A DNA stretch of 64,000 bases from NCBI GenBank assembly GCA_964035545.1, contig OZ037772.1:868001-932000 (forward strand), given 5' to 3'. Shown here piece after piece: positions 1 to 64,000 of this stretch (the stretch's first letter is position 1; each line of letters starts with the position of its first letter). The position numbers and the translations under genes are program-made. The notes below the pieces were generated by a model. It was not told the DNA's origin. It was given only the letters and a program-made list of their open reading frames with translations, and did not search any database. This stretch comes from Bugula neritina. Lineage: Eukaryota; Animalia; Bryozoa.

Positions 1-269
1 AAACAAAAAGATGCAAGTGCTAGCTGACACTGAGGTAGACTAATAAGAGACAAATCTCTTGTAAAGATTTTGCTACTAAAAAGGACATAGATGTAATTAT
101 CGGTATTTTTGTAATTTGAAAATATACAGGACCGGAATTGGATATTCTAAAATAGCTCAATTGAAAAACATGCACACCTGATGCCCTGGATAATTTTTCA
201 GATTTCAACCTCAGAGTTGTCTCTCTTCGACGCTAAAATATAGCGCTCCGCTCAATGAATGCAACATTT

Positions 270-500
270 CTTTCACGTGATTAATATAGAGCCGACCTTT
301 GTAGTTGAGTGACGTGTAATAATCCTTCTGCGCGCAGAACTTCCTCGTTATTTTGGTTTTATTCATAATATTCATATTGTGCCTTTTCTCAGTTACTACT
401 TACTAGTTACCAAGTTTCTGACCAGTTTACAGACTGACACTACTGACTCTCGTGAGGTGAGAACAGTTTGAGTCATCTCATCATTTCTCAAATTAATCAG
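270..500 (+). promoter_or_regulatory. Putative promoter and non-coding first exon of the TRIM gene
   Basis: Local CpG enrichment, TCACGTGA (273-280), TGACGT (310-315), 14-bp palindrome TTCTGCGCGCAGAA (326-339), candidate donor CAG|GTACCC at 500/501; the first coding exon begins at an acceptor (9820), so an upstream exon is expected. Confidence 0.4.
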
Positions 501-687
501 GTACCCGTATTTTAATACTTGCGGTTAGATTTACTATTTTAGTATTTACTATTTAGTATTTTACTATTTTAATTCTAGATTTACTTTTAGTTTTAGTTTT
601 ACTTTTAGCCTTTAGGCTTTAGGTTTAAGTCTAGGCTTATAACTTATATAATATCAATATGAGATTAAGCTTAAGACTAAGTTATAT

Positions 688-1252
688 TGTAATGGATTTT
701 CACCCTCTATTAGTTTTTAACTGCGTGAGTCAGTATTACAACTACTGTTGCGTATCGTTTTGAATGCTGTAATTATAGCTAAGTTGCACTAGCTTTCTAA
801 TGCCTTATTATTGTGATTAAGCTTTCAGTATAATGTAATTTTTATTAAATACGCATTTCCAGAGTTATTTTCCCTTTTTGCTATTTCATCGTTTTGCATT
901 AATACTGATACTGGAAATTTGTGTAGCTTTTATGAATGCCTTCAATAGGTTGTTATTATAGCTAAATTCTTGGCCTATTGAATTATTCATTCTCCTTTGT
1001 CTATTTTTCTTTTGTTACTGTCAAGCTTAACTTTCTTTTGTCTGTTGGAACATTCTAGATGTGAATTCTTGTGTATAAAAGCAGGCGAGTTTCCAGTGTA
1101 GCTTCAGACTACTACTGGAGCTCGCTGGTAGTAGGACCACATGAGCTGTATCTGATACAATAAAGGTTATCCTCATTTGTACTCAAATACTTGGCTTATT
1201 CTTTCTAGAGCATGTAGGCACTAGTTGCATTCAGAACCCACAGTTTACTACA
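688..1252 (+). repeat. 5' LTR of element A
   Basis: Starts TGTAATGG, ends CTACA; TATAAAA at 1074-1080, AATAAA at 1159-1164; no difference from the 3' LTR seen by eye. Confidence 0.97.
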
Positions 1253-1253
1253 T

Positions 1254-1271
1254 TGGTGGCAGCGGTGGGAT
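1254..1271 (+). promoter_or_regulatory. Primer-binding site complementary to the 3' end of tRNA-Leu
   Basis: TGGTGGCAGCGGTGGGAT, 1 nt after the LTR; reverse complement of ...ATCCCACCGCTGCCA-CCA, the 3' end of metazoan tRNA-Leu(AAG/TAG). Confidence 0.9.
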
Positions 1272-1302
1272 TTTCGAATAACTAGTTGCCGAGCGGCGCG
1301 CA

Positions 1303-2208
1303 ATGGCCCCAGGGGACTCAGCCCCTGAGGCAGCAACACCACCAGCCCTCACTGTTGAGGCGCTGGTCACAGCCCTCCAGAGATTGCGGGGTCAAGGACA
1401 GGCATCACCTGGTGACAGGTATCGCCTCCAGCCCCCGAATTTCGGAGGAGAAGGAGACGTAGAGCAATTCATCAGGGAGTTCCAGGATGTGGCCACCATC
1501 GCTGAATGGCCAGTACGGGTGCGCATCCTCCAACTCCGGGCCTGTCTGACAGGCCGGGCCAAGAGCTTCGCTCTTGGGCCTGATGAAGAGCACATCATGC
1601 GAGCTCTCAGAGCCCGGTTTGGCCTAACAGCCGAAGAAGCAGCTGATCATTTGCAGATAATGAGGAGGGACCGGAGGACTCCTCTGGAAGATCACGCTAA
1701 CGAGGTAGAGCGCCTGGCTCAGGCTGCTTTCGGTCAAGCCACTGGCGACGCCCGGAAGCGCCTCGTTTATAACGCGTTCTTCCGGAGCGTTAATCACCCG
1801 GACCTGCAGCGATACTGGCTGGCCGCCAAGGTCAACAGTATAGAAGAAGCACTGGAAATGGGGAAGGCTTACTTCCAGGTGGAAGAGCCTAGGCGACCGA
1901 GCTATACAGCCCGCCAAGTGGTCGAGGAGCATGAGGAGACCACCCCACTTCCAACTCCACAGGTAGCAGCAGCTGCAACTAAATCACCCGAGCAGATGCA
2001 GCTCACCATGTTAATGGACATGATGAAAGGCCTGCAGGCTACGGTGACGAAGTTGCAGAGCGAACAGGCGGATAGGCGGGCTCCCCGATCACGGGACAAC
2101 CCTGTCCGCCCATCTCTGCTAACCTGTTGGGGGTGCGGGGCGCAAGGGCACGTGAGGAGGCACTGCCCTAGAGGCCAAGGGCCTTTAAACACCCAAGGCT
2201 CACGGTAA
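1303..2208 (+). CDS. gag: Gag (capsid-like region plus C-terminal CCHC zinc knuckle)
   Basis: 301-aa ORF after the PBS; CWGCGAQGHVRRHC = CX2CX4HX4C. Confidence 0.93.
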   Translation: MAPGDSAPEAATPPALTVEALVTALQRLRGQGQASPGDRYRLQPPNFGGEGDVEQFIREFQDVATIAEWPVRVRILQLRACLTGRAKSFALGPDEEHIMRALRARFGLTAEEAADHLQIMRRDRRTPLEDHANEVERLAQAAFGQATGDARKRLVYNAFFRSVNHPDLQRYWLAAKVNSIEEALEMGKAYFQVEEPRRPSYTARQVVEEHEETTPLPTPQVAAAATKSPEQMQLTMLMDMMKGLQATVTKLQSEQADRRAPRSRDNPVRPSLLTCWGCGAQGHVRRHCPRGQGPLNTQGSR

Positions 2209-2228
2209 CTTCCGCCAACCGTGGGCCT
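2184..2228 (+). promoter_or_regulatory. Programmed -1 ribosomal frameshift signal (slippery heptamer plus stem-loop)
   Basis: T TTA AAC at 2184-2190 in gag phase; 5-nt spacer; 11-bp stem 2196-2206/2218-2228 with one G-U pair; the -1 frame is open from 2184 into pol. Confidence 0.85.
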
Positions 2229-5200
2229 CACGCCAATCCCATCCGGGATAGGACTCGGAGAGGAGAAGAAGAGACCTCCACAGGGTCTGCCGATACCGAG
2301 TGGCAGAGGCCACGGAGATCTCGGAGACCGCAAGGTCTACCCGATCCTCCGGCCGTGCCACTCGAGACCCGGATGCAGCTAGAAGAAGCAGGATGGCAGG
2401 CACCTCGGAGATCTCGGAGATCGCAAGGTCTGCCCGATCCTCCGGCCTGGCCACTCCAGAACCGGTTCGCGGGGTTGCCCGAGGAGGTTGTGGAGGAGGA
2501 TTCAGCTTACTCGCAAGAGTACCCCAAGCTACCCTCCCGACCTCAGAAAACCCCCGTTGTCTCTAAGACGAAGAGGAGGCCCGCTGTGCGGACCCAAGTT
2601 GTGTCTCCCCCAGAGACTGACCGCTCCAGGAGCACCCAGCCGTATGGAAGCAGCTACTTCCTACCCGGAAAGATTTCGGGTAAAGCTGCCACATTCCTAC
2701 TGGATACTGGGTGCACTACCAACCTGCTGAGTAGGCGTCTCTTTGACACTCTTGGTGCACGAGAGCGGGCGAGCCTCGAGCCGTATGAAGGTGCGCATGG
2801 TACGTTGGCGGACGGATCATGCATTCCTTTCTACGGCGTCATTTCACTACCTGGACGCGTCCGTGATCAAGCAATTCACGAGACGTTCATAGTCAGCCAG
2901 CTGAAGGAGGACGCCATCCTGGGAATGCCGTTTCTGGAGAAACACCAGTGTCACATGGATTTCCAGAAGTCAGTGGTGGTGATGGCTGGGAAGGAACTTG
3001 TCTGCGTCGACAAGTTCGGAAGGCCCTTGGTGGGCAGAGTCCAGGTAGTGCGGGACTGCACGGTTCCGGGGAGATCCCAGGCGACTCTTCGCTGCAGAGT
3101 CAACTGCAAGGGGATCGCCGACCTGGGGGTGGTTGAGGGAACGCACGGAGCGATCCGACTAGCAAACAGCCTAAATCGGCTAGATTGTCGGCAGGAGCTC
3201 CTCGTGCAGTGCATCAACCCCTTCACGGAACCTGTCCGATTATCGGCTGGAGCGCTGGTGGGGAAGTACCACTCCATCCAGGAAGCGGATGTGGGTCCAG
3301 CACTGGAGACAGTGGCCGACACCCAGGGGAACCCCCCTCACACCAGACGAGGAGCAGTCCCGGAGCATATGGCTGACCTGTATGATGGAGCGTGTGGAAA
3401 CTGTACAAGTAGTACTGAACGCCAAGTACTGGCTCAACTACTTGCGGAGTACAGTGATGTCTTCAGTCGTGGCGATAGAGACATGGGGCTGACCAAGGTC
3501 ATCTCCCACGAGATACCCCTGGCAGCCGGCACCACTCCCATCAGGCAGCCTACCCGGCGTCTAGGCCCGGAGAAGGAGAAGGAGGTGAGCCGACAGGTAC
3601 AGGATCTTCTCGACCGGGATCTGATTGAGCCTGCCCACGGTGCGTGGAGCTCTCCAGTAGTCCTGGTCAAGAAGAAGGATGGTAGCTGGAGATTCTGCGT
3701 GGACTACCGCAGACTCAACAGCGTTACCATCCAGGATGCCTACCCTCTCCCACGGATAGATGAGTCTCTGGATGCCCTCGCGGGTAGCAAGTACTTCAGT
3801 ACTTTGGATCTGCTTAGCGGGTACTGGCAAGTACCCCTCAGTCCTGATGCCCAGGACAAAGCAGCGTTCATCACCCGCGACGGGCTCTGGAAGTGGAAAG
3901 TACTGCCATTTGGACTAACGTCCGCTCCGGCAACTTTCCAACGGCTCATGGAGCAGGTCCTCAGTGGGTTACACTGGAAGACCCTCCTCATCTATCTGGA
4001 CGACGTCATTGTCATCTCCCCAGACTTCTCGACTCATGTCAGTCGTCTGCGGGAGGTCTTTGACCGTCTCCGGGCAGCTGGACTGAAGCTGAAGCCCTCC
4101 AAGTGTGCACTCCTGCAGCCGGAAGTCACGTACCTGGGCCATGTGGTTGGCCGTGATGGGGTCGCTACCGACCCGGAGAAGGTACAGGCTGTGAAGGAGT
4201 GGACTGTCCCCCGTGACCTCCCTGAGTTGCGCGCGTTCCTGGGCCTAGTAGGGTACTACCGGCAGTACATACCTGGCTTCGCAGGAGTGGCTCAGCCGTT
4301 GAATCGGCTGACCGCAAAGGGGGTCCGGTGGCAGTGGACACAGGAGGAGCAGCAGGCATTCGACCACCTCAAGCAGCGGCTAATGGAGGCGCCAATTCTG
4401 GCGTATCCTGATCCAGCCCAAGAGTACATCCTGGACACCGATGCCAGCGACCACAGCGTGGGAGCTGTCCTGTCTCAAGTCCAGGGTGGAAGTGAGGTGG
4501 TCGTGGCTTACTACAGCAAGACTCTCGCGGCTGCCGAGAAGAACTACTGCACCACTAGGAAGGAACTCCTAGCAGTAGTCAAGGCGGTCAAGCACTTTCG
4601 GCCATATCTGTATGGGAGAACGTTCCGTTTGCGAACAGACCATGCATCACTGATATGGCTGTGTAAACGTGCGGAGCCCTCGAGCCAGGTGGCTCGTTGG
4701 CTAGAGATTCTTGCCGAGTTCTCTTACCGGATAGAGCACCGTGCTGGCCGGAAGCACGGGAACGCCGACGGCATGAGCCGCCGGCCGGTAGAGGACTGTA
4801 AGCAATGCCTGCACATTGAGAAGCGGGACGGGGGACCCGCTCGCCTTGACGTGGAAACAGAGTTAGGGGAGGGCGCCGTCTATCGGTGGGAGCACGGCCA
4901 TCTTCGGACCGAAACCCACTCAGACGACGTCCAGGCGCTTCACGCCAACCCCACTCTGTACCAGAATGTCAAGGAGCTGTGCCGACTCCAGGAGACGCTA
5001 CCCGGCGCGGTAGCGGACATTTTCCGGGCCAAGAAGGAGGGCCGACGACCTAGCGAGGAACAGCAGCGGCAGGGAGACGTTGAGTTCCAACTCCTCTGTC
5101 GTCGCTGGGATGCCCTCAAGGTCAGTCCTGATGGCCTCCTGATGATAACGTTAGCAGCAGACAACCGTCAGCAGGAGAGGGACCGCGTCGTCTGTCCACG

Positions 5201-7283
5201 CGCCCTCCGACGGGAACTGATCTGGGACACCCATAAGCAGGCTCATTCTGGAGTCAGTCGGGTCATCAGGTGTCTGCGGCTGCGTTGGTATTGGCCCGGA
5301 ATGACTCGGGACGTACGACTGCGGGTACGGCAATGCGAGGTCTGCCAAGCTAGCAAGCATGGCCGCCCCACGGAAACCACTGGTCGACGCCGGCTGTACG
5401 CTGGTCGACCGTGGCAAGTAGTGGCGGTAGACCTCGTCGGGCCTATGCCGTTATCCGCCAGAGGGAACACCTGGATACTGGTGCTCACGGACCACTTTAC
5501 CCGGTGGGCGGATGCTCTGGCTATCCCAGACGCAACCGCCCCCACGGTGGCCCGGACCCTGGACCAAAATGTGTTCTGTTACCTCGGTTTGCCCGAGCAG
5601 ATACATACGGACCAGGGCGCCCAGTTCCAGTCCCAGCTCATGGGAGACCTCTGCCGGATATGGGGGGTGAACCAGAGTCGGACCACCCCATATCACCCGC
5701 AAGGGAACGGAGTCGTCGAGCGGAACAACAGGATGTTGGGTGACGCGCTCAGGAGCCTGCTCCTTGGTCGAGGTCAGGAAGAATGGGACGTGGTGCTGCC
5801 GCAGATCATGCGGGCTTACCGCAGCACACCACACTCCGCCACACAGGAGACCCCAAACTTCCTGATGCTAGGCCGAGAGACGCGGGTCCCGGAACACCTG
5901 ACATACCATGTTCCTGCCCCCGAGTCACCGGTACACGAATATGTGGAGGGTCTGATGGACATCATGGGCAAAGCTCATGATGCGCTGCGCACCCAGCAGT
6001 GGCAGACCCGCACAGAGGACTCAGAGGAGCCCCCGTTGTACCAGGTGGGAGACTGGGTCTGGATGGTGAGCTACCGTAGGCGACGCGGACAGTCGGCTAA
6101 GCTTCAGCCCAAGTTCGTCGGTCCCTACTGCGTAGTGGAGGTGCTGCCCAACCACACGTACCGTGTGGAGCGCTCTGGACAGATCTCCGTCCAGAGCGAG
6201 CAGCGCCTCAAACCTTACCATGCCAGCCCAGACGCGGTGGGTCAGGCTCCACCCCTCCTGGAGCCCCACCGTCAGCCCAACCGTCGAGGACGGGCCACCC
6301 AGCCCCGAGAGGTGGAAATTATGGTTCCCAGAGAGTCGGACCAGGAGCAGGCCGCCTTGATAGAGCAGCTGGAGCGACAGCAGAGAGAGGAGCGGGAACA
6401 GGAACAGCGGCAAGCCCTAGGACCACCACCCTCCCTGGGGGAGGACACCCCCACCCCCGTGTTGGGTGAAGGCGGGGACCCCCCTACTAGGGTAGCCCAG
6501 GAGCCACCAACACCACTGGTGCCTGTTCCAATTGAGAGGAGCCAGCGGTCAAGAAGACCCCCCAGGTATCTGGCAGACTATGCTGTAGGGCACCTGGAGT
6601 GGCCCCCTCATGAGGACAACCCACCCAGTACGGACGACCACCCCATCTTGGCTGGAAATTCCCTCCATCACCCCGGAGAATTCCACCAAGAAGAAGATTT
6701 CACACAGCTAGCACGTGAGTTACAGCTCAAGTTGAATTCTAATCCTGATACCCCTAAGTATAATTTAAACACTGTTATTCAGACACTAGCATCAGCTATG
6801 GGAATTACCTCGCCAGATACCCAAACAGAGGAGCGTAAGGATACTGAGGAGGCCAGTCGATCCGACTCCCCTCCCCCACCAGCTCCTGTTTCGGCTCCCC
6901 GCAGCCAGCAGTACGACACCCCCTCTTCCGAGGTGTGTTCCGCCAGCGTTAGTGGCCCTGACCCCGAACCGGTTGAGCTCCAGCTCACAGCTGGGGAGGA
7001 GCAGGGCACTCTATACGGCGACCACCTCGCAGGCAGAGACGAAGAGGACTCTCCAATACTGGCAATGCCTCGGGCCCTGGTCGCCCGCCAGTATTGGATA
7101 TCTGGAGCACCAGGCAGCCAGATAGAAGAACAGACTCAGCCAACCCACCCACAATTGCCCCGTCACGGGCAGAGTATGGCACTTCCTTACCGAGAGTGCA
7201 TCCTGGATAGCGCAATCGAGGCCTGGTCCCGTATCCTCGATCCAAGTACAGAAGAGATAGGAAGCCTGGTGCACTACCTCTAA
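2184..7283 (+). CDS. pol: Pol polyprotein (protease, RT, RNase H, integrase, long C-terminal extension), -1 frame relative to gag
   Basis: LLDTGC (protease), YLDD (RT), TDAS...TDH (RNase H), HHCC + D-D-E + GPY (integrase), RRPPRYLADY end motif; uninterrupted frame. Confidence 0.96.
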   Translation, partial: FKHPRLTVTSANRGPHANPIRDRTRRGEEETSTGSADTEWQRPRRSRRPQGLPDPPAVPLETRMQLEEAGWQAPRRSRRSQGLPDPPAWPLQNRFAGLPEEVVEEDSAYSQEYPKLPSRPQKTPVVSKTKRRPAVRTQVVSPPETDRSRSTQPYGSSYFLPGKISGKAATFLLDTGCTTNLLSRRLFDTLGARERASLEPYEGAHGTLADGSCIPFYGVISLPGRVRDQAIHETFIVSQLKEDAILGMPFLEKHQCHMDFQKSVVVMAGKELVCVDKFGRPLVGRVQVVRDCTVPGRSQATLRCRVNCKGIADLGVVEGTHGAIRLANSLNRLDCRQELLVQCINPFTEPVRLSAGALVGKYHSIQEADVGPALETVADTQGNPPHTRRGAVPEHMADLYDGACGNCTSSTERQVLAQLLAEYSDVFSRGDRDMGLTKVISHEIPLAAGTTPIRQPTRRLGPEKEKEVSRQVQDLLDRDLIEPAHGAWSSPVVLVKKKDGSWRFCVDYRRLNSVTIQDAYPLPRIDESLDALAGSKYFSTLDLLSGYWQVPLSPDAQDKAAFITRDGLWKWKVLPFGLTSAPATFQRLMEQVLSGLHWKTLLIYLDDVIVISPDFSTHVSRLREVFDRLRAAGLKLKPSKCALLQPEVTYLGHVVGRDGVATDPEKVQAVKEWTVPRDLPELRAFLGLVGYYRQYIPGFAGVAQPLNRLTAKGVRWQWTQEEQQAFDHLKQRLMEAPILAYPDPAQEYILDTDASDHSVGAVLSQVQGGSEVVVAYYSKTLAAAEKNYCTTRKELLAVVKAVKHFRPYLYGRTFRLRTDHASLIWLCKRAEPSSQVARWLEILAEFSYRIEHRAGRKHGNADGMSRRPVEDCKQCLHIEKRDGGPARLDVETELGEGAVYRWEHGHLRTETHSDDVQALHANPTLYQNVKELCRLQETLPGAVADIFRAKKEGRRPSEEQQRQGDVEFQLLCRRWDALKVSPDGLLMITLAADNRQQERDRVVCPRALRRELIWDTHKQAHSGVSRVIRCLRLRWYWPGMTRDVRLRVRQCEVCQASKHGRPTETTGRRRLYAGRPWQVVAVDLVGPMPLSARGNTWILVLTDHFTRWADALAIPDATAPTVARTLDQNVFCYLGLPEQIHTDQGAQFQSQLMGDLCRIWGVNQSRTTPYHPQGNGVVERNNRMLGDALRSLLLGRGQEEWDVVLPQIMRAYRSTPHSATQETPNFLMLGRETRVPEHLTYHVPAPESPVHEYVEGLMDIMGKAHDALRTQQWQTRTEDSEEPPLYQVGDWVWMVSYRRRRGQSAKLQPKFVGPYCVVEVLPNHTYRVERSGQISVQSEQRLKPYHASPDAVGQAPPLLEPHRQPNRRGRATQPREVEIMVPRESDQEQAALIEQLERQQREEREQEQRQALGPPPSLGEDTPTPVLGEGGDPPTRVAQEPPTPLVPVPIERSQRSRRPPRYLADYAVGHLEWPPHEDNPPSTDDHPILAGNSLHHPGEFHQEEDFTQLARELQLKLNSNPDTPKYNLNTVIQTLASAMGITSPDTQTEERKDTEEASRSDSPPPPAPVSAPRSQQYDTPSSEVCSASVSGPDPEPVELQLTAGEEQGTLYGDHLAGRDEEDSPILAMPRALVARQYWISGAPGSQIEEQTQPTHPQLPRHGQSMALPYRECILDSAIEAWSRILDPSTEEIGSLVHYL

Positions 7284-7460
7284 TGATAAAACCGGACAAC
7301 CAGGGGCCGCTGGCAATAGCCAACTGAACTGTAAATATTCTCGTGTTACGTGTGATTAATCATAATACTTTCCTGTTAACCGCATATTTTTCTACGTTTG
7401 TGTTTTATTTTTTGTGTGTGGAATCATTGTTTTGCTATCGAAAAGGGGATGCTTTTCGAT

Positions 7461-7470
7461 GGGGGGAGAA
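7461..7470 (+). promoter_or_regulatory. Polypurine tract of element A
   Basis: GGGGGGAGAA directly before the 3' LTR. Confidence 0.9.
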
Positions 7471-8035
7471 TGTAATGGATTTTCACCCTCTATTAGTTTT
7501 TAACTGCGTGAGTCAGTATTACAACTACTGTTGCGTATCGTTTTGAATGCTGTAATTATAGCTAAGTTGCACTAGCTTTCTAATGCCTTATTATTGTGAT
7601 TAAGCTTTCAGTATAATGTAATTTTTATTAAATACGCATTTCCAGAGTTATTTTCCCTTTTTGCTATTTCATCGTTTTGCATTAATACTGATACTGGAAA
7701 TTTGTGTAGCTTTTATGAATGCCTTCAATAGGTTGTTATTATAGCTAAATTCTTGGCCTATTGAATTATTCATTCTCCTTTGTCTATTTTTCTTTTGTTA
7801 CTGTCAAGCTTAACTTTCTTTTGTCTGTTGGAACATTCTAGATGTGAATTCTTGTGTATAAAAGCAGGCGAGTTTCCAGTGTAGCTTCAGACTACTACTG
7901 GAGCTCGCTGGTAGTAGGACCACATGAGCTGTATCTGATACAATAAAGGTTATCCTCATTTGTACTCAAATACTTGGCTTATTCTTTCTAGAGCATGTAG
8001 GCACTAGTTGCATTCAGAACCCACAGTTTACTACA
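7471..8035 (+). repeat. 3' LTR of element A
   Basis: Direct repeat of 688-1252. Confidence 0.97.
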
Positions 8036-9842
8036 ATATTTAAATTATAAGTTATATAAATTAAAATTCTTACAGTTAAACTTAATGTTATAATATTAAT
8101 TAAATATAATTGTTTCTCTTTGAGTCTTTGATTTGAAATTTACAATAGACATAGTAATATCATAGCCCATAGGCATATGATCAATAATTAATTAATTATA
8201 ATGATTTATCGAATAATATAAATATGAATATCGTATTAATGATATTAAATTTATTATTATTATAAAAAATTAATCGACTTCAAGTTTAGGTTCAAGTTTT
8301 AATACTGAAAAATTGATCTCCTAGTACTACTACTAGTACTACTACTAGTACTACTACGTCTACAGTAGTAGTAGTGGTAGTAGCCTACGATTACAGATTA
8401 CTATTACGTACTATAAGTATTAGTCTATTAGTATTAGTAATACATGTACTATTAGATTACTCTTAGTATTGCTATTCGATTTACTGTTAGTGTTGGTATA
8501 ACTATATAGGAATTGAGACTAAGTATTTCAGTTTCGAACTATTTTATTTATATAAATATTTGTATTAACTTTAAGTATTACTATTAGTAATCACAATTAG
8601 TATTGATATTGCATCTCCTATTAGGATTACTGCTATTACTATTAGTATTGTTGTATGAGTAATTACTAATTAGTATTAGTAATTTTTACTCATTGCATTA
8701 CATTTACTATAAGTATAACTATAAAGTGTAAGTTACTATTATTGCTCTACTATAACTATCAGTATTAAATTTAGTGTTGCAGTTGGTTTTACTGCCAGGT
8801 CCCCTACCATCATTAAATTTGTTTATAATGATAATCTTAGTGATTATCACCCAATATTGACTCATATGACTAGGTTAGCCACATTTATATGATCTACTAT
8901 TGTTGTAAACATAAAAATATGAGGTTAGTGTTAATATAAATCATTTGCTAGGTAAGAGTGTAGAATAAATAATTTGCTAGAGATGAGTGTAGAAGCTGCC
9001 AACCCATGAAACAACTACACCTGACCTAACAGAAGTACAAACATGTTAAATTAGTGTGTTTCACACCACCATAGTTTCTATTAGATGATTAGAATAGCAA
9101 ACTAGCAGTTGATGGCTTTTTCCCTGGCTGGTGGAAGAGTGAATCTAAGTAACATATTAAATCATGCATCACCAACACTGCAGAAATGTTAAAATGAATT
9201 TTGTCATTTAGATTATGGAGAAAACAAGTATTTTCAACACCCAGCACAAAATATTTCATGAAACTATGTTTTCTCCCACTGCTATGTTTCCCCCTATTTT
9301 GTGTCTTAGCGTGAGCCCACGGAATGTATCTAGCCCAAAAATGGGCAGGTAACATTGTAAAACTGGCTGATATCTTTGAATGAGGGGATAAGCAGCTGAG
9401 CCTAATTGTGCTGTTTGTTCATAGAAGTAATACATAACTCACTGGTATTCGTGTTTCACTTCTCCACTATATATTGGAAACAATTGATTAGTGGTGTTCA
9501 ATAGAAGTAGAATAATAGTGTTCACTGAAGCACACAACATTGCTTCATATTTATTGTATATGGAGTTTGAGTCACCAGCAAAAACCTATTCAGTGATTAC
9601 AATGGAAACAATACAGCCTTTGTTAGACAGTTGAAGCTGTGAGCTCAGCATGTTGTAGCTGACTATCATGTATACCAGTGTTATTAACTGCCTTTGTGTG
9701 ACATTATTTTTCATGTCTTTGTTTTGTATGGTTTATTGTTAATGGTTAAGTCTTTGATTTGGAAACCTTCACATATGCAGTGTGAAATATTATGCTAAGA
9801 GTATGTGTATCTTTTACAGGATTTCCTTATTATATAACCAAG

Positions 9843-12800
9843 ATGGCAGAATCCAGAGTTGTGAAAAAAAGACTAAACAATTCGTATCGCTGTGGGTACT
9901 GCTCGCAGTACTTCAACAAACTTGAAGATCCCAGAACTCTGCCCTGTCTGCATGTGTACTGCATGAGATGTTTGAAGACTGACATCGGTGGTAGGAAGGA
10001 TCATATCAGATGTGCTTATTGTAGGTGAGTTACAGTACATAACACAATATATCATGTCATAGGCTTGCATATGATTTTCTCTCTATCATCTAGGAGTTGT
10101 CTGATGTATGTCTATGAAAAGCAAACAATACTGTATATTCTATGTGAACTCTGGTTACTAACTTGTGGAGTGTGTGGATATCTTTTCATTAGGTAGAGAA
10201 AGTAGCTGTTATGTAGATTGCACCATCAGCTGTCTTCTCTTGTTGAATTGTGGTACTGTTGGATGTCATGGGATTGGGGTTGTCTCCTCATTATATTACT
10301 TTGTTCTCATACAGTACAAGACTTGATAGAGCAACCTTTTTCATATCATCCCCACTTTCATAAATGTTTACTATTAATTATCCCCTCTTTAAAAAACGAA
10401 AAAATTTATGACTGACATAATGATAATATAGATTACAATGCAATATTTTTCCTATTACATTTGAATATAATATAATTGTTTCTGATAATTATATTATGCA
10501 TGTATAAAACACAGAGCAGTTCAATTATTAATATTATGGCTGCAGCTGATGACATTGTGTCAGCTTGCTTTCAAACCTCCCACCACAACCCTTAAACCCC
10601 AACCCGAATATTGAAATTAAAAACACATTCATGTAGAAGTAGACTGAGATGGCAGAATTGGTTAAATAGATAAGCTAAGATGAATGCTTATAGATATACA
10701 TGTACATGTAACTTGCAAGAGCTCAAAAGTCTTTAACAAACTGCTTGAAATTTTCAAAATCGAAATCCAGGCTCCCCCTAAAAAGCCCAAATTCCCTCTT
10801 ATAGGGGGATTCTCCCAGGTTGGGAACCACTGTGTTGAATTGACTTGTGTTTACTATCTTCTTTCCTGTGATTATAAACATGTATGATGTTGTCATGACA
10901 ACACAGTTGCTGTGGCACAAAGTACAGTTTACTAGTATGTAGTGATTGTGTAGTGAGAGTGGAGTGTCTGGTTATTGTCCATGGTTATGTGTAATCTGTA
11001 AGGAGTAGAATTATATTATTTTAATATAATGTTGAGAGAGGTACTTTTATAATGGCAGTTTGCTCAATAGCTTTAGTTCTAATGCGATAGACTCATAACT
11101 CTGGAGTCTAGCAGCTGTTACTATTACCACTAGCTGTTCAAAATTCTGCCAACATCCGGGCTGCCAAAGCATAATAGCCATTGACATTAAGGCCAAGCAG
11201 TCACTGGGAAATTATTTGACTAAAGAGCAGGTCTTATGACAATTAGTAGTCAGCCCCTTAGACAGGAAACAGTGATTCTGTGACCTATTTAGTTAAATCC
11301 AATGCTGAACTTTTGATTGATTATTAGACGGCCATCACAATTTTATTTGGTAGTGAGTTGTACAATATAATATTATGGGGTGCCAATCAGTGTCTAATAT
11401 AGTCTGTGAATTGAGTGTCTCCTTTAGCTTTGATGAGTTGATTACTTCTTCTACCATCAGTCAGTTGTATTGAGTGTTACTTGGTACTGAGTGATGAATA
11501 GTGTTAAGGATTTGGGCCTCTATTATGCCAACCCCCCCTCCCTCTGACTTAGACTGTGACCCAACCTGCTGCACATACATAGTAGTACTACACTGAAGAT
11601 AGTCAACATGTGTATATATCATATACATATATATATAACATAATTATATATATACATGCATATATCATCTTACTAGTAATGGATTACTAAGTACAAGTTA
11701 TCCTATGACTCACTCTTCTTATGCTAGCTGCACGAGATAGGCAACACTCACACGTGACACGCACTCACAGTGCACTAGCTCTTGACACATTGCCAAGGAT
11801 GATGAAATGACAGTTTCGAGCCACTCCTAGCAGTTAGAGTGACAGGGAATAGTTGTAGTATGTTGTAGTATTGGCTCTTCAGAATTCACCCCTCAGTAAT
11901 TAGTTGCATTGCACAAACTTGCAACAATAGTGAATAATTATTGACAATATGGCCTCCACTCAGTAGTTAACTAGTAATTTGTCTTGTCATTTTACTCTAC
12001 AAGTTACAGTTGAGTCTATTTGTTGAGTAGCAGTTCTTTGTCATGAGTGACTATTTTCTAGCATATTAGGTACATAATATAGTCAAGTGTGTTTGTGTGA
12101 TAGCCTGTGGTCTATATAATGAATGTGTGTTGATGAGTGATGAGTATTTATTTGAGTATTTGTCAAGGACACAGCTGTGTGTGTAGATGGAGTATTTCAT
12201 TACTTGAGATATACTAAACACAGCTAACACAGGTAACATACTGATTGCTATATATTGTAGGAAAGATCACTATGACATCACAGATCCCACAACACTACCA
12301 GTAGCTCAGCATGGAGACCCCTTAGAATACAAGTCTCCACCCAAACCGGCACCCATTCCCTGCGATGTGTGTAAAGGTGGAACACAAGCTGCTGTGTTTT
12401 GTCTTGAGAGTCAAAAGAAATTGTGTCAGCAGCATCAAGAAGTGAGTCTTTCTTATATAATTTCTCAAGATTAGTTACGAAACCAGTTCTGGTTTGTGTG
12501 TAGAATATTATTGAAAAGAAATGTTGAGTCTGTGTGACTTTTTATACCAAACACACAGTTTCACAGTGCAGTGAGTCAACTATGACAGACTTGTTGGTGA
12601 AAATACAACCAACTAAACTGTTGACCTTTATTATACAGAATCACAGAGAGCTGATGGGAGATAGACATCAGTTTATTGACATTGAGGTCTACAGAGCTTC
12701 TCCCCAAAGATATACTATAACTGAATGTGAACATCATAAACAGGAACAGCTGACAGAAGTGTGTTCCAAGTGTCACCAGATATTCTGTATGAGATGTGAT

Positions 12801-15800
12801 ATGAGGACTGGCTGTAAGGATAAGACAGGTATTTACTTGCTGTTTCTATTTCTGTAGAGAGAAACTGAGAAATGTTACAAGAACCTGTTATTTATTATTT
12901 TATTATTAAAGTGAGTTATGTAACAGTATAAGAGGAAGTAAGTTGGTCAGCATTAAGGTTTGTGTGAGACAGAAGTGGATAGTGCAGGAGTTTATATTCT
13001 CACTGTTATGTTGAATATTTAGTATATTTCATCCTTCAAGTGTCTGTTTCCTTGATAAGATGGTATAGGCATAGCTTTAACTCAGTGGTGTCCTAAATTC
13101 TTCATACCATATCCCCCTTCTTATAAATATTTTCTATAAAGTGTCCCCTTTTGATAACATTGTAATTTATTTATAAAGAAAATCTAGAACAGATTTTTTT
13201 TCCTAATAATTCATTGAGTGTAGGAAAAGGCCAGCGTGTTTGACATGGACCAGTGTCTGCCACAACTTCAGTTCAGCTTTGAAAGCATTGATGCTGGTAT
13301 TAAAAGCAGTGAGTTGATGATTATACTCATTCATTTTAGGTTCAGAGTTTTTAGTACAGCAAATATAACTACTAGGTATGCAGTAAATAGTTTATAGAGA
13401 TCAGTTTGACTGACTGCAAAAACTTGCTGTTGGTTTTTACTTTCAAGAAGCTTTTTAACCTCCATTCGTAGTAGGAGGGGTAGCAGCTAGAGTAGAAAAG
13501 GAAAAGGCACTTTGTGTTTGACATGGACCAGTGTCTGCCACAACTTCAGTTTAGTTATAGTTATACATATACATGTAACCTGGAAAACAAAGCAAGAGGT
13601 CAAAGAGCTGGTAAACTGTGTGAATTTTTTAGAAATGAAACCCCTAAAAAGCCTAAATTCCCTGCAAAGGGGAAATTCCACTAAGGTTGGGAGCCACTGC
13701 TTTAACTTTTCCAATTATATTATTCCAAGTGCAGTGAATAATGAGCTAACCTGTGACATCTTTCTAGTCCAAGTCCAACTGTCTAGTTATTACATAGTAT
13801 GTGTATATAGTGAGACATCATCAACCTGTAGTTACAGGTAGTAGGTGTAGAATAAGTACAATGTCATATCTATAATAATGTTTTTATGAATAGTGTGATT
13901 TTATGTATACAGAGGAGACAGTAGCATCCCATGACTTGGCATCTTTGAGTGATTTGTCTTGTGAGTTACGAGAAAGTCTGGCAGGTGGAATAGAGACTCT
14001 GTCTGAGAAAGTTGCAGAGTTGAATGACATCTCAAAGGATGCCTGGAAAGAACTGAGTAAAATAGAAGATGAAGTGAAGAAGATGGTTGCCAGAGTAAAC
14101 GCTGTAGCTGATGCTCAGGTATGCTGACATGGTGATGTCATTTAGTGTATTTCTGTTTGTCTGAAATTGGAATTTGCATTTGGTCTTTGAGTTGTAAATA
14201 GAAATGAATTTCATTTGCCACTAGAATTAACTAACAATTAAAGCATTATTATTCTGTGTACAAGTAGCAGTAGTCATACATCACATGTTACTCAGTGCAG
14301 AGGAACCTGTCAATACAGATGACTCACTCATCCTTCTGCAACTGTCAATCACTCACACAGGGAAGTTGGCTGTGTGAGTGATTGACAGGTGTCAGGAGGA
14401 GGAGACTAGTCACGTGATGTACTAGCTCTCTGCTGTGTATAGAGTGTCACGTGACTCGGTCATTGTCCACTCAGTGGGTGATCTGTTATTTTCATTTCAA
14501 GTGCAGAGGTTGTGAGGTGCAGATGTGGTTACACTGTGTTACTATTTATTAGATAGCAGAGATTAGAAAGAGAGCTACAAACCTGAGGCTAGAAATATAT
14601 GGATATTTGAAGAGCTGCACACAGATAGTGGATAATTATAGAATAGAGCTGGCCTTGAGTAAGACAATGGGCAGACAGTCTCTGCTGGACACAGTACAAC
14701 ATGCAGTTGATAAGTTCAATGATGCAGGGATTGTGAGAGACTACAAAGAGATGAGTGAGAAGGTGGAAAAGGCTACAGATATTGGTGTAATAGAGAAGTG
14801 TGTACTTCCAGACAGCATCTTGGTACCAACATGTAGGTGGAGTCTATAAATAGTAACACTAACTATAAATAACTTTCTGCTTGTAATCAGTTGAGTTGCT
14901 TTCACTAAATATTTAAATAGTAGAATAAGTAGATAGAGTTTATTTATTAGAGAATTGAGTTTTGTTCTACTCTCACATTATGAGACATTTCTGCAATGTT
15001 TCAGAGTTTATGATGTATAAGTGAGCTGCTAAACTGTGTTATGCTGACTACCTGCTGTCAGTATTAACAAGATATTCTCACTTAGACCTGTGCATCACGT
15101 AGCAACTTGTAGTAACTACAGACTGCTTGTATTTAAAACATTTTTTTATTTTAAGTTTGAAAAGCTGTTCCCTACTTCTTCAGGTGATGAGATTCTCAAG
15201 TTATAGAATTGTTATTTTGTTGTTGCAGACAGTGAAGACAGTCTGGGACTGAAGCTGCTGCAGCCACCATCTTCTCTGCAGTCTGATGGACTTCCTGTAC
15301 GTGACTTTTGTGTCTCAGTAAACATCTCAGCTGATGGACATGTGATGTGTAAGACAATAGAATGTGTAAAAGTAATAAATAGAGAGACTCTGGGTACTAT
15401 CAGCTCAGTGAAACGCACCAACACTACATGGTGGTGGGAAGAGATAATCCAACCTGAAGGGGTGATGGTTGGCTGCTGGTATAACTGGGAGGAGAAAACA
15501 GCTGAATTCTTACTTCTTGATCCGAACTCCTTTGAGAAGACTCGCTCTCTCTACAAGCAGCCATTAGGTGTACTCATCTTCACTTCCTATAGAATAGCTC
15601 AGCACGACTCACTGCTCTGTATTGTAGACAGGAGAGAGAAACAGCTGGTAGTCTGTAATCTAGTTGACAATAAAATACAGAAGTTCCCACTTCCTGAGAT
15701 GAAGTTCCCTCTACCTGTATGCATCCTCCCAGACTCAACTCTCCTCATAGGAGACCGTACTGCAGATGGTGCAGTGAGAAGATATAAAGTAGAAAACACA

Positions 15801-17062
15801 ACTCTCTCTCTAATGTGGGAGTTTCCTCACATCTCACAACCAACTGGTATTTCCTTTGATCCAACATCTGAACTGATTCACATCTGTACAAGGGAAGGAC
15901 CTCTCCTCATCCTCTCACTTGAAGGTAAATACTCTGTTTATTATAGTAAGTTTAGTTATTTTATATATAATTATGTTGCAGTAAATAATATATTTTAATA
16001 ATTAACAGTAAACAACTTCCACTCATAAGATATATAATGATATTGTTAGTATTTATCAAGTCACTGATGTTATTTTTAGCTAAAAGTTATGTAATAAAGA
16101 CTGTAACATGCTGATAGTAGATGTTATATTCTTCATCACATGACTTGTAGCTAATAATAATATTAGTGAATAATACTGTCTCCTTGCAATAAGTTTATTT
16201 CCAGCTGCAGTAACATGCAGGATGTAAGCACAGGTAAAAGTGTATATTATACTGTATAGGTTTAAGGTGTACTCTGTGTAGTGTGCAGTGAGCTCTTAGT
16301 AAACTCTCTATTCAGTCTTCCTTTCCAAGGGTTCACCTGGTAGTGTAGAGGATAGGGACTCCACACTGCTAAGTGAGTTGGTGCTGCAAGGGGTTCAAAC
16401 CCACCCATCAGCATGTCTAGTTAGTATACTATGCAAGTGTTTTACACTAATTTTAGAGGTGCTCAGTCTAACAACTGTACAGACTGCCAGCTACACATGA
16501 GTTATGAGTTGTAGTTTGACTTCAGTCTAGTGCTGCTGTTGTTTTGGTCATCAGATAATTTAAAAATGAATAATTTGATACTTTTTGACTGCCATTACTG
16601 AGACTATTGTAATTTGATGATGGTTGGTAGAGCAGTGTTTGCTGGTGGGACTCAGGTGGCTGTGGTTGGTTCTTGTCAAGTATTTAATATGTGATAATGT
16701 TGGAGTAGCTGCAGTATTATTAGAAGTAGACATGTGGGTGTGTACTTGCTCAGAGCCACAGGCTAAGTTTGTGGGTCAAGGTCAATACAGTTGTATAATG
16801 AGATACTATTTTCTGCTGTTTGAGTATTTACTTCATGCATGTAACCTGCTGAGTTCCATCTTTAAAGGCAGTCTGTCTGTTTCTCTCAATACACACCAAC
16901 TGATACAATATGATGCTATTATTTACAGGTCAACTGGTGCTTACTGTTCCCAGAGAAAGTCTTGGTGTGAGTGCCGAGGTGTGGGACATTGCTGTGTATA
17001 ACAAAGACACAGTGTTTTTAGCATGTGGAGACGGACTGAGGAGATACACAATAAAATACTAA
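9843..17062 (+). CDS. TRIM-family E3 ubiquitin ligase (RING, B-box, B-box, coiled coil, NHL-like beta-propeller), about 622 aa; exons 9843-10024, 12261-12441, 12639-12828, 13913-14118, 14553-14832, 15229-15924, 16929-17062
   Basis: C3HC4 RING (CGYC..PCLHVYCMRC..CAYC), B-box-like CDVC..FCLES..LCQQH and CEHH..CSKC..FCMRC; all GT-AG phases consistent, total 1869 nt, no internal stops; AATAAA at 17240-17245. Confidence 0.88.
10684..10831. mobile_element. hAT (Charlie/Buster-like) MITE terminal fragment
   Basis: Ends ...GGTTGGGAACCACTG; similar to the ends at 13560-13699 and 59780-59919. Confidence 0.65.
13083..13699. mobile_element. Non-autonomous hAT element (MITE) in a TRIM intron
   Basis: CAGTGG...CCACTG termini with a perfect 8-bp TSD CTTTAACT (13075-13082, 13700-13707). 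Confidence 0.88.
16335..16460 (+). mobile_element. Degenerate tRNA-derived SINE-like head
   Basis: A-box-like TAGTGTAGAGG (16341-16351) and B-box GGTTCAAACCC (16392-16402); no clean cloverleaf. Confidence 0.4.
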
Positions 17063-17782
17063 ACTTATCAGCTACAGTTTACTAATAATCAGCTCAGTGA
17101 GGTACTGAGAGATAAAATGGATAATATTTGTCATCAACATAATTATATTCATTACAATTCATCAATACACACACTCTGTAATTATAGTTGGATATGAGAT
17201 GTTTTACTGTATCAAATATATGTTGCTATTTTACCATCTAATAAAGTTTATTTGTTAGTGAAAACATAGTCTGTTTTCATGCCTCATTAGCTTTAGTTCA
17301 AGTTGAGTTTGGTTAGTAAAAATAATCTATACTGGAGCAGTAACTGTAAATGACTTGTTTGTGGGAGAATTTATTCACTGAATTGACATGCAGGTGCAAG
17401 TACCTCCAACATGACTAAGTAAATTTATTCCAACCATTCATAATAATATACATTCCATTGCTGTGTACAACAGCATTGAGTAGCCAATCAAATTGTTTCT
17501 TGTCACGCAATCAGGAATCTGATAAATAATATATAAGGCAATCAACTAGATATAAACACTGTATTACTCTACACATGAGCTGTCTATGATACAGCTGTTT
17601 TGTAAACTGTGTGTAATTTGATGAGTTTAGTTCAATTGGTTGCAGTTTAATTATGACATGTTCCCCATTCACCTGGTAGAAATACCTTGTGTGCACAGAC
17701 AAGTTGTAATGACTAACAGAAACTTTTTCAGTAGGTTCCAGTTCATCTTGAATATAGTACAGCTTGTTGTCATTTGGTCTCC

Positions 17783-18557
17783 ATAGTATTGATGGTACAC
17801 TACCTTGTTTGGCCTCAATAGTATTGATAGTATACTACCTTGTTTGGCCTCAATAGTATTGATGGTAGACTACCTTGTTTAGCCTCACTAGTATTGATGG
17901 TACACTACCTTGTCTGGCCTTAATATTATAGATGGTATATTACCTTGTTTGGCTTCAATAGTATTGATGGTAGACTACGTTGTTTAGCCTCAATAGTATT
18001 GATGGTACACTACCTTGTCTGGCCTTAATATTATAGATGGTACATTACCTTGTTTGGCCTCAATAGTATTGATGGTATACTACCTTGTTTGGCCTCAATA
18101 GTATTGATGGTAGACTACCTTGTTTGGCCTCAATAATATTGATAGTATACTACCTTGTTTGGCCTCAATAGTATTGATGGTAGACTACGTTGTTTAGCCT
18201 CACTAGTATTGATGGTACACTACCTTGTCTGGCCTTAATATTATAGATGGTACATTACCTTGTTTGGCCTCAATAGTATTGATGGTATACTACCTTGTTT
18301 GGCCTCAATAGTATTGATGGTAGACTACCTTGTTTGGCCTCAATAATGTTGATAGTATACTACCTTGTTTGGCCTCAATAGTATTGATGGTAGACTACCT
18401 TGTTTAGCCTCACTAGTATTGATGGTAGACTACCTTGTCTGGCCTTAATATTATAGATGGTACATTACCTTGTTTGGCCTCAATAGTATTGGTGGTAGAC
18501 TACCTTGTTTGGCCTTAATAGCATTGATGGTACACTACCTTGTTTGGCCTCAATAGT
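17783..18557. repeat. 35-bp minisatellite, about 22 copies
   Basis: Unit ATAGTATTGATGGTACACTACCTTGTTTGGCCTCA. Confidence 0.95.
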
Positions 18558-19997
18558 CTTGCTAACAGCACAACTTACAAGATTCAACTAATTTAACTTG
18601 TTGAGATTTACATGAATATAATACATATGAAATGTGAAAATAGCATTAAAAGTCAAGCAAGGAATTCACATGTTGACACAATTATATACTTTCACTTGAA
18701 GGTAAGCTTGATGAACCAATATGAACTGTTCACAGAGTTTACTGTGTAGGATTTGCACCTAGAATATTTAGTTACATCAGAGCTAAGTGAAAAATCTAAC
18801 AGTTGATTTATTCTGTTGAAAGTTAATGTGTTGAGTATTGATCTTATTACCCAACTTCACCCTTTTTACTGTAGAGTTTGTTGATGTAAGTTCACTTAAT
18901 TAAACTATCCTCATGCAAGGGGTGGGGTGGAATATTATTGTGAATTTATGCTTTACTTGTTATTATAGGGTCTATTTAGGCAAAGCTATTTCACCAGGTT
19001 TGTGATTGCTAACACTTTATTCTATTTATTTCAAGATACTAATAAAACTGTACAACTATCAAAAACACGTTCCATAATAAGGGAGAGAATATACAAGACT
19101 TTACAATAACAATTCCAAGTGCTCTCTGCCTGCTAGTCAAATAGACTAGGGCCCACTACAAGTATTTAGCTCCGCCTACTACTAATTATTAACAGTCACT
19201 GATTGGCCATCACGATGGCACCATCACACTAGTTGATCTGCATGCTGCAAAATGCATCATGTCCTCTAGTTAAAGTGTGTGCATGGAGTTGTCCTTTCGA
19301 TATAATAACATAATGTACAAAATCTCTACAATATGTCATCTGGGATATCTGTATGATAAACTTAACCAATCAACTAGCAGCATCTTCACTATTTAATGAA
19401 ATTATCAAACTATATTATTCAACTGTAACATTATCCTAGTGAAACCTCTTATCTGTTCCTCCTATTCACTAATCATCAAATTATTCTCCTCTACCAAATC
19501 AATACATTGTGCAGACTCCATACTCAATCTCCTCTACATACAGTTTATATTCTAGCTATCAGAGTCATGATTCTACATCACATGAATGTTCTCTACTTTA
19601 ACAAGAGAATAGCCAACTATAAAAACCTGCTATAGCACACAATATAGCAACCTGTTATAACATGACATACAGTACATCAATATTCATTCACTACACAAAA
19701 TATCTCAATACACATAACAACTGGAGCTGCTGAAGTTCAATGGCTTATACAAGTTGAATTGAACAAAACACTACGTTGTTCTTCAGCATATCAACTAGTA
19801 TGAGTAGTGTGGAGAGATCTTTTATATATATAAAAACTTGTGTTTGAAGGAAATATTAAATTATATTATTCCTCTTAGCATCACATGTAGCATGAATATC
19901 AACTTATAGTTAGTGAGTTACTAGAAGTTTCTTTGTAACGGAATCCAGTCCGGGTTCCCCTGCAGTTCCATCTCAACGAGTCTGGCCTGAGCTGAGG

Positions 19998-20304
19998 TCA
20001 CCGCATGATGACATCATTCACTAGGTTCTTCTTGGTGTCTGGAAATTTTCCACCAGTTACTCCAGTGACTGAAAGTGAAGCACTAATACCAGTGACACGT
20101 CTCATACTCACTTGCTGAGTCATTGTGATTATTAGTTGATGACTTAATGTTTTAGTGAAGTTATAGTTATAGTTAACTTATAGTCCTACTGACACTAATA
20201 GCTAATGTGCCATTCAGTCTCATCTTCACTCTCAGTAATTGTAATACTGATAGTAAGACTAACTAACGTCTAATGCTAAGTTCAACTACTAATTATTACA
20301 CTTC

Positions 20305-20336
<32 letters not shown>

Positions 20337-20630
20337 CTAGTAGTAATGAGAGTACCAGTAGTAGTACTAGTAGCGTTAGTAGTAATGGGAGTACTAGTAG
20401 TAGTAATGGGAGTACTAGTAGTAGTAGCAGTAGTAGTGGTAGTACTAGTAGTAGTAGCAGTAGTAGTGGCAGCAGCAGTAGCAGCAGCAGTAGCAGTAGT
20501 AGTAATGAGAGTGCCAGTAGTAGTAGTAGTAGTAGTAGTACTAGTAGTGGTAGTACTAGTAGTGGTAGTAGTAGTAGTAGTAGTAGTAGTAGTACTACTA
20601 GTGGTAGTGGTAGTAGTAGTAGTAGTAGTG

Positions 20631-20667
<37 letters not shown>

Positions 20668-22225
20668 CAGCAGCAGTAGCAGCAGCAGTAGTAGTAGTAG
20701 CAGTAGTAGTAATGAGAGTACCAGTAGTAGTAGTAGCAGCAGTAGCAGTAGTAGTAGAGGTAGTAGTAGTAACAGTAGAGGTAGTAGTAGTAGTGTAGTA
20801 GTAGTAGTGGTAGTAGTAGTAGCAGCAGTAGTAGTAGTGGTAGTAGTAGTAGCAGCAGTAGTAGTAGCAGTAGTAGCAGTAGTAGTACTAGTAGTAATGA
20901 GAGTACAAGTAGTAGTAGTAGTAGTAGTAGTAGCAGTAGTAGTAGAGGTAGTAGTAGTAGTGTAGTAGTAGTACTAGTAGTAGTAGTAGTAGCAGTAGTA
21001 CTAGTAGTACCAGTAGTAGTGGTGGTAGTAGTAGTAATGGTAGTGGTAGTAGTAGTAGTAGTAGTACCAGTAGTAGTACCAGTAGCAGTACTAGTAGCAG
21101 TACTAGTAGTAGTACCAGTAGCAGCAGTAGCAGTAGTAGTAGTAGTAGTGGTAGTAGTAGTAGCAGCAGTAGTAGTAGTAGCAGTAGTAGCAGTAGTAGT
21201 ACTAGTAGTAATGAGAGTACCAGTAGTAGTAGTAGTAGTAGTAGTAGCAGTAGTAGTAGAGGTAGTAGTAGTAGTGTAGTAGTAGTACTAGTAGTAATGA
21301 GAGTACCAGTAGTTGTAGTAGTAGTAGTAGTAGTACTAGTAGTAGTAGTGGTGGTAGTAGTGGTAGTAGTAGTAGTAGTAGTAGTGTAGTAGTAGTAGTG
21401 GTAGTGGTAGTAGTAGTAGTAGTAGTGGCAGCAGCAGTAGCAGCAGCAGCAGTAGTAGTAGCAGTAGTAGTAATGAGAGTACCAGTAGTAGTAGTAGCAG
21501 CAGTAGCAGTAGTAGTACTAGTAGCAGTAGTAGTAGTAGTAGAGGTAGTAGTAGTAGTAGTAGTACTAGTAGTAATGAGAGTACCAGTAGTAGTGGTGGT
21601 AGTAGTAGTACCAGTAGCAGTACTAGTAGCAGTACTAGTAGTAGTACCAGTAGCAGCAGTAGCAGTAGTAGTAGTAGTGGCAGCAGCAGTAGCAGCAGCA
21701 GTAGTAGTAGTAGCAGTAGTAGTAATGAGAGTACCAGTAGTAGTAGTAGCAGCAGTAGCAGTAGTAGTAGTAGTACTAGTAGTGGTAGTACTAGTAGTGG
21801 TAGTAGTAGTAGTAGTAGTAGTACTAGTAGTAGTAGTGGTGGTAGTAGTGGTAGTAGTAGTAGTAGTAGTAGCAGCAGCAGTAGTAGTAGCAGTAGTAGT
21901 AATGAGAGTACCAGTAGTAGTAGTAGCAGCAGTAGCAGTAGTAGTAGTAGTACTAGTAGTGGTAGTACTAGTAGTGGTAGTAGTAGTAGTAGTAGTAGTA
22001 CTAGTAGTAGTAGTGGTGGTAGTAGTGGTAGTAGTAGTAGTAGTAGTAGCAGCAGCAGTAGTAGTAGCAGTAGTAGTAATGAGAGTACCAGTAGTAGTAG
22101 TAGCAGCAGCAGTAGTAGTACTAGTAGTAATGATAGTACCAGTAGTAGTAGTAGTAGTAGTAGTAGTAGCAGTAGTACTAGTAGCAGTAGTAGTAGTAGT
22201 ACTAGTAGTGGTAGTACTAGTAGTG

Positions 22226-22265
<40 letters not shown>

Positions 22266-24381
22266 CAGTAGTAGTAGATGGAGGTTACCAATTCTGTCAC
22301 TCTTGCAGGTCAACATACAACTCTACAGGAAACTAAAGACAACAGAACGGGGCTGACAAATCAACCAATCAAATTATAAATAAAGAGGAACTCATGACTC
22401 ACTCTGTCCAGATGGTGTCGGTAAATGAGGCCATTTTTGTTCACCCAAAACGTGTTGAATCCATCTTTTTTACTACAAAACAATCATGTGACCATCATCA
22501 TGTGACCAACTCCATATTATTGCAGAAAGCAGTAGAAAGTGTTAAACTTGCGAAGTACAAGTAGCCATGTTGGAGGAATCTACTAGCAGAAAGGGACTCA
22601 CATGAAGTTTTTCCTCGTCTCCTCCACGAAACCGTCTTTCTTGTTGTACGTGAAGAGGTTCCACTTCCAGAACATGAGGGCTCTCCACTGGGACACGCCC
22701 CTCATTGTCCACCTGTTGGGAAGTAATATATCTTCTTTATACTGTAATATATCCTCTCTATACTGTAATATATACTCTCTATACTGTAATATATACTCTC
22801 TATACTGTAATATATCCACTCTACACTGTAATATATCCTCTCTACACTGTAATATATCCTCTCTACACTGTAATATATCTTCTCTATACTGTAATATATA
22901 CTCTCTCTACTGTAATATATCCTCTCTACACTGTAATATATCCTCTCTACACTGTAATATATACTCTCTCTACTGTAATATATCCTCTCTATACTGTAAT
23001 ATATCCTCTCTACACTGTAATATATCCTCTCTACACTGTAATATATCCTTTCTATACTGTAATATATCCTCTCTACACTGTAATATATCCTTTCTATACT
23101 GTAATATATCCTCTCTACACTGTAATATATACTCTCTATACTGTAATATATACTCTCTACACTGTAATATATCCTTTCTATACTGTAATATATCCTTTCT
23201 ATACTGTAATATATCCTCTCTATACTGTAATATATCCTCTCTATACTGTAACATATCCTCTCTATACTGTAATATATCATCTCTATACTGTAATATATCC
23301 TCTCTATACTGTAATATATACTCTCTATACTGTAATATATACTCTCTATACTGTAATATATACTCTCTATACTGTAATATATACTCTCTACACTGTAATA
23401 TATCCTTTCTATACTGTAATATATCCTTTCTATACTGTAATATATCCTCTCTATACTGTAATATATCCTCTCTATACTGTAATATATCCTCTCTATACTG
23501 TAACATATCCTCTCTATACTGTAATATATCATCTCTATACTGTAACATATCTTCTCTATACTGTAATATATCCTCTCTATACTGTAATATATCCTTTCTA
23601 TACTGTAATATATCCTCTCTATACTGTAATATATCCTCTCTATACTGTAATATATCCTCTCTATACTGTAATATATCATCTCTATACTGTAATATATCCT
23701 CTCTATACTGTAATATATCTTCTCTACACTGTAATATAAATACTCTCTATACTGTAATATATACTCTCTACACTGTAATATATACTCTCTACACTGATTA
23801 TTATACCTGACTTTAATGGCCCCCGTCATCAGGGTGAGATGAAATGTTAATTATGTATAGATTTACGTCTGCGTACAGCAGATTGCAGAGTAACCTCAGC
23901 TTTGTGAGTTGCATCGCATACTTGGCTATTCCCCTGAAACAGTGAGTGAGAGAGTAAAGACTCAGGCTACACGTGGGAATACTGCAGACATAATATGACA
24001 GAGTTGTACATATAAAACAAGTATACATTGTATGTACCTATAGTACAAGGCATATACATTGTATGTACCTATAGTACAAAGCACATAGTACAAGACGTAA
24101 GTACATGCAATATACACTCACTTGAAAGTCTTATTTTTGCCGGTGAAGTTGTTCTCGAACACAAGGTCTGTGGTGTAGTGATTGTAGTAGTGAACCGATG
24201 ACTTGAAGAACACAGGAAACTACAGAAAGAAGAGATCAGCATCAACAGTAGCAACTACATGCCTTGACAGAGTAACTGAGTTACCAGAGAGAGTGAGAGG
24301 GAGGGGGAGAGGGAGGGGCAGAGGGAGGGGGAGAGAGAGAGAGGGAAGGAGAGAGAGAGAGAGGGAGAGAGAGAGAGAGGG

Positions 24382-24480
<99 letters not shown>

Positions 24481-24505
24481 GAGGGAGAGAGATGGAGAGA
24501 GATGG

Positions 24506-24537
<32 letters not shown>

Positions 24538-27500
24538 AGGGAGAGGGAGAGGGAGAGGGAGAGGGAGAGGGAGAGGGAGAGGGAGAGGGAGAGGGAGAGG
24601 GAGAGGGAGAGGGAGAGGGAGAGGGAGAGGGAGAGAGAGACTTCTCACCTGTTCAGTGATCTTCACCTTGACCTCTTCCAACTTGTCATGACTTGGTAAC
24701 CTGCTGTCTCCACTGTTGGAATCTGGTCTTATACCCTCACTTTCATTGGACAAGTTGCTAGCTAGTAACGTGCCAGCAGATGGTGTGTTGGTGTTTAATG
24801 CTGAGTTATTACTAGTGTTTACTGCTGACTGAGAGAGATTCGGCCTCAACTACAAAACATAACAGGATAATCTACAGTACAAGGAGAGGATTTACAGTAC
24901 AAGGAGAGAATCTACAGTACAAGGAGAGGATCTACAGTACAAGGAGAGGATCTACAGTACAAGGAGAGGATCTACAGTACAAGGAGAGGATCTACAGTAC
25001 AAGGAGAGAATCTACAGTACAAGGAGAGGATCTACAGTACAAGGAGAGGATCTACAGTACAAGGAGGGGATCTACAGTACAAGGAGAGAATCTACAGTAC
25101 AAGGAGAGGATCTACAGTACAAGGAGAAGATCTACAGTACAAGGAGAGAATCTACAGTACAAGGAGAGGATCTAATGTATCTCTTAGCTACAGTTTCACA
25201 AGAGAATGGATACTCTACCAGACGTGTGTATGATATGTGAGTCGAATGAGTTCACTGGATATCACTCCGTCTGTGTCACACAGGAAGTGCTTCCTCTGAG
25301 AGTTCTGGACCTTTGTCTTTGTTCCTATGGCAACAGCAGGGAGACTATTAGTTACTATAGTAACAGCAGTGAGACTATTAGTTACTATAGCAACAGTAGT
25401 GAAACTAGTAGTTACTGTGGCAACAGCAGTGAAACTATTAGTTACTATAGCAACAGCAGTGAAACTATTAGTTACTATGGCAACAGTAGTGAAACTAGTA
25501 GTTACTATAGCAACAGCAGGGAGACTATTAGTTACTATAGCAACAGCAGTGTAACTAGTAGCTTAACTAACTCGTGCAAAGAGCAAATATAAATATACAC
25601 AGCTATAGTGTACACAGAGTATATATAAATATACACAGCTATACACAGAGTATATATAAACATACACAGCTATAGTGTACACAGAGTATATATAAATATA
25701 CACAGCTATACACAGAGTATATATAAACATACACAGCTATAGTGTACACAGAGTATATATAAACATACATAGCTATATACAGAGTATATATAAATATACA
25801 CAGCTATACACAGAGTATATATAAATATACACAGCTATACACAGAGTATATATAAATATACGCAGCAACAGTAAGGGTTGACACCATAATTTAGAATAAA
25901 GGAAGATTCTGTTTTCACCTGAAGAAGGTAGAAGCTGTTGGGTGGTCCTGTGTTCAATAGATGAGAGATTATCTCGGTATATGGTGTACGCATCATCAGA
26001 TATGGGAGTGAGTCCTTGGTGGTCACATTTGAAGAGAGAGAAAGGTTCTGATACTCTGTGGGATATGTACAGTACATCAATTCAGACATGTACAGATTTG
26101 ATGGATATAACGGTTTGTCTACTGTGAGCTAGCTAGCCAACTATACTATGTATTGTACAGAAAGAAACAATTTCTCTCTCGGATACAATGGCACATATTC
26201 AGATATATCTTTATTGTATACTGTGGTGTTACTAACTGGTCAATATTAATACAGTCTCTGCCCCCACTACTATAAACCACATGTAAAACTAGTAACATTT
26301 CTGTCAATATCTATTAATAACATTCTGAGAACAGCGTGTATATAAATGATAACTTTTTACCAGTAAATATTTCTACTGTAAGAACAGCTCACAGGAAAGC
26401 CAGGTTGTCGACTACTGACTCATAATTATCACTAGTTGACTACTAGTAACCATGGTAACAACTAACATCCTATTACTATCAAATGTTACTTGCTATCACC
26501 TGAATAAGTATCAGAATAGAGGTATAGTGTATGAATAATGTTGGCAGACAGCAGCCTACCAGTATGTCACTCTTAGTAACTGAGTCAATATACTGAGAAG
26601 TTACAGGGAGATGATACAATCCTTATATTTACTCTGCTGTACTAGCCGAGGAACAAGAAAACTTGTGTTCTAATGTGCACCAAAATCTCTACTTAGCTAC
26701 AAACATAGCTGATACTCTCCCCTGTTTATATAATAAAATTGTAATCTAAAGAATACAAACACACTTTTCCTTAGTGGATGTCAGGACTGGACTACTCAAA
26801 GCTCTCACCAGTTTTAACTTCTCAGGAGCATTGAGGAACACGGTCTACAAAATACACCCACACATATCTAGAACTACCCTCTATATTCACTAAACAGAGT
26901 TCCTCAGTCTATTCAGCATGATAGGACACACCCAGCAGGAAATAAACTCAAGGCTAAAACAGTTATCTGACTGCGAATCACACATTTTATGTTTCCACAT
27001 TGAAGAACACATTTAACCAGCACACACTAGGCTAACTACAATCAGCTAGTCTCATGGTTCTCTCTCATACTATAGAGAGCTAAGTCTATCTAACTGGTGG
27101 CCAGCTATAAAGTTCTGAGTATTCATATAGTGTGCCCATGAATTGTTAACAGGGTGGACTCAACTTCTTTAACCCCTTCGTCTCAAACTCTCTGTATAAT
27201 ACTTATACTATGGGGCGCAGTAGCTATGTATTTTTGTAAATTGAGAAAAAGTATTTAAATATACTCCAGTTGCAGTTTTATAATAGATTAGGAGACAACT
27301 AGCTAATGTTTAAATGAAAACATTTAATGGCTTACACCAAGCTTGAAAATAATTAGATATGAGCCCACCCCTTGTGCTAGTCACATAGTCATATTCACAG
27401 CTTAAGTGAGCTGAAGCACACATCACAGTGGCTGATCATCACCACACACATTCTCACACTGTTTTCATAAACTGCAGAGTCGTAAATATGCTCTCCTTCA

Positions 27501-28485
27501 CATTGGTACTTGAACTCGTACTGAAAGTGTTGCTCATAACTGTTCATATTGACACTGACATTATGAAGTTAGTAGTGATATTTCATTTTCAATAGTAGGG
27601 CTTTTAGATGGTATTGATCCATCCACAATGAGAAATACTTGCAAATGTTGATAAATTATTGTATGATTGAATTGGTGAGTTATAATGTGTATCATTCAAA
27701 TGTGAATACTGAACATGATCTGGTCACCTTGATTACCTCATATTGATTCATCGCAATTGTCAGTATAATTGTGCCATAGAGAATTCTATTAAGTTTGAGA
27801 ATTGACATTCAGTTTCACATTGCTCATTCAGTGATCCATGCTTAGTGTCACATTGGCCTTTAGGCTTAAAGCAACAAAACCTAACAGTAACACTATCTAT
27901 AAGTATATTTATATTATTATCAAGTATTAGCATTATGACATAAAATTAAACTTAAAGCCTGTCAGTTATAGTGTCTATGAAATTAAATCCAAAAATAAAA
28001 AAAAACAAAAATAACAACTTTTATTCACGCTTCAACTTTCAAAACGAAGACTAAGTTCAACTCAACGAGGTAAGAGATGATCGTTTAATCAGTTAATCAC
28101 AATGCCTAGTATGTTATCACATTCACGCAAGCTTTCACTGTGAATCACAATGATTATGAGTATGATTTAATGAGTATCAGTATGGCAATCCCAACGACAA
28201 TAAGTATAACTGTGAGTGTGAGTGACTGACTGAGTGTGACTGATAAGAGCCAGGCCAATGCCAGGGGCAATCGCAATCACAATCGGTATGACTGAATCAC
28301 TATCAGTATAAGTATTACAATCACAAAGTCAAATGACAATGCCAATAGCACTATCAATATCATATTGAATTGAATTTTGAATGCGAATATCAAATAGCAC
28401 CCTCTTACTATTAGTTATTAGTATTAGTATTAGTATTACTTACAACTTGCTTATGCAAGAGAATTAAATCTTTAAAGCGTAGCAT
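19998..28485 (-). CDS. C6orf136/DUF2358-like protein; exons (5' to 3') 28485-28444, 26844-26765, 26055-25919, 25324-25219, 24844(or 24849)-24649, 24219-24122, 23933-23807, 22712-22602, 22472-22403, then tentative 22322-22289 and 20068-19998; one apparent +1 frameshift
   Basis: Spliced translation FPVFFKSSVHYYNHYTTDLVFENNF..KGIAKY..HPDDG/AIKVRWTMRG..DGFNTFWVNKNGLIYRHHLDR recalls the C6orf136/DUF2358 core (recognised from memory, not searched); canonical GT-AG sites; the first and last exons are less certain. Confidence 0.7.
20305..22277. repeat. About 2-kb cryptic (AGT)n/(AGC)n microsatellite punctuated by AATGAGAGTACC
   Basis: Seen directly; source of the poly-S/V/L ORFs. Confidence 0.97.
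22723..23795. repeat. 21-bp minisatellite, about 51 copies
   Basis: Unit TGTAATATATCCTCTCTATAC. Confidence 0.97.
24287..24639. repeat. Polypurine (GA)n/(GGGAGA)n tract
   Basis: About 350 nt almost entirely purine on the + strand. Confidence 0.97.
24870..25174. repeat. 20-bp minisatellite, about 15 copies
   Basis: Unit TCTACAGTACAAGGAGAGGA. Confidence 0.96.
25326..25560. repeat. 30-bp minisatellite, about 8 copies
   Basis: Unit ATAGCAACAGCAGTGAAACTATTAGTTACT. Confidence 0.93.
25587..25862. repeat. Minisatellite of about 30-35 bp with short and long variants
   Basis: ATATAAATATACACAGCTAT(AGTGT)ACACAGAGTAT repeats. Confidence 0.9.
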
Positions 28486-29960
28486 CCTTTTCAAGCAAAA
28501 TAAGGATAATAAGTTTCGTCAAATTGAGTTAAAAACTACAACTTATAAGTCACATGTATTAAGCAACTCATGCTCAGTCATCACTAATCCTAGTGGGTAC
28601 GGCAAGCATAATTTATTTTACCATGCTACAAGATTATGTAGACGGTGCGCTTACGCCTCTCATTCTACTTAAGCAATATCCAATTGTATGGTTTTTATGA
28701 CTTTAAAATCCGTTTTTGAGAAGCAAGGCTAGATAGAAATTAATGATCAATATTGACTCGCTAAGAGTACTCATGTAAACCCGCAAACTACAACTTTTAA
28801 CCCGACCGCAAAGCTGGAAGTACGATAAGCGTCGCCGTATTGATTTCAGGCGAATTTTATTTGATTTCTTTCAAACTGCTGAGAAGTAATATTTGCTTCC
28901 ATTTTATGTCTGTATCAGCCATCAGGGCTATCGCGATACAATTATAAATGTTCTTAATTCAATCAATATTATGAAAAAATTAATGTAGGAAATTCAATTT
29001 TGACTATATAGAATAATCTCAATCTGAATAAGTATTATTTATTTATTGTAACACTTGCACTTCGTCTTACTCTTACTCTTACAGTTACTCTTAATCAAAT
29101 AACATACTCATAGTCAATCTCCAACTCAATCTCATACTGAGTCTGATACTCATAGTCATAGTGATAGTCTTTGCCAGATTATTGCTAGATAATTTAGGCT
29201 AGTACTAGTACTACTACTAGTAGTAGTACTACTAGTACTAATAATCACAGTACTAATAGTAATAGTATTAGAGTAATACTAATACTAATAGTAATACTAC
29301 CACTAGTAGTAGCAGTAGTGCTGGTAGTAGTAGGCTACATGATGATGATCATTATGATTATGAAGATGGTTATTACTATAACTATTACGGTATGAGTATA
29401 ACTATAACTGTATTAGTATTTGATTTTATTTTGCATTGCTAATTGAAGACCATGCGTTAAAATTAACTGTTTCTCTCTTTTCTCTACATTTCAAGTTGCA
29501 CACTAATAGACATATATGCTTTCAAATTTTTTGGTCTATCTTTAAGTTGTGAAACTTGACCAGTATGACTACAACTAACTGTAACTAGAATAAAATATTG
29601 GATGATAGAGAAGTTCCATACAGTTACACCTCCTTTGACTTGTGCTACCGTCGGTAGTGCTAAAAGAGTGGAGCCAAAGAAAAGCATAATCACAGAATTC
29701 ACAGCCTGCTGGTTTGAGATTTTTGTGGTCTAGAGATTGTACTGGGTTACAGAGATCTTTTTCCGTCTGTGAATTTTTGATCCCTGCGGTTGTTTCTGAC
29801 TGTGGGTAGTTGGAGGTGTTGAGGGAGTGGGCTCACTGAGTATGTTATATTATTGTAATCATATTAACCAACTTGACAGTTTACTAATTCATTGTCTAAC
29901 TCTGTCTGCCTTAGTCTAGTAACACTATTTATTTATTTATTTACTTAATAATTTAATTAA

Positions 29961-31916
29961 ATTACTAGTTTATATTACCAAGGTATATTACTAGTTTATG
30001 TTACCAAGTTATATTACTATTTTATGTTACCAAGTTAAATTACTAGTTTATATCACCAAGTTATATTACTAGTTTATGTTACCAAGTTAAATTACTAGTT
30101 TATATTACCAAGGTATATTACCAGTTTATGTTACCAAGTTATATTACTAGTTTATATTACCAAGTTATATTACTAGTTTATGTTACCAAGTTAAATTACT
30201 AGTTTATATTACCAAGTTATATTACTAGTTTATATTACCAAGTTATATTACTAATTTATGTTACCAAGTTTACTAGTTAATGCTACCAAGTTATATTACT
30301 AGTTTTTGTTACCAAGTTATATTACTAGTTTTTGTTACCAAGCTATATTACTAGTTTATGTTACCAATTTATATTACTAGTTTATATTACCAAGTTATAT
30401 TACTAGTTTATATCACCAAGTTATATTACTAGTTTATGTTACCAAGTTATATTACTAGTTTATATTACCAAGTTATATTACCAGTTTATGTTACCAAGTT
30501 ATATCACTATTTTATGTTACCAGGTTAAATTACTAGTTTATATCACCAAGTTATATTACTAGTTTATGTTACCAAGTTAAATTACTAGTTTATATTACCA
30601 AGGTATATTACCAGTTTATGTTACCAAGTTATATTACTAGTTTATATTACCAAGTTATATTACTAGTTTATGTTACCAAGTTAAATTACTAGTTTATATT
30701 ACCAAGTTATATTACTAGTTTATATTACCAAGTTATATTACTAATTTATGTTACCAAGTTTACTAGTTAATGCTACCAAGTTATATTACTAGTTTTTGTT
30801 ACCAAGTTATATTACTAGTTTTTGTTACCAAGCTATATTACTAGTTTATGTTACCAATTTATATTACTAGTTTATATTACCAAGTTATATTACTAGTTTA
30901 TATCACCAAGTTATATTACTAGTTTATGTTACCAAGTTATATTACTAGTTTATATTACCAAGTTATATTACTAGTTTATATCACCAAGTTATATTACTAG
31001 TTTATATTACCAAGTTATATTACTAGTTTATATTACCAAGTTATATTACTAGTTTATATCACCAAGTTAAATTACTAGTTTATATTACCAAGTTATTTTA
31101 CGAGTTTATATTACCAAGTTATATTACTAGTTTATATTACCAAGTTATATTACTAGTTTATATCACCAAGTTAAATTACTAGTTTATATTACCAAGTTAT
31201 ATTACTAGTTTATATCACCAAGTTAAATTACTAGTTTATATTACCAAGTTATTTTACTAGTTTATATTACCAAGTTATATTACTAGTTTATATTACCAAG
31301 TTATATTACTAGTTTATATCACCAAGTTAAATTACTAGTTTATATTACCAAGTTATATAACTAGTTTATATTACCAAGTTATATTGTTAGTTTATGTTAC
31401 CTAGTTATATTACTAGTTTATATTACCAAGTTATATTACTAGTTTATATTACCAAGTTATGTTACTAGTTTATATCACCAAGTTATATTACTAGTTTATA
31501 TTACCAAGTTATATTACTAGTTTATATTACCAAGTTATGTTACTAGTTTATATCACCAAGTTATATTACTAGTTTATATCACCAAGTTATATTACTAGTT
31601 TATGTTACCAAGTTATATTACTAGTTTATATTACCAAGTTATATTACTAGTTTATATCACCAAGTTATATTACTAGTTTATGTTACCAAGTTATATTACT
31701 AGTTTATGTTACCAAGTTATATTACTAGTTTATATCACCAAGTTATATTACTAGTTTATGTTACCAAGTTATATTACTAGTTTATATTACCAAGTTATAT
31801 TACTAGTTTATATTACCAAGTTATGTTACTAGTTTATATCACCAATTTATATTACTAGTTTATATTACCAAGTTATATTACTAGTTTATGTTACCAAGTT
31901 ATATTACTAGTTTATA
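29961..31916. repeat. 26-bp satellite (dimer of related 13-mers), about 75 copies
   Basis: Unit TTACTAGTTTATA-TTACCAAGTTATA. Confidence 0.96.
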
Positions 31917-32954
31917 CTGCTAGTATTCAACAACTAACCTCCTGCACATCTCAACTCTGACGCAACTACACTGACTAAACATCCGTATAGTTTATAGTTT
32001 TTGTTGAATTCTTCAGACCCTGAGAACTGTGCGTGTGGCTTCACCTGCGAGTGTGGTGCCTGTGTTGGGGTATGTGACCTTGACAGAGACTGTGGGAAGC
32101 TGCAGATCTGTTTGGAGAAAAGATGTTATCAGCAGGCCTCACCAGATGACAGAACTGTTGTCTAGGATCTTTATCACTCAGAACTAGTAGAATGTTCTTC
32201 AGGTATGAATGCGAAATCTTTGTTCTAAACTCTATTAGAGTTTATAAGTGTTGCTTTCTGTTGTACTTATATCTGTGCTGGCCAGGATTTTTGAATGATT
32301 TTTGTTATGTATTTACATAACAGAGTGTAAAATTAAAGCTGAATTTGCTTTATTTTCTATATATTTTGTTTGCGATTTTTCAGTAGAAACGAGGCATCAC
32401 ACTTGGTGTGATTATCAGCATTTTTTGCAGGTGCTTCTATTCGTGTACTGACAACACAGCCTGTCCTAGTGATGGACAAATCTGTCACCATGGTGTCTGT
32501 AAAGAGGGCTGTCAGGTGAGTAGTCGCTATGACCTACACTGCGAGTTATTGTAACTTTCATACTATGAGTTGTGACTACCTACTATAATTTATACTGCGA
32601 GTCCAAGTAGCTGCTGTAACTTATGCTGTGAGTCATGACTAACTGAAATCACTTATACTGTGAGTCATGACTAACTGATATCACTTATACTGTGAGTCAA
32701 TTATCAAAAATAGCAACGAAGTAGAGATATGTTGTGTATGTGAGATATGTGAGGTTATTTAGTGACTAGTTCGCTATTTATAGAGTTTTGTTTCTATTAA
32801 TAGACTGTACTGAAGATGAACAATGTGGATCTGAGTTTACTGAATGCATATCCAACATATGCTATCAGCTTTATCCTCTCAACAATCCAGATCTTTCTGA
32901 TGCTGAGCAGGACAGACTCTTTGATGATCGGCTGAATCTACGGAATGATGGTAA

Positions 32955-34337
32955 GTTACTCTGTTAGTACAGTTACTCTGTTAGTACAGTTACTCTGTTA
33001 GTATAGTTACTCTGTTAGTACAGTTACTCTGTTAGTACAGTTACTCTGTTAGTACAGTTACTCTGCTAGTACACTTACTCTGTTAGTATAGTTACTCTGC
33101 TAGTACAGTTACTCTGCTAGTATAGTTACTCTGTTAGTACAGTTACTGTGTTAGTACGGTTACTCTGTTAGTATAGTTACTCTGTTAGTACGGTTACTCT
33201 GTTAGTATAGTTACTCTGTTAGTATAGTTTCTCTGTTAGTACAGTTACTCTGCTAGTACAGTTACTCTGTTAGTATAGTTACTCTGTTAGTATAGTTACT
33301 CTGTTAGTACAATTACTCTGTTAGTATAGTTACTCTGTTAGTATAGTTACTCTGTTAGTATAGTTACTCTGTTAGTATAGTTACTCTGTTAGTACAATTA
33401 CTCTGTTAGTATAGTTACTCTGTTAGTATAGTTACTCTGTTAGTACAGTTACTCTGTTAGTACAGTTACTCTGTTAGTACAGTTACTCTGCTAGTACACT
33501 TACTCTGTTAGTATAGTTATTCTGCTAGTACAGTTACTCTGTTAGTATAGTTACTCTGTTAGTATAGTTACTCTGTTAGTACAATTACTCTGTTAGTATA
33601 GTTACTCTGTTAGTATAGTTACTCTGTTAGTATAGTTACTCTGTTAGTATAGTTACTCTGTTAGTACAATTACTCTGTTAGTATAGTTACTCTGTTAGTA
33701 TAGTTACTCTGTTAGTACAGTTACTCTGTTAGTACAGTTACTCTGTTAGTACAGTTACTCTGCTAGTACACTTACTCTGTTAGTATAGTTATTCTGCTAG
33801 TACAGTTACTCTGTTAGTATAGTTACTCTGTTAGTATGGTTACTCTGTTAGTATAGTTACTCTGTTAGTATAGTTACTCTGTTAGTACGGTTACTCTGTT
33901 AGTATAGTTACTCTGTTAGTATAGTTACTCTGTTAGTACAGTTACTCTGCTAGTACAGTTACTCTGTTAGTATAGTTACTCTGTTAGTATAGTTACTCTG
34001 TTAGTACAATTACTCTGTTAGTATAGTTACTCTGTTAGTATAGTTACTCTGTTAGTACAGTTACTCTGTTAGTATAGTTACTCTGTTAGTACAATTACTC
34101 TGTTAGTATAGTTACTCTGTGAGTATAGTTACTCTGTTAGTATAGTTACTCTGTTAGTATAGTTACTCTGTTAGTATAGTTACTCTGTTAGTATAGTTAC
34201 TCTGTTAGTACAGTTACTCTGTTAGTACAGTTACTCTGTTAGTACGGTTACACTGTTAGTATGGTTACTCTGTTAGTACAGTTACTCTGTTAGTATAGTT
34301 ACTCTGTTAGTACAGTTACTCTGTTAGTATAGTTACA
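32955..34337. repeat. 17-bp minisatellite, about 80 copies, starting at a splice donor
   Basis: Unit GTTACTCTGTTAGTAYA. Confidence 0.97.
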
Positions 34338-34379
34338 GTAACAGTACCATTACCATATATAAGCAGAATGACAGATGAA

Positions 34380-34399
34380 CTGACTGACTGACTGACAAA

Positions 34400-34460
<61 letters not shown>

Positions 34461-34481
34461 TGACTGACTGACTGACTGACT
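34380..34481. repeat. Compound (CTGA)n(CTGG)n(CTGA)n microsatellite
   Basis: Seen directly. Confidence 0.92.
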
Positions 34482-37400
34482 GGACAGACAGATAAACAGA
34501 TAGGTAAATATCGATCAGATATTTAGTGAAGCTACCAACTGAGACCCAGACTGTGTTTTGATACTGGTATATGATATCTTTCTACAATGTGTTTACAGTT
34601 TACTGTACAAAGTATTGTTCCATCAGATGGACTCACTCTACTCATGTGTAAGACTCATCAAGAATGTCTACCCAATCAGATCTGTGTTAACGAGGTGTGC
34701 ACACTGACGTGTAAAAGTGACTCTGAGTGTGCATCCAACCAGGTTAGATACTGCATACATGTCTCTATCCTAGCAGGTATTTCACAAACTATTCTGAAAC
34801 CCATACTTTTATTGTTCATTGTCTATGTATTCTCCACCATGTTTTTACTAGAAGTAAACTTTATTTTAGTAATGAGTTTAAAATAAATTATTGTTTCGCA
34901 TTGTACAGTTTATTATTGCCTGAATCTTGTAATAAGAATATTGACAATATTAGAGCAGCAACGTGATTGGCTTAACAATACCAGAGCAGGGATTTGATTG
35001 GCTTAGCAATATCAGTGCAGCGATGTGATTAGCTTTACAATATCAGAGCAGGGATGCTATTGGCTACTCTGTTCTGTTCTGCAGGGCCATGCCTACTTGT
35101 ATTATGTGTTAATCTTGTTTTGCAGTGAACAGAAAGGGATAATGGGTCCCAAAAGACATCCGGGATCTTACAGAACTGATGGTGAAGAAGGGTTCACCCG
35201 ATGTTGATGGCCTGCCTGGTATATCCGGCAATCCTGGAGATGCAGGAGAAAGGAGACCACCTTGTTTTGCAGGAGATACCGGAGTTCTTGGAGAACCAGG
35301 TGATGTTTATGCTCAATTGAGTTCAATCTGTCAAGTTAAGTTGGGATCTTTTTCGTTTTCATTATTTTATGTTTGTTACGTGGAAAAGGGGAAAACTCTG
35401 TCTCGGAGCATTTTTGTTTTTTCAGAGAGCTTTGGATTATTTGATTATGGTCTACACAGGGGTATAGACAAACTAAACTAGACAGGGGTGTAGACAGACT
35501 AAACTACACAGGGCTGTAGACAGACTAAATTACACAGGGGTGTAGACAGACTAAACCTACTACGAACGTATAACTACCCTGTGTCATGCTGTCATGACGT
35601 CTGTATTCTCTCCTATAATTTGACTTTTATTTAGCAAGCAGATTTCTAGTAGGCTATTCTATAGTGACCAGTCACACTGTTTATTGTAGCAACATAGAAA
35701 TCAAGTTGAAAACTAGTTGCACCTGTTGTGATGCTATCAATGGGTGCTTACAGGTAGAGACGGAGTACCTGGACCTGTTGAGATCGGATATCAGGGTAAA
35801 CAAGGAGATCAAGGTCCTGCAGGTAAAAATGAGGAGTTACTCACCCTTGCTTGTGTATTTCTGTTCTTTTTAGGTATTCTATAATATGCTGGGGTTTCCC
35901 TCACAGCTAGTCTGCACTAAGGCAGGGAGTAAGCTAAGTAATCATATTGAATTCCAGCAGTGCTTGTTACTTCAACTGACAGGATTACTGTGTATGATAG
36001 TTGCTCTGACTGGTTTTCATGGATTATTTTTACCATACTGTTTACCACATGATGCATTGTCTGAGTAAAAACAAGAAAACAAAGAAATATACCAGAAATG
36101 TTGAGAAATGTGGTGTTCCAGATTTATTAAATGACCACTTGTAATGCATACTAATGCTGCTTGGTTCATAGGACCTGTCGAACAAGCTGGAGAACCCGGT
36201 CTGTATGGCAGAAATGGAAAGACAGGAGAAACTGCACGAACTGGTATGCCTAGTCCAACCGCCTTAAGGGGGGTCACTGGAGAACCCGGATCTGATGGAA
36301 GGTATTTTTTGTGTTTCACTTCGCCTTATTCAGCTTCTTGGAACTTTTTATTTGATTTAGTTTTTATAATTTGTTGTCAATTTTTTCAGAGACGGTTTAC
36401 CTGGAGTACTGGGTGCTGATGGTAGACCTGGGGAGCAGGGTGATCAAGGACCTTCTGGCTCCATGGGTCCAGTGGGAATCCCCGGTAACCAGGGACCTGA
36501 AGGTGCTCAAGGAGACAAGGGTGATAAGGCAAGAACATTCTTTATTCAGTTTTCTATTTATTTCAGGTCTCTGGTTTTCCACTAGTCAATCCTGTAGTTG
36601 TTTATTTGTTTTAGTTTATTTATGTTAATACTAGAGTTGCTTCAGTGACACCACATCATGTAATATATTACATAACAGTGCAGTATAATACACCATAATA
36701 TAATATGTTATACAATACAATATTGTTACAGAAAATATTATTCAATAATATCTCACAGCTAAGGTGTGTCTCCTAAATATATTCATTACTATAGGGGCCA
36801 GCTGGGCCACAGGGTGTTTTTGGACCAACTGGATTGTCTGGACCAGCGAGTCCACGTGGGCCAACTGGTCCTCAGGAACCCCAGGGAGCTAAGGGAGTTG
36901 CTTGCGAAATGGACCTAAAGGTATGAATTAACTTGAACCAATCGTTGTCCTTAGTTATTGGCCATCAACAGAATCATGGCTCTAAGAGTTATCCTTCTTG
37001 GTAAGAAGGTAAGGCAATTCCTAACTCATGATAATATGAATATAATCTGCTGTTGTAAGACCCACTGGTTTCCAGGGACCTCAGGGATTCCTCGGAGCTC
37101 CCGGTGTTGATGGTTAAAGGGGAGATGTTGGATCAGTTGGCATTGCTGAACCACCTGGGCTACTGGGTGCAGACGGCAAACAAGGAATAACTGGTTCTCC
37201 TGGTGCTATAGGTGCTATGGGACCACCTGTACCTGATGGTGCTAAGGTAAACACTTACACTGCTAACAGGTTATTGTTATTCATCTTGTTAGTTTAGTGA
37301 TAATAAACCAATAGTCTGTATTTCTAGGGTGAACAAGGGAGAGATGGGGAAATGGGTAGTCCTGGCAGACCTGGACTTCCTGGACCACCTGGTGAAGCCC

Positions 37401-39153
37401 CAGTATTTGGTTAGTTATTAGCAAAACCAAGTTATTGTCCATTACTTGTATCTTTTTCATTCTCTTTCAACTGTGTATTGGTAATATTTTGGGAATTTCA
37501 TCCATAGCTTGTGATTGAAGCTTTTATTTTTTTCTACCATGGGTTATGTTAGGTGCGCCCCCTATGATGATGAGTGCAATGATGTCCAACAGTAAAGGTG
37601 TACAAGCTGATGATGCAGGCGCCAACAATGAGCTCTATAATTTGTACCTCAGTGAGTAATGGTCATGATGTGCTTTGATGTTGCCCGATTTGTAGTGGAA
37701 AGGCCTTTTTGAATGCTGTTTTGGAACTCAAATGACAGACTCGTTTCAAATTGTTTATGTTTTTGCAGACAAACATTTTTATAATTAACTGCTAGAAACT
37801 ATTGTAATAAAAATATAGACAGCTGTTATAATGTGTTTCTCCTCCTAGCATTGATGATTGACATTCTTGTTTGATGAGTCACCTATTTAGTTCGTTTCTC
37901 CAGTTAAATGTTGCTACATTCTGACATATTATATAATGTTGATTTTATTGCTGTTAGCTTACATCACTACTTCCACCTTATTTCTCTAGAAACAAAAGTT
38001 AGGGATGGGTCCAAAGACAGCCCTGTTATAGAGACTGTAGAGAACTCTTCACTGAGAACCCAGAGTTCAAGAGTGGAACTTAATGGGTGAGAGAAGATGC
38101 TGATATGTTTCTATTTTCTCTGCTCAGAGGAAATCTGCATCCAAGTCTAATGACTGAAATTTTGTGAACATGTTTTACATTCTACAATTACTACTCCTGA
38201 GATGTCAATATAATGTCATGTGAAGTTTCCACAGATATTTAATGAATTGTTGTTTAGGAAAAAGAGTTTTCCCATGAGTTGCCTGTATTATATAATTCTG
38301 TATATTCAACAGCTGAACATGTTTTAGTAGTTTTATTTGATATTAGCATTATGTTAGTGTGAAATAGAGAAGTTGTATTATCTATTGTTTGTTGTCAGGT
38401 GGATGCAGATGGTGGCTCCATAGCTAATGCTATCCAGGCTTACTGTCGCAAGGAAATGAAGAGCACTTGCATCATTGTACAGACCTTCGAGTTTGCCACC
38501 AAATCGTACGTCACCCAGCAGCTAGATAATCAGCCATTCGTTGCTAAACACATGGGAACAGCACTCGTGAGTGTTTAACTTGTATCAGCCATGACTTTCT
38601 CTGTATTATTTTAAAATATCTAAAAGTTTTTTTGTTGAGCATTTTCGCTATTGTAACATATTTGTTTATTGTATAAGGATGTTGATAAGTGTTGCTATAG
38701 TAACATGTGGGTTTCCTGTATGGATGTTGATAAGTGTTGCTATAGTAACTTGTTGGTTTCCTGTATGGATTGTAGTTTGAGTATCAGGCAGAGTTTTCCC
38801 AATTCTCAGCTTCCTTCGAATTCACTCTGAGAGAGCAAACCCTGACTTACAGGTAATAGTCACTGCTAGCAGCTTATCAAATAGTCACTAGTCGCTAGTC
38901 ACCAGATATTAGTCCTCTACTATGTTGCTAGTCACTTGATAATCTGAACAATCACAGGCTTCTTCTTAAGCTGAGCGAGTTGTTGGTATGACTATTCCCT
39001 TTGCTGATTGTAGATGTATAAACTCAGTGGCAGTACAAGATGCATGCGAAAGGAAGAATAAGTCAGTCATTTTATATACAGTTGGTGATAAAGAATACAC
39101 AGCAACAGATAGCAGGTCCCAATATCCAGTGCTGCAGGATTTTTACAAGGTAT

Positions 39154-39275
39154 CTAAATCTGACCTATATACTGTAAATCTGACCTATATAGTGTAAATC
39201 TGACCTATATAGTGTAAATCTTACCTATATAGTGTAAACCTGACCTATAAAGTGTAAATATAACCTATATAGCAT
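39154..39275. repeat. 20-bp intronic minisatellite, about 6 copies
   Basis: Unit GTAAATCTGACCTATATAGT. Confidence 0.85.
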
Positions 39276-40469
39276 AAATTCGCACATGAACGTGATTGCG
39301 ATAGTTGCATCTTTTTTTCTATTAAGATACAATATAGCTTGCCTTTGAGGCTTTTTAATAACTACTAATGACTTCAACCCAAAAGCCACTTTGATTTCTG
39401 TGCAAGTTTATAGTTTTGAGTTTGCTCTCTGCCATTTTGTAGAATTCCAAATACCATCCAAAGCTCAGACAGTGATTGAGATTGACACCAAGACCCCCAC
39501 CCACTTGCCTATTATTGACATAGCTCCTGGTGACATCAGGACCACCCACAAAGAGTTTGGGGTTCAGCTTGGAGAAGTCTGCTTTTCATAGACTCATGTC
39601 TAACAACAGTTTTATTTGTCTGATTTGTAAGACTGGCCCTGATTAGATAATTAGTGGCCAACCAGAGAATGCTATAGAATGTTTGGTTGGCTGAGACCAG
39701 CAGTCTAATTCTTATATAACCTAATTTTTAAATGAAATATTTGATTACTCCAAATAAATCTATTTGAGACTTCCAAGGCAGTGATGGTGAATTTTGTTAA
39801 TATAAATTTGAAGAAGTTTAGCTATAGGGTTTATGCTGTTTTTTAATTATTCCACCATAACCTGAGATTGTGAGTAGTGATTCTAGAATGAGGTAGGGAG
39901 GGTGTTATGCCCCTCCCTGTGACTTTATATATTTAGAAACTGTTGTTTGTTTAGCAATTCTGTTAGTGCATTTAACAGACCCTAGTTAGACATTCCAGGG
40001 TAGCATTATACAAATAATGTAAGTTTCATAACAAAATCACTCAGCCATACACAAAGGCCTGATGAGGTTAGCTTGCACTAAATGAAACAATATTGTAGTC
40101 GATAAAATGAATAAATAAGTTTATTATTATATCCAAATTTGTATCAGTACCAAATATAAATACTCTTTTTTTTGAAATAGTGTAGTGGATTTCAGCTGTG
40201 TAGCTAGTTAATTATGTTATATCGAAAGGGTCGACTCTATGCCATGTCATTGTGGATGCCGACAGTATCTAGCCTGGCCGACAGTGGCACCACCTTTAGT
40301 AGCCAATCAGGAAGACCCATCAATTAGGACTAGGCTTAGCTACACGCATCTTGGAAGCACGCTAAGCAGCTAGCTGGCAGAGCTACTTGGGACTGACACT
40401 TGAATAGTAGTGTGTTTATGGCTCTATGTTATGTAATCAATTTATTGTCTTGTAGTAATTTTACTTGTA

Positions 40470-41432
40470 GGGGAAACCTGGGTGATATGAACCACCCGGG
40501 TGATATGGACCATGCATGTTTTGCAGTGTCCAAGGTTACCAGAAAGTTGGAAAGTGTCGTATTGGTTAGAAATAGGAATATCTAACTTTCTGTCTACATG
40601 TTTCAAACTTGTCTCTTTGTCTTAGAAAATAAAGACACATTTTCTCTTTTTGCTCGTTTTCTTATAATTTTTCACAACTTTTGTGGATATATTTTCATTG
40701 AAAAAAATTACCTGAAGTAAGGAGCCTGTATCTACAGGTAATGTGTGGGGGATATGTATAAATACCCAAATAGTATATATTATACTTGTCCACTCTCTGT
40801 AGGAATTCAAAATTTTTGGTGACATGATTTTTGGGTGATATGGACCGCCACTTGAGGGGTGATATGGACCGTGGACCATATCACTCAACTAATTGAATTT
40901 TTCTTTTCATATACTGTTTTGAAAAGAAATAATACTATTTCTCAAGTATTTAAAACAATGCTAAAGCATTAAACCCTTAAATATTGATTAGACAACATTA
41001 TAGCCAATTGCTGTAGATTGTGTACTTGAAATATTTATACTCATGCAATGTATTTTAGATGCCAAGATATTCTTCCAAAAATATTTGAAATGCTAAGGGT
41101 TAGGAGACACTAAAAGAAGCTGTTACACACTTATTTCAGATCTATTGTTTTATGTTACTTTTTAATATAGCAAAATGCATTTTCAACACAAAAAAGCTGA
41201 CTTTATGTGACGGAGTCTGTGGTGGCCCATATCACCCGAAATCTCAAAAAATCTCCGGGTAATACGGTCCACCAATTTTCAATCATAGCTCAGTCAAGCA
41301 TCTGTATAGGAGCTTCAAATTATGTTTGTATGTTAGTAGAGATAGCACCAACATGTTGAAATACTAATTTTCAATCAACCATAGTCAGTATGGGCTGTGG
41401 GCTTAAGTGGCCCATATCACCCAGGTTTCCCT
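40470..41432. mobile_element. Non-autonomous TIR DNA transposon (MITE) with TA TSD, Tc1/mariner-pogo-like
   Basis: TIR GGGGAAACCTGGGTGATATG / CATATCACCCAGGTTTCCCT, TA on both sides (40468-40469, 41433-41434), no ORF. Confidence 0.85.
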
Positions 41433-41611
41433 TATGTAATTTGTCATAAATAAACTCTTATACGTATGGAACTAGTGTAAAAGCTTTGCGTAAGTAAACC
41501 CACACATAATATAGTGAATTGTGGAAATTCACTACAATATTGAGTTCTTTTGATTTATTTTTTAAATTACAGAATGATTCGAAAAATAGAGTATTTATAT
41601 TTGGTACTGAT

Positions 41612-41648
<37 letters not shown>

Positions 41649-41940
41649 TACTATAGCTATTAGCATATTAGCTATTTAGCAATCAATACAACAGTTATAT
41701 AGGTAATATTAATATATATAGCAAAATAAAAATAGTGTCTATCTGGGAGGAAACCATAATCATATGAGGTATTTGGAAGTCAACATTGCAGCAAATAAAT
41801 CCTGACTGCAGTTGTGTGCAGCGCTTACTTGATTTCATGCTTTAACAGGTTGTGATTCGACTATAGTGCTTTTTATGAGAAAATATCCAGAATGTATGGG
41901 GAGCTTTGAACACCTTGGGAAGTATTTCAAGCTGCTATAG

Positions 41941-42220
41941 TGTTGTGCGAAGGACAATGTTTGTGTGGGCTTCTAGTGAGCAATCTGCATTTAGTCACAA
42001 GCAATCCACTGATATTTTCGTGTGTAAGACTTTATTATAAAACTGTAACATATGGCGTAGAAATCTCTATAAGTATCATCACAAGGCTACTTTACATCAC
42101 GGCAAGTATACGCTAACTAACTAAAAAATAAATTGTTCTGCTTGGCTTCATCCAATAATTGCCAATCACTTTCTGATTGGCAGGGGGATACGCATGAGGC
42201 ATAAACCACGCCCCATTACA
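41941..42220 (-). repeat. 3' LTR of element B
   Basis: Preceded on the - strand by PPT GGGGGGGGGCGG. Confidence 0.96.
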
Positions 42221-42555
42221 CCGCCCCCCCCCAGCAGGAAGCATACCTTCCAGATATGCACCAGAAAAAAATAATAATAAAACAATTTATTACATAAAAA
42301 AAAACCCCAAAAAAAAAATAAGATCTGAACATCACGTAAGGTGGATATCTCCAAAAGAGCTTACACACTATTGAGCAATTTATATTGACATAAGAAAAAT
42401 ATAATAATAGAAAAACAAAATAATGTAATCACATGTACGGAGATCGTGCAGCACCGACTAGAGACGGTCAGAGGAGGGAAGGAACAGAGAGAGAGATTGT
42501 CACCACCTGCAGGTGTGGATAGTCAGAGAAGTGGAGGGGGAGGATACAGCTGCCA

Positions 42556-43364
42556 TCAGTCTTGATCGCCCCGTTTGAGGAGGGCCACGGAAGCTTTAAG
42601 GGTCTTCATTTCGGAAGTGGCTGCAGCAACTCTGGGAGTCAACCGTTGAATCTCAGCTTCTAATTCATACATACGGAGCTCGACTTCTTTTATGTTGCGA
42701 GCTGTAGGGGCCTGCCGTTTTGGGGAGGAGGGTCTCCATCGTCGTTTAGAAAAAGGCTGCATAGGAGTGGGGGAAGGGGAACGTCGTTTTTAGGGTATCC
42801 TAACTCGGTGAAGTAGAACTTGAGGTAGGGTGGAGGGACGAGGTATGGTCTGTGCGAGAGGAGAGTGAGATGGCTTGGTAAGTTTCCTATGTCTGGGAGG
42901 TCTTGGACACGGTCCATGAGTGATGATGCGAGGTGAGGGGAATCCGTGTTGGAGCCGTTCAAAGCGGGGGAGATCCTGAATGAAAGGTTTGATCAGATTG
43001 AGGAAGGTGGGGAAGTTGTATTTGTCTACATCGTACAAGTGTCCCACATGGCAGTCCATAGTACGCTGATGTCTGAGAATGTAGTCCCTGTGGTAACTAT
43101 ATTCACCACAGGGACAGAGAGTAGTTAGGAAGTGCTGCGGTACGTGGACGCGCAAACGGCGATGGGTGGAGAAGTGCTGCTGACACAGCCTGCAGGTGGT
43201 GCATCCGTCATGGCCGCGGTGTAGTTGAATCAGCTTTTCCGTCTTTGGTGCGACCCAGCTATGTTGCTGAAGTAACACGTCTGGTAGGGAGGTAGGAGGT
43301 GTCTCACTGTTCCAGGCCAGTTCTAATGGTGGCATATCTCCGTAGTCAGGAGAGCGAGTGGCGT
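42556..43364 (-). CDS. Accessory ORF3 of element B: two zinc fingers (C2H2 and CxC type), basic SP-rich region, C-terminal coiled coil; one internal TAA (42790-42792); probably spliced
   Basis: CRLCQQHFSTHRRLRVHVPQH = C-x2-C-x3-F-x5-L-x2-H-x3-H; CPCGEYSYHRDYILRHQRTMDCH; the same frame continues past the TAA as KRRSPSPTPMQPFSKRR..ELRMYELEAEIQRL. Confidence 0.75.
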
Positions 43365-43735
43365 CTAAGAGAGCAGAATTATTGTTAGATCGAGTTTAAT
43401 CTTTACAGCATAATTCTGATGACAATCGACTGTTACTAGTCTGAGAGTCATGCATCTTTTTATACGGCACTCGAGAGACTGTGTCAGAACGTGTAAACTG
43501 ACTGAGAGACATATTATCAAGCTCCAGATCTAGTAGATCATCCGCCATTACTATGTTCTCGTCGTCATTCACGTGTGACTCTGTCTCCAGTAACTGTGAT
43601 TCAATCAGATCGATTAAATCAGAGTTGACTAAGGTGAGATCTATTTCCATTAGTGGACTGTTAGATCTAAGCAAGCTTACCTGGGAACTCGGTATTTACA
43701 CTCATACTCGACGTTCAAGCTTGGATGCAGATGGA

Positions 43736-46700
43736 TTAGAAAGTACGTCTACTCTTGACCGCGTCGGGGTAGGAAAAGGCTGGGCAGCGTGTTTGTTGTG
43801 CGAGACCGGAAATGTGTGCCCGGAGAGGGGTAATTCCACTCGCTATTCCGTTTTCGCAAGACTTGGTTTTTCCGTGGTGTTCATAACTCCCACACTTTGC
43901 TGCCAGTCTTTCCGTACGGCGCCCAGCTGGACTTTCATACCTGCCGCTTGTAATGCGGTCGCATACGAAGTCTTGAAGATAAGCTGGGGGTCTTCTAGTA
44001 CGTTGTCCCCTGTCAAGAAGGGGAGATGTACTAGTGGTAGACGTCGGGGAAGGTGGTGTAACTGGTGAGGGAGGTGGTGTACTCACCAGTGTGTTGTTAT
44101 TCTCCACTGGTGGTGTTTCCTGCCTCCCGTCAGCTGTTATTCTTTCTTCCCCTCTGTTCTCTCTGGACGGAGCCTCTCCCGTGTGGGGGTTTTGCACTTC
44201 CGGAAGTATACTTATTTCCGGAAGTGGTGGTGGTAGCTCTGGGGTCGGACGGCTTGGCTCTGGACGCAGAGGGTGTGGCCCCGTTGGGGGAGGCGGCCTC
44301 TCTTGCCTTGCCAGGTCTTCTGTCCGTGGCATAACCGACTCATAATTGGGTTTATGCCGCCGCCGCCCGCGCATTGTTGTCTGCCTCCTGGGCTCTAACA
44401 ATTGGGGGCACTCCCGGCCGCACCTGGGCTAGCCCAATAAGGTTTCAAGCGGGCTTCATTCTGGACAGATACGTGTCCAGACCGCTCCAACTTGTAAGTG
44501 TGATTGGGCATCACCTCAACTACCACGTAGGGTCCTACAAACTTAGGCTGTAATTTAGCCGCCTGTCCTCGACGCCTACGGTAGTTGATCATCCAGACCC
44601 AGTCCCCGGTCTGGTAGAGGGGTGGTTCATCAGCGTCTTCCTGTCGCACCTGCTACTGCTTATCTCGCAGTATTTAGTGTGCGACTCTCAGACGCTCTAT
44701 CATTTCCCCAGCGTACTCATGGACAGAGTATTCTGGTTCCGGAATATGATAGGCGAGGTGGTCGGGCACCCGTGTCTCACGACCGAGGGTCAAGAGGTTG
44801 GGGGTCTCGCCAGTGCTGGTATGGGGCGTGCTGCGATAAGCCCTCATAACCTGTGGCAACACGAGATCCCATTCCTCCTGGCCTCGGCCGAGTAATAGAC
44901 TGCGGAGTGCGTCGCCCAGCATCCGGTTGTTGCGTTCGACCACTCCGTTACCTTGAGGGTGGTATGGAGTGGTCCTACTTTGGTTTACACCCCAGAGGCG
45001 GCAGAGGTCGCTCATCAGTTGAGACTGGAATTGCGACCCCTGGTTCGAGTGTAGTTGCTCGGGCAACCCAAAGTAGCAGAATACACGCTGGTCTAGTGTG
45101 CCGGCCACTGTCGGGGCAGACGCGTCTGGAATAGCCAGTGCGTCTGCCCACCTAGTGAAGTGGTCGGTCAGCACTGGAATCCAGCTGTTTCCTCTGGGGG
45201 TGAGAGGCATGGGTCCGACCAAGTTAACAGCCACCACCTGCCAGGGCCTGCCAGCGTAGAGCCTACGCCGTCCCGCCTCCCTAGGGAGACGGCCATGTTT
45301 GCTGGCCTGGCAGACTTCGCACTGCTTGATCCTTAGGCGGACATCACGCTCCATGTTGGGCCAATACCACCGGAGCCTTAGCTTGGTAAGCACCCTCTGA
45401 ATTCCGGCGTGAGCCTGCCGGTGGGTGTCCCATACTAGCTCTCGGCGCATGGCGGCTGGGCAGATCACCCTTTCTCGACCATGGTGTCCCTGGTCGGCGG
45501 CCAAGGTGATGGTCAGTAGACCGTCTGGCCCGATCTGCAGAGAGTCCCAGCGTTGGCAGTACAGCCGTAATTCGGCGCACCCTTGCCGCAGCTGTTCTTC
45601 ACTGGGTCGTCGCCCTTCCCGTTTAGCTCGATATATGTCGGCTACCACCCCAGGGAGGTCCTCCTGGAGTTTCTGCAGCTCTCTGACATTGCGAGCCAAG
45701 ACAGGGTTGGCGCAGAGATGGTTGACAGCCTCCGGTGGATTAGGGTCACTCGGTCGGAGTCGACCTTGATCCCAGTCGTAGCTCACTTCAGGGTGTTCCA
45801 GTGTCGCCAACTCGGTTCTTGGGGGACCCCATCCCTTTTCTCGATGTCTGCATTGCCGTGCTTCTTACCGGGTCGATGTTCGATCCGGTATGAAAACTCG
45901 GCCAGGACTTCGAGCCATCGGGCGACTTGACTGGACAGCTCAGCTCTCTTACACAGCCAGATCAGAGAGGCGTGGTCCATCCGCAAGCGGAACGGCCTAC
46001 CGTAGAGATAAGGCCGGAAGTGTTTCACTGACTTGATTACTGCCAGCAACTCCTTGCGAGTGGTGCAGTAATTGCGCTCTGGAGGTGAGAGTGATTGGCC
46101 GTAATAAGCTACGACTACTTCCCGGCCCTCTTGCACTTGTGACAGCACAGCGCCAACATTCTGGTCACTGGCGTCTGTGTCAAGGATATACTCCAGAGCG
46201 GGGTCTGGGTAGGCCAGAATTTGAGCTTCTAGTAAGCGGCGCTTGAGACTGTCAAATGCCCTCTGTTCGACGGATGTCCACTGCCAGGCCACCCCCTTTG
46301 CGGTGAGCCGATTTAATGGCTGTGCAACTCCTGCAAAGTCTGGTATGTATTGCCTATAATACCCTACCAGCCCCAGGAAAGCCCGGAGTCCGGTCAAATC
46401 CTGGGGGGGTGACCCAGTCGGCCACAGCCCGCACCTTGTCGGGGTCCGTCGCCACGCCATTACGACCGACTACGTGCCTCAGGTACTTCACCTCCGGCTG
46501 CAAGAGAGCGCATTTGGAAGGTTTAAGCTTGAGACCGGCACCTCGGAGTCGTTCGAAGACCTCCCTCAGACGACTGACGTGGGTCGCAAAGTCTGGGGAG
46601 ATTACGATGACGTCGTCGAGGTAGACGAGCAGCGTCTTCCAGTGGAGGCCGCTGAGGACCTGTTCCATGAGCCGCTGGAAGGTGGCAGGGGCAGAGGTTA

Positions 46701-48264
46701 ACCCGAAGGGCAGTACCTTCCACTTCCACAGCCCGTCTCTGGTGATGAACGCCGCTTTCTCTTGGGCGTCGGGACTGAGGGGGACTTGCCAGTAACCGCT
46801 CAGCAAGTCTAAAGTACTGAAGTACTTGCTGCCGGCTAAGGCGTCCAGGGATTCATCGATCCGAGGTAGAGGGTAGGCGTCCTGTATGGTTACGCTGTTA
46901 AGTTTGCGGTAATCCACACAGAACCGCCAACTGCCGTCTTTCTTCCGGACCAGGACAACCGGCGAGCTCCACGCACTATGTGCAGGCTCTATGATGCCGC
47001 AGTCCAGAAGATCCCGGACTTGTCGGCTGACCTCCTTCTCCTTCTCTGGTCCCAGTCTCCGGGTGGGTTGGCGGATAGGCAAAGTCCCGGCAGCTAGCGG
47101 TATCTCGTGACGGACGGCTTTGGTTAAGCCCACATCCCGGTCTCAGCTGCTGAACACGTCCCCATACTGGCGCAGCAACTGGGCCATAACCTGGCGCTCT
47201 TTGTTGCCCGCACAGCCTTCACAGGCTGACTGGTATAGTTCCTGGACGTGTTCCGGGACGTGTTCCGGGACGGTCCCCCGCCGTACAGACGGGCGCTTTT
47301 GGGGACCCGCCGTCGCTTCGCCCAGCGAAGGTCCTATGTCTCCCTCTTGGACCGTGTGGAAACGGCCCAATAGGGATCCAGACGGCAGTGTCACTGACTC
47401 TGAAAAGGGGTTGACGCACTGCACCAAGATCTCCCCCCGGTCAGTCAGCCGATTTAAGCTGCTGGCGAGTTGGATTCTCTGGTGCGTTCCTTCGACAACC
47501 CCTAATCCAGAGAGCTGGCGGTCATTCACTCTGCAGTGAATGGTCGCCCGGGAGCGGCCGGGTACCGTGCAATTACGGACCACCTGCACGCTCCCGACCA
47601 GGGAACGACCGAACTTGTCGACACAAAAGAGCTCCCGGCCTGCCATTAGTGTGGCGGACTTATGGAAGTCCATGTGGCACTGGTGTCGTTTCAAGAACGG
47701 CGTCCCCAGGATAGCATCCTCTTCCAACTGGCTGAGGATAAATGTTTCTTGGATGGCCTGGTCGCGGACGCGACCAGGCAGCTCTACAACACCGTAGAAA
47801 GGGATACACGACCCGTCTGCGAGGGTGCCAGGTTCCCCGGTGTAGGGAGCCAACCCCTTCCTCACCTGGGCAGGGAGGGCATCGAAGAATCGTCGGCTAA
47901 GAAGATTCGTGTTGCAACCGGAGTCCAGCAAGAACGTAACGGCCTTGCCGGCTACCTTCCAAGGCAGGAAGTAGCTTTCCCCATGTGGCTGCAACCTTAT
48001 TTCCCCAGCATGCGAAGCCTCGGTCAAACGGCGTGGTGTCCGTTTGGTGGTAGGCGGGCGCCGCTACTTTGGCGGAGGGGTGTTTAGTTCCCTTCCGATG
48101 TCCCGAGGGACCTCGCTGGCCAGCTCCGTCTCCGGTAGCTGGCTAAAGCGGTTGGTGAGTGGTAGCACGAACGGCTCTTGCCGCCCAATAGGGCGGGTGG
48201 TCCGTCGTGGTTTCTGCCATACCGGGGGTTGTTCTCTCTTCCTGGGTTGGTTGTTGCTCTCACT
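43736..48264 (-). pseudogene. pol: Disrupted pol of element B (PR-RT-RH-IN)
   Basis: LLDSGC, YLDD, TDAS, HHCC and GPY motifs in fragments; stops (about 48063, 47143, 44674, about 44653), frameshifts (about 46400, 45820, 44400), integrase catalytic D to N twice (VAVNL, HSNQG). Confidence 0.93.
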
Positions 48265-48963
48265 TCAAGTAGTCTTTCTCTTTTGTCCTTGGTTAGGGGG
48301 CCCAGCATTGGTAAGAGTCTTTGCCATCTGTTTCAGCCTGATACTCAGCTGGCCCATCTTCCCTCCGAGTGATTGGGCTATCTCCGGTGTGACTTGTGTG
48401 CTTTCTGGTTTCCCTGTATGTAACCGTTCTGCTCGGAGGTAGTCTTCTCCGACTTGCAGGGCACTTTCTAGAGTGGTCACTCCCTTTGCCTGTAGTTGAT
48501 GGCAAAGACCCACATCTTTTAGGGATTGCATAAAGTCAATGAGAGTAAAGTTCCGTCTGTGTGCTTCTGGCAGGTTGCTGTACGCGCTCCGCGCCAGCCT
48601 CTTCACTAAGGCAACGTGGTCGCGGAGCGGAGTGCCTTCCGCCTGGCGTAGCACTTGTAGACGGGCTCTGGCTTCCAGAGCGAGGGTGCCAAAAAGGCTC
48701 CGTAGTGTAGTGAATATTTCCGCCACGCTCCGTCCTTGTCCAAACGGTCTAGCGCGCTCCGTCAATACTTCCCGCAGCTTGATGAGGGCTACTTGTGGCG
48801 GCCATTGAGCGACATTTGCTACATTGTGGAATTCTTCAATGAATTGCTCTACGTCTTCTACACCCGTGAAGGTGGGAGCGGTCAGTTTACTTCTATACAC
48901 CTCCTTCATATGCAAGAAATTGGCTGGCTTACCTCCTGGGTGCTTCGTTGTGTGCTCTGTCAT
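48265..48963 (-). CDS. gag: Gag of element B (no CCHC knuckle)
   Basis: PTFTGVEDVEQFIEEF..WP aligns with element A PNFGGEGDVEQFIREF..WP. Confidence 0.85.
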   Translation of the reverse strand: MTEHTTKHPGGKPANFLHMKEVYRSKLTAPTFTGVEDVEQFIEEFHNVANVAQWPPQVALIKLREVLTERARPFGQGRSVAEIFTTLRSLFGTLALEARARLQVLRQAEGTPLRDHVALVKRLARSAYSNLPEAHRRNFTLIDFMQSLKDVGLCHQLQAKGVTTLESALQVGEDYLRAERLHTGKPESTQVTPEIAQSLGGKMGQLSIRLKQMAKTLTNAGPPNQGQKRKTT

Positions 48964-48996
48964 ATTCTCCGTCTCTTCATTGTCTCAGCTAGAATA

Positions 48997-49014
48997 ATCC
49001 CACCGCTGCCACCA
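48997..49014 (-). promoter_or_regulatory. tRNA-Leu primer-binding site of element B
   Basis: TGGTGGCAGCGGTGGGAT on the - strand, identical to element A. Confidence 0.9.
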
Positions 49015-49015
49015 C

Positions 49016-49295
49016 TGTTGTGCAAAGCACAATGTTTGTGTGGGCTTCTAGTGAGCAATCTGCATTTAGTCACAAGCAATCCACTGATATTTTCGTGTGT
49101 AAGACTTTATTATAAAACTGTAAAATATGGCGTAGAAATCTCTATAAGTATCATCACAATGCTACTTTACATCACGGCAAGTATACGCTAACTAACTAAA
49201 AAATAAATTGTTCTGCTTGGCTTCATCCAATAATTGCCAATCACTCTCTGATTGGCAGGGGGATATGCATGAGGCATAAACCACGCCCCATTACA
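49016..49295 (-). repeat. 5' LTR of element B
   Basis: Begins TGTAATGG on the - strand, as element A does; direct repeat of 41941-42220. Confidence 0.96.
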
Positions 49296-50972
49296 ATAGT
49301 CATTACAGCGGCTGAAGTAGAACAATTTGTCTATAAACTTTATGGAACAGGATATTCAAATATATATGATGTCCGATACACTATATTTTGTTCACCGTCT
49401 AAAATAACTCAATACAGTTTGCCTCAACAAAAGATGAATTAAATTTGCATGTAAAAAGAGCAAATTATCAGGCAGCCATTTGGAGAAAGGTGACAACAGC
49501 CTATATTGATGCACCACCCCCAGAACATCATGGAAGGATTGTTGAGAATCATGGCAGCATAGATATAAAGTTGATGATTCAAGCTTCCGCACCTGAACAT
49601 GTATATTGCAAGGTTTAAACTGCTTCTATAAGACCGGCTGCAACATCTCAAGATGTGGATGTAAGAAGTATCAAATGCAGTGCATGCACTAAGGATTGTC
49701 TGAAAAGAAGTGTTATATTGGGGAAGAAGCTAATGAGAGTGACAACAGTGACAATGATGGCGAGAATACTTTTTCATAATAAAGCACTATTTTTAGACAT
49801 TTGTTATATGTTTTGCTGCAACCAATTTGATTTTAATCATCTCTCATGCTTCTGTTTCTCTAAAATATAATTTGACAGAAATTTGTTGATTTTTGCAGAT
49901 GTTTAACGGCTACTGACAGACTATAGCAAATGATTCACTTGGACTGTGCTCAAAAGATTTCAATATTTATTCATTTCAATATTTATTTTGTGCTATAAAT
50001 ATAGTTTTTTCACACATCAGCTTAACTTTGTTTTTATTTTTGTATAAATAGCTTGGTCATACAATTATTCTGCATGCTTATGCCGCATGCAATATGGCGA
50101 TTCATAACCAACATAAATGTTTATATAAACAACTTGGTTTTAATTTGAGATAGCGTCTTGCAGCCGTTAAATTCAGTATCAGCATAGAATATTAAATAAG
50201 AGGCAATTATTTTTGGTATTTCAGCAAATATTTTATCTTCAAGATAGCTTGGTAAAATTGAATACTATTTTGCACAACCCACATTTCTTTTTATCACCCA
50301 TCCAAGATGTCGATTTGTTTTTTGAAACATAACTTGAGTTTGGGTAAAGATAGAATTCTAGAGTTTGTAGATTCAGAATCAGCACAAAATTCTGATCTAA
50401 AAACAACTTTTTTTGAGTGGCCACCTAGTAAAGTGTAATAAGTCAATTTTCAAACACTTTTTTGGGAGGTTACTTCCAGACTATGAGCCATTTTACTAAC
50501 TCTCTCAAAGTGCTTTACAGGAAATTTTTATGATTTGTAAATGTATGGTCTCACGCTGCCAAATAAATATATGCCAACAGTTTAGTAACACATATCAATG
50601 CTATATTTAAAAATTCAAATTATTACTACTTATAAAATAAAATAAAACAATACCAAACCAATAATCTTCTAACTTTAAATCTGCAAAATAGTTTTATAGG
50701 TGAGCATACAGAAAAAATGAAGTTAAAAAATAAAGTTAAAAATTAAAGTTAAAAAATATGGCCATCAAAAATGCTATCAGTCTATCCTTATCCGTTGATT
50801 TCTTTGCTACTCTTTTTCGTTATAATCATTTTTCATTTTGCAAAGGCTATTTTCCACTTTTTCCACAGTATCTTTAAGAATTTTTATAGTCTACAACCAA
50901 AAGGGAATTATTTTGGCCATGACGTCCAACAAAAGTACACAAAAATAGCAATTAGAAGCGTAGATGCATTAC

Positions 50973-53900
50973 CTGTGACTGTTCAATTACAAGACGCTGG
51001 TTTTCTAGTGCCTCGTGGGAAGTATTTTTTTGCACTTGCTTTAGCTGATCTAGTTGAGCACTCAACTTCTGTTCGAATCTAAATTTCTCATCTTTCATCT
51101 GTTCCATTAACTCCGTGGCAGTTCTGTTACTTGCCAAAGTCTGGAGGCAGTCAAAATGAAATTAAAAAAAGAACTAGCTTATAGTAGACCTGCTCGAAAC
51201 GAACAATGGGAAAATGAAATAACAAGCAATATGCAAATAGAAGGCAGCAACACAACCATTTCAAGTAACCAATCTGTCCTAAACCAGATAGGTAAAATGT
51301 GGTTTTACTACAGGTGGATAGGCTATAAACAGCTGAGCTCTGCCAAACCTTATCCAGCTGCATCTGTAGATCAGTAACTCTCCTCTCACTCTGCACATGC
51401 TCAGTTTCCATCTCACACTTCAAAACCAGAGTGCTTTCTTGAGATTCAGAAAGCAGCTGATTGGCTTTGTCTGCTCGCTGTCTTTCTGCCTCAACCAATG
51501 ATTTCAAACAATTATTTTCACTATTTAACCGCTCAATCTGAAAAAAAATGAAGCGCAGGATAGCTACTGATCATTCAGATAAAACTTGGTAACTAAAGAT
51601 AAATTAGAAAAAAAGTATAGGTACATGAAAATTACACCAGGATAAGCCAAAGCAAAAGTACACAAACAAAAATATGTAGTAAATGAGAAGCGCCAATGTC
51701 AGTTCTTTTCACAAGTAGGCTGGTAGCTATGCAACCTAACAGGAATTAATCAAGTGCAGCAGCATTTAACACGTGTAATGAGTCTGTGTTGGTCGAGTCT
51801 GGATTTTTTCTTTTTGGCTGTTTTTTCAACAGCAACAATTCAACTCTATATAAACCTTAATGTTTGGACAATTTGGTTGTACAGATGCTACACTGAAAAC
51901 CGCAGTCATCCACTGCACACCTAATCCTAACACATACAAGTAGTATATGGATATAATTTACAAATCACCAACTTGTTTGCCAAGAGCGACTAACTCTGCA
52001 TCTTTCTCAACAACTGTCCCATCTAGCTTTACCAACTCAGACTTCAGATATTCCAATTCTTGACTACAAAAACTGATGACAACTATTGCAGAACTGATGA
52101 CCAACTGCTTGGCTACACCAAATAACACAGCTGGCAATACTCACAAGATTGAAACATAAACATATAAACAAACTGCTATTCACAAGACGAAGAGACAACT
52201 TTAAACTAAGCTTTACCTAGTTAGTAAATTTCTTGATATTTACTCACAACAATAAAAAATTACTTGCTTTAGGAGTACTTGACATAAAACCCACCACAAA
52301 ACGTATTTAATACATTTGAAGTAAGCAGGAGACAATTCCTTATTAATTTTTTCAACTGAAACTTTAAGGCTGTAGGTTAGCTTGTCGGCCCCACAAGTGC
52401 CACACAACCACTAAAGTAATTGCATGCACGTCTGCTCTTTAGTTGTTTAGTTTAACTTGATTTCACTTGACTTTGCAGCCGTTAAATAAACCACAGCCGA
52501 TGCATAATAATAAAAAAGCTATATTTTGACTGATACTTGACTGTCTATACTCTATTATATTTCCACCCAAGCAATTTTTATAGTCCAATCAACAGTAATA
52601 ATAGCCAGTGTTATGAGTTAAACTTCTAGTTTTAAACTGAATAGGTTAAAAAATTGGTAAGTGATGTTGATAGTGCAGCTTGGTAGTTTATGGATGATTA
52701 TAGATATTAAATGTTGTTATGTAGTAAATTTGTGTATACTTTCACAAATTATAGAATGAATTTCTTACTAGGTATTTTTCTACTCATATTGAGTGCTTGT
52801 TTTCTAATCTTACTAGCTAACGTACTACTATTCCATTAGCAGCTAGGTGTTTTTGTGAATTTATACATTCACTAATTGCTAGGTATTTAAAGTAATGCAA
52901 CACCGCCAAAGTTGAAGGAGATTATAAATCGTATATTTAATTCACAACATACAGGAGTAGCTAGCTATCTGCTTTAATTATCCTCTCCTTTGTTTACAGC
53001 GTAAGTTGGTAGCGTACTAAAGTAGATACTGTTAAGCCAAGTCTATTAGAGGCGCTACACATTAGGATAACAGGATACTAGCAAGAGAGTTGTTCTTTCC
53101 ATATACAATGGTAGAGCAACTCCTTACAGTCAGATATACATGGGGACACAACCCTTACACAACTCTTACAGTGTTACTATAGTAATGACTGGATTAGCTA
53201 TTGCTTATAGCTAGGGGTAGGGCTGATTATGTAATGCAAAGTAACTGGGATTTTCCCTCAAAGGTTCTCTTGATTCGAGCAAACTATTTCCATTTCGCAT
53301 GGAACTTTCTGGAATTAACTACCTCCAACATATAAAAGGAGGCACACAAACCAGTGGATTCAGTCTACTGCCAGCACTGAAGGAATACACATCAAGTAGC
53401 TACGGACTGAGGACACTAGAAATATAGATATACTTTTATACCTAGATTTTTATTGATAGATAGTTTTCCTCTTAATGTATGGAATTGTCCCCTCGGACAC
53501 TCTTTTTATTTTGATGTGATTTAAATAAAGGATAGTAAGTATAAATATTCTGGTTTACTGTTAATAATTATTCTTGACAAAGAGTCACTGTGTTCTCATC
53601 AGCTAAAAACCCACACCTATAATTTCATGCAGTGAATAATAACATTCCACGCATTTGCTTTTTAATTTAATACTAAAATTAGCCATACGTTCTTACACAA
53701 CTTTAAAATGTAAAAATTATACACAGCCACTTTTTATTCATTAAAACATCAGAATAAACATATTGCTTTTTTAAAATAGAACACTAGTATTATTTTTTAA
53801 GTTTTACTCATTTATACTATAATTTATGACTTGTAGTTTTACTTTTTATATTCATGTAACCAGTATTAGCATCTCAACTTAATTTATTGTTAAGAGAACA

Positions 53901-56900
53901 GATCTGTCATGATTGTGAGTTTTTGTTAATAAGTTAGCTCCAAGAAGGTTGTCATGTCAACATAAATACGATTTATCCTTTCTAGCCATTTCACTTGTGG
54001 AAATAAGGTATATGAAAATGCCGAGCTATGTTTACTATGCTAATTCACATGCAACTGATCTTGACCTCTGCGCATGAACCTAGAAAATAAGTTATATAGA
54101 CTAAGAGCCATCTGCCAATAAAACCCGAGCAGGAAAATAACACAGGAAATAAAAATCGCTTAAATTTATCAGTGATTTTTCAATCAGCAATAGCTAAATC
54201 GGCAAGTAAAAAATCGGCCTGTGTACATGCAGCTTACAACTAGCTCTTTTTTGTGTTTGACACTATCTTGAATTTTATAAACAAACATAACTACTTGTAC
54301 CCCTATTATCTGGAATACTCTATTGACTGGAGAACACCACTAGAGAATACAAGCCAAATTCATTAGGGTTACATGGTTATACCCAACCAAGAATTTGTAC
54401 ACTTATAGCATGTAGGTGACAGAATGATGCAGCTCTATATCATAATTTAGTTGATGTTGGATGTGATTGTCTACAAGTGGTTACGAGCTCAACTAGAACC
54501 TATATAAAGTCTAGAAATCCTTTAGATTTTTCAAGTATGATTCGAAAGAAAAGCACTAGACCTACCTACCTATACATGTATAAGGATTAGATGGCAGAGA
54601 AATTAGACAGTTTAAAACTAAACCGTGAAGAGTTGAGAATAAAAAAAAAGTACAATACATACATATAGAAAGACAAAATTAGCTAAGCATAAGGTAAGTA
54701 TAACTACTTCTAAATTAAATATTCTAAATTAAATACAACAAATTATTAGCCTGCCTTCTTTACCTCATAGTATGTTCTCTGTCTCTGCCATGTAAAGGTT
54801 GCATGAAGTCCTCTGTCTCTCCCATCACTTTCTCGTAAGCCTCACGAGTTGCTTCCAATGTACTTGTGAGTTTCTAGTAACATAGAATGTAACTCAACTG
54901 CTCTGAGAAGCAAGTGGCAAGCTTCTACACTAAGAATAGTGGGATTTGAAACAGTGTAGCAGTCCAGTATTATTACTGCTGATTGCTGGCAGAAATACTG
55001 CCATAAAAGCCTATAACTTTTAAAGTAATACTATTTACTGAAAATAGTAGTTGAATATAAAAATCTAAGAGGTGCACTTACAACTTGCCAATAGGTTGAC
55101 AGACTTAAAACATAACTGTCTAAGCTAAATGCACTTGACATAAATGCCTTAGCTTCTACCATGAATATACAATACTGATATACAAAAAGGACTTGCTCAA
55201 ATAAGAAGACAATTCCTCATGACAGAACTAAGTAGTCATTATAAACCAGTGTCTAGTTGTACAACTAGACTAAATCAATTATCTGAAAGTTAAGCCAGCA
55301 AATTGAAACTATGCTATCAAATACTTTGAATGTGTTACACAGCAATCTAGTTATGACTGCTGAGAAAACAAAAACAAAGATTGGTGTAGCTGATAGGGAA
55401 TCTAGCATAATATACTCCTGGATTACAACTTACACTCAATAAAACTTATTAGGGCTAGCTAGACCTTAGAAACTGACAGCGATGATACTTATATTGTTGT
55501 ATATTTAGATTTTAAAATAAACCAAGTAGTACTTTAAAATCTACTAAAACCGACTAAACCATTTTTTCATTAAACCAGTAAATATTGCACACTATCAACA
55601 TATTATATTTATTGAAATAAGTTAATCTCAGTTTTTAGATAATCCAAATCTAGCTCAATACGTAGCTCGTTTTCTGGCAAATCACACCTGGGAGTTTCAT
55701 CAATAGTTAGTATCAGATAGCACTAGGTAAATAATACCAATGTCACTATGTCAGAATTGGAAGTTTTAATTAAGTTGGTCGAGATAACATACCAATGGAG
55801 GACAAAAAGCTGAAATTAGTTAACAATACCAACTTACCTGAGGGGACAACTCCTGCAACTATGTTAAAGTTGTGAACATTACTGGTTCATTGACCTCTCC
55901 CTAGGTATAAACGTTAACATTTGATGAAATAGTTCATGAGAAGAAATGAAAAAAAAGTAAATGCACACTCATTAGAATACACGGCCACCGGTATACTATA
56001 AATGTTACCCTGTAGATGTTTTGTAAAGATAGTGTATTTATTCTCACCTTATTCTGACTAACAAGGTCTTCATTTAAAGCAATCAAGGATGCCAGCTCTC
56101 TAGTTTGAGTCTCTTTGCTGCTCTCCAGCTTGTGTATATAACTGTCTTTCTGATTCAAAACTCCACGTAGCTTTTCCTACAGAGTCCCACTTGCAGATGT
56201 CACAAGGGACAGCAACATTGTTAGTCTTCAGAGTTAGAAAATAAGCCAATAATGACATTGAAATATTAGTAGTAAACAAAGAAAAATGTGAATTATAAGT
56301 TACTTAAAAAATAAACCCCATTAGGGAAGAAAATAAAAACACCATAAAACTGAAATGTCCTTACAAGCACTTCAGTCCACGGAACCTACAAAGAAATATA
56401 ATTTACATACAGATTTAATTTACTTAATTTACATAACATGAGATTGAACTTTCAAAATGATTCCGGTACACAAACACTACACACAAAAACAAACAGATAT
56501 TTGACTATGTACACTTGGAGATTTATAGGACCAAAATATGTTTAGAAAAAACATATTTCAGGCAATTTTTGTCAGAATAAATTATAACTGCCTGATTTTG
56601 AATATCACTAATAATTAACTTATAACTTAATTTTACAAAATTATTAAAAGGTTGTTGGATTTGCATTATATTGAATAGGCAAGTGTTCACCTGGTCACAT
56701 TACTCTTCTCTTAGCACATATTATATAAAACACCCATCACACAAGTCTAGATTTCAACGAAATATTTATTCACACGACTTTCACAAGACTATAAAATTTC
56801 TTGGTAGCCTTACACCGTGAGGGTTTGTTCCAAGCAGTTACATATTTCAAACAATTATAGGAAATACTTTTATTGCAACTTAATTTCAAAACCCTATTCA

Positions 56901-59900
56901 AACAAATTCACAACTAGTCATAATTGCAAAAGATAAATTTTTCACTATATTAATATTTTACTATATAGTTTCAGGCAAAAAGTAATGTTCATTAGCAGCC
57001 AAGTTGTGAAAAATAGCTAAGAACTGGAGATTTCCAGTGTGTACTAAATTACATGGAATGACCTTATTTTATTGGGTGAAAAAAATCTTCATTACTCTAT
57101 CATTGAAATAACAACTGCAAACACTGAATGTAAGGTTATTGGCGAAAGCTTATTAAAAGAAAAGACTAATAATTTAATGTATGTATGCAAGAATTTTCAC
57201 GTCACCTATACTTTGATACAGCACATACAGTAGTAGAATGATTGTATCCCAGGTGAAGACAACTCCCAACAATACAAAATATTATATAAAAGAAAAACAG
57301 CATGAAACAGTATGTTATACTTTATTGCTGGTTTTGATCCAACAGACAGCAGCTACTTACCTGTAGCTTCATGCTCAGTGTAATATCATGTTAATGCTTA
57401 CATCAAGTATTTAAAAGATCATACGTTTGAAATGGTGATGTGCACAATCAAAATTAGTTGAACAAAGTAGATTAAATACAATCAATTACTAATAACTCTA
57501 TAGAAAAACCCATTCCAATGAAAGAGAACACGTCTAGCACAAAATTAGGTAAATCAAGAACGAATGATCGAGATCACTAGAGGTTAAAAGCTTTGTAAAC
57601 ATGGAGAATACTACTAGAGAGTACTACTCACATCTAAACTTAATGTCTCCATCTTCTGATTTTGCTGCAAATCCAGACGGTTACAGCTGTCATGATTACC
57701 GGCACCTTGTATAGCACTTTGTCTAGCAAGTCAGTGTCAGGTGTTGAAGATGTAGAACTGAGGTGCAAATAGTAATGAACAACTGTACATTCAATGTATA
57801 GCAATAAGATATTTTTAGGTGCACTCACACTAATTCAGAAAAAATATTGTGTACTAGTTTACTATGGTTTAGAACATCTGTTTACTGAGATAAGCTATAA
57901 TTAAATGATGGTCCAGCATCAGTTACTGTGCACTAAATATGTGCTGAAAAAAACATATAATTAATTCTCAGTACAAGATCGAAGGTAAATATTTTGACTG
58001 AAAACTCGGACGGGCATTTTATAATAATGTATGTATTCCCAGTGTTTATAACTACTGCAAATTACAATAATTTGCACCACAAAACCTAGAGCACAGAAGT
58101 TGTTGTACATGATGAGTCATATATGAACATACAGTGCACCACTCTTATAATCCTACGGAGCCATAATTGGAACAACTATATATATATATATATACAATAT
58201 ATACTAGCACTTGTCATTCATTACATTACATTATATACAATATAAGTTAGTGGTTGCCATTACGTTACATTACATTACGTTACATTACGTTATATACAAT
58301 ATAAGTTAGTGGTTGCCATTACGTTACAAACACATCAGTACCTTTTTGCTTTGAGCCATGCTAAATTTCGATAAAACGTGAATCCAATAAATGGCAAGTC
58401 TCTCATTGGTGAGTGTTGAAAATCTTCATCAGGAGAAGTCTGACGAGCATCGACGTTCTTAAAATTGCTGGTATCTTCCGGACTAGCTACTTTAGGATTA
58501 TATGGTGAAGTTGCTAAATAAGAACAAACAGCATTGTAATCAGCATCATAAAAATAAACTTTAATAATCAAAACATTCCCTTACCTGACACAGACATGCT
58601 CAAAAAAGTGCAAACTCTCTGTATTGCAGCTGCTTAATGGTAACAACTATAAGTAGGAAAACAATTGAATGGTAATGACAAATGCTCATCTTATACTCTA
58701 TAAGCTCAGTGGTTCCCGACCTTGTTCATTGTATTTCTGACTAAAAACCGTGACGGTATAAACACAGCTATAAACTAGAAGTATTGTGTCACTTTGCCAT
58801 AAAAGTTACAATATCTACATCATTGAAATTAAGTAGTTGAGAGTAAAATTAATATGCAAATTGACTTATTTTTCATTGGAAAATTCCTAAATTTTTACAA
58901 CAATAACTGTTTTTAAAAACTATAGTAAAGTACGAGTCCAGTTTTAATGTTCATTATTAGTATTATTATTATTAGGAGTCGATAGTTCATTTTACTTTTA
59001 GAGTCAGTTTCACTGTAGATTTCACCTATTTTATATGATTGTGATGTTGACCAGAATTAAAATATTTACATGGCTAAAGCTAACTAGTGAGTACCTAGGT
59101 AGAGTAGCTTATTCACTTAGACTTACAGCAGTGATTTCCAACCTTTTTCATACTATTCCCTTCTTCATAAATGCTGACTATTTATTTCCCCCCTTTTACA
59201 AATCGAAAAAGAATTTATGTATAGGAAGAATTTGCTTGTTGAAACCCTGAATTATTTTATTTAAAAATGGCACAGGTTATAACGGCACAAATAGAAAAGT
59301 GGGTAGAAATGGGGTTCAGGATGTGGGTGTTTGCTTGGGCAAATTTGACACCAGTGTGCGACTTTTATCTAAAATCGGAACAGGTTCTTCTCCTTTAATA
59401 GTTTATTGAGTGTGGGGAAAGACACCATGTTTTTGATAAAGACGTCACCATTTTAGCGAAACATTAAAAACATTGATGCTGCTATATAAAAAGCAATGAT
59501 ATGGTGACTGGAGTTTTGCATTGTTAGGTTCAGATTATTTAGTGTAGCAAATATGTCCACTAGGTATGTAGTATACAGTTCATAGAAATTGACTTGCATG
59601 GCTGCTAAAAGGTGGCCTGTTGGTGTTTGAAAATTTTTGACCTCCATTCAAAGTAGCACAGAAAGCAGTTAGGGTAAAGCAATTAATGAACACACTCATG
59701 TAGAAGTAAACTGAGATTGCAGAATATATGGTTTGGTTAAATAAATGAACTAAGATGGAGGTTTATAAATAATTTATATACATTATACATATACATGTAA
59801 CTGGCAAGAAATCAAACATCCTTCCAGCAAACCTCGGAAATTTATCAAAATCCAAACTACCCCCCTAAAAAGTCCTAATTCCCTCTAGGGGGGAATTCCT

Positions 59901-61868
59901 CCCAGATTGGGCACCACTGGTCTAGCTAGTCAATTTGATAGACACATTCTTCTAAGTAATTCATCAATCCATTACCATAAAAACAGGATAGTTTGGCATC
60001 TATACAAGAGTACACCACTGGTTAGTAGTAAACTGTAGTACTGCTGAAACTGAGTTGAAAAGTGAAACTAATGCAACTGTTATTTGTAAAAGGTGAACAG
60101 ATAACTGAGAGCACAACTCCTACCACTTCTTATTTCCTTCAAGTTCATAGTGCTGAGAAAATTGTGTGATGAGATCTTATCAAAGCCCATCCTCAATTTG
60201 GCTTCAGTTAATAAACCTTTAATGATATGTAACTGCTAAGGGGGCACAACTCTTAACTATAAATTGAACACCAGGCACATTAAATAAGGTTTTTTGTAAA
60301 ATATGTCATCATAAACAATAAGCTACCTTGAATTTCATAATTTTACTGTAAGTATTGCCAGCACTGTGGTTTTCATCAGAAAAAGGAAGGTGGCCGCAGA
60401 CCATTTTATAAGTGATGATGCCGAGAGCCCACCAGTCAACCAGTCTGTTGTAAGGTCGATCTGAGCTAGAGTTCATAGATGTCAGCAGCTCAGGGGCAAT
60501 GTAGTCAGGGTTTCCAATGGCCATTTCACCAGATACCTATCACACATAAGAAAAAAAAATCATTATTGTAAATTTAAATCTTTAAGGCAACACTTTCATT
60601 TTATTTGCATTTAATTATTTTAAAAATTCACAAGTCTTAGCTTAGCAACAAAAAAATAAACTCTGCATAGGATTACATAACAGAAAAAGTAAAGGTAAAT
60701 ATTACAACTGTTATCTGCTAAGCATTGAAATATAAACATTATCGTGTCACAAATTGGGATGCATAAAACTTGCCTGCCAAGAAGAATGGCTAAATCTCCC
60801 CCAGGATGAAAATTCATAGCTAAATACAAACAATACTTGTTCTGGAAGGCATAATGAAGTTGTGTGAACCAGGCACTATTACTCTTAGCCATGATATCTC
60901 GTTCCTCTTTAAAGTATGCAGCCTACACATAATCCAAGACAATTGTTGTCAGTGCATATAAGAGCTATTATAGAAAGAGTTTAGAAAGCAGGACAGAAAG
61001 ACTAGGTTGAGCTGCAAGGGGTAGATAGGAAGACTGGTTAAACATTGTATTACAGGAAAGCGAAAGATATTCCACATTTTTTTAGATTCTTATAACAGCA
61101 GGCCTCTAAAACACACTGGCAGCACTAAAGTTATGTGTGACCAATTTTCACCCCACATCCCTGCGACTATGTATGTGATTAGAAGATAACTGAAGCAACC
61201 CTGTAAATAAATCACAGCACAATGAGTCACTCAACACCGACAATTTACAATAAGTCACCCTCTAATGCATTGCATTTCTCATAAGAGCCTGCTTTCCTTT
61301 CTAATGTCAAGTTTACCATGTAGGTGATACAAAAGGTTCACAGGATAGAGTTTGTCAAAGACCAAAGCAAAGTGAACAAAAGGTGAGTTCAACACTCAGA
61401 AAATAAAAGCGAATTTACAGTCTCAATGACCTGAAAGGTGGGATCATTCTAAAGCATGCGTAAAAACCAACACATAACACAAGAACTTATTTTAAATATT
61501 ACAAGAGTCAGCTAAATCAAAGCAACATCCTGGGATATTAACGCACCATTAAGAAGTTGAATGCCTCAAAGTGAAATTTTAAGAAAATATTACATATTGG
61601 CAGTACAAACATAGCCCATGCTTTGTTACGGATAGCAAGAACTTGACAGACAGGAATATAACAATATATTATGTTATTTGCTATTCATGATGAATTAAAT
61701 AGAGAAAAAGTTTCCACAAAACCAACCTCTTGATGTGCAAGTACATCTTCCTTTCTAATAACCTTCAAAGCATAAGTTTCTCCTGTGAGCTTTTCTTTTA
61801 CAACTTTGACTTGACCAAAATGACCTTGCTCGATAAGCTTCAGGGTCAAAAAGTTATATTTATATAAC
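50973..61868 (-). pseudogene. Citron Rho-interacting kinase-like (DMPK/ROCK family) pseudogene; kinase exons 61868-61727, 60922-60774, 60536-60327, 60256-60124, about 58513-58342, then coiled-coil exons to 50973
   Basis: GHFGQVKVVKEK..YALK, EERDIMA..WFTQLHYAFQ..FHPGGDL, GNPDYIAPE, DWWALG, DTSNF..LPFIGFTF; in-frame TAG at 60236-60238; HRD/DFG exon absent. Confidence 0.8.
59129..59919 (-). mobile_element. hAT (Buster/Charlie-like) deletion derivative with transposase remnant
   Basis: CAGTG..CCACTG-type ends like 13083-13699; YLVDIFATLNNLNLTMQ resembles the Buster-type transposase motif YLxDIFxxLNxLN; no TSD found. Confidence 0.6.
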
Positions 61869-62839
61869 CTAGTCATAGTGAAATCATACACATGAGGAAA
61901 TCATGTTGACTTTTGTGTGCAAATTAGTCATAGCCATAAAAGCAAAACAGCTACATATACGTGACTAATGCAATGGTTTTTTCATTATAGGCTCGTTGGT
62001 TAACTTTGTTTGTTTTGATGAGAGCAAGAAATTTCACTGGCATTCCGATTAATTACATAGCATATTATAGGACTAGGCAGATGTATATGCTGTAGAATGA
62101 TTTTTGGACCTTTCAATCAGCATATGAAAAACTGTAGTCAAAAAACAAGTGATCATAAAAAATTATTTTATATGAATAAAAAGTGACTAAAATGCAAACA
62201 ATTATTTTGAAATAATACTTGCATAGACTTGCGTGCTATACTAATTACAAGTATAAGCTAAATAACAAAAGAAAATTACATATATACTAACAGTTTATAA
62301 AGTAGAATTTGTGACAACGATTTATAAAACGAAATAGTATAAGTTCGACAATCTTGCAGCACCTTGAAACACAAAGTGTAAAGATGCATGCGTCAGTATA
62401 CAGAGTTTGTTGATGTAAAGTTGTTATATCAAAGTTTTGCTATACATGGGCTGACAGTTAAGCAGCCACCTACAAATAATTATATATATGTGACCTACCA
62501 CTACACAACCAGGCTATCTAGGTAAAAATTACAGATTGATAATAACTATAAAATTATATATATATAAGTGTTAAAATATCATTGAAAAAACTTGGTAAAA
62601 CTTCTGTTTGACAAATATGATTCAATTTTTGATGAATGCTTTCGAAAATATATTTAGAAAGTTTAGATTATTAATTATTAATAACATGAACAGTAACGCT
62701 TTTAACCTCTTCAAAAAAATCGCAAGAGAGGCAATTGCTAAAACACAAAAAGAAAACAGGAATAATGTTGCTGAAAAATAAGTTTATACAATAGTGTTTA
62801 AATTAGGCCATAATAAAGTATAATAATATGAGAGGTAAT

Positions 62840-63940
62840 AATGGCACAGTTAATAATATAATGCCACAGGAAATAATGGCACATGCAGGTGGTAATATGA
62901 GGACACAGGTGATAATGTCACAGGTAAGAAGGGCACACAGCGAAAAGTAGGAAAACATGGCACACTTATCTTCAATTTTTCCAAACACCCATTCTCACCC
63001 TTATACCCTAATACTGAAAATGTGCCATTCTTACCTATTTTTCTACTTGTGCCATAACTACCTGTATGTGCCATTTTAACCATAGACACCACCCACAATG
63101 CATCAATTAGAAAAGATTTCAAATAACCCTTCATTGCTGAATTATTATGAACCAACTCAATACAATCCTCCTGTAATTCTTCTGGAATCTTTTTAACAAA
63201 ACATTGGAATTTTTCACATGTCATGCTAAGAATCTAGCTCCTTCTTTTTGAGAGGTAGCTAAGAGAAATTTCGTTAAAACTCTATCAAGAGTTCATAGAG
63301 ATGCTCAGAAATTTTTTTGAAAACTTATCTGGAACAAGTGGTGCCTGGTAAAAGTAGCACAGGTAAAATGGCACAGGTAGTAGTGGCACAAATGGAAAAC
63401 TAGGTAAAAATGGCACATTTTCAATATTGAAGTTGGATATTTAGGGTTTTGAGTTCAGAATGGGGGGGTTTGGAGGTATGGCTTTTGGGAAAATTTTACC
63501 ATCAGTGTGCGATTTTTACTTGTGTCATTTTTACCTAAAATTGGAACAGGTTCTTCTCCTATAACAGTTCATTGAGTGTGGAGAAAGACACCACAATTTT
63601 GAAAAATACACAACCGCTTTAGTGTAACTTTAGAAACACTGACGCTGCTGTGAAAAGCAATGATATATGATGATTGCACTCCTGCATGTTTAGGTTCAGA
63701 TTATTTAGAGTAGCAAATATATTTACAAGGTATATGTAGTATGCAGTTTATAGAGATTGACTATTGCATGGCTGCTAAAAGGTGGCCTGTTATTTTTAGC
63801 AAACTTTTTGACTTCCATTTGGAAGTAGCACAGAAAGCAGTAAGGGTAAAGTAATTAATAAACGCATTCATGTCGAAGTAAACTGAGATGGCAAAATATA
63901 GTTTGGTTAAATAAGGGAGCTAAGATGAAGGTTTATATAG
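62840..63940 (-). mobile_element. Degraded hAT transposase fossil with AATGGCACAGGT-repeat segments, related to 59270-59770
   Basis: 63540-63940 is similar to 59370-59770; IPEELQEDCIEL..SAMK..LW resembles the region before the hAT dimerisation domain. Confidence 0.55.
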
Positions 63941-64000
63941 ATATTGTTATGATTTTCAGAATTAGGGTCAATGTGCAACCAAGAGAGTCTAATTACTTGC

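Follow-up and report, generated by a model that had tools for sequence, protein, structure and literature searches.

Does a Ty3/Gypsy retrotransposon of the bryozoan Bugula neritina carry a zinc-finger gene of its own at the env position, and what might the product of such a gene do? The question was raised by a 64,000-nt stretch of contig OZ037772.1 (assembly GCA_964035545.1, positions 868,001 to 932,000 of the forward strand; hereafter the window), in which a sequence-only reading had noticed a C2H2 finger, a second finger, a basic Ser/Pro-rich stretch and heptads. All of these motifs were found again at the same positions in one minus-strand frame (ORF3, Table 1).

The focal element and its third open reading frame

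The focal element is bounded by LTRs that differ at 6 of 280 positions, and the 4-bp target-site duplication ATAG is present at both ends. Its primer-binding site presumably matches the 3' end of tRNA-Leu. According to Pfam, the domains of pol follow the order protease, RT, RNase H, integrase and Tf2-type SH3, which fits the PR-RT-RH-IN order of Ty3/Gypsy elements. Gag-pol of this copy is decayed, with several stops and frame changes. The last open stretch of pol stops at 43736 and a polypurine tract was found downstream (42232-42221), both as claimed beforehand. For an antisense ORF at 43502-44068 no Pfam family was found.

Table 1. Features of the focal element and of the sister element in the window.
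Feature	Position	Strand	Remarks
Ty3/Gypsy retrotransposon (focal)	41941-49295	-	paired LTRs, TSD, PBS and PPT all present
5' LTR	49016..49295	-	280 nt, TG...CA
Primer-binding site (PBS)	48996..49014	-	19 nt, identical to that of the sister element
gag + pol	43736..48984	-	protease, RT, RNase H, integrase, SH3, proline-rich tail
ORF3	42556..43650	-	364 codons, ATG at 43650, TGA at 42556
Acidic leucine-rich N-terminal 60 residues of ORF3	43471..43650	-	16 D/E vs 2 K/R
Compact two-finger domain of ORF3	42916..43314	-	~120 residues
Finger 1, C2H2	43194-43132	-	C-x2-C-x3-F-x5-L-x2-H-x3-H
Finger 2, CxC..H..C	43116-43051	-	fourth ligand C or H across the family
Basic Ser/Pro-rich stretch	42715..42789	-	putatively NLS-like
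C-terminal heptad helix	42574..42693	-	predicted coiled coil
Polypurine tract (PPT)	42221..42232	-	between ORF3 and 3' LTR
3' LTR	41941..42220	-	280 nt
Sister Gypsy element	688..8035	+	identical 565-nt LTRs, TSD ATAT
Sister gag	1282-2208	+	unbroken
Sister pol	2172-7283	+	unbroken, 1703-aa ORF

ORF3 had been described as two ORFs in a shared frame that are split by one stop. This stop (42792-42790) is indeed there, but the frame is longer, opening with an ATG at 43650 and containing a second stop at 43398-43396. Judged from these two in-frame stops, a full-length ORF3 product would not come from this copy. The order within the two-finger domain is a W-x-T strand with a helix, the C2H2 finger, the CxC-H-(C/H) finger, a strand and two helices. 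Across all six frames of the window (64 kb) a PROSITE-like C2H2 pattern occurred a single time, and of 200 trinucleotide-shuffled versions of the focal element 1 contained it. Both pattern and predicted structure identify finger 1 as a classical C2H2 finger with a beta-beta-alpha fold. ORF3 does not contain a Kruppel-type tandem array, which is characterized by a TGEKP-type linker and at least two canonical fingers; its linker has five residues and its finger 2 is of the CxC type.

As judged by hydropathy and profile searches, ORF3 is not env, because a hydrophobic segment is absent. The highest 19-residue Kyte-Doolittle mean was 0.91 in ORF3 and 0.51-0.96 in 11 intact homologues, with no transmembrane stretch in any of them, and no env Pfam family was found in ORF3 or in the scanned homologues. 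The sequence-only reading had excluded env for want of a transmembrane helix and a signal peptide; of this argument the transmembrane part stood (0.51-0.96 over 12 proteins). The N-terminus of ORF3 is acidic, not hydrophobic.

ORF3 is a conserved gene of its element family

Using the ORF3 protein with X at the stops as query, we obtained 2153 candidates and retained 69 as homologues, JGI assemblies being the source of 67; as the homologues may derive from a few related hosts, this count is not a measure of taxonomic range. None of the 69 had a name or a Pfam domain. Eleven were full-length and intact (355-383 aa, 51-65% identity), so that the 270-280 codons predicted earlier for an intact gene proved too short. 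The start lay within the first 12 residues of ORF3 in 34 of the 69 homologues, and none of those reaching the ORF3 N-terminus extended upstream into pol.

The site of the first stop was read through in 56/69 homologues and that of the second in 35/69. At position 42792 all covering contigs (2 per run) carried another base in three of four sequencing runs, the fourth run being uncovered there. One contig of run X2 spanning 42213-43018 represents a related copy in which the 3' half of ORF3 is continuous with the purine tract and the LTR edge. The view that the stops are damage of this particular copy was thus borne out, since relatives lack them.

Selection was examined at the protein level by scoring mismatches among the 11 intact proteins with BLOSUM62. 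Mismatches were most conservative in the finger domain (mean -0.18) and in the coiled coil (0.01), compared with -0.36 to -0.73 in three linkers. In the acidic head (-0.58) substitutions were no more conservative than in the linkers. By these protein comparisons the finger domain and the coiled coil are under protein-level constraint, and ORF3 is a real, conserved, element-borne third gene with a separate start in its family. The proposal that it is such a gene, and not a host exon captured once, was upheld: ORF3 recurs in other family members (69 homologues, 11 intact), and the stops are absent from relatives.

Pattern searches for further ORF3-like loci gave 175 matches in metagenome contigs and 45 in viral contigs, with 0 confirmed in either set. 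The sole contig matching a degenerate DNA pattern was prokaryotic-looking and was discarded as a chance match.

A family of two-finger domains

The middle fragment of ORF3 was run with HMMER against all of 1.84 billion representatives and matched 145 proteins at E<=0.001, of which 62 reached E<=1e-10. An iterated profile kept 189 of 211 proteins, 159 of them covering 80% or more of the domain; the profile was built from those same proteins and serves as a filter, not as an independent test. Two proteins (P0154 and P0157) fell out of the domain profile and were rejected as generic multi-finger proteins.

Conservation was counted over 65 representatives with less than 50% identity. Seven zinc ligands were retained in 94-98% of them, while the eighth was C in 30, H in 27 and missing in 1, with 7 sequences not fitting the pattern. 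Three helix positions of finger 1 were occupied by R or K in 68-86%. Further conserved positions were a Trp and a Thr upstream, Arg-Asp in finger 2 and Val-Asp after finger 2. Within the same set the head was net acidic in 26/33 and the tail net basic in 35/41. By an ad hoc heptad score devised for this analysis, 26 of 36 tails (25 of them within 45 residues of the end) scored above all 30 shuffles, in comparison to 3 of 23 heads.

For an intact homologue AlphaFold2 gave a confident core at residues ~121-240 and a helix at 317-361, the rest being disordered, and the core domain modelled alone reached a pLDDT of 94.8 and a pTM of 0.85. The ORF3 product is thus predicted to contain a single compact domain that holds both zincs, and a coiled coil at its C-terminal end. 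A homodimer prediction run without an alignment scored 0.03 against a mark of 0.32.

No Pfam family was found for the ORF3 protein, and the 140 proteins scanned gave weak zf-C2H2 matches in 4 true homologues. NCBIfam returned 0 families for 6 proteins. Foldseek searches of the PDB and of a viral fold library yielded nothing at E<=0.001, and VIA-align yielded no Z>=5 among 48,161 chains. Its best row was Kaiso (Z 3.5, rmsd 2.8, 57 residues), which covered the two fingers only and was tied with unrelated rows. Top rows in the ESM Atlas, where no structure search was involved, were unnamed clusters followed by generic C2H2 clusters. Going by these searches and models, the domain is uncatalogued and without a whole-domain structural match, which does not amount to a new fold.

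Among 30 clusters looked up, 3 were named, and all of these were host-annotated proteins of bryozoans. They comprised P0072/P0209, P0153 and P0214 from Watersipora subatra and Bugula neritina, with one or two domain copies each. An additional block at the N-terminus is common to P0153 and P0214, which come from different genera (E 4e-19). Such bryozoan host proteins possibly represent domestication of the domain or its source. A domain tree (70 rows, 139 columns) was made with a quick method and is too poorly resolved to indicate the direction of transfer; Gypsy-linked members fell on both sides of its midpoint.

A finger-less sister element and other Gypsy links

A second Gypsy element in the window is unbroken in gag and pol (Table 1), and its pol is 66-77% identical to that of the focal element. 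Its pol frame continues past integrase into a tail that matched 7 of 7 tested finger-bearing relatives (63% over 123 aa with P0069). The match ends at ~7130 within the first residues of the domain, after which no frame encodes a finger and the coiled coil is absent. From these matches the sister family seems to carry the finger region as a Pol extension, while this copy moved recently without fingers. Since a young and intact element lacks them, the fingers are dispensable in cis. That mobility survived their loss is in keeping with a product working in trans, or with one that the element can do without.

The domain was also found together with a Gypsy protease, 37-40% identical to that of the focal element, in single ORFs of 833-1208 aa. 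These were three proteins of two families (P0181/P0211 and P0191), and RT or integrase was not found in their ORFs. They possibly belong to non-autonomous elements that retained the regulator. Two more relatives (P0169 and P0184) open with a weak integrase-end-like motif. A weak search, which missed known members of 833-1145 aa, found no fused forms of 658-2000 aa among 7989 candidates, and a search with the sister tail returned P0069 alone. Gypsy context was established for a minority of the 65 lineages only.

Possible functions of the ORF3 product

An acidic head, a zinc domain, a basic stretch and a coiled coil form the layout of acidic transcription activators. The acidic head, zinc domain, basic tail and coiled coil of ORF3 resemble this layout, and we infer from composition that the head may act as an activation domain. 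The candidate role that we consider foremost, at a little below an even chance, is that of a nuclear trans-acting switch which would bind the DNA of its own element and turn on its transcription. With the basic tail carrying it into the nucleus and the coiled coil joining two molecules, the product would recognize a site within the LTR or another part of the element by its basic finger helices and would attract host co-activators by its acidic head. Versions fused to Pol or to protease in other families might be freed by the protease of the element. The nearest folds, DNA-binding tandem C2H2 pairs, weakly support such a switch. Action in trans, or an optional role, is also suggested because the sister moved without fingers and because P0181/P0211 and P0191 join protease to the domain without RT or integrase. 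Against an activator it can be held that, in contrast to the fingers of canonical DNA-reading arrays, those of ORF3 have a linker of only five residues and are predicted to form part of a larger packed domain. An invariant valine at the +6 position of finger 1 in the close family likewise counts against canonical DNA reading. An activator is further weakened by an acidic head whose substitutions are no milder than those of the linkers, by fold matches that extend over the two fingers only, and by a Gypsy context established for a minority of the lineages. A comparison of the LTR with the DNA upstream of ORF3 showed no common site above background (best 11/14 vs 11-13 elsewhere), where it should be considered that response elements of the Tas type can be degenerate.

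Known systems offer partial parallels. The foamy-virus protein Tas is described as an acidic activator that resides in the nucleus and binds the promoters of its own virus (PMC517496). ORF3, like Tas/Bel1, is an accessory gene located towards the 3' end of its retroelement and, as proposed here, would share the logic of self-activation. It differs in that Tas/Bel1 belongs to an enveloped retrovirus, has a C-terminal acidic domain and works with an internal promoter (PMC517496); homology is not implied. CERV, encoded by the Ty3/Gypsy element Cer1 of C. elegans, is reported to be nuclear, with a leucine zipper, a candidate NLS and NES and a Cys loop, and to be required for gRNA export (PMC10309623). 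The same source reports that the protein has 517 aa, a C4-type loop, a G-protein-like domain and no obvious homologue outside nematodes, and that its spliced mRNA has exons in common with gag (PMC10309623). Like CERV, as portrayed there, ORF3 would be an extra element-encoded regulator of a Gypsy element, in its case with a putative nuclear role, and has a predicted zipper, NLS/NES-like parts and a putative zinc site. It is set apart from CERV by description, as it lies after pol, has its own start and encodes a C2H2 + C2H(C/H) pair. Nor does it have the H-M-G domain set of CERV; it is a single exon-like ORF, and its model holds the finger domain and terminal helix only. About 50-57 residues superpose on Kaiso/ZBTB33 (PDB 5vmu, 6dfb) at 2.4-2.8 A, finger 1 being canonical C2H2 in this comparison, whereas ORF3 has a short CxC finger 2, C/H as fourth ligand, a 5-residue linker and ~60 extra domain residues.

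Extra ORFs have been described in other Gypsy lineages as well. MDG1 elements have sORF1 and sORF2, the latter a membrane fusogen (PMC11952523), and an AlkB ORF in orchid Gypsy elements is an enzyme (PMC9289625), with fixation of extra domains being called rare in that paper (PMC9289625). These cases and planarian Burro (PMC6431247) resemble the focal family in that a Gypsy lineage keeps a conserved extra ORF, whereas the accessible portions of these sources describe no C2H2 double-finger/coiled-coil protein. Within the literature searched we found no description of a C2H2 double-finger third ORF in Gypsy elements, though Repbase, Dfam or GyDB entries or supplementary element lists may have it already, and the word "zinc" was absent from the main text of PMC8556966, PMC8220671 and PMC13524379.

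The parallel with CERV also leads to a different reading, in which ORF3 would be a CERV- or Rev-like factor that binds unspliced element RNA for nuclear export or stability. ORF3 has the same kinds of parts as CERV, and with it there is a precedent in a Gypsy element (PMC10309623). An NES-like pattern in 26 of 34 heads, counted without a shuffle control, would suit export as well as it suits an activator, but such a pattern is common in any acidic leucine-rich sequence. Strong splice-donor-like sites at 48935, 47868 and 43683 are in keeping with export, and so is an RNA stretch that folds into several hairpins in the tail of pol, shortly before ORF3 (44170-43900, minus strand, z -5.2), although this stretch was chosen after the scan and z<-3 also occurred in 9/121 and 10/121 windows of the two elements. 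As the shared gag exons, the C4-type loop and the G-protein-like domain of CERV are all absent from ORF3 and the nearest folds are DNA-binding finger pairs, we regard a role in RNA export as unlikely, though as the next candidate after the switch. An AG just upstream of the ORF3 start was considered as splice acceptor and rejected as a poor candidate, with many related contigs differing at 43658. Chromodomains are known to tether integration in chromoviruses. The two-finger domain might similarly be an integration-targeting or chromatin-tethering module that is fused to integrase in some families and separate in others, in line with the sister's homologous region in frame with integrase (in the 1703-aa ORF) and the weak integrase-end-like opening of P0169 and P0184. 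ORF3, however, has its own start with no homologue reaching into pol, the protease fusions lack integrase in the same ORF, and the weak searches for long fused forms, which missed known members, gave none or P0069 alone; tethering appears improbable to us.

Two other readings are concerned with the relation of the element to its host. ORF3 might be an anti-silencing factor that shields a CpG-rich element in a CpG-depleted, probably methylated genome. CpG observed/expected was 0.76 and 0.71 in the two elements vs 0.17 in flanking DNA, and Kaiso, a methyl-CpG reader, was row 1 or 2 in all three PDB fold searches. Yet these Kaiso rows scored poorly (E 0.6-1.2; Z 3.5) and on a par with other finger pairs, any young insertion is expected to be CpG-high, and ORF3 has no catalytic domain, so we give such shielding little credence. 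The domain could also be a host transcription-factor domain that was captured by one Gypsy lineage and travels as a passenger without a role in the element cycle. The host-annotated bryozoan proteins, as the sole named homologues among the clusters looked up, are compatible with this view, as are the N-terminal block shared by two of them and the mobility of the finger-less sister. A passenger would, however, have decayed, whereas ORF3 has intact homologues at 51-65% identity with protein-level constraint, and in the poorly resolved tree Gypsy-linked members occur to either side of the midpoint; we consider passenger capture very unlikely.

Implications and genomic surroundings

If the product does act as a switch on its own element, such elements would count as 'complex' retrotransposons that lack an envelope but are regulated through a Tas-like circuit. 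Self-encoded regulators are a defining trait of complex retroviruses, and CERV is the worked-out case that we found among animal LTR retrotransposons. A broader, tentative extension, which we think rather less than likely, is that an old and unnamed double-finger family might be the hallmark of a broad marine-invertebrate Gypsy radiation with its own trans-activator, be it encoded separately, appended to Pol or, in RT-less derivatives, fused to protease, and exchanged with host genomes. The ORF3 protein is a defined and testable object with a conserved, uncatalogued and predictedly well-folded domain in at least 65 lineages that are less than 50% identical, and the finger-less sister element provides a natural control in the same genome. 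The domain may also help to recognize a group of invertebrate elements that is under-annotated, and it is a candidate case of zinc-finger exchange between transposons and hosts.

Some further observations were made in the window. Contigs of related copies pile up at 43368-43459, with a summed depth of ~17,000-33,000 vs 1,300-11,000 over the fingers in four runs, summed depth being a poor measure. This stretch encodes predicted disordered protein and possibly overlaps an element that acts in cis as DNA or RNA. Host DNA at 9000-29000 had a CpG observed/expected ratio of 0.17, and both elements had 0.71-0.76. The last exon of a fibrillar collagen gene (COLFI, E 9e-11), which by itself marks the host as an animal, was found at 39349-39591 on the plus strand, and exons of a host gene for a coiled-coil protein were found at ~50950-52140 on the minus strand. 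Tandem arrays were located at 29957-31916 and 32800-34200, with 13/26-nt and 17-nt periods.
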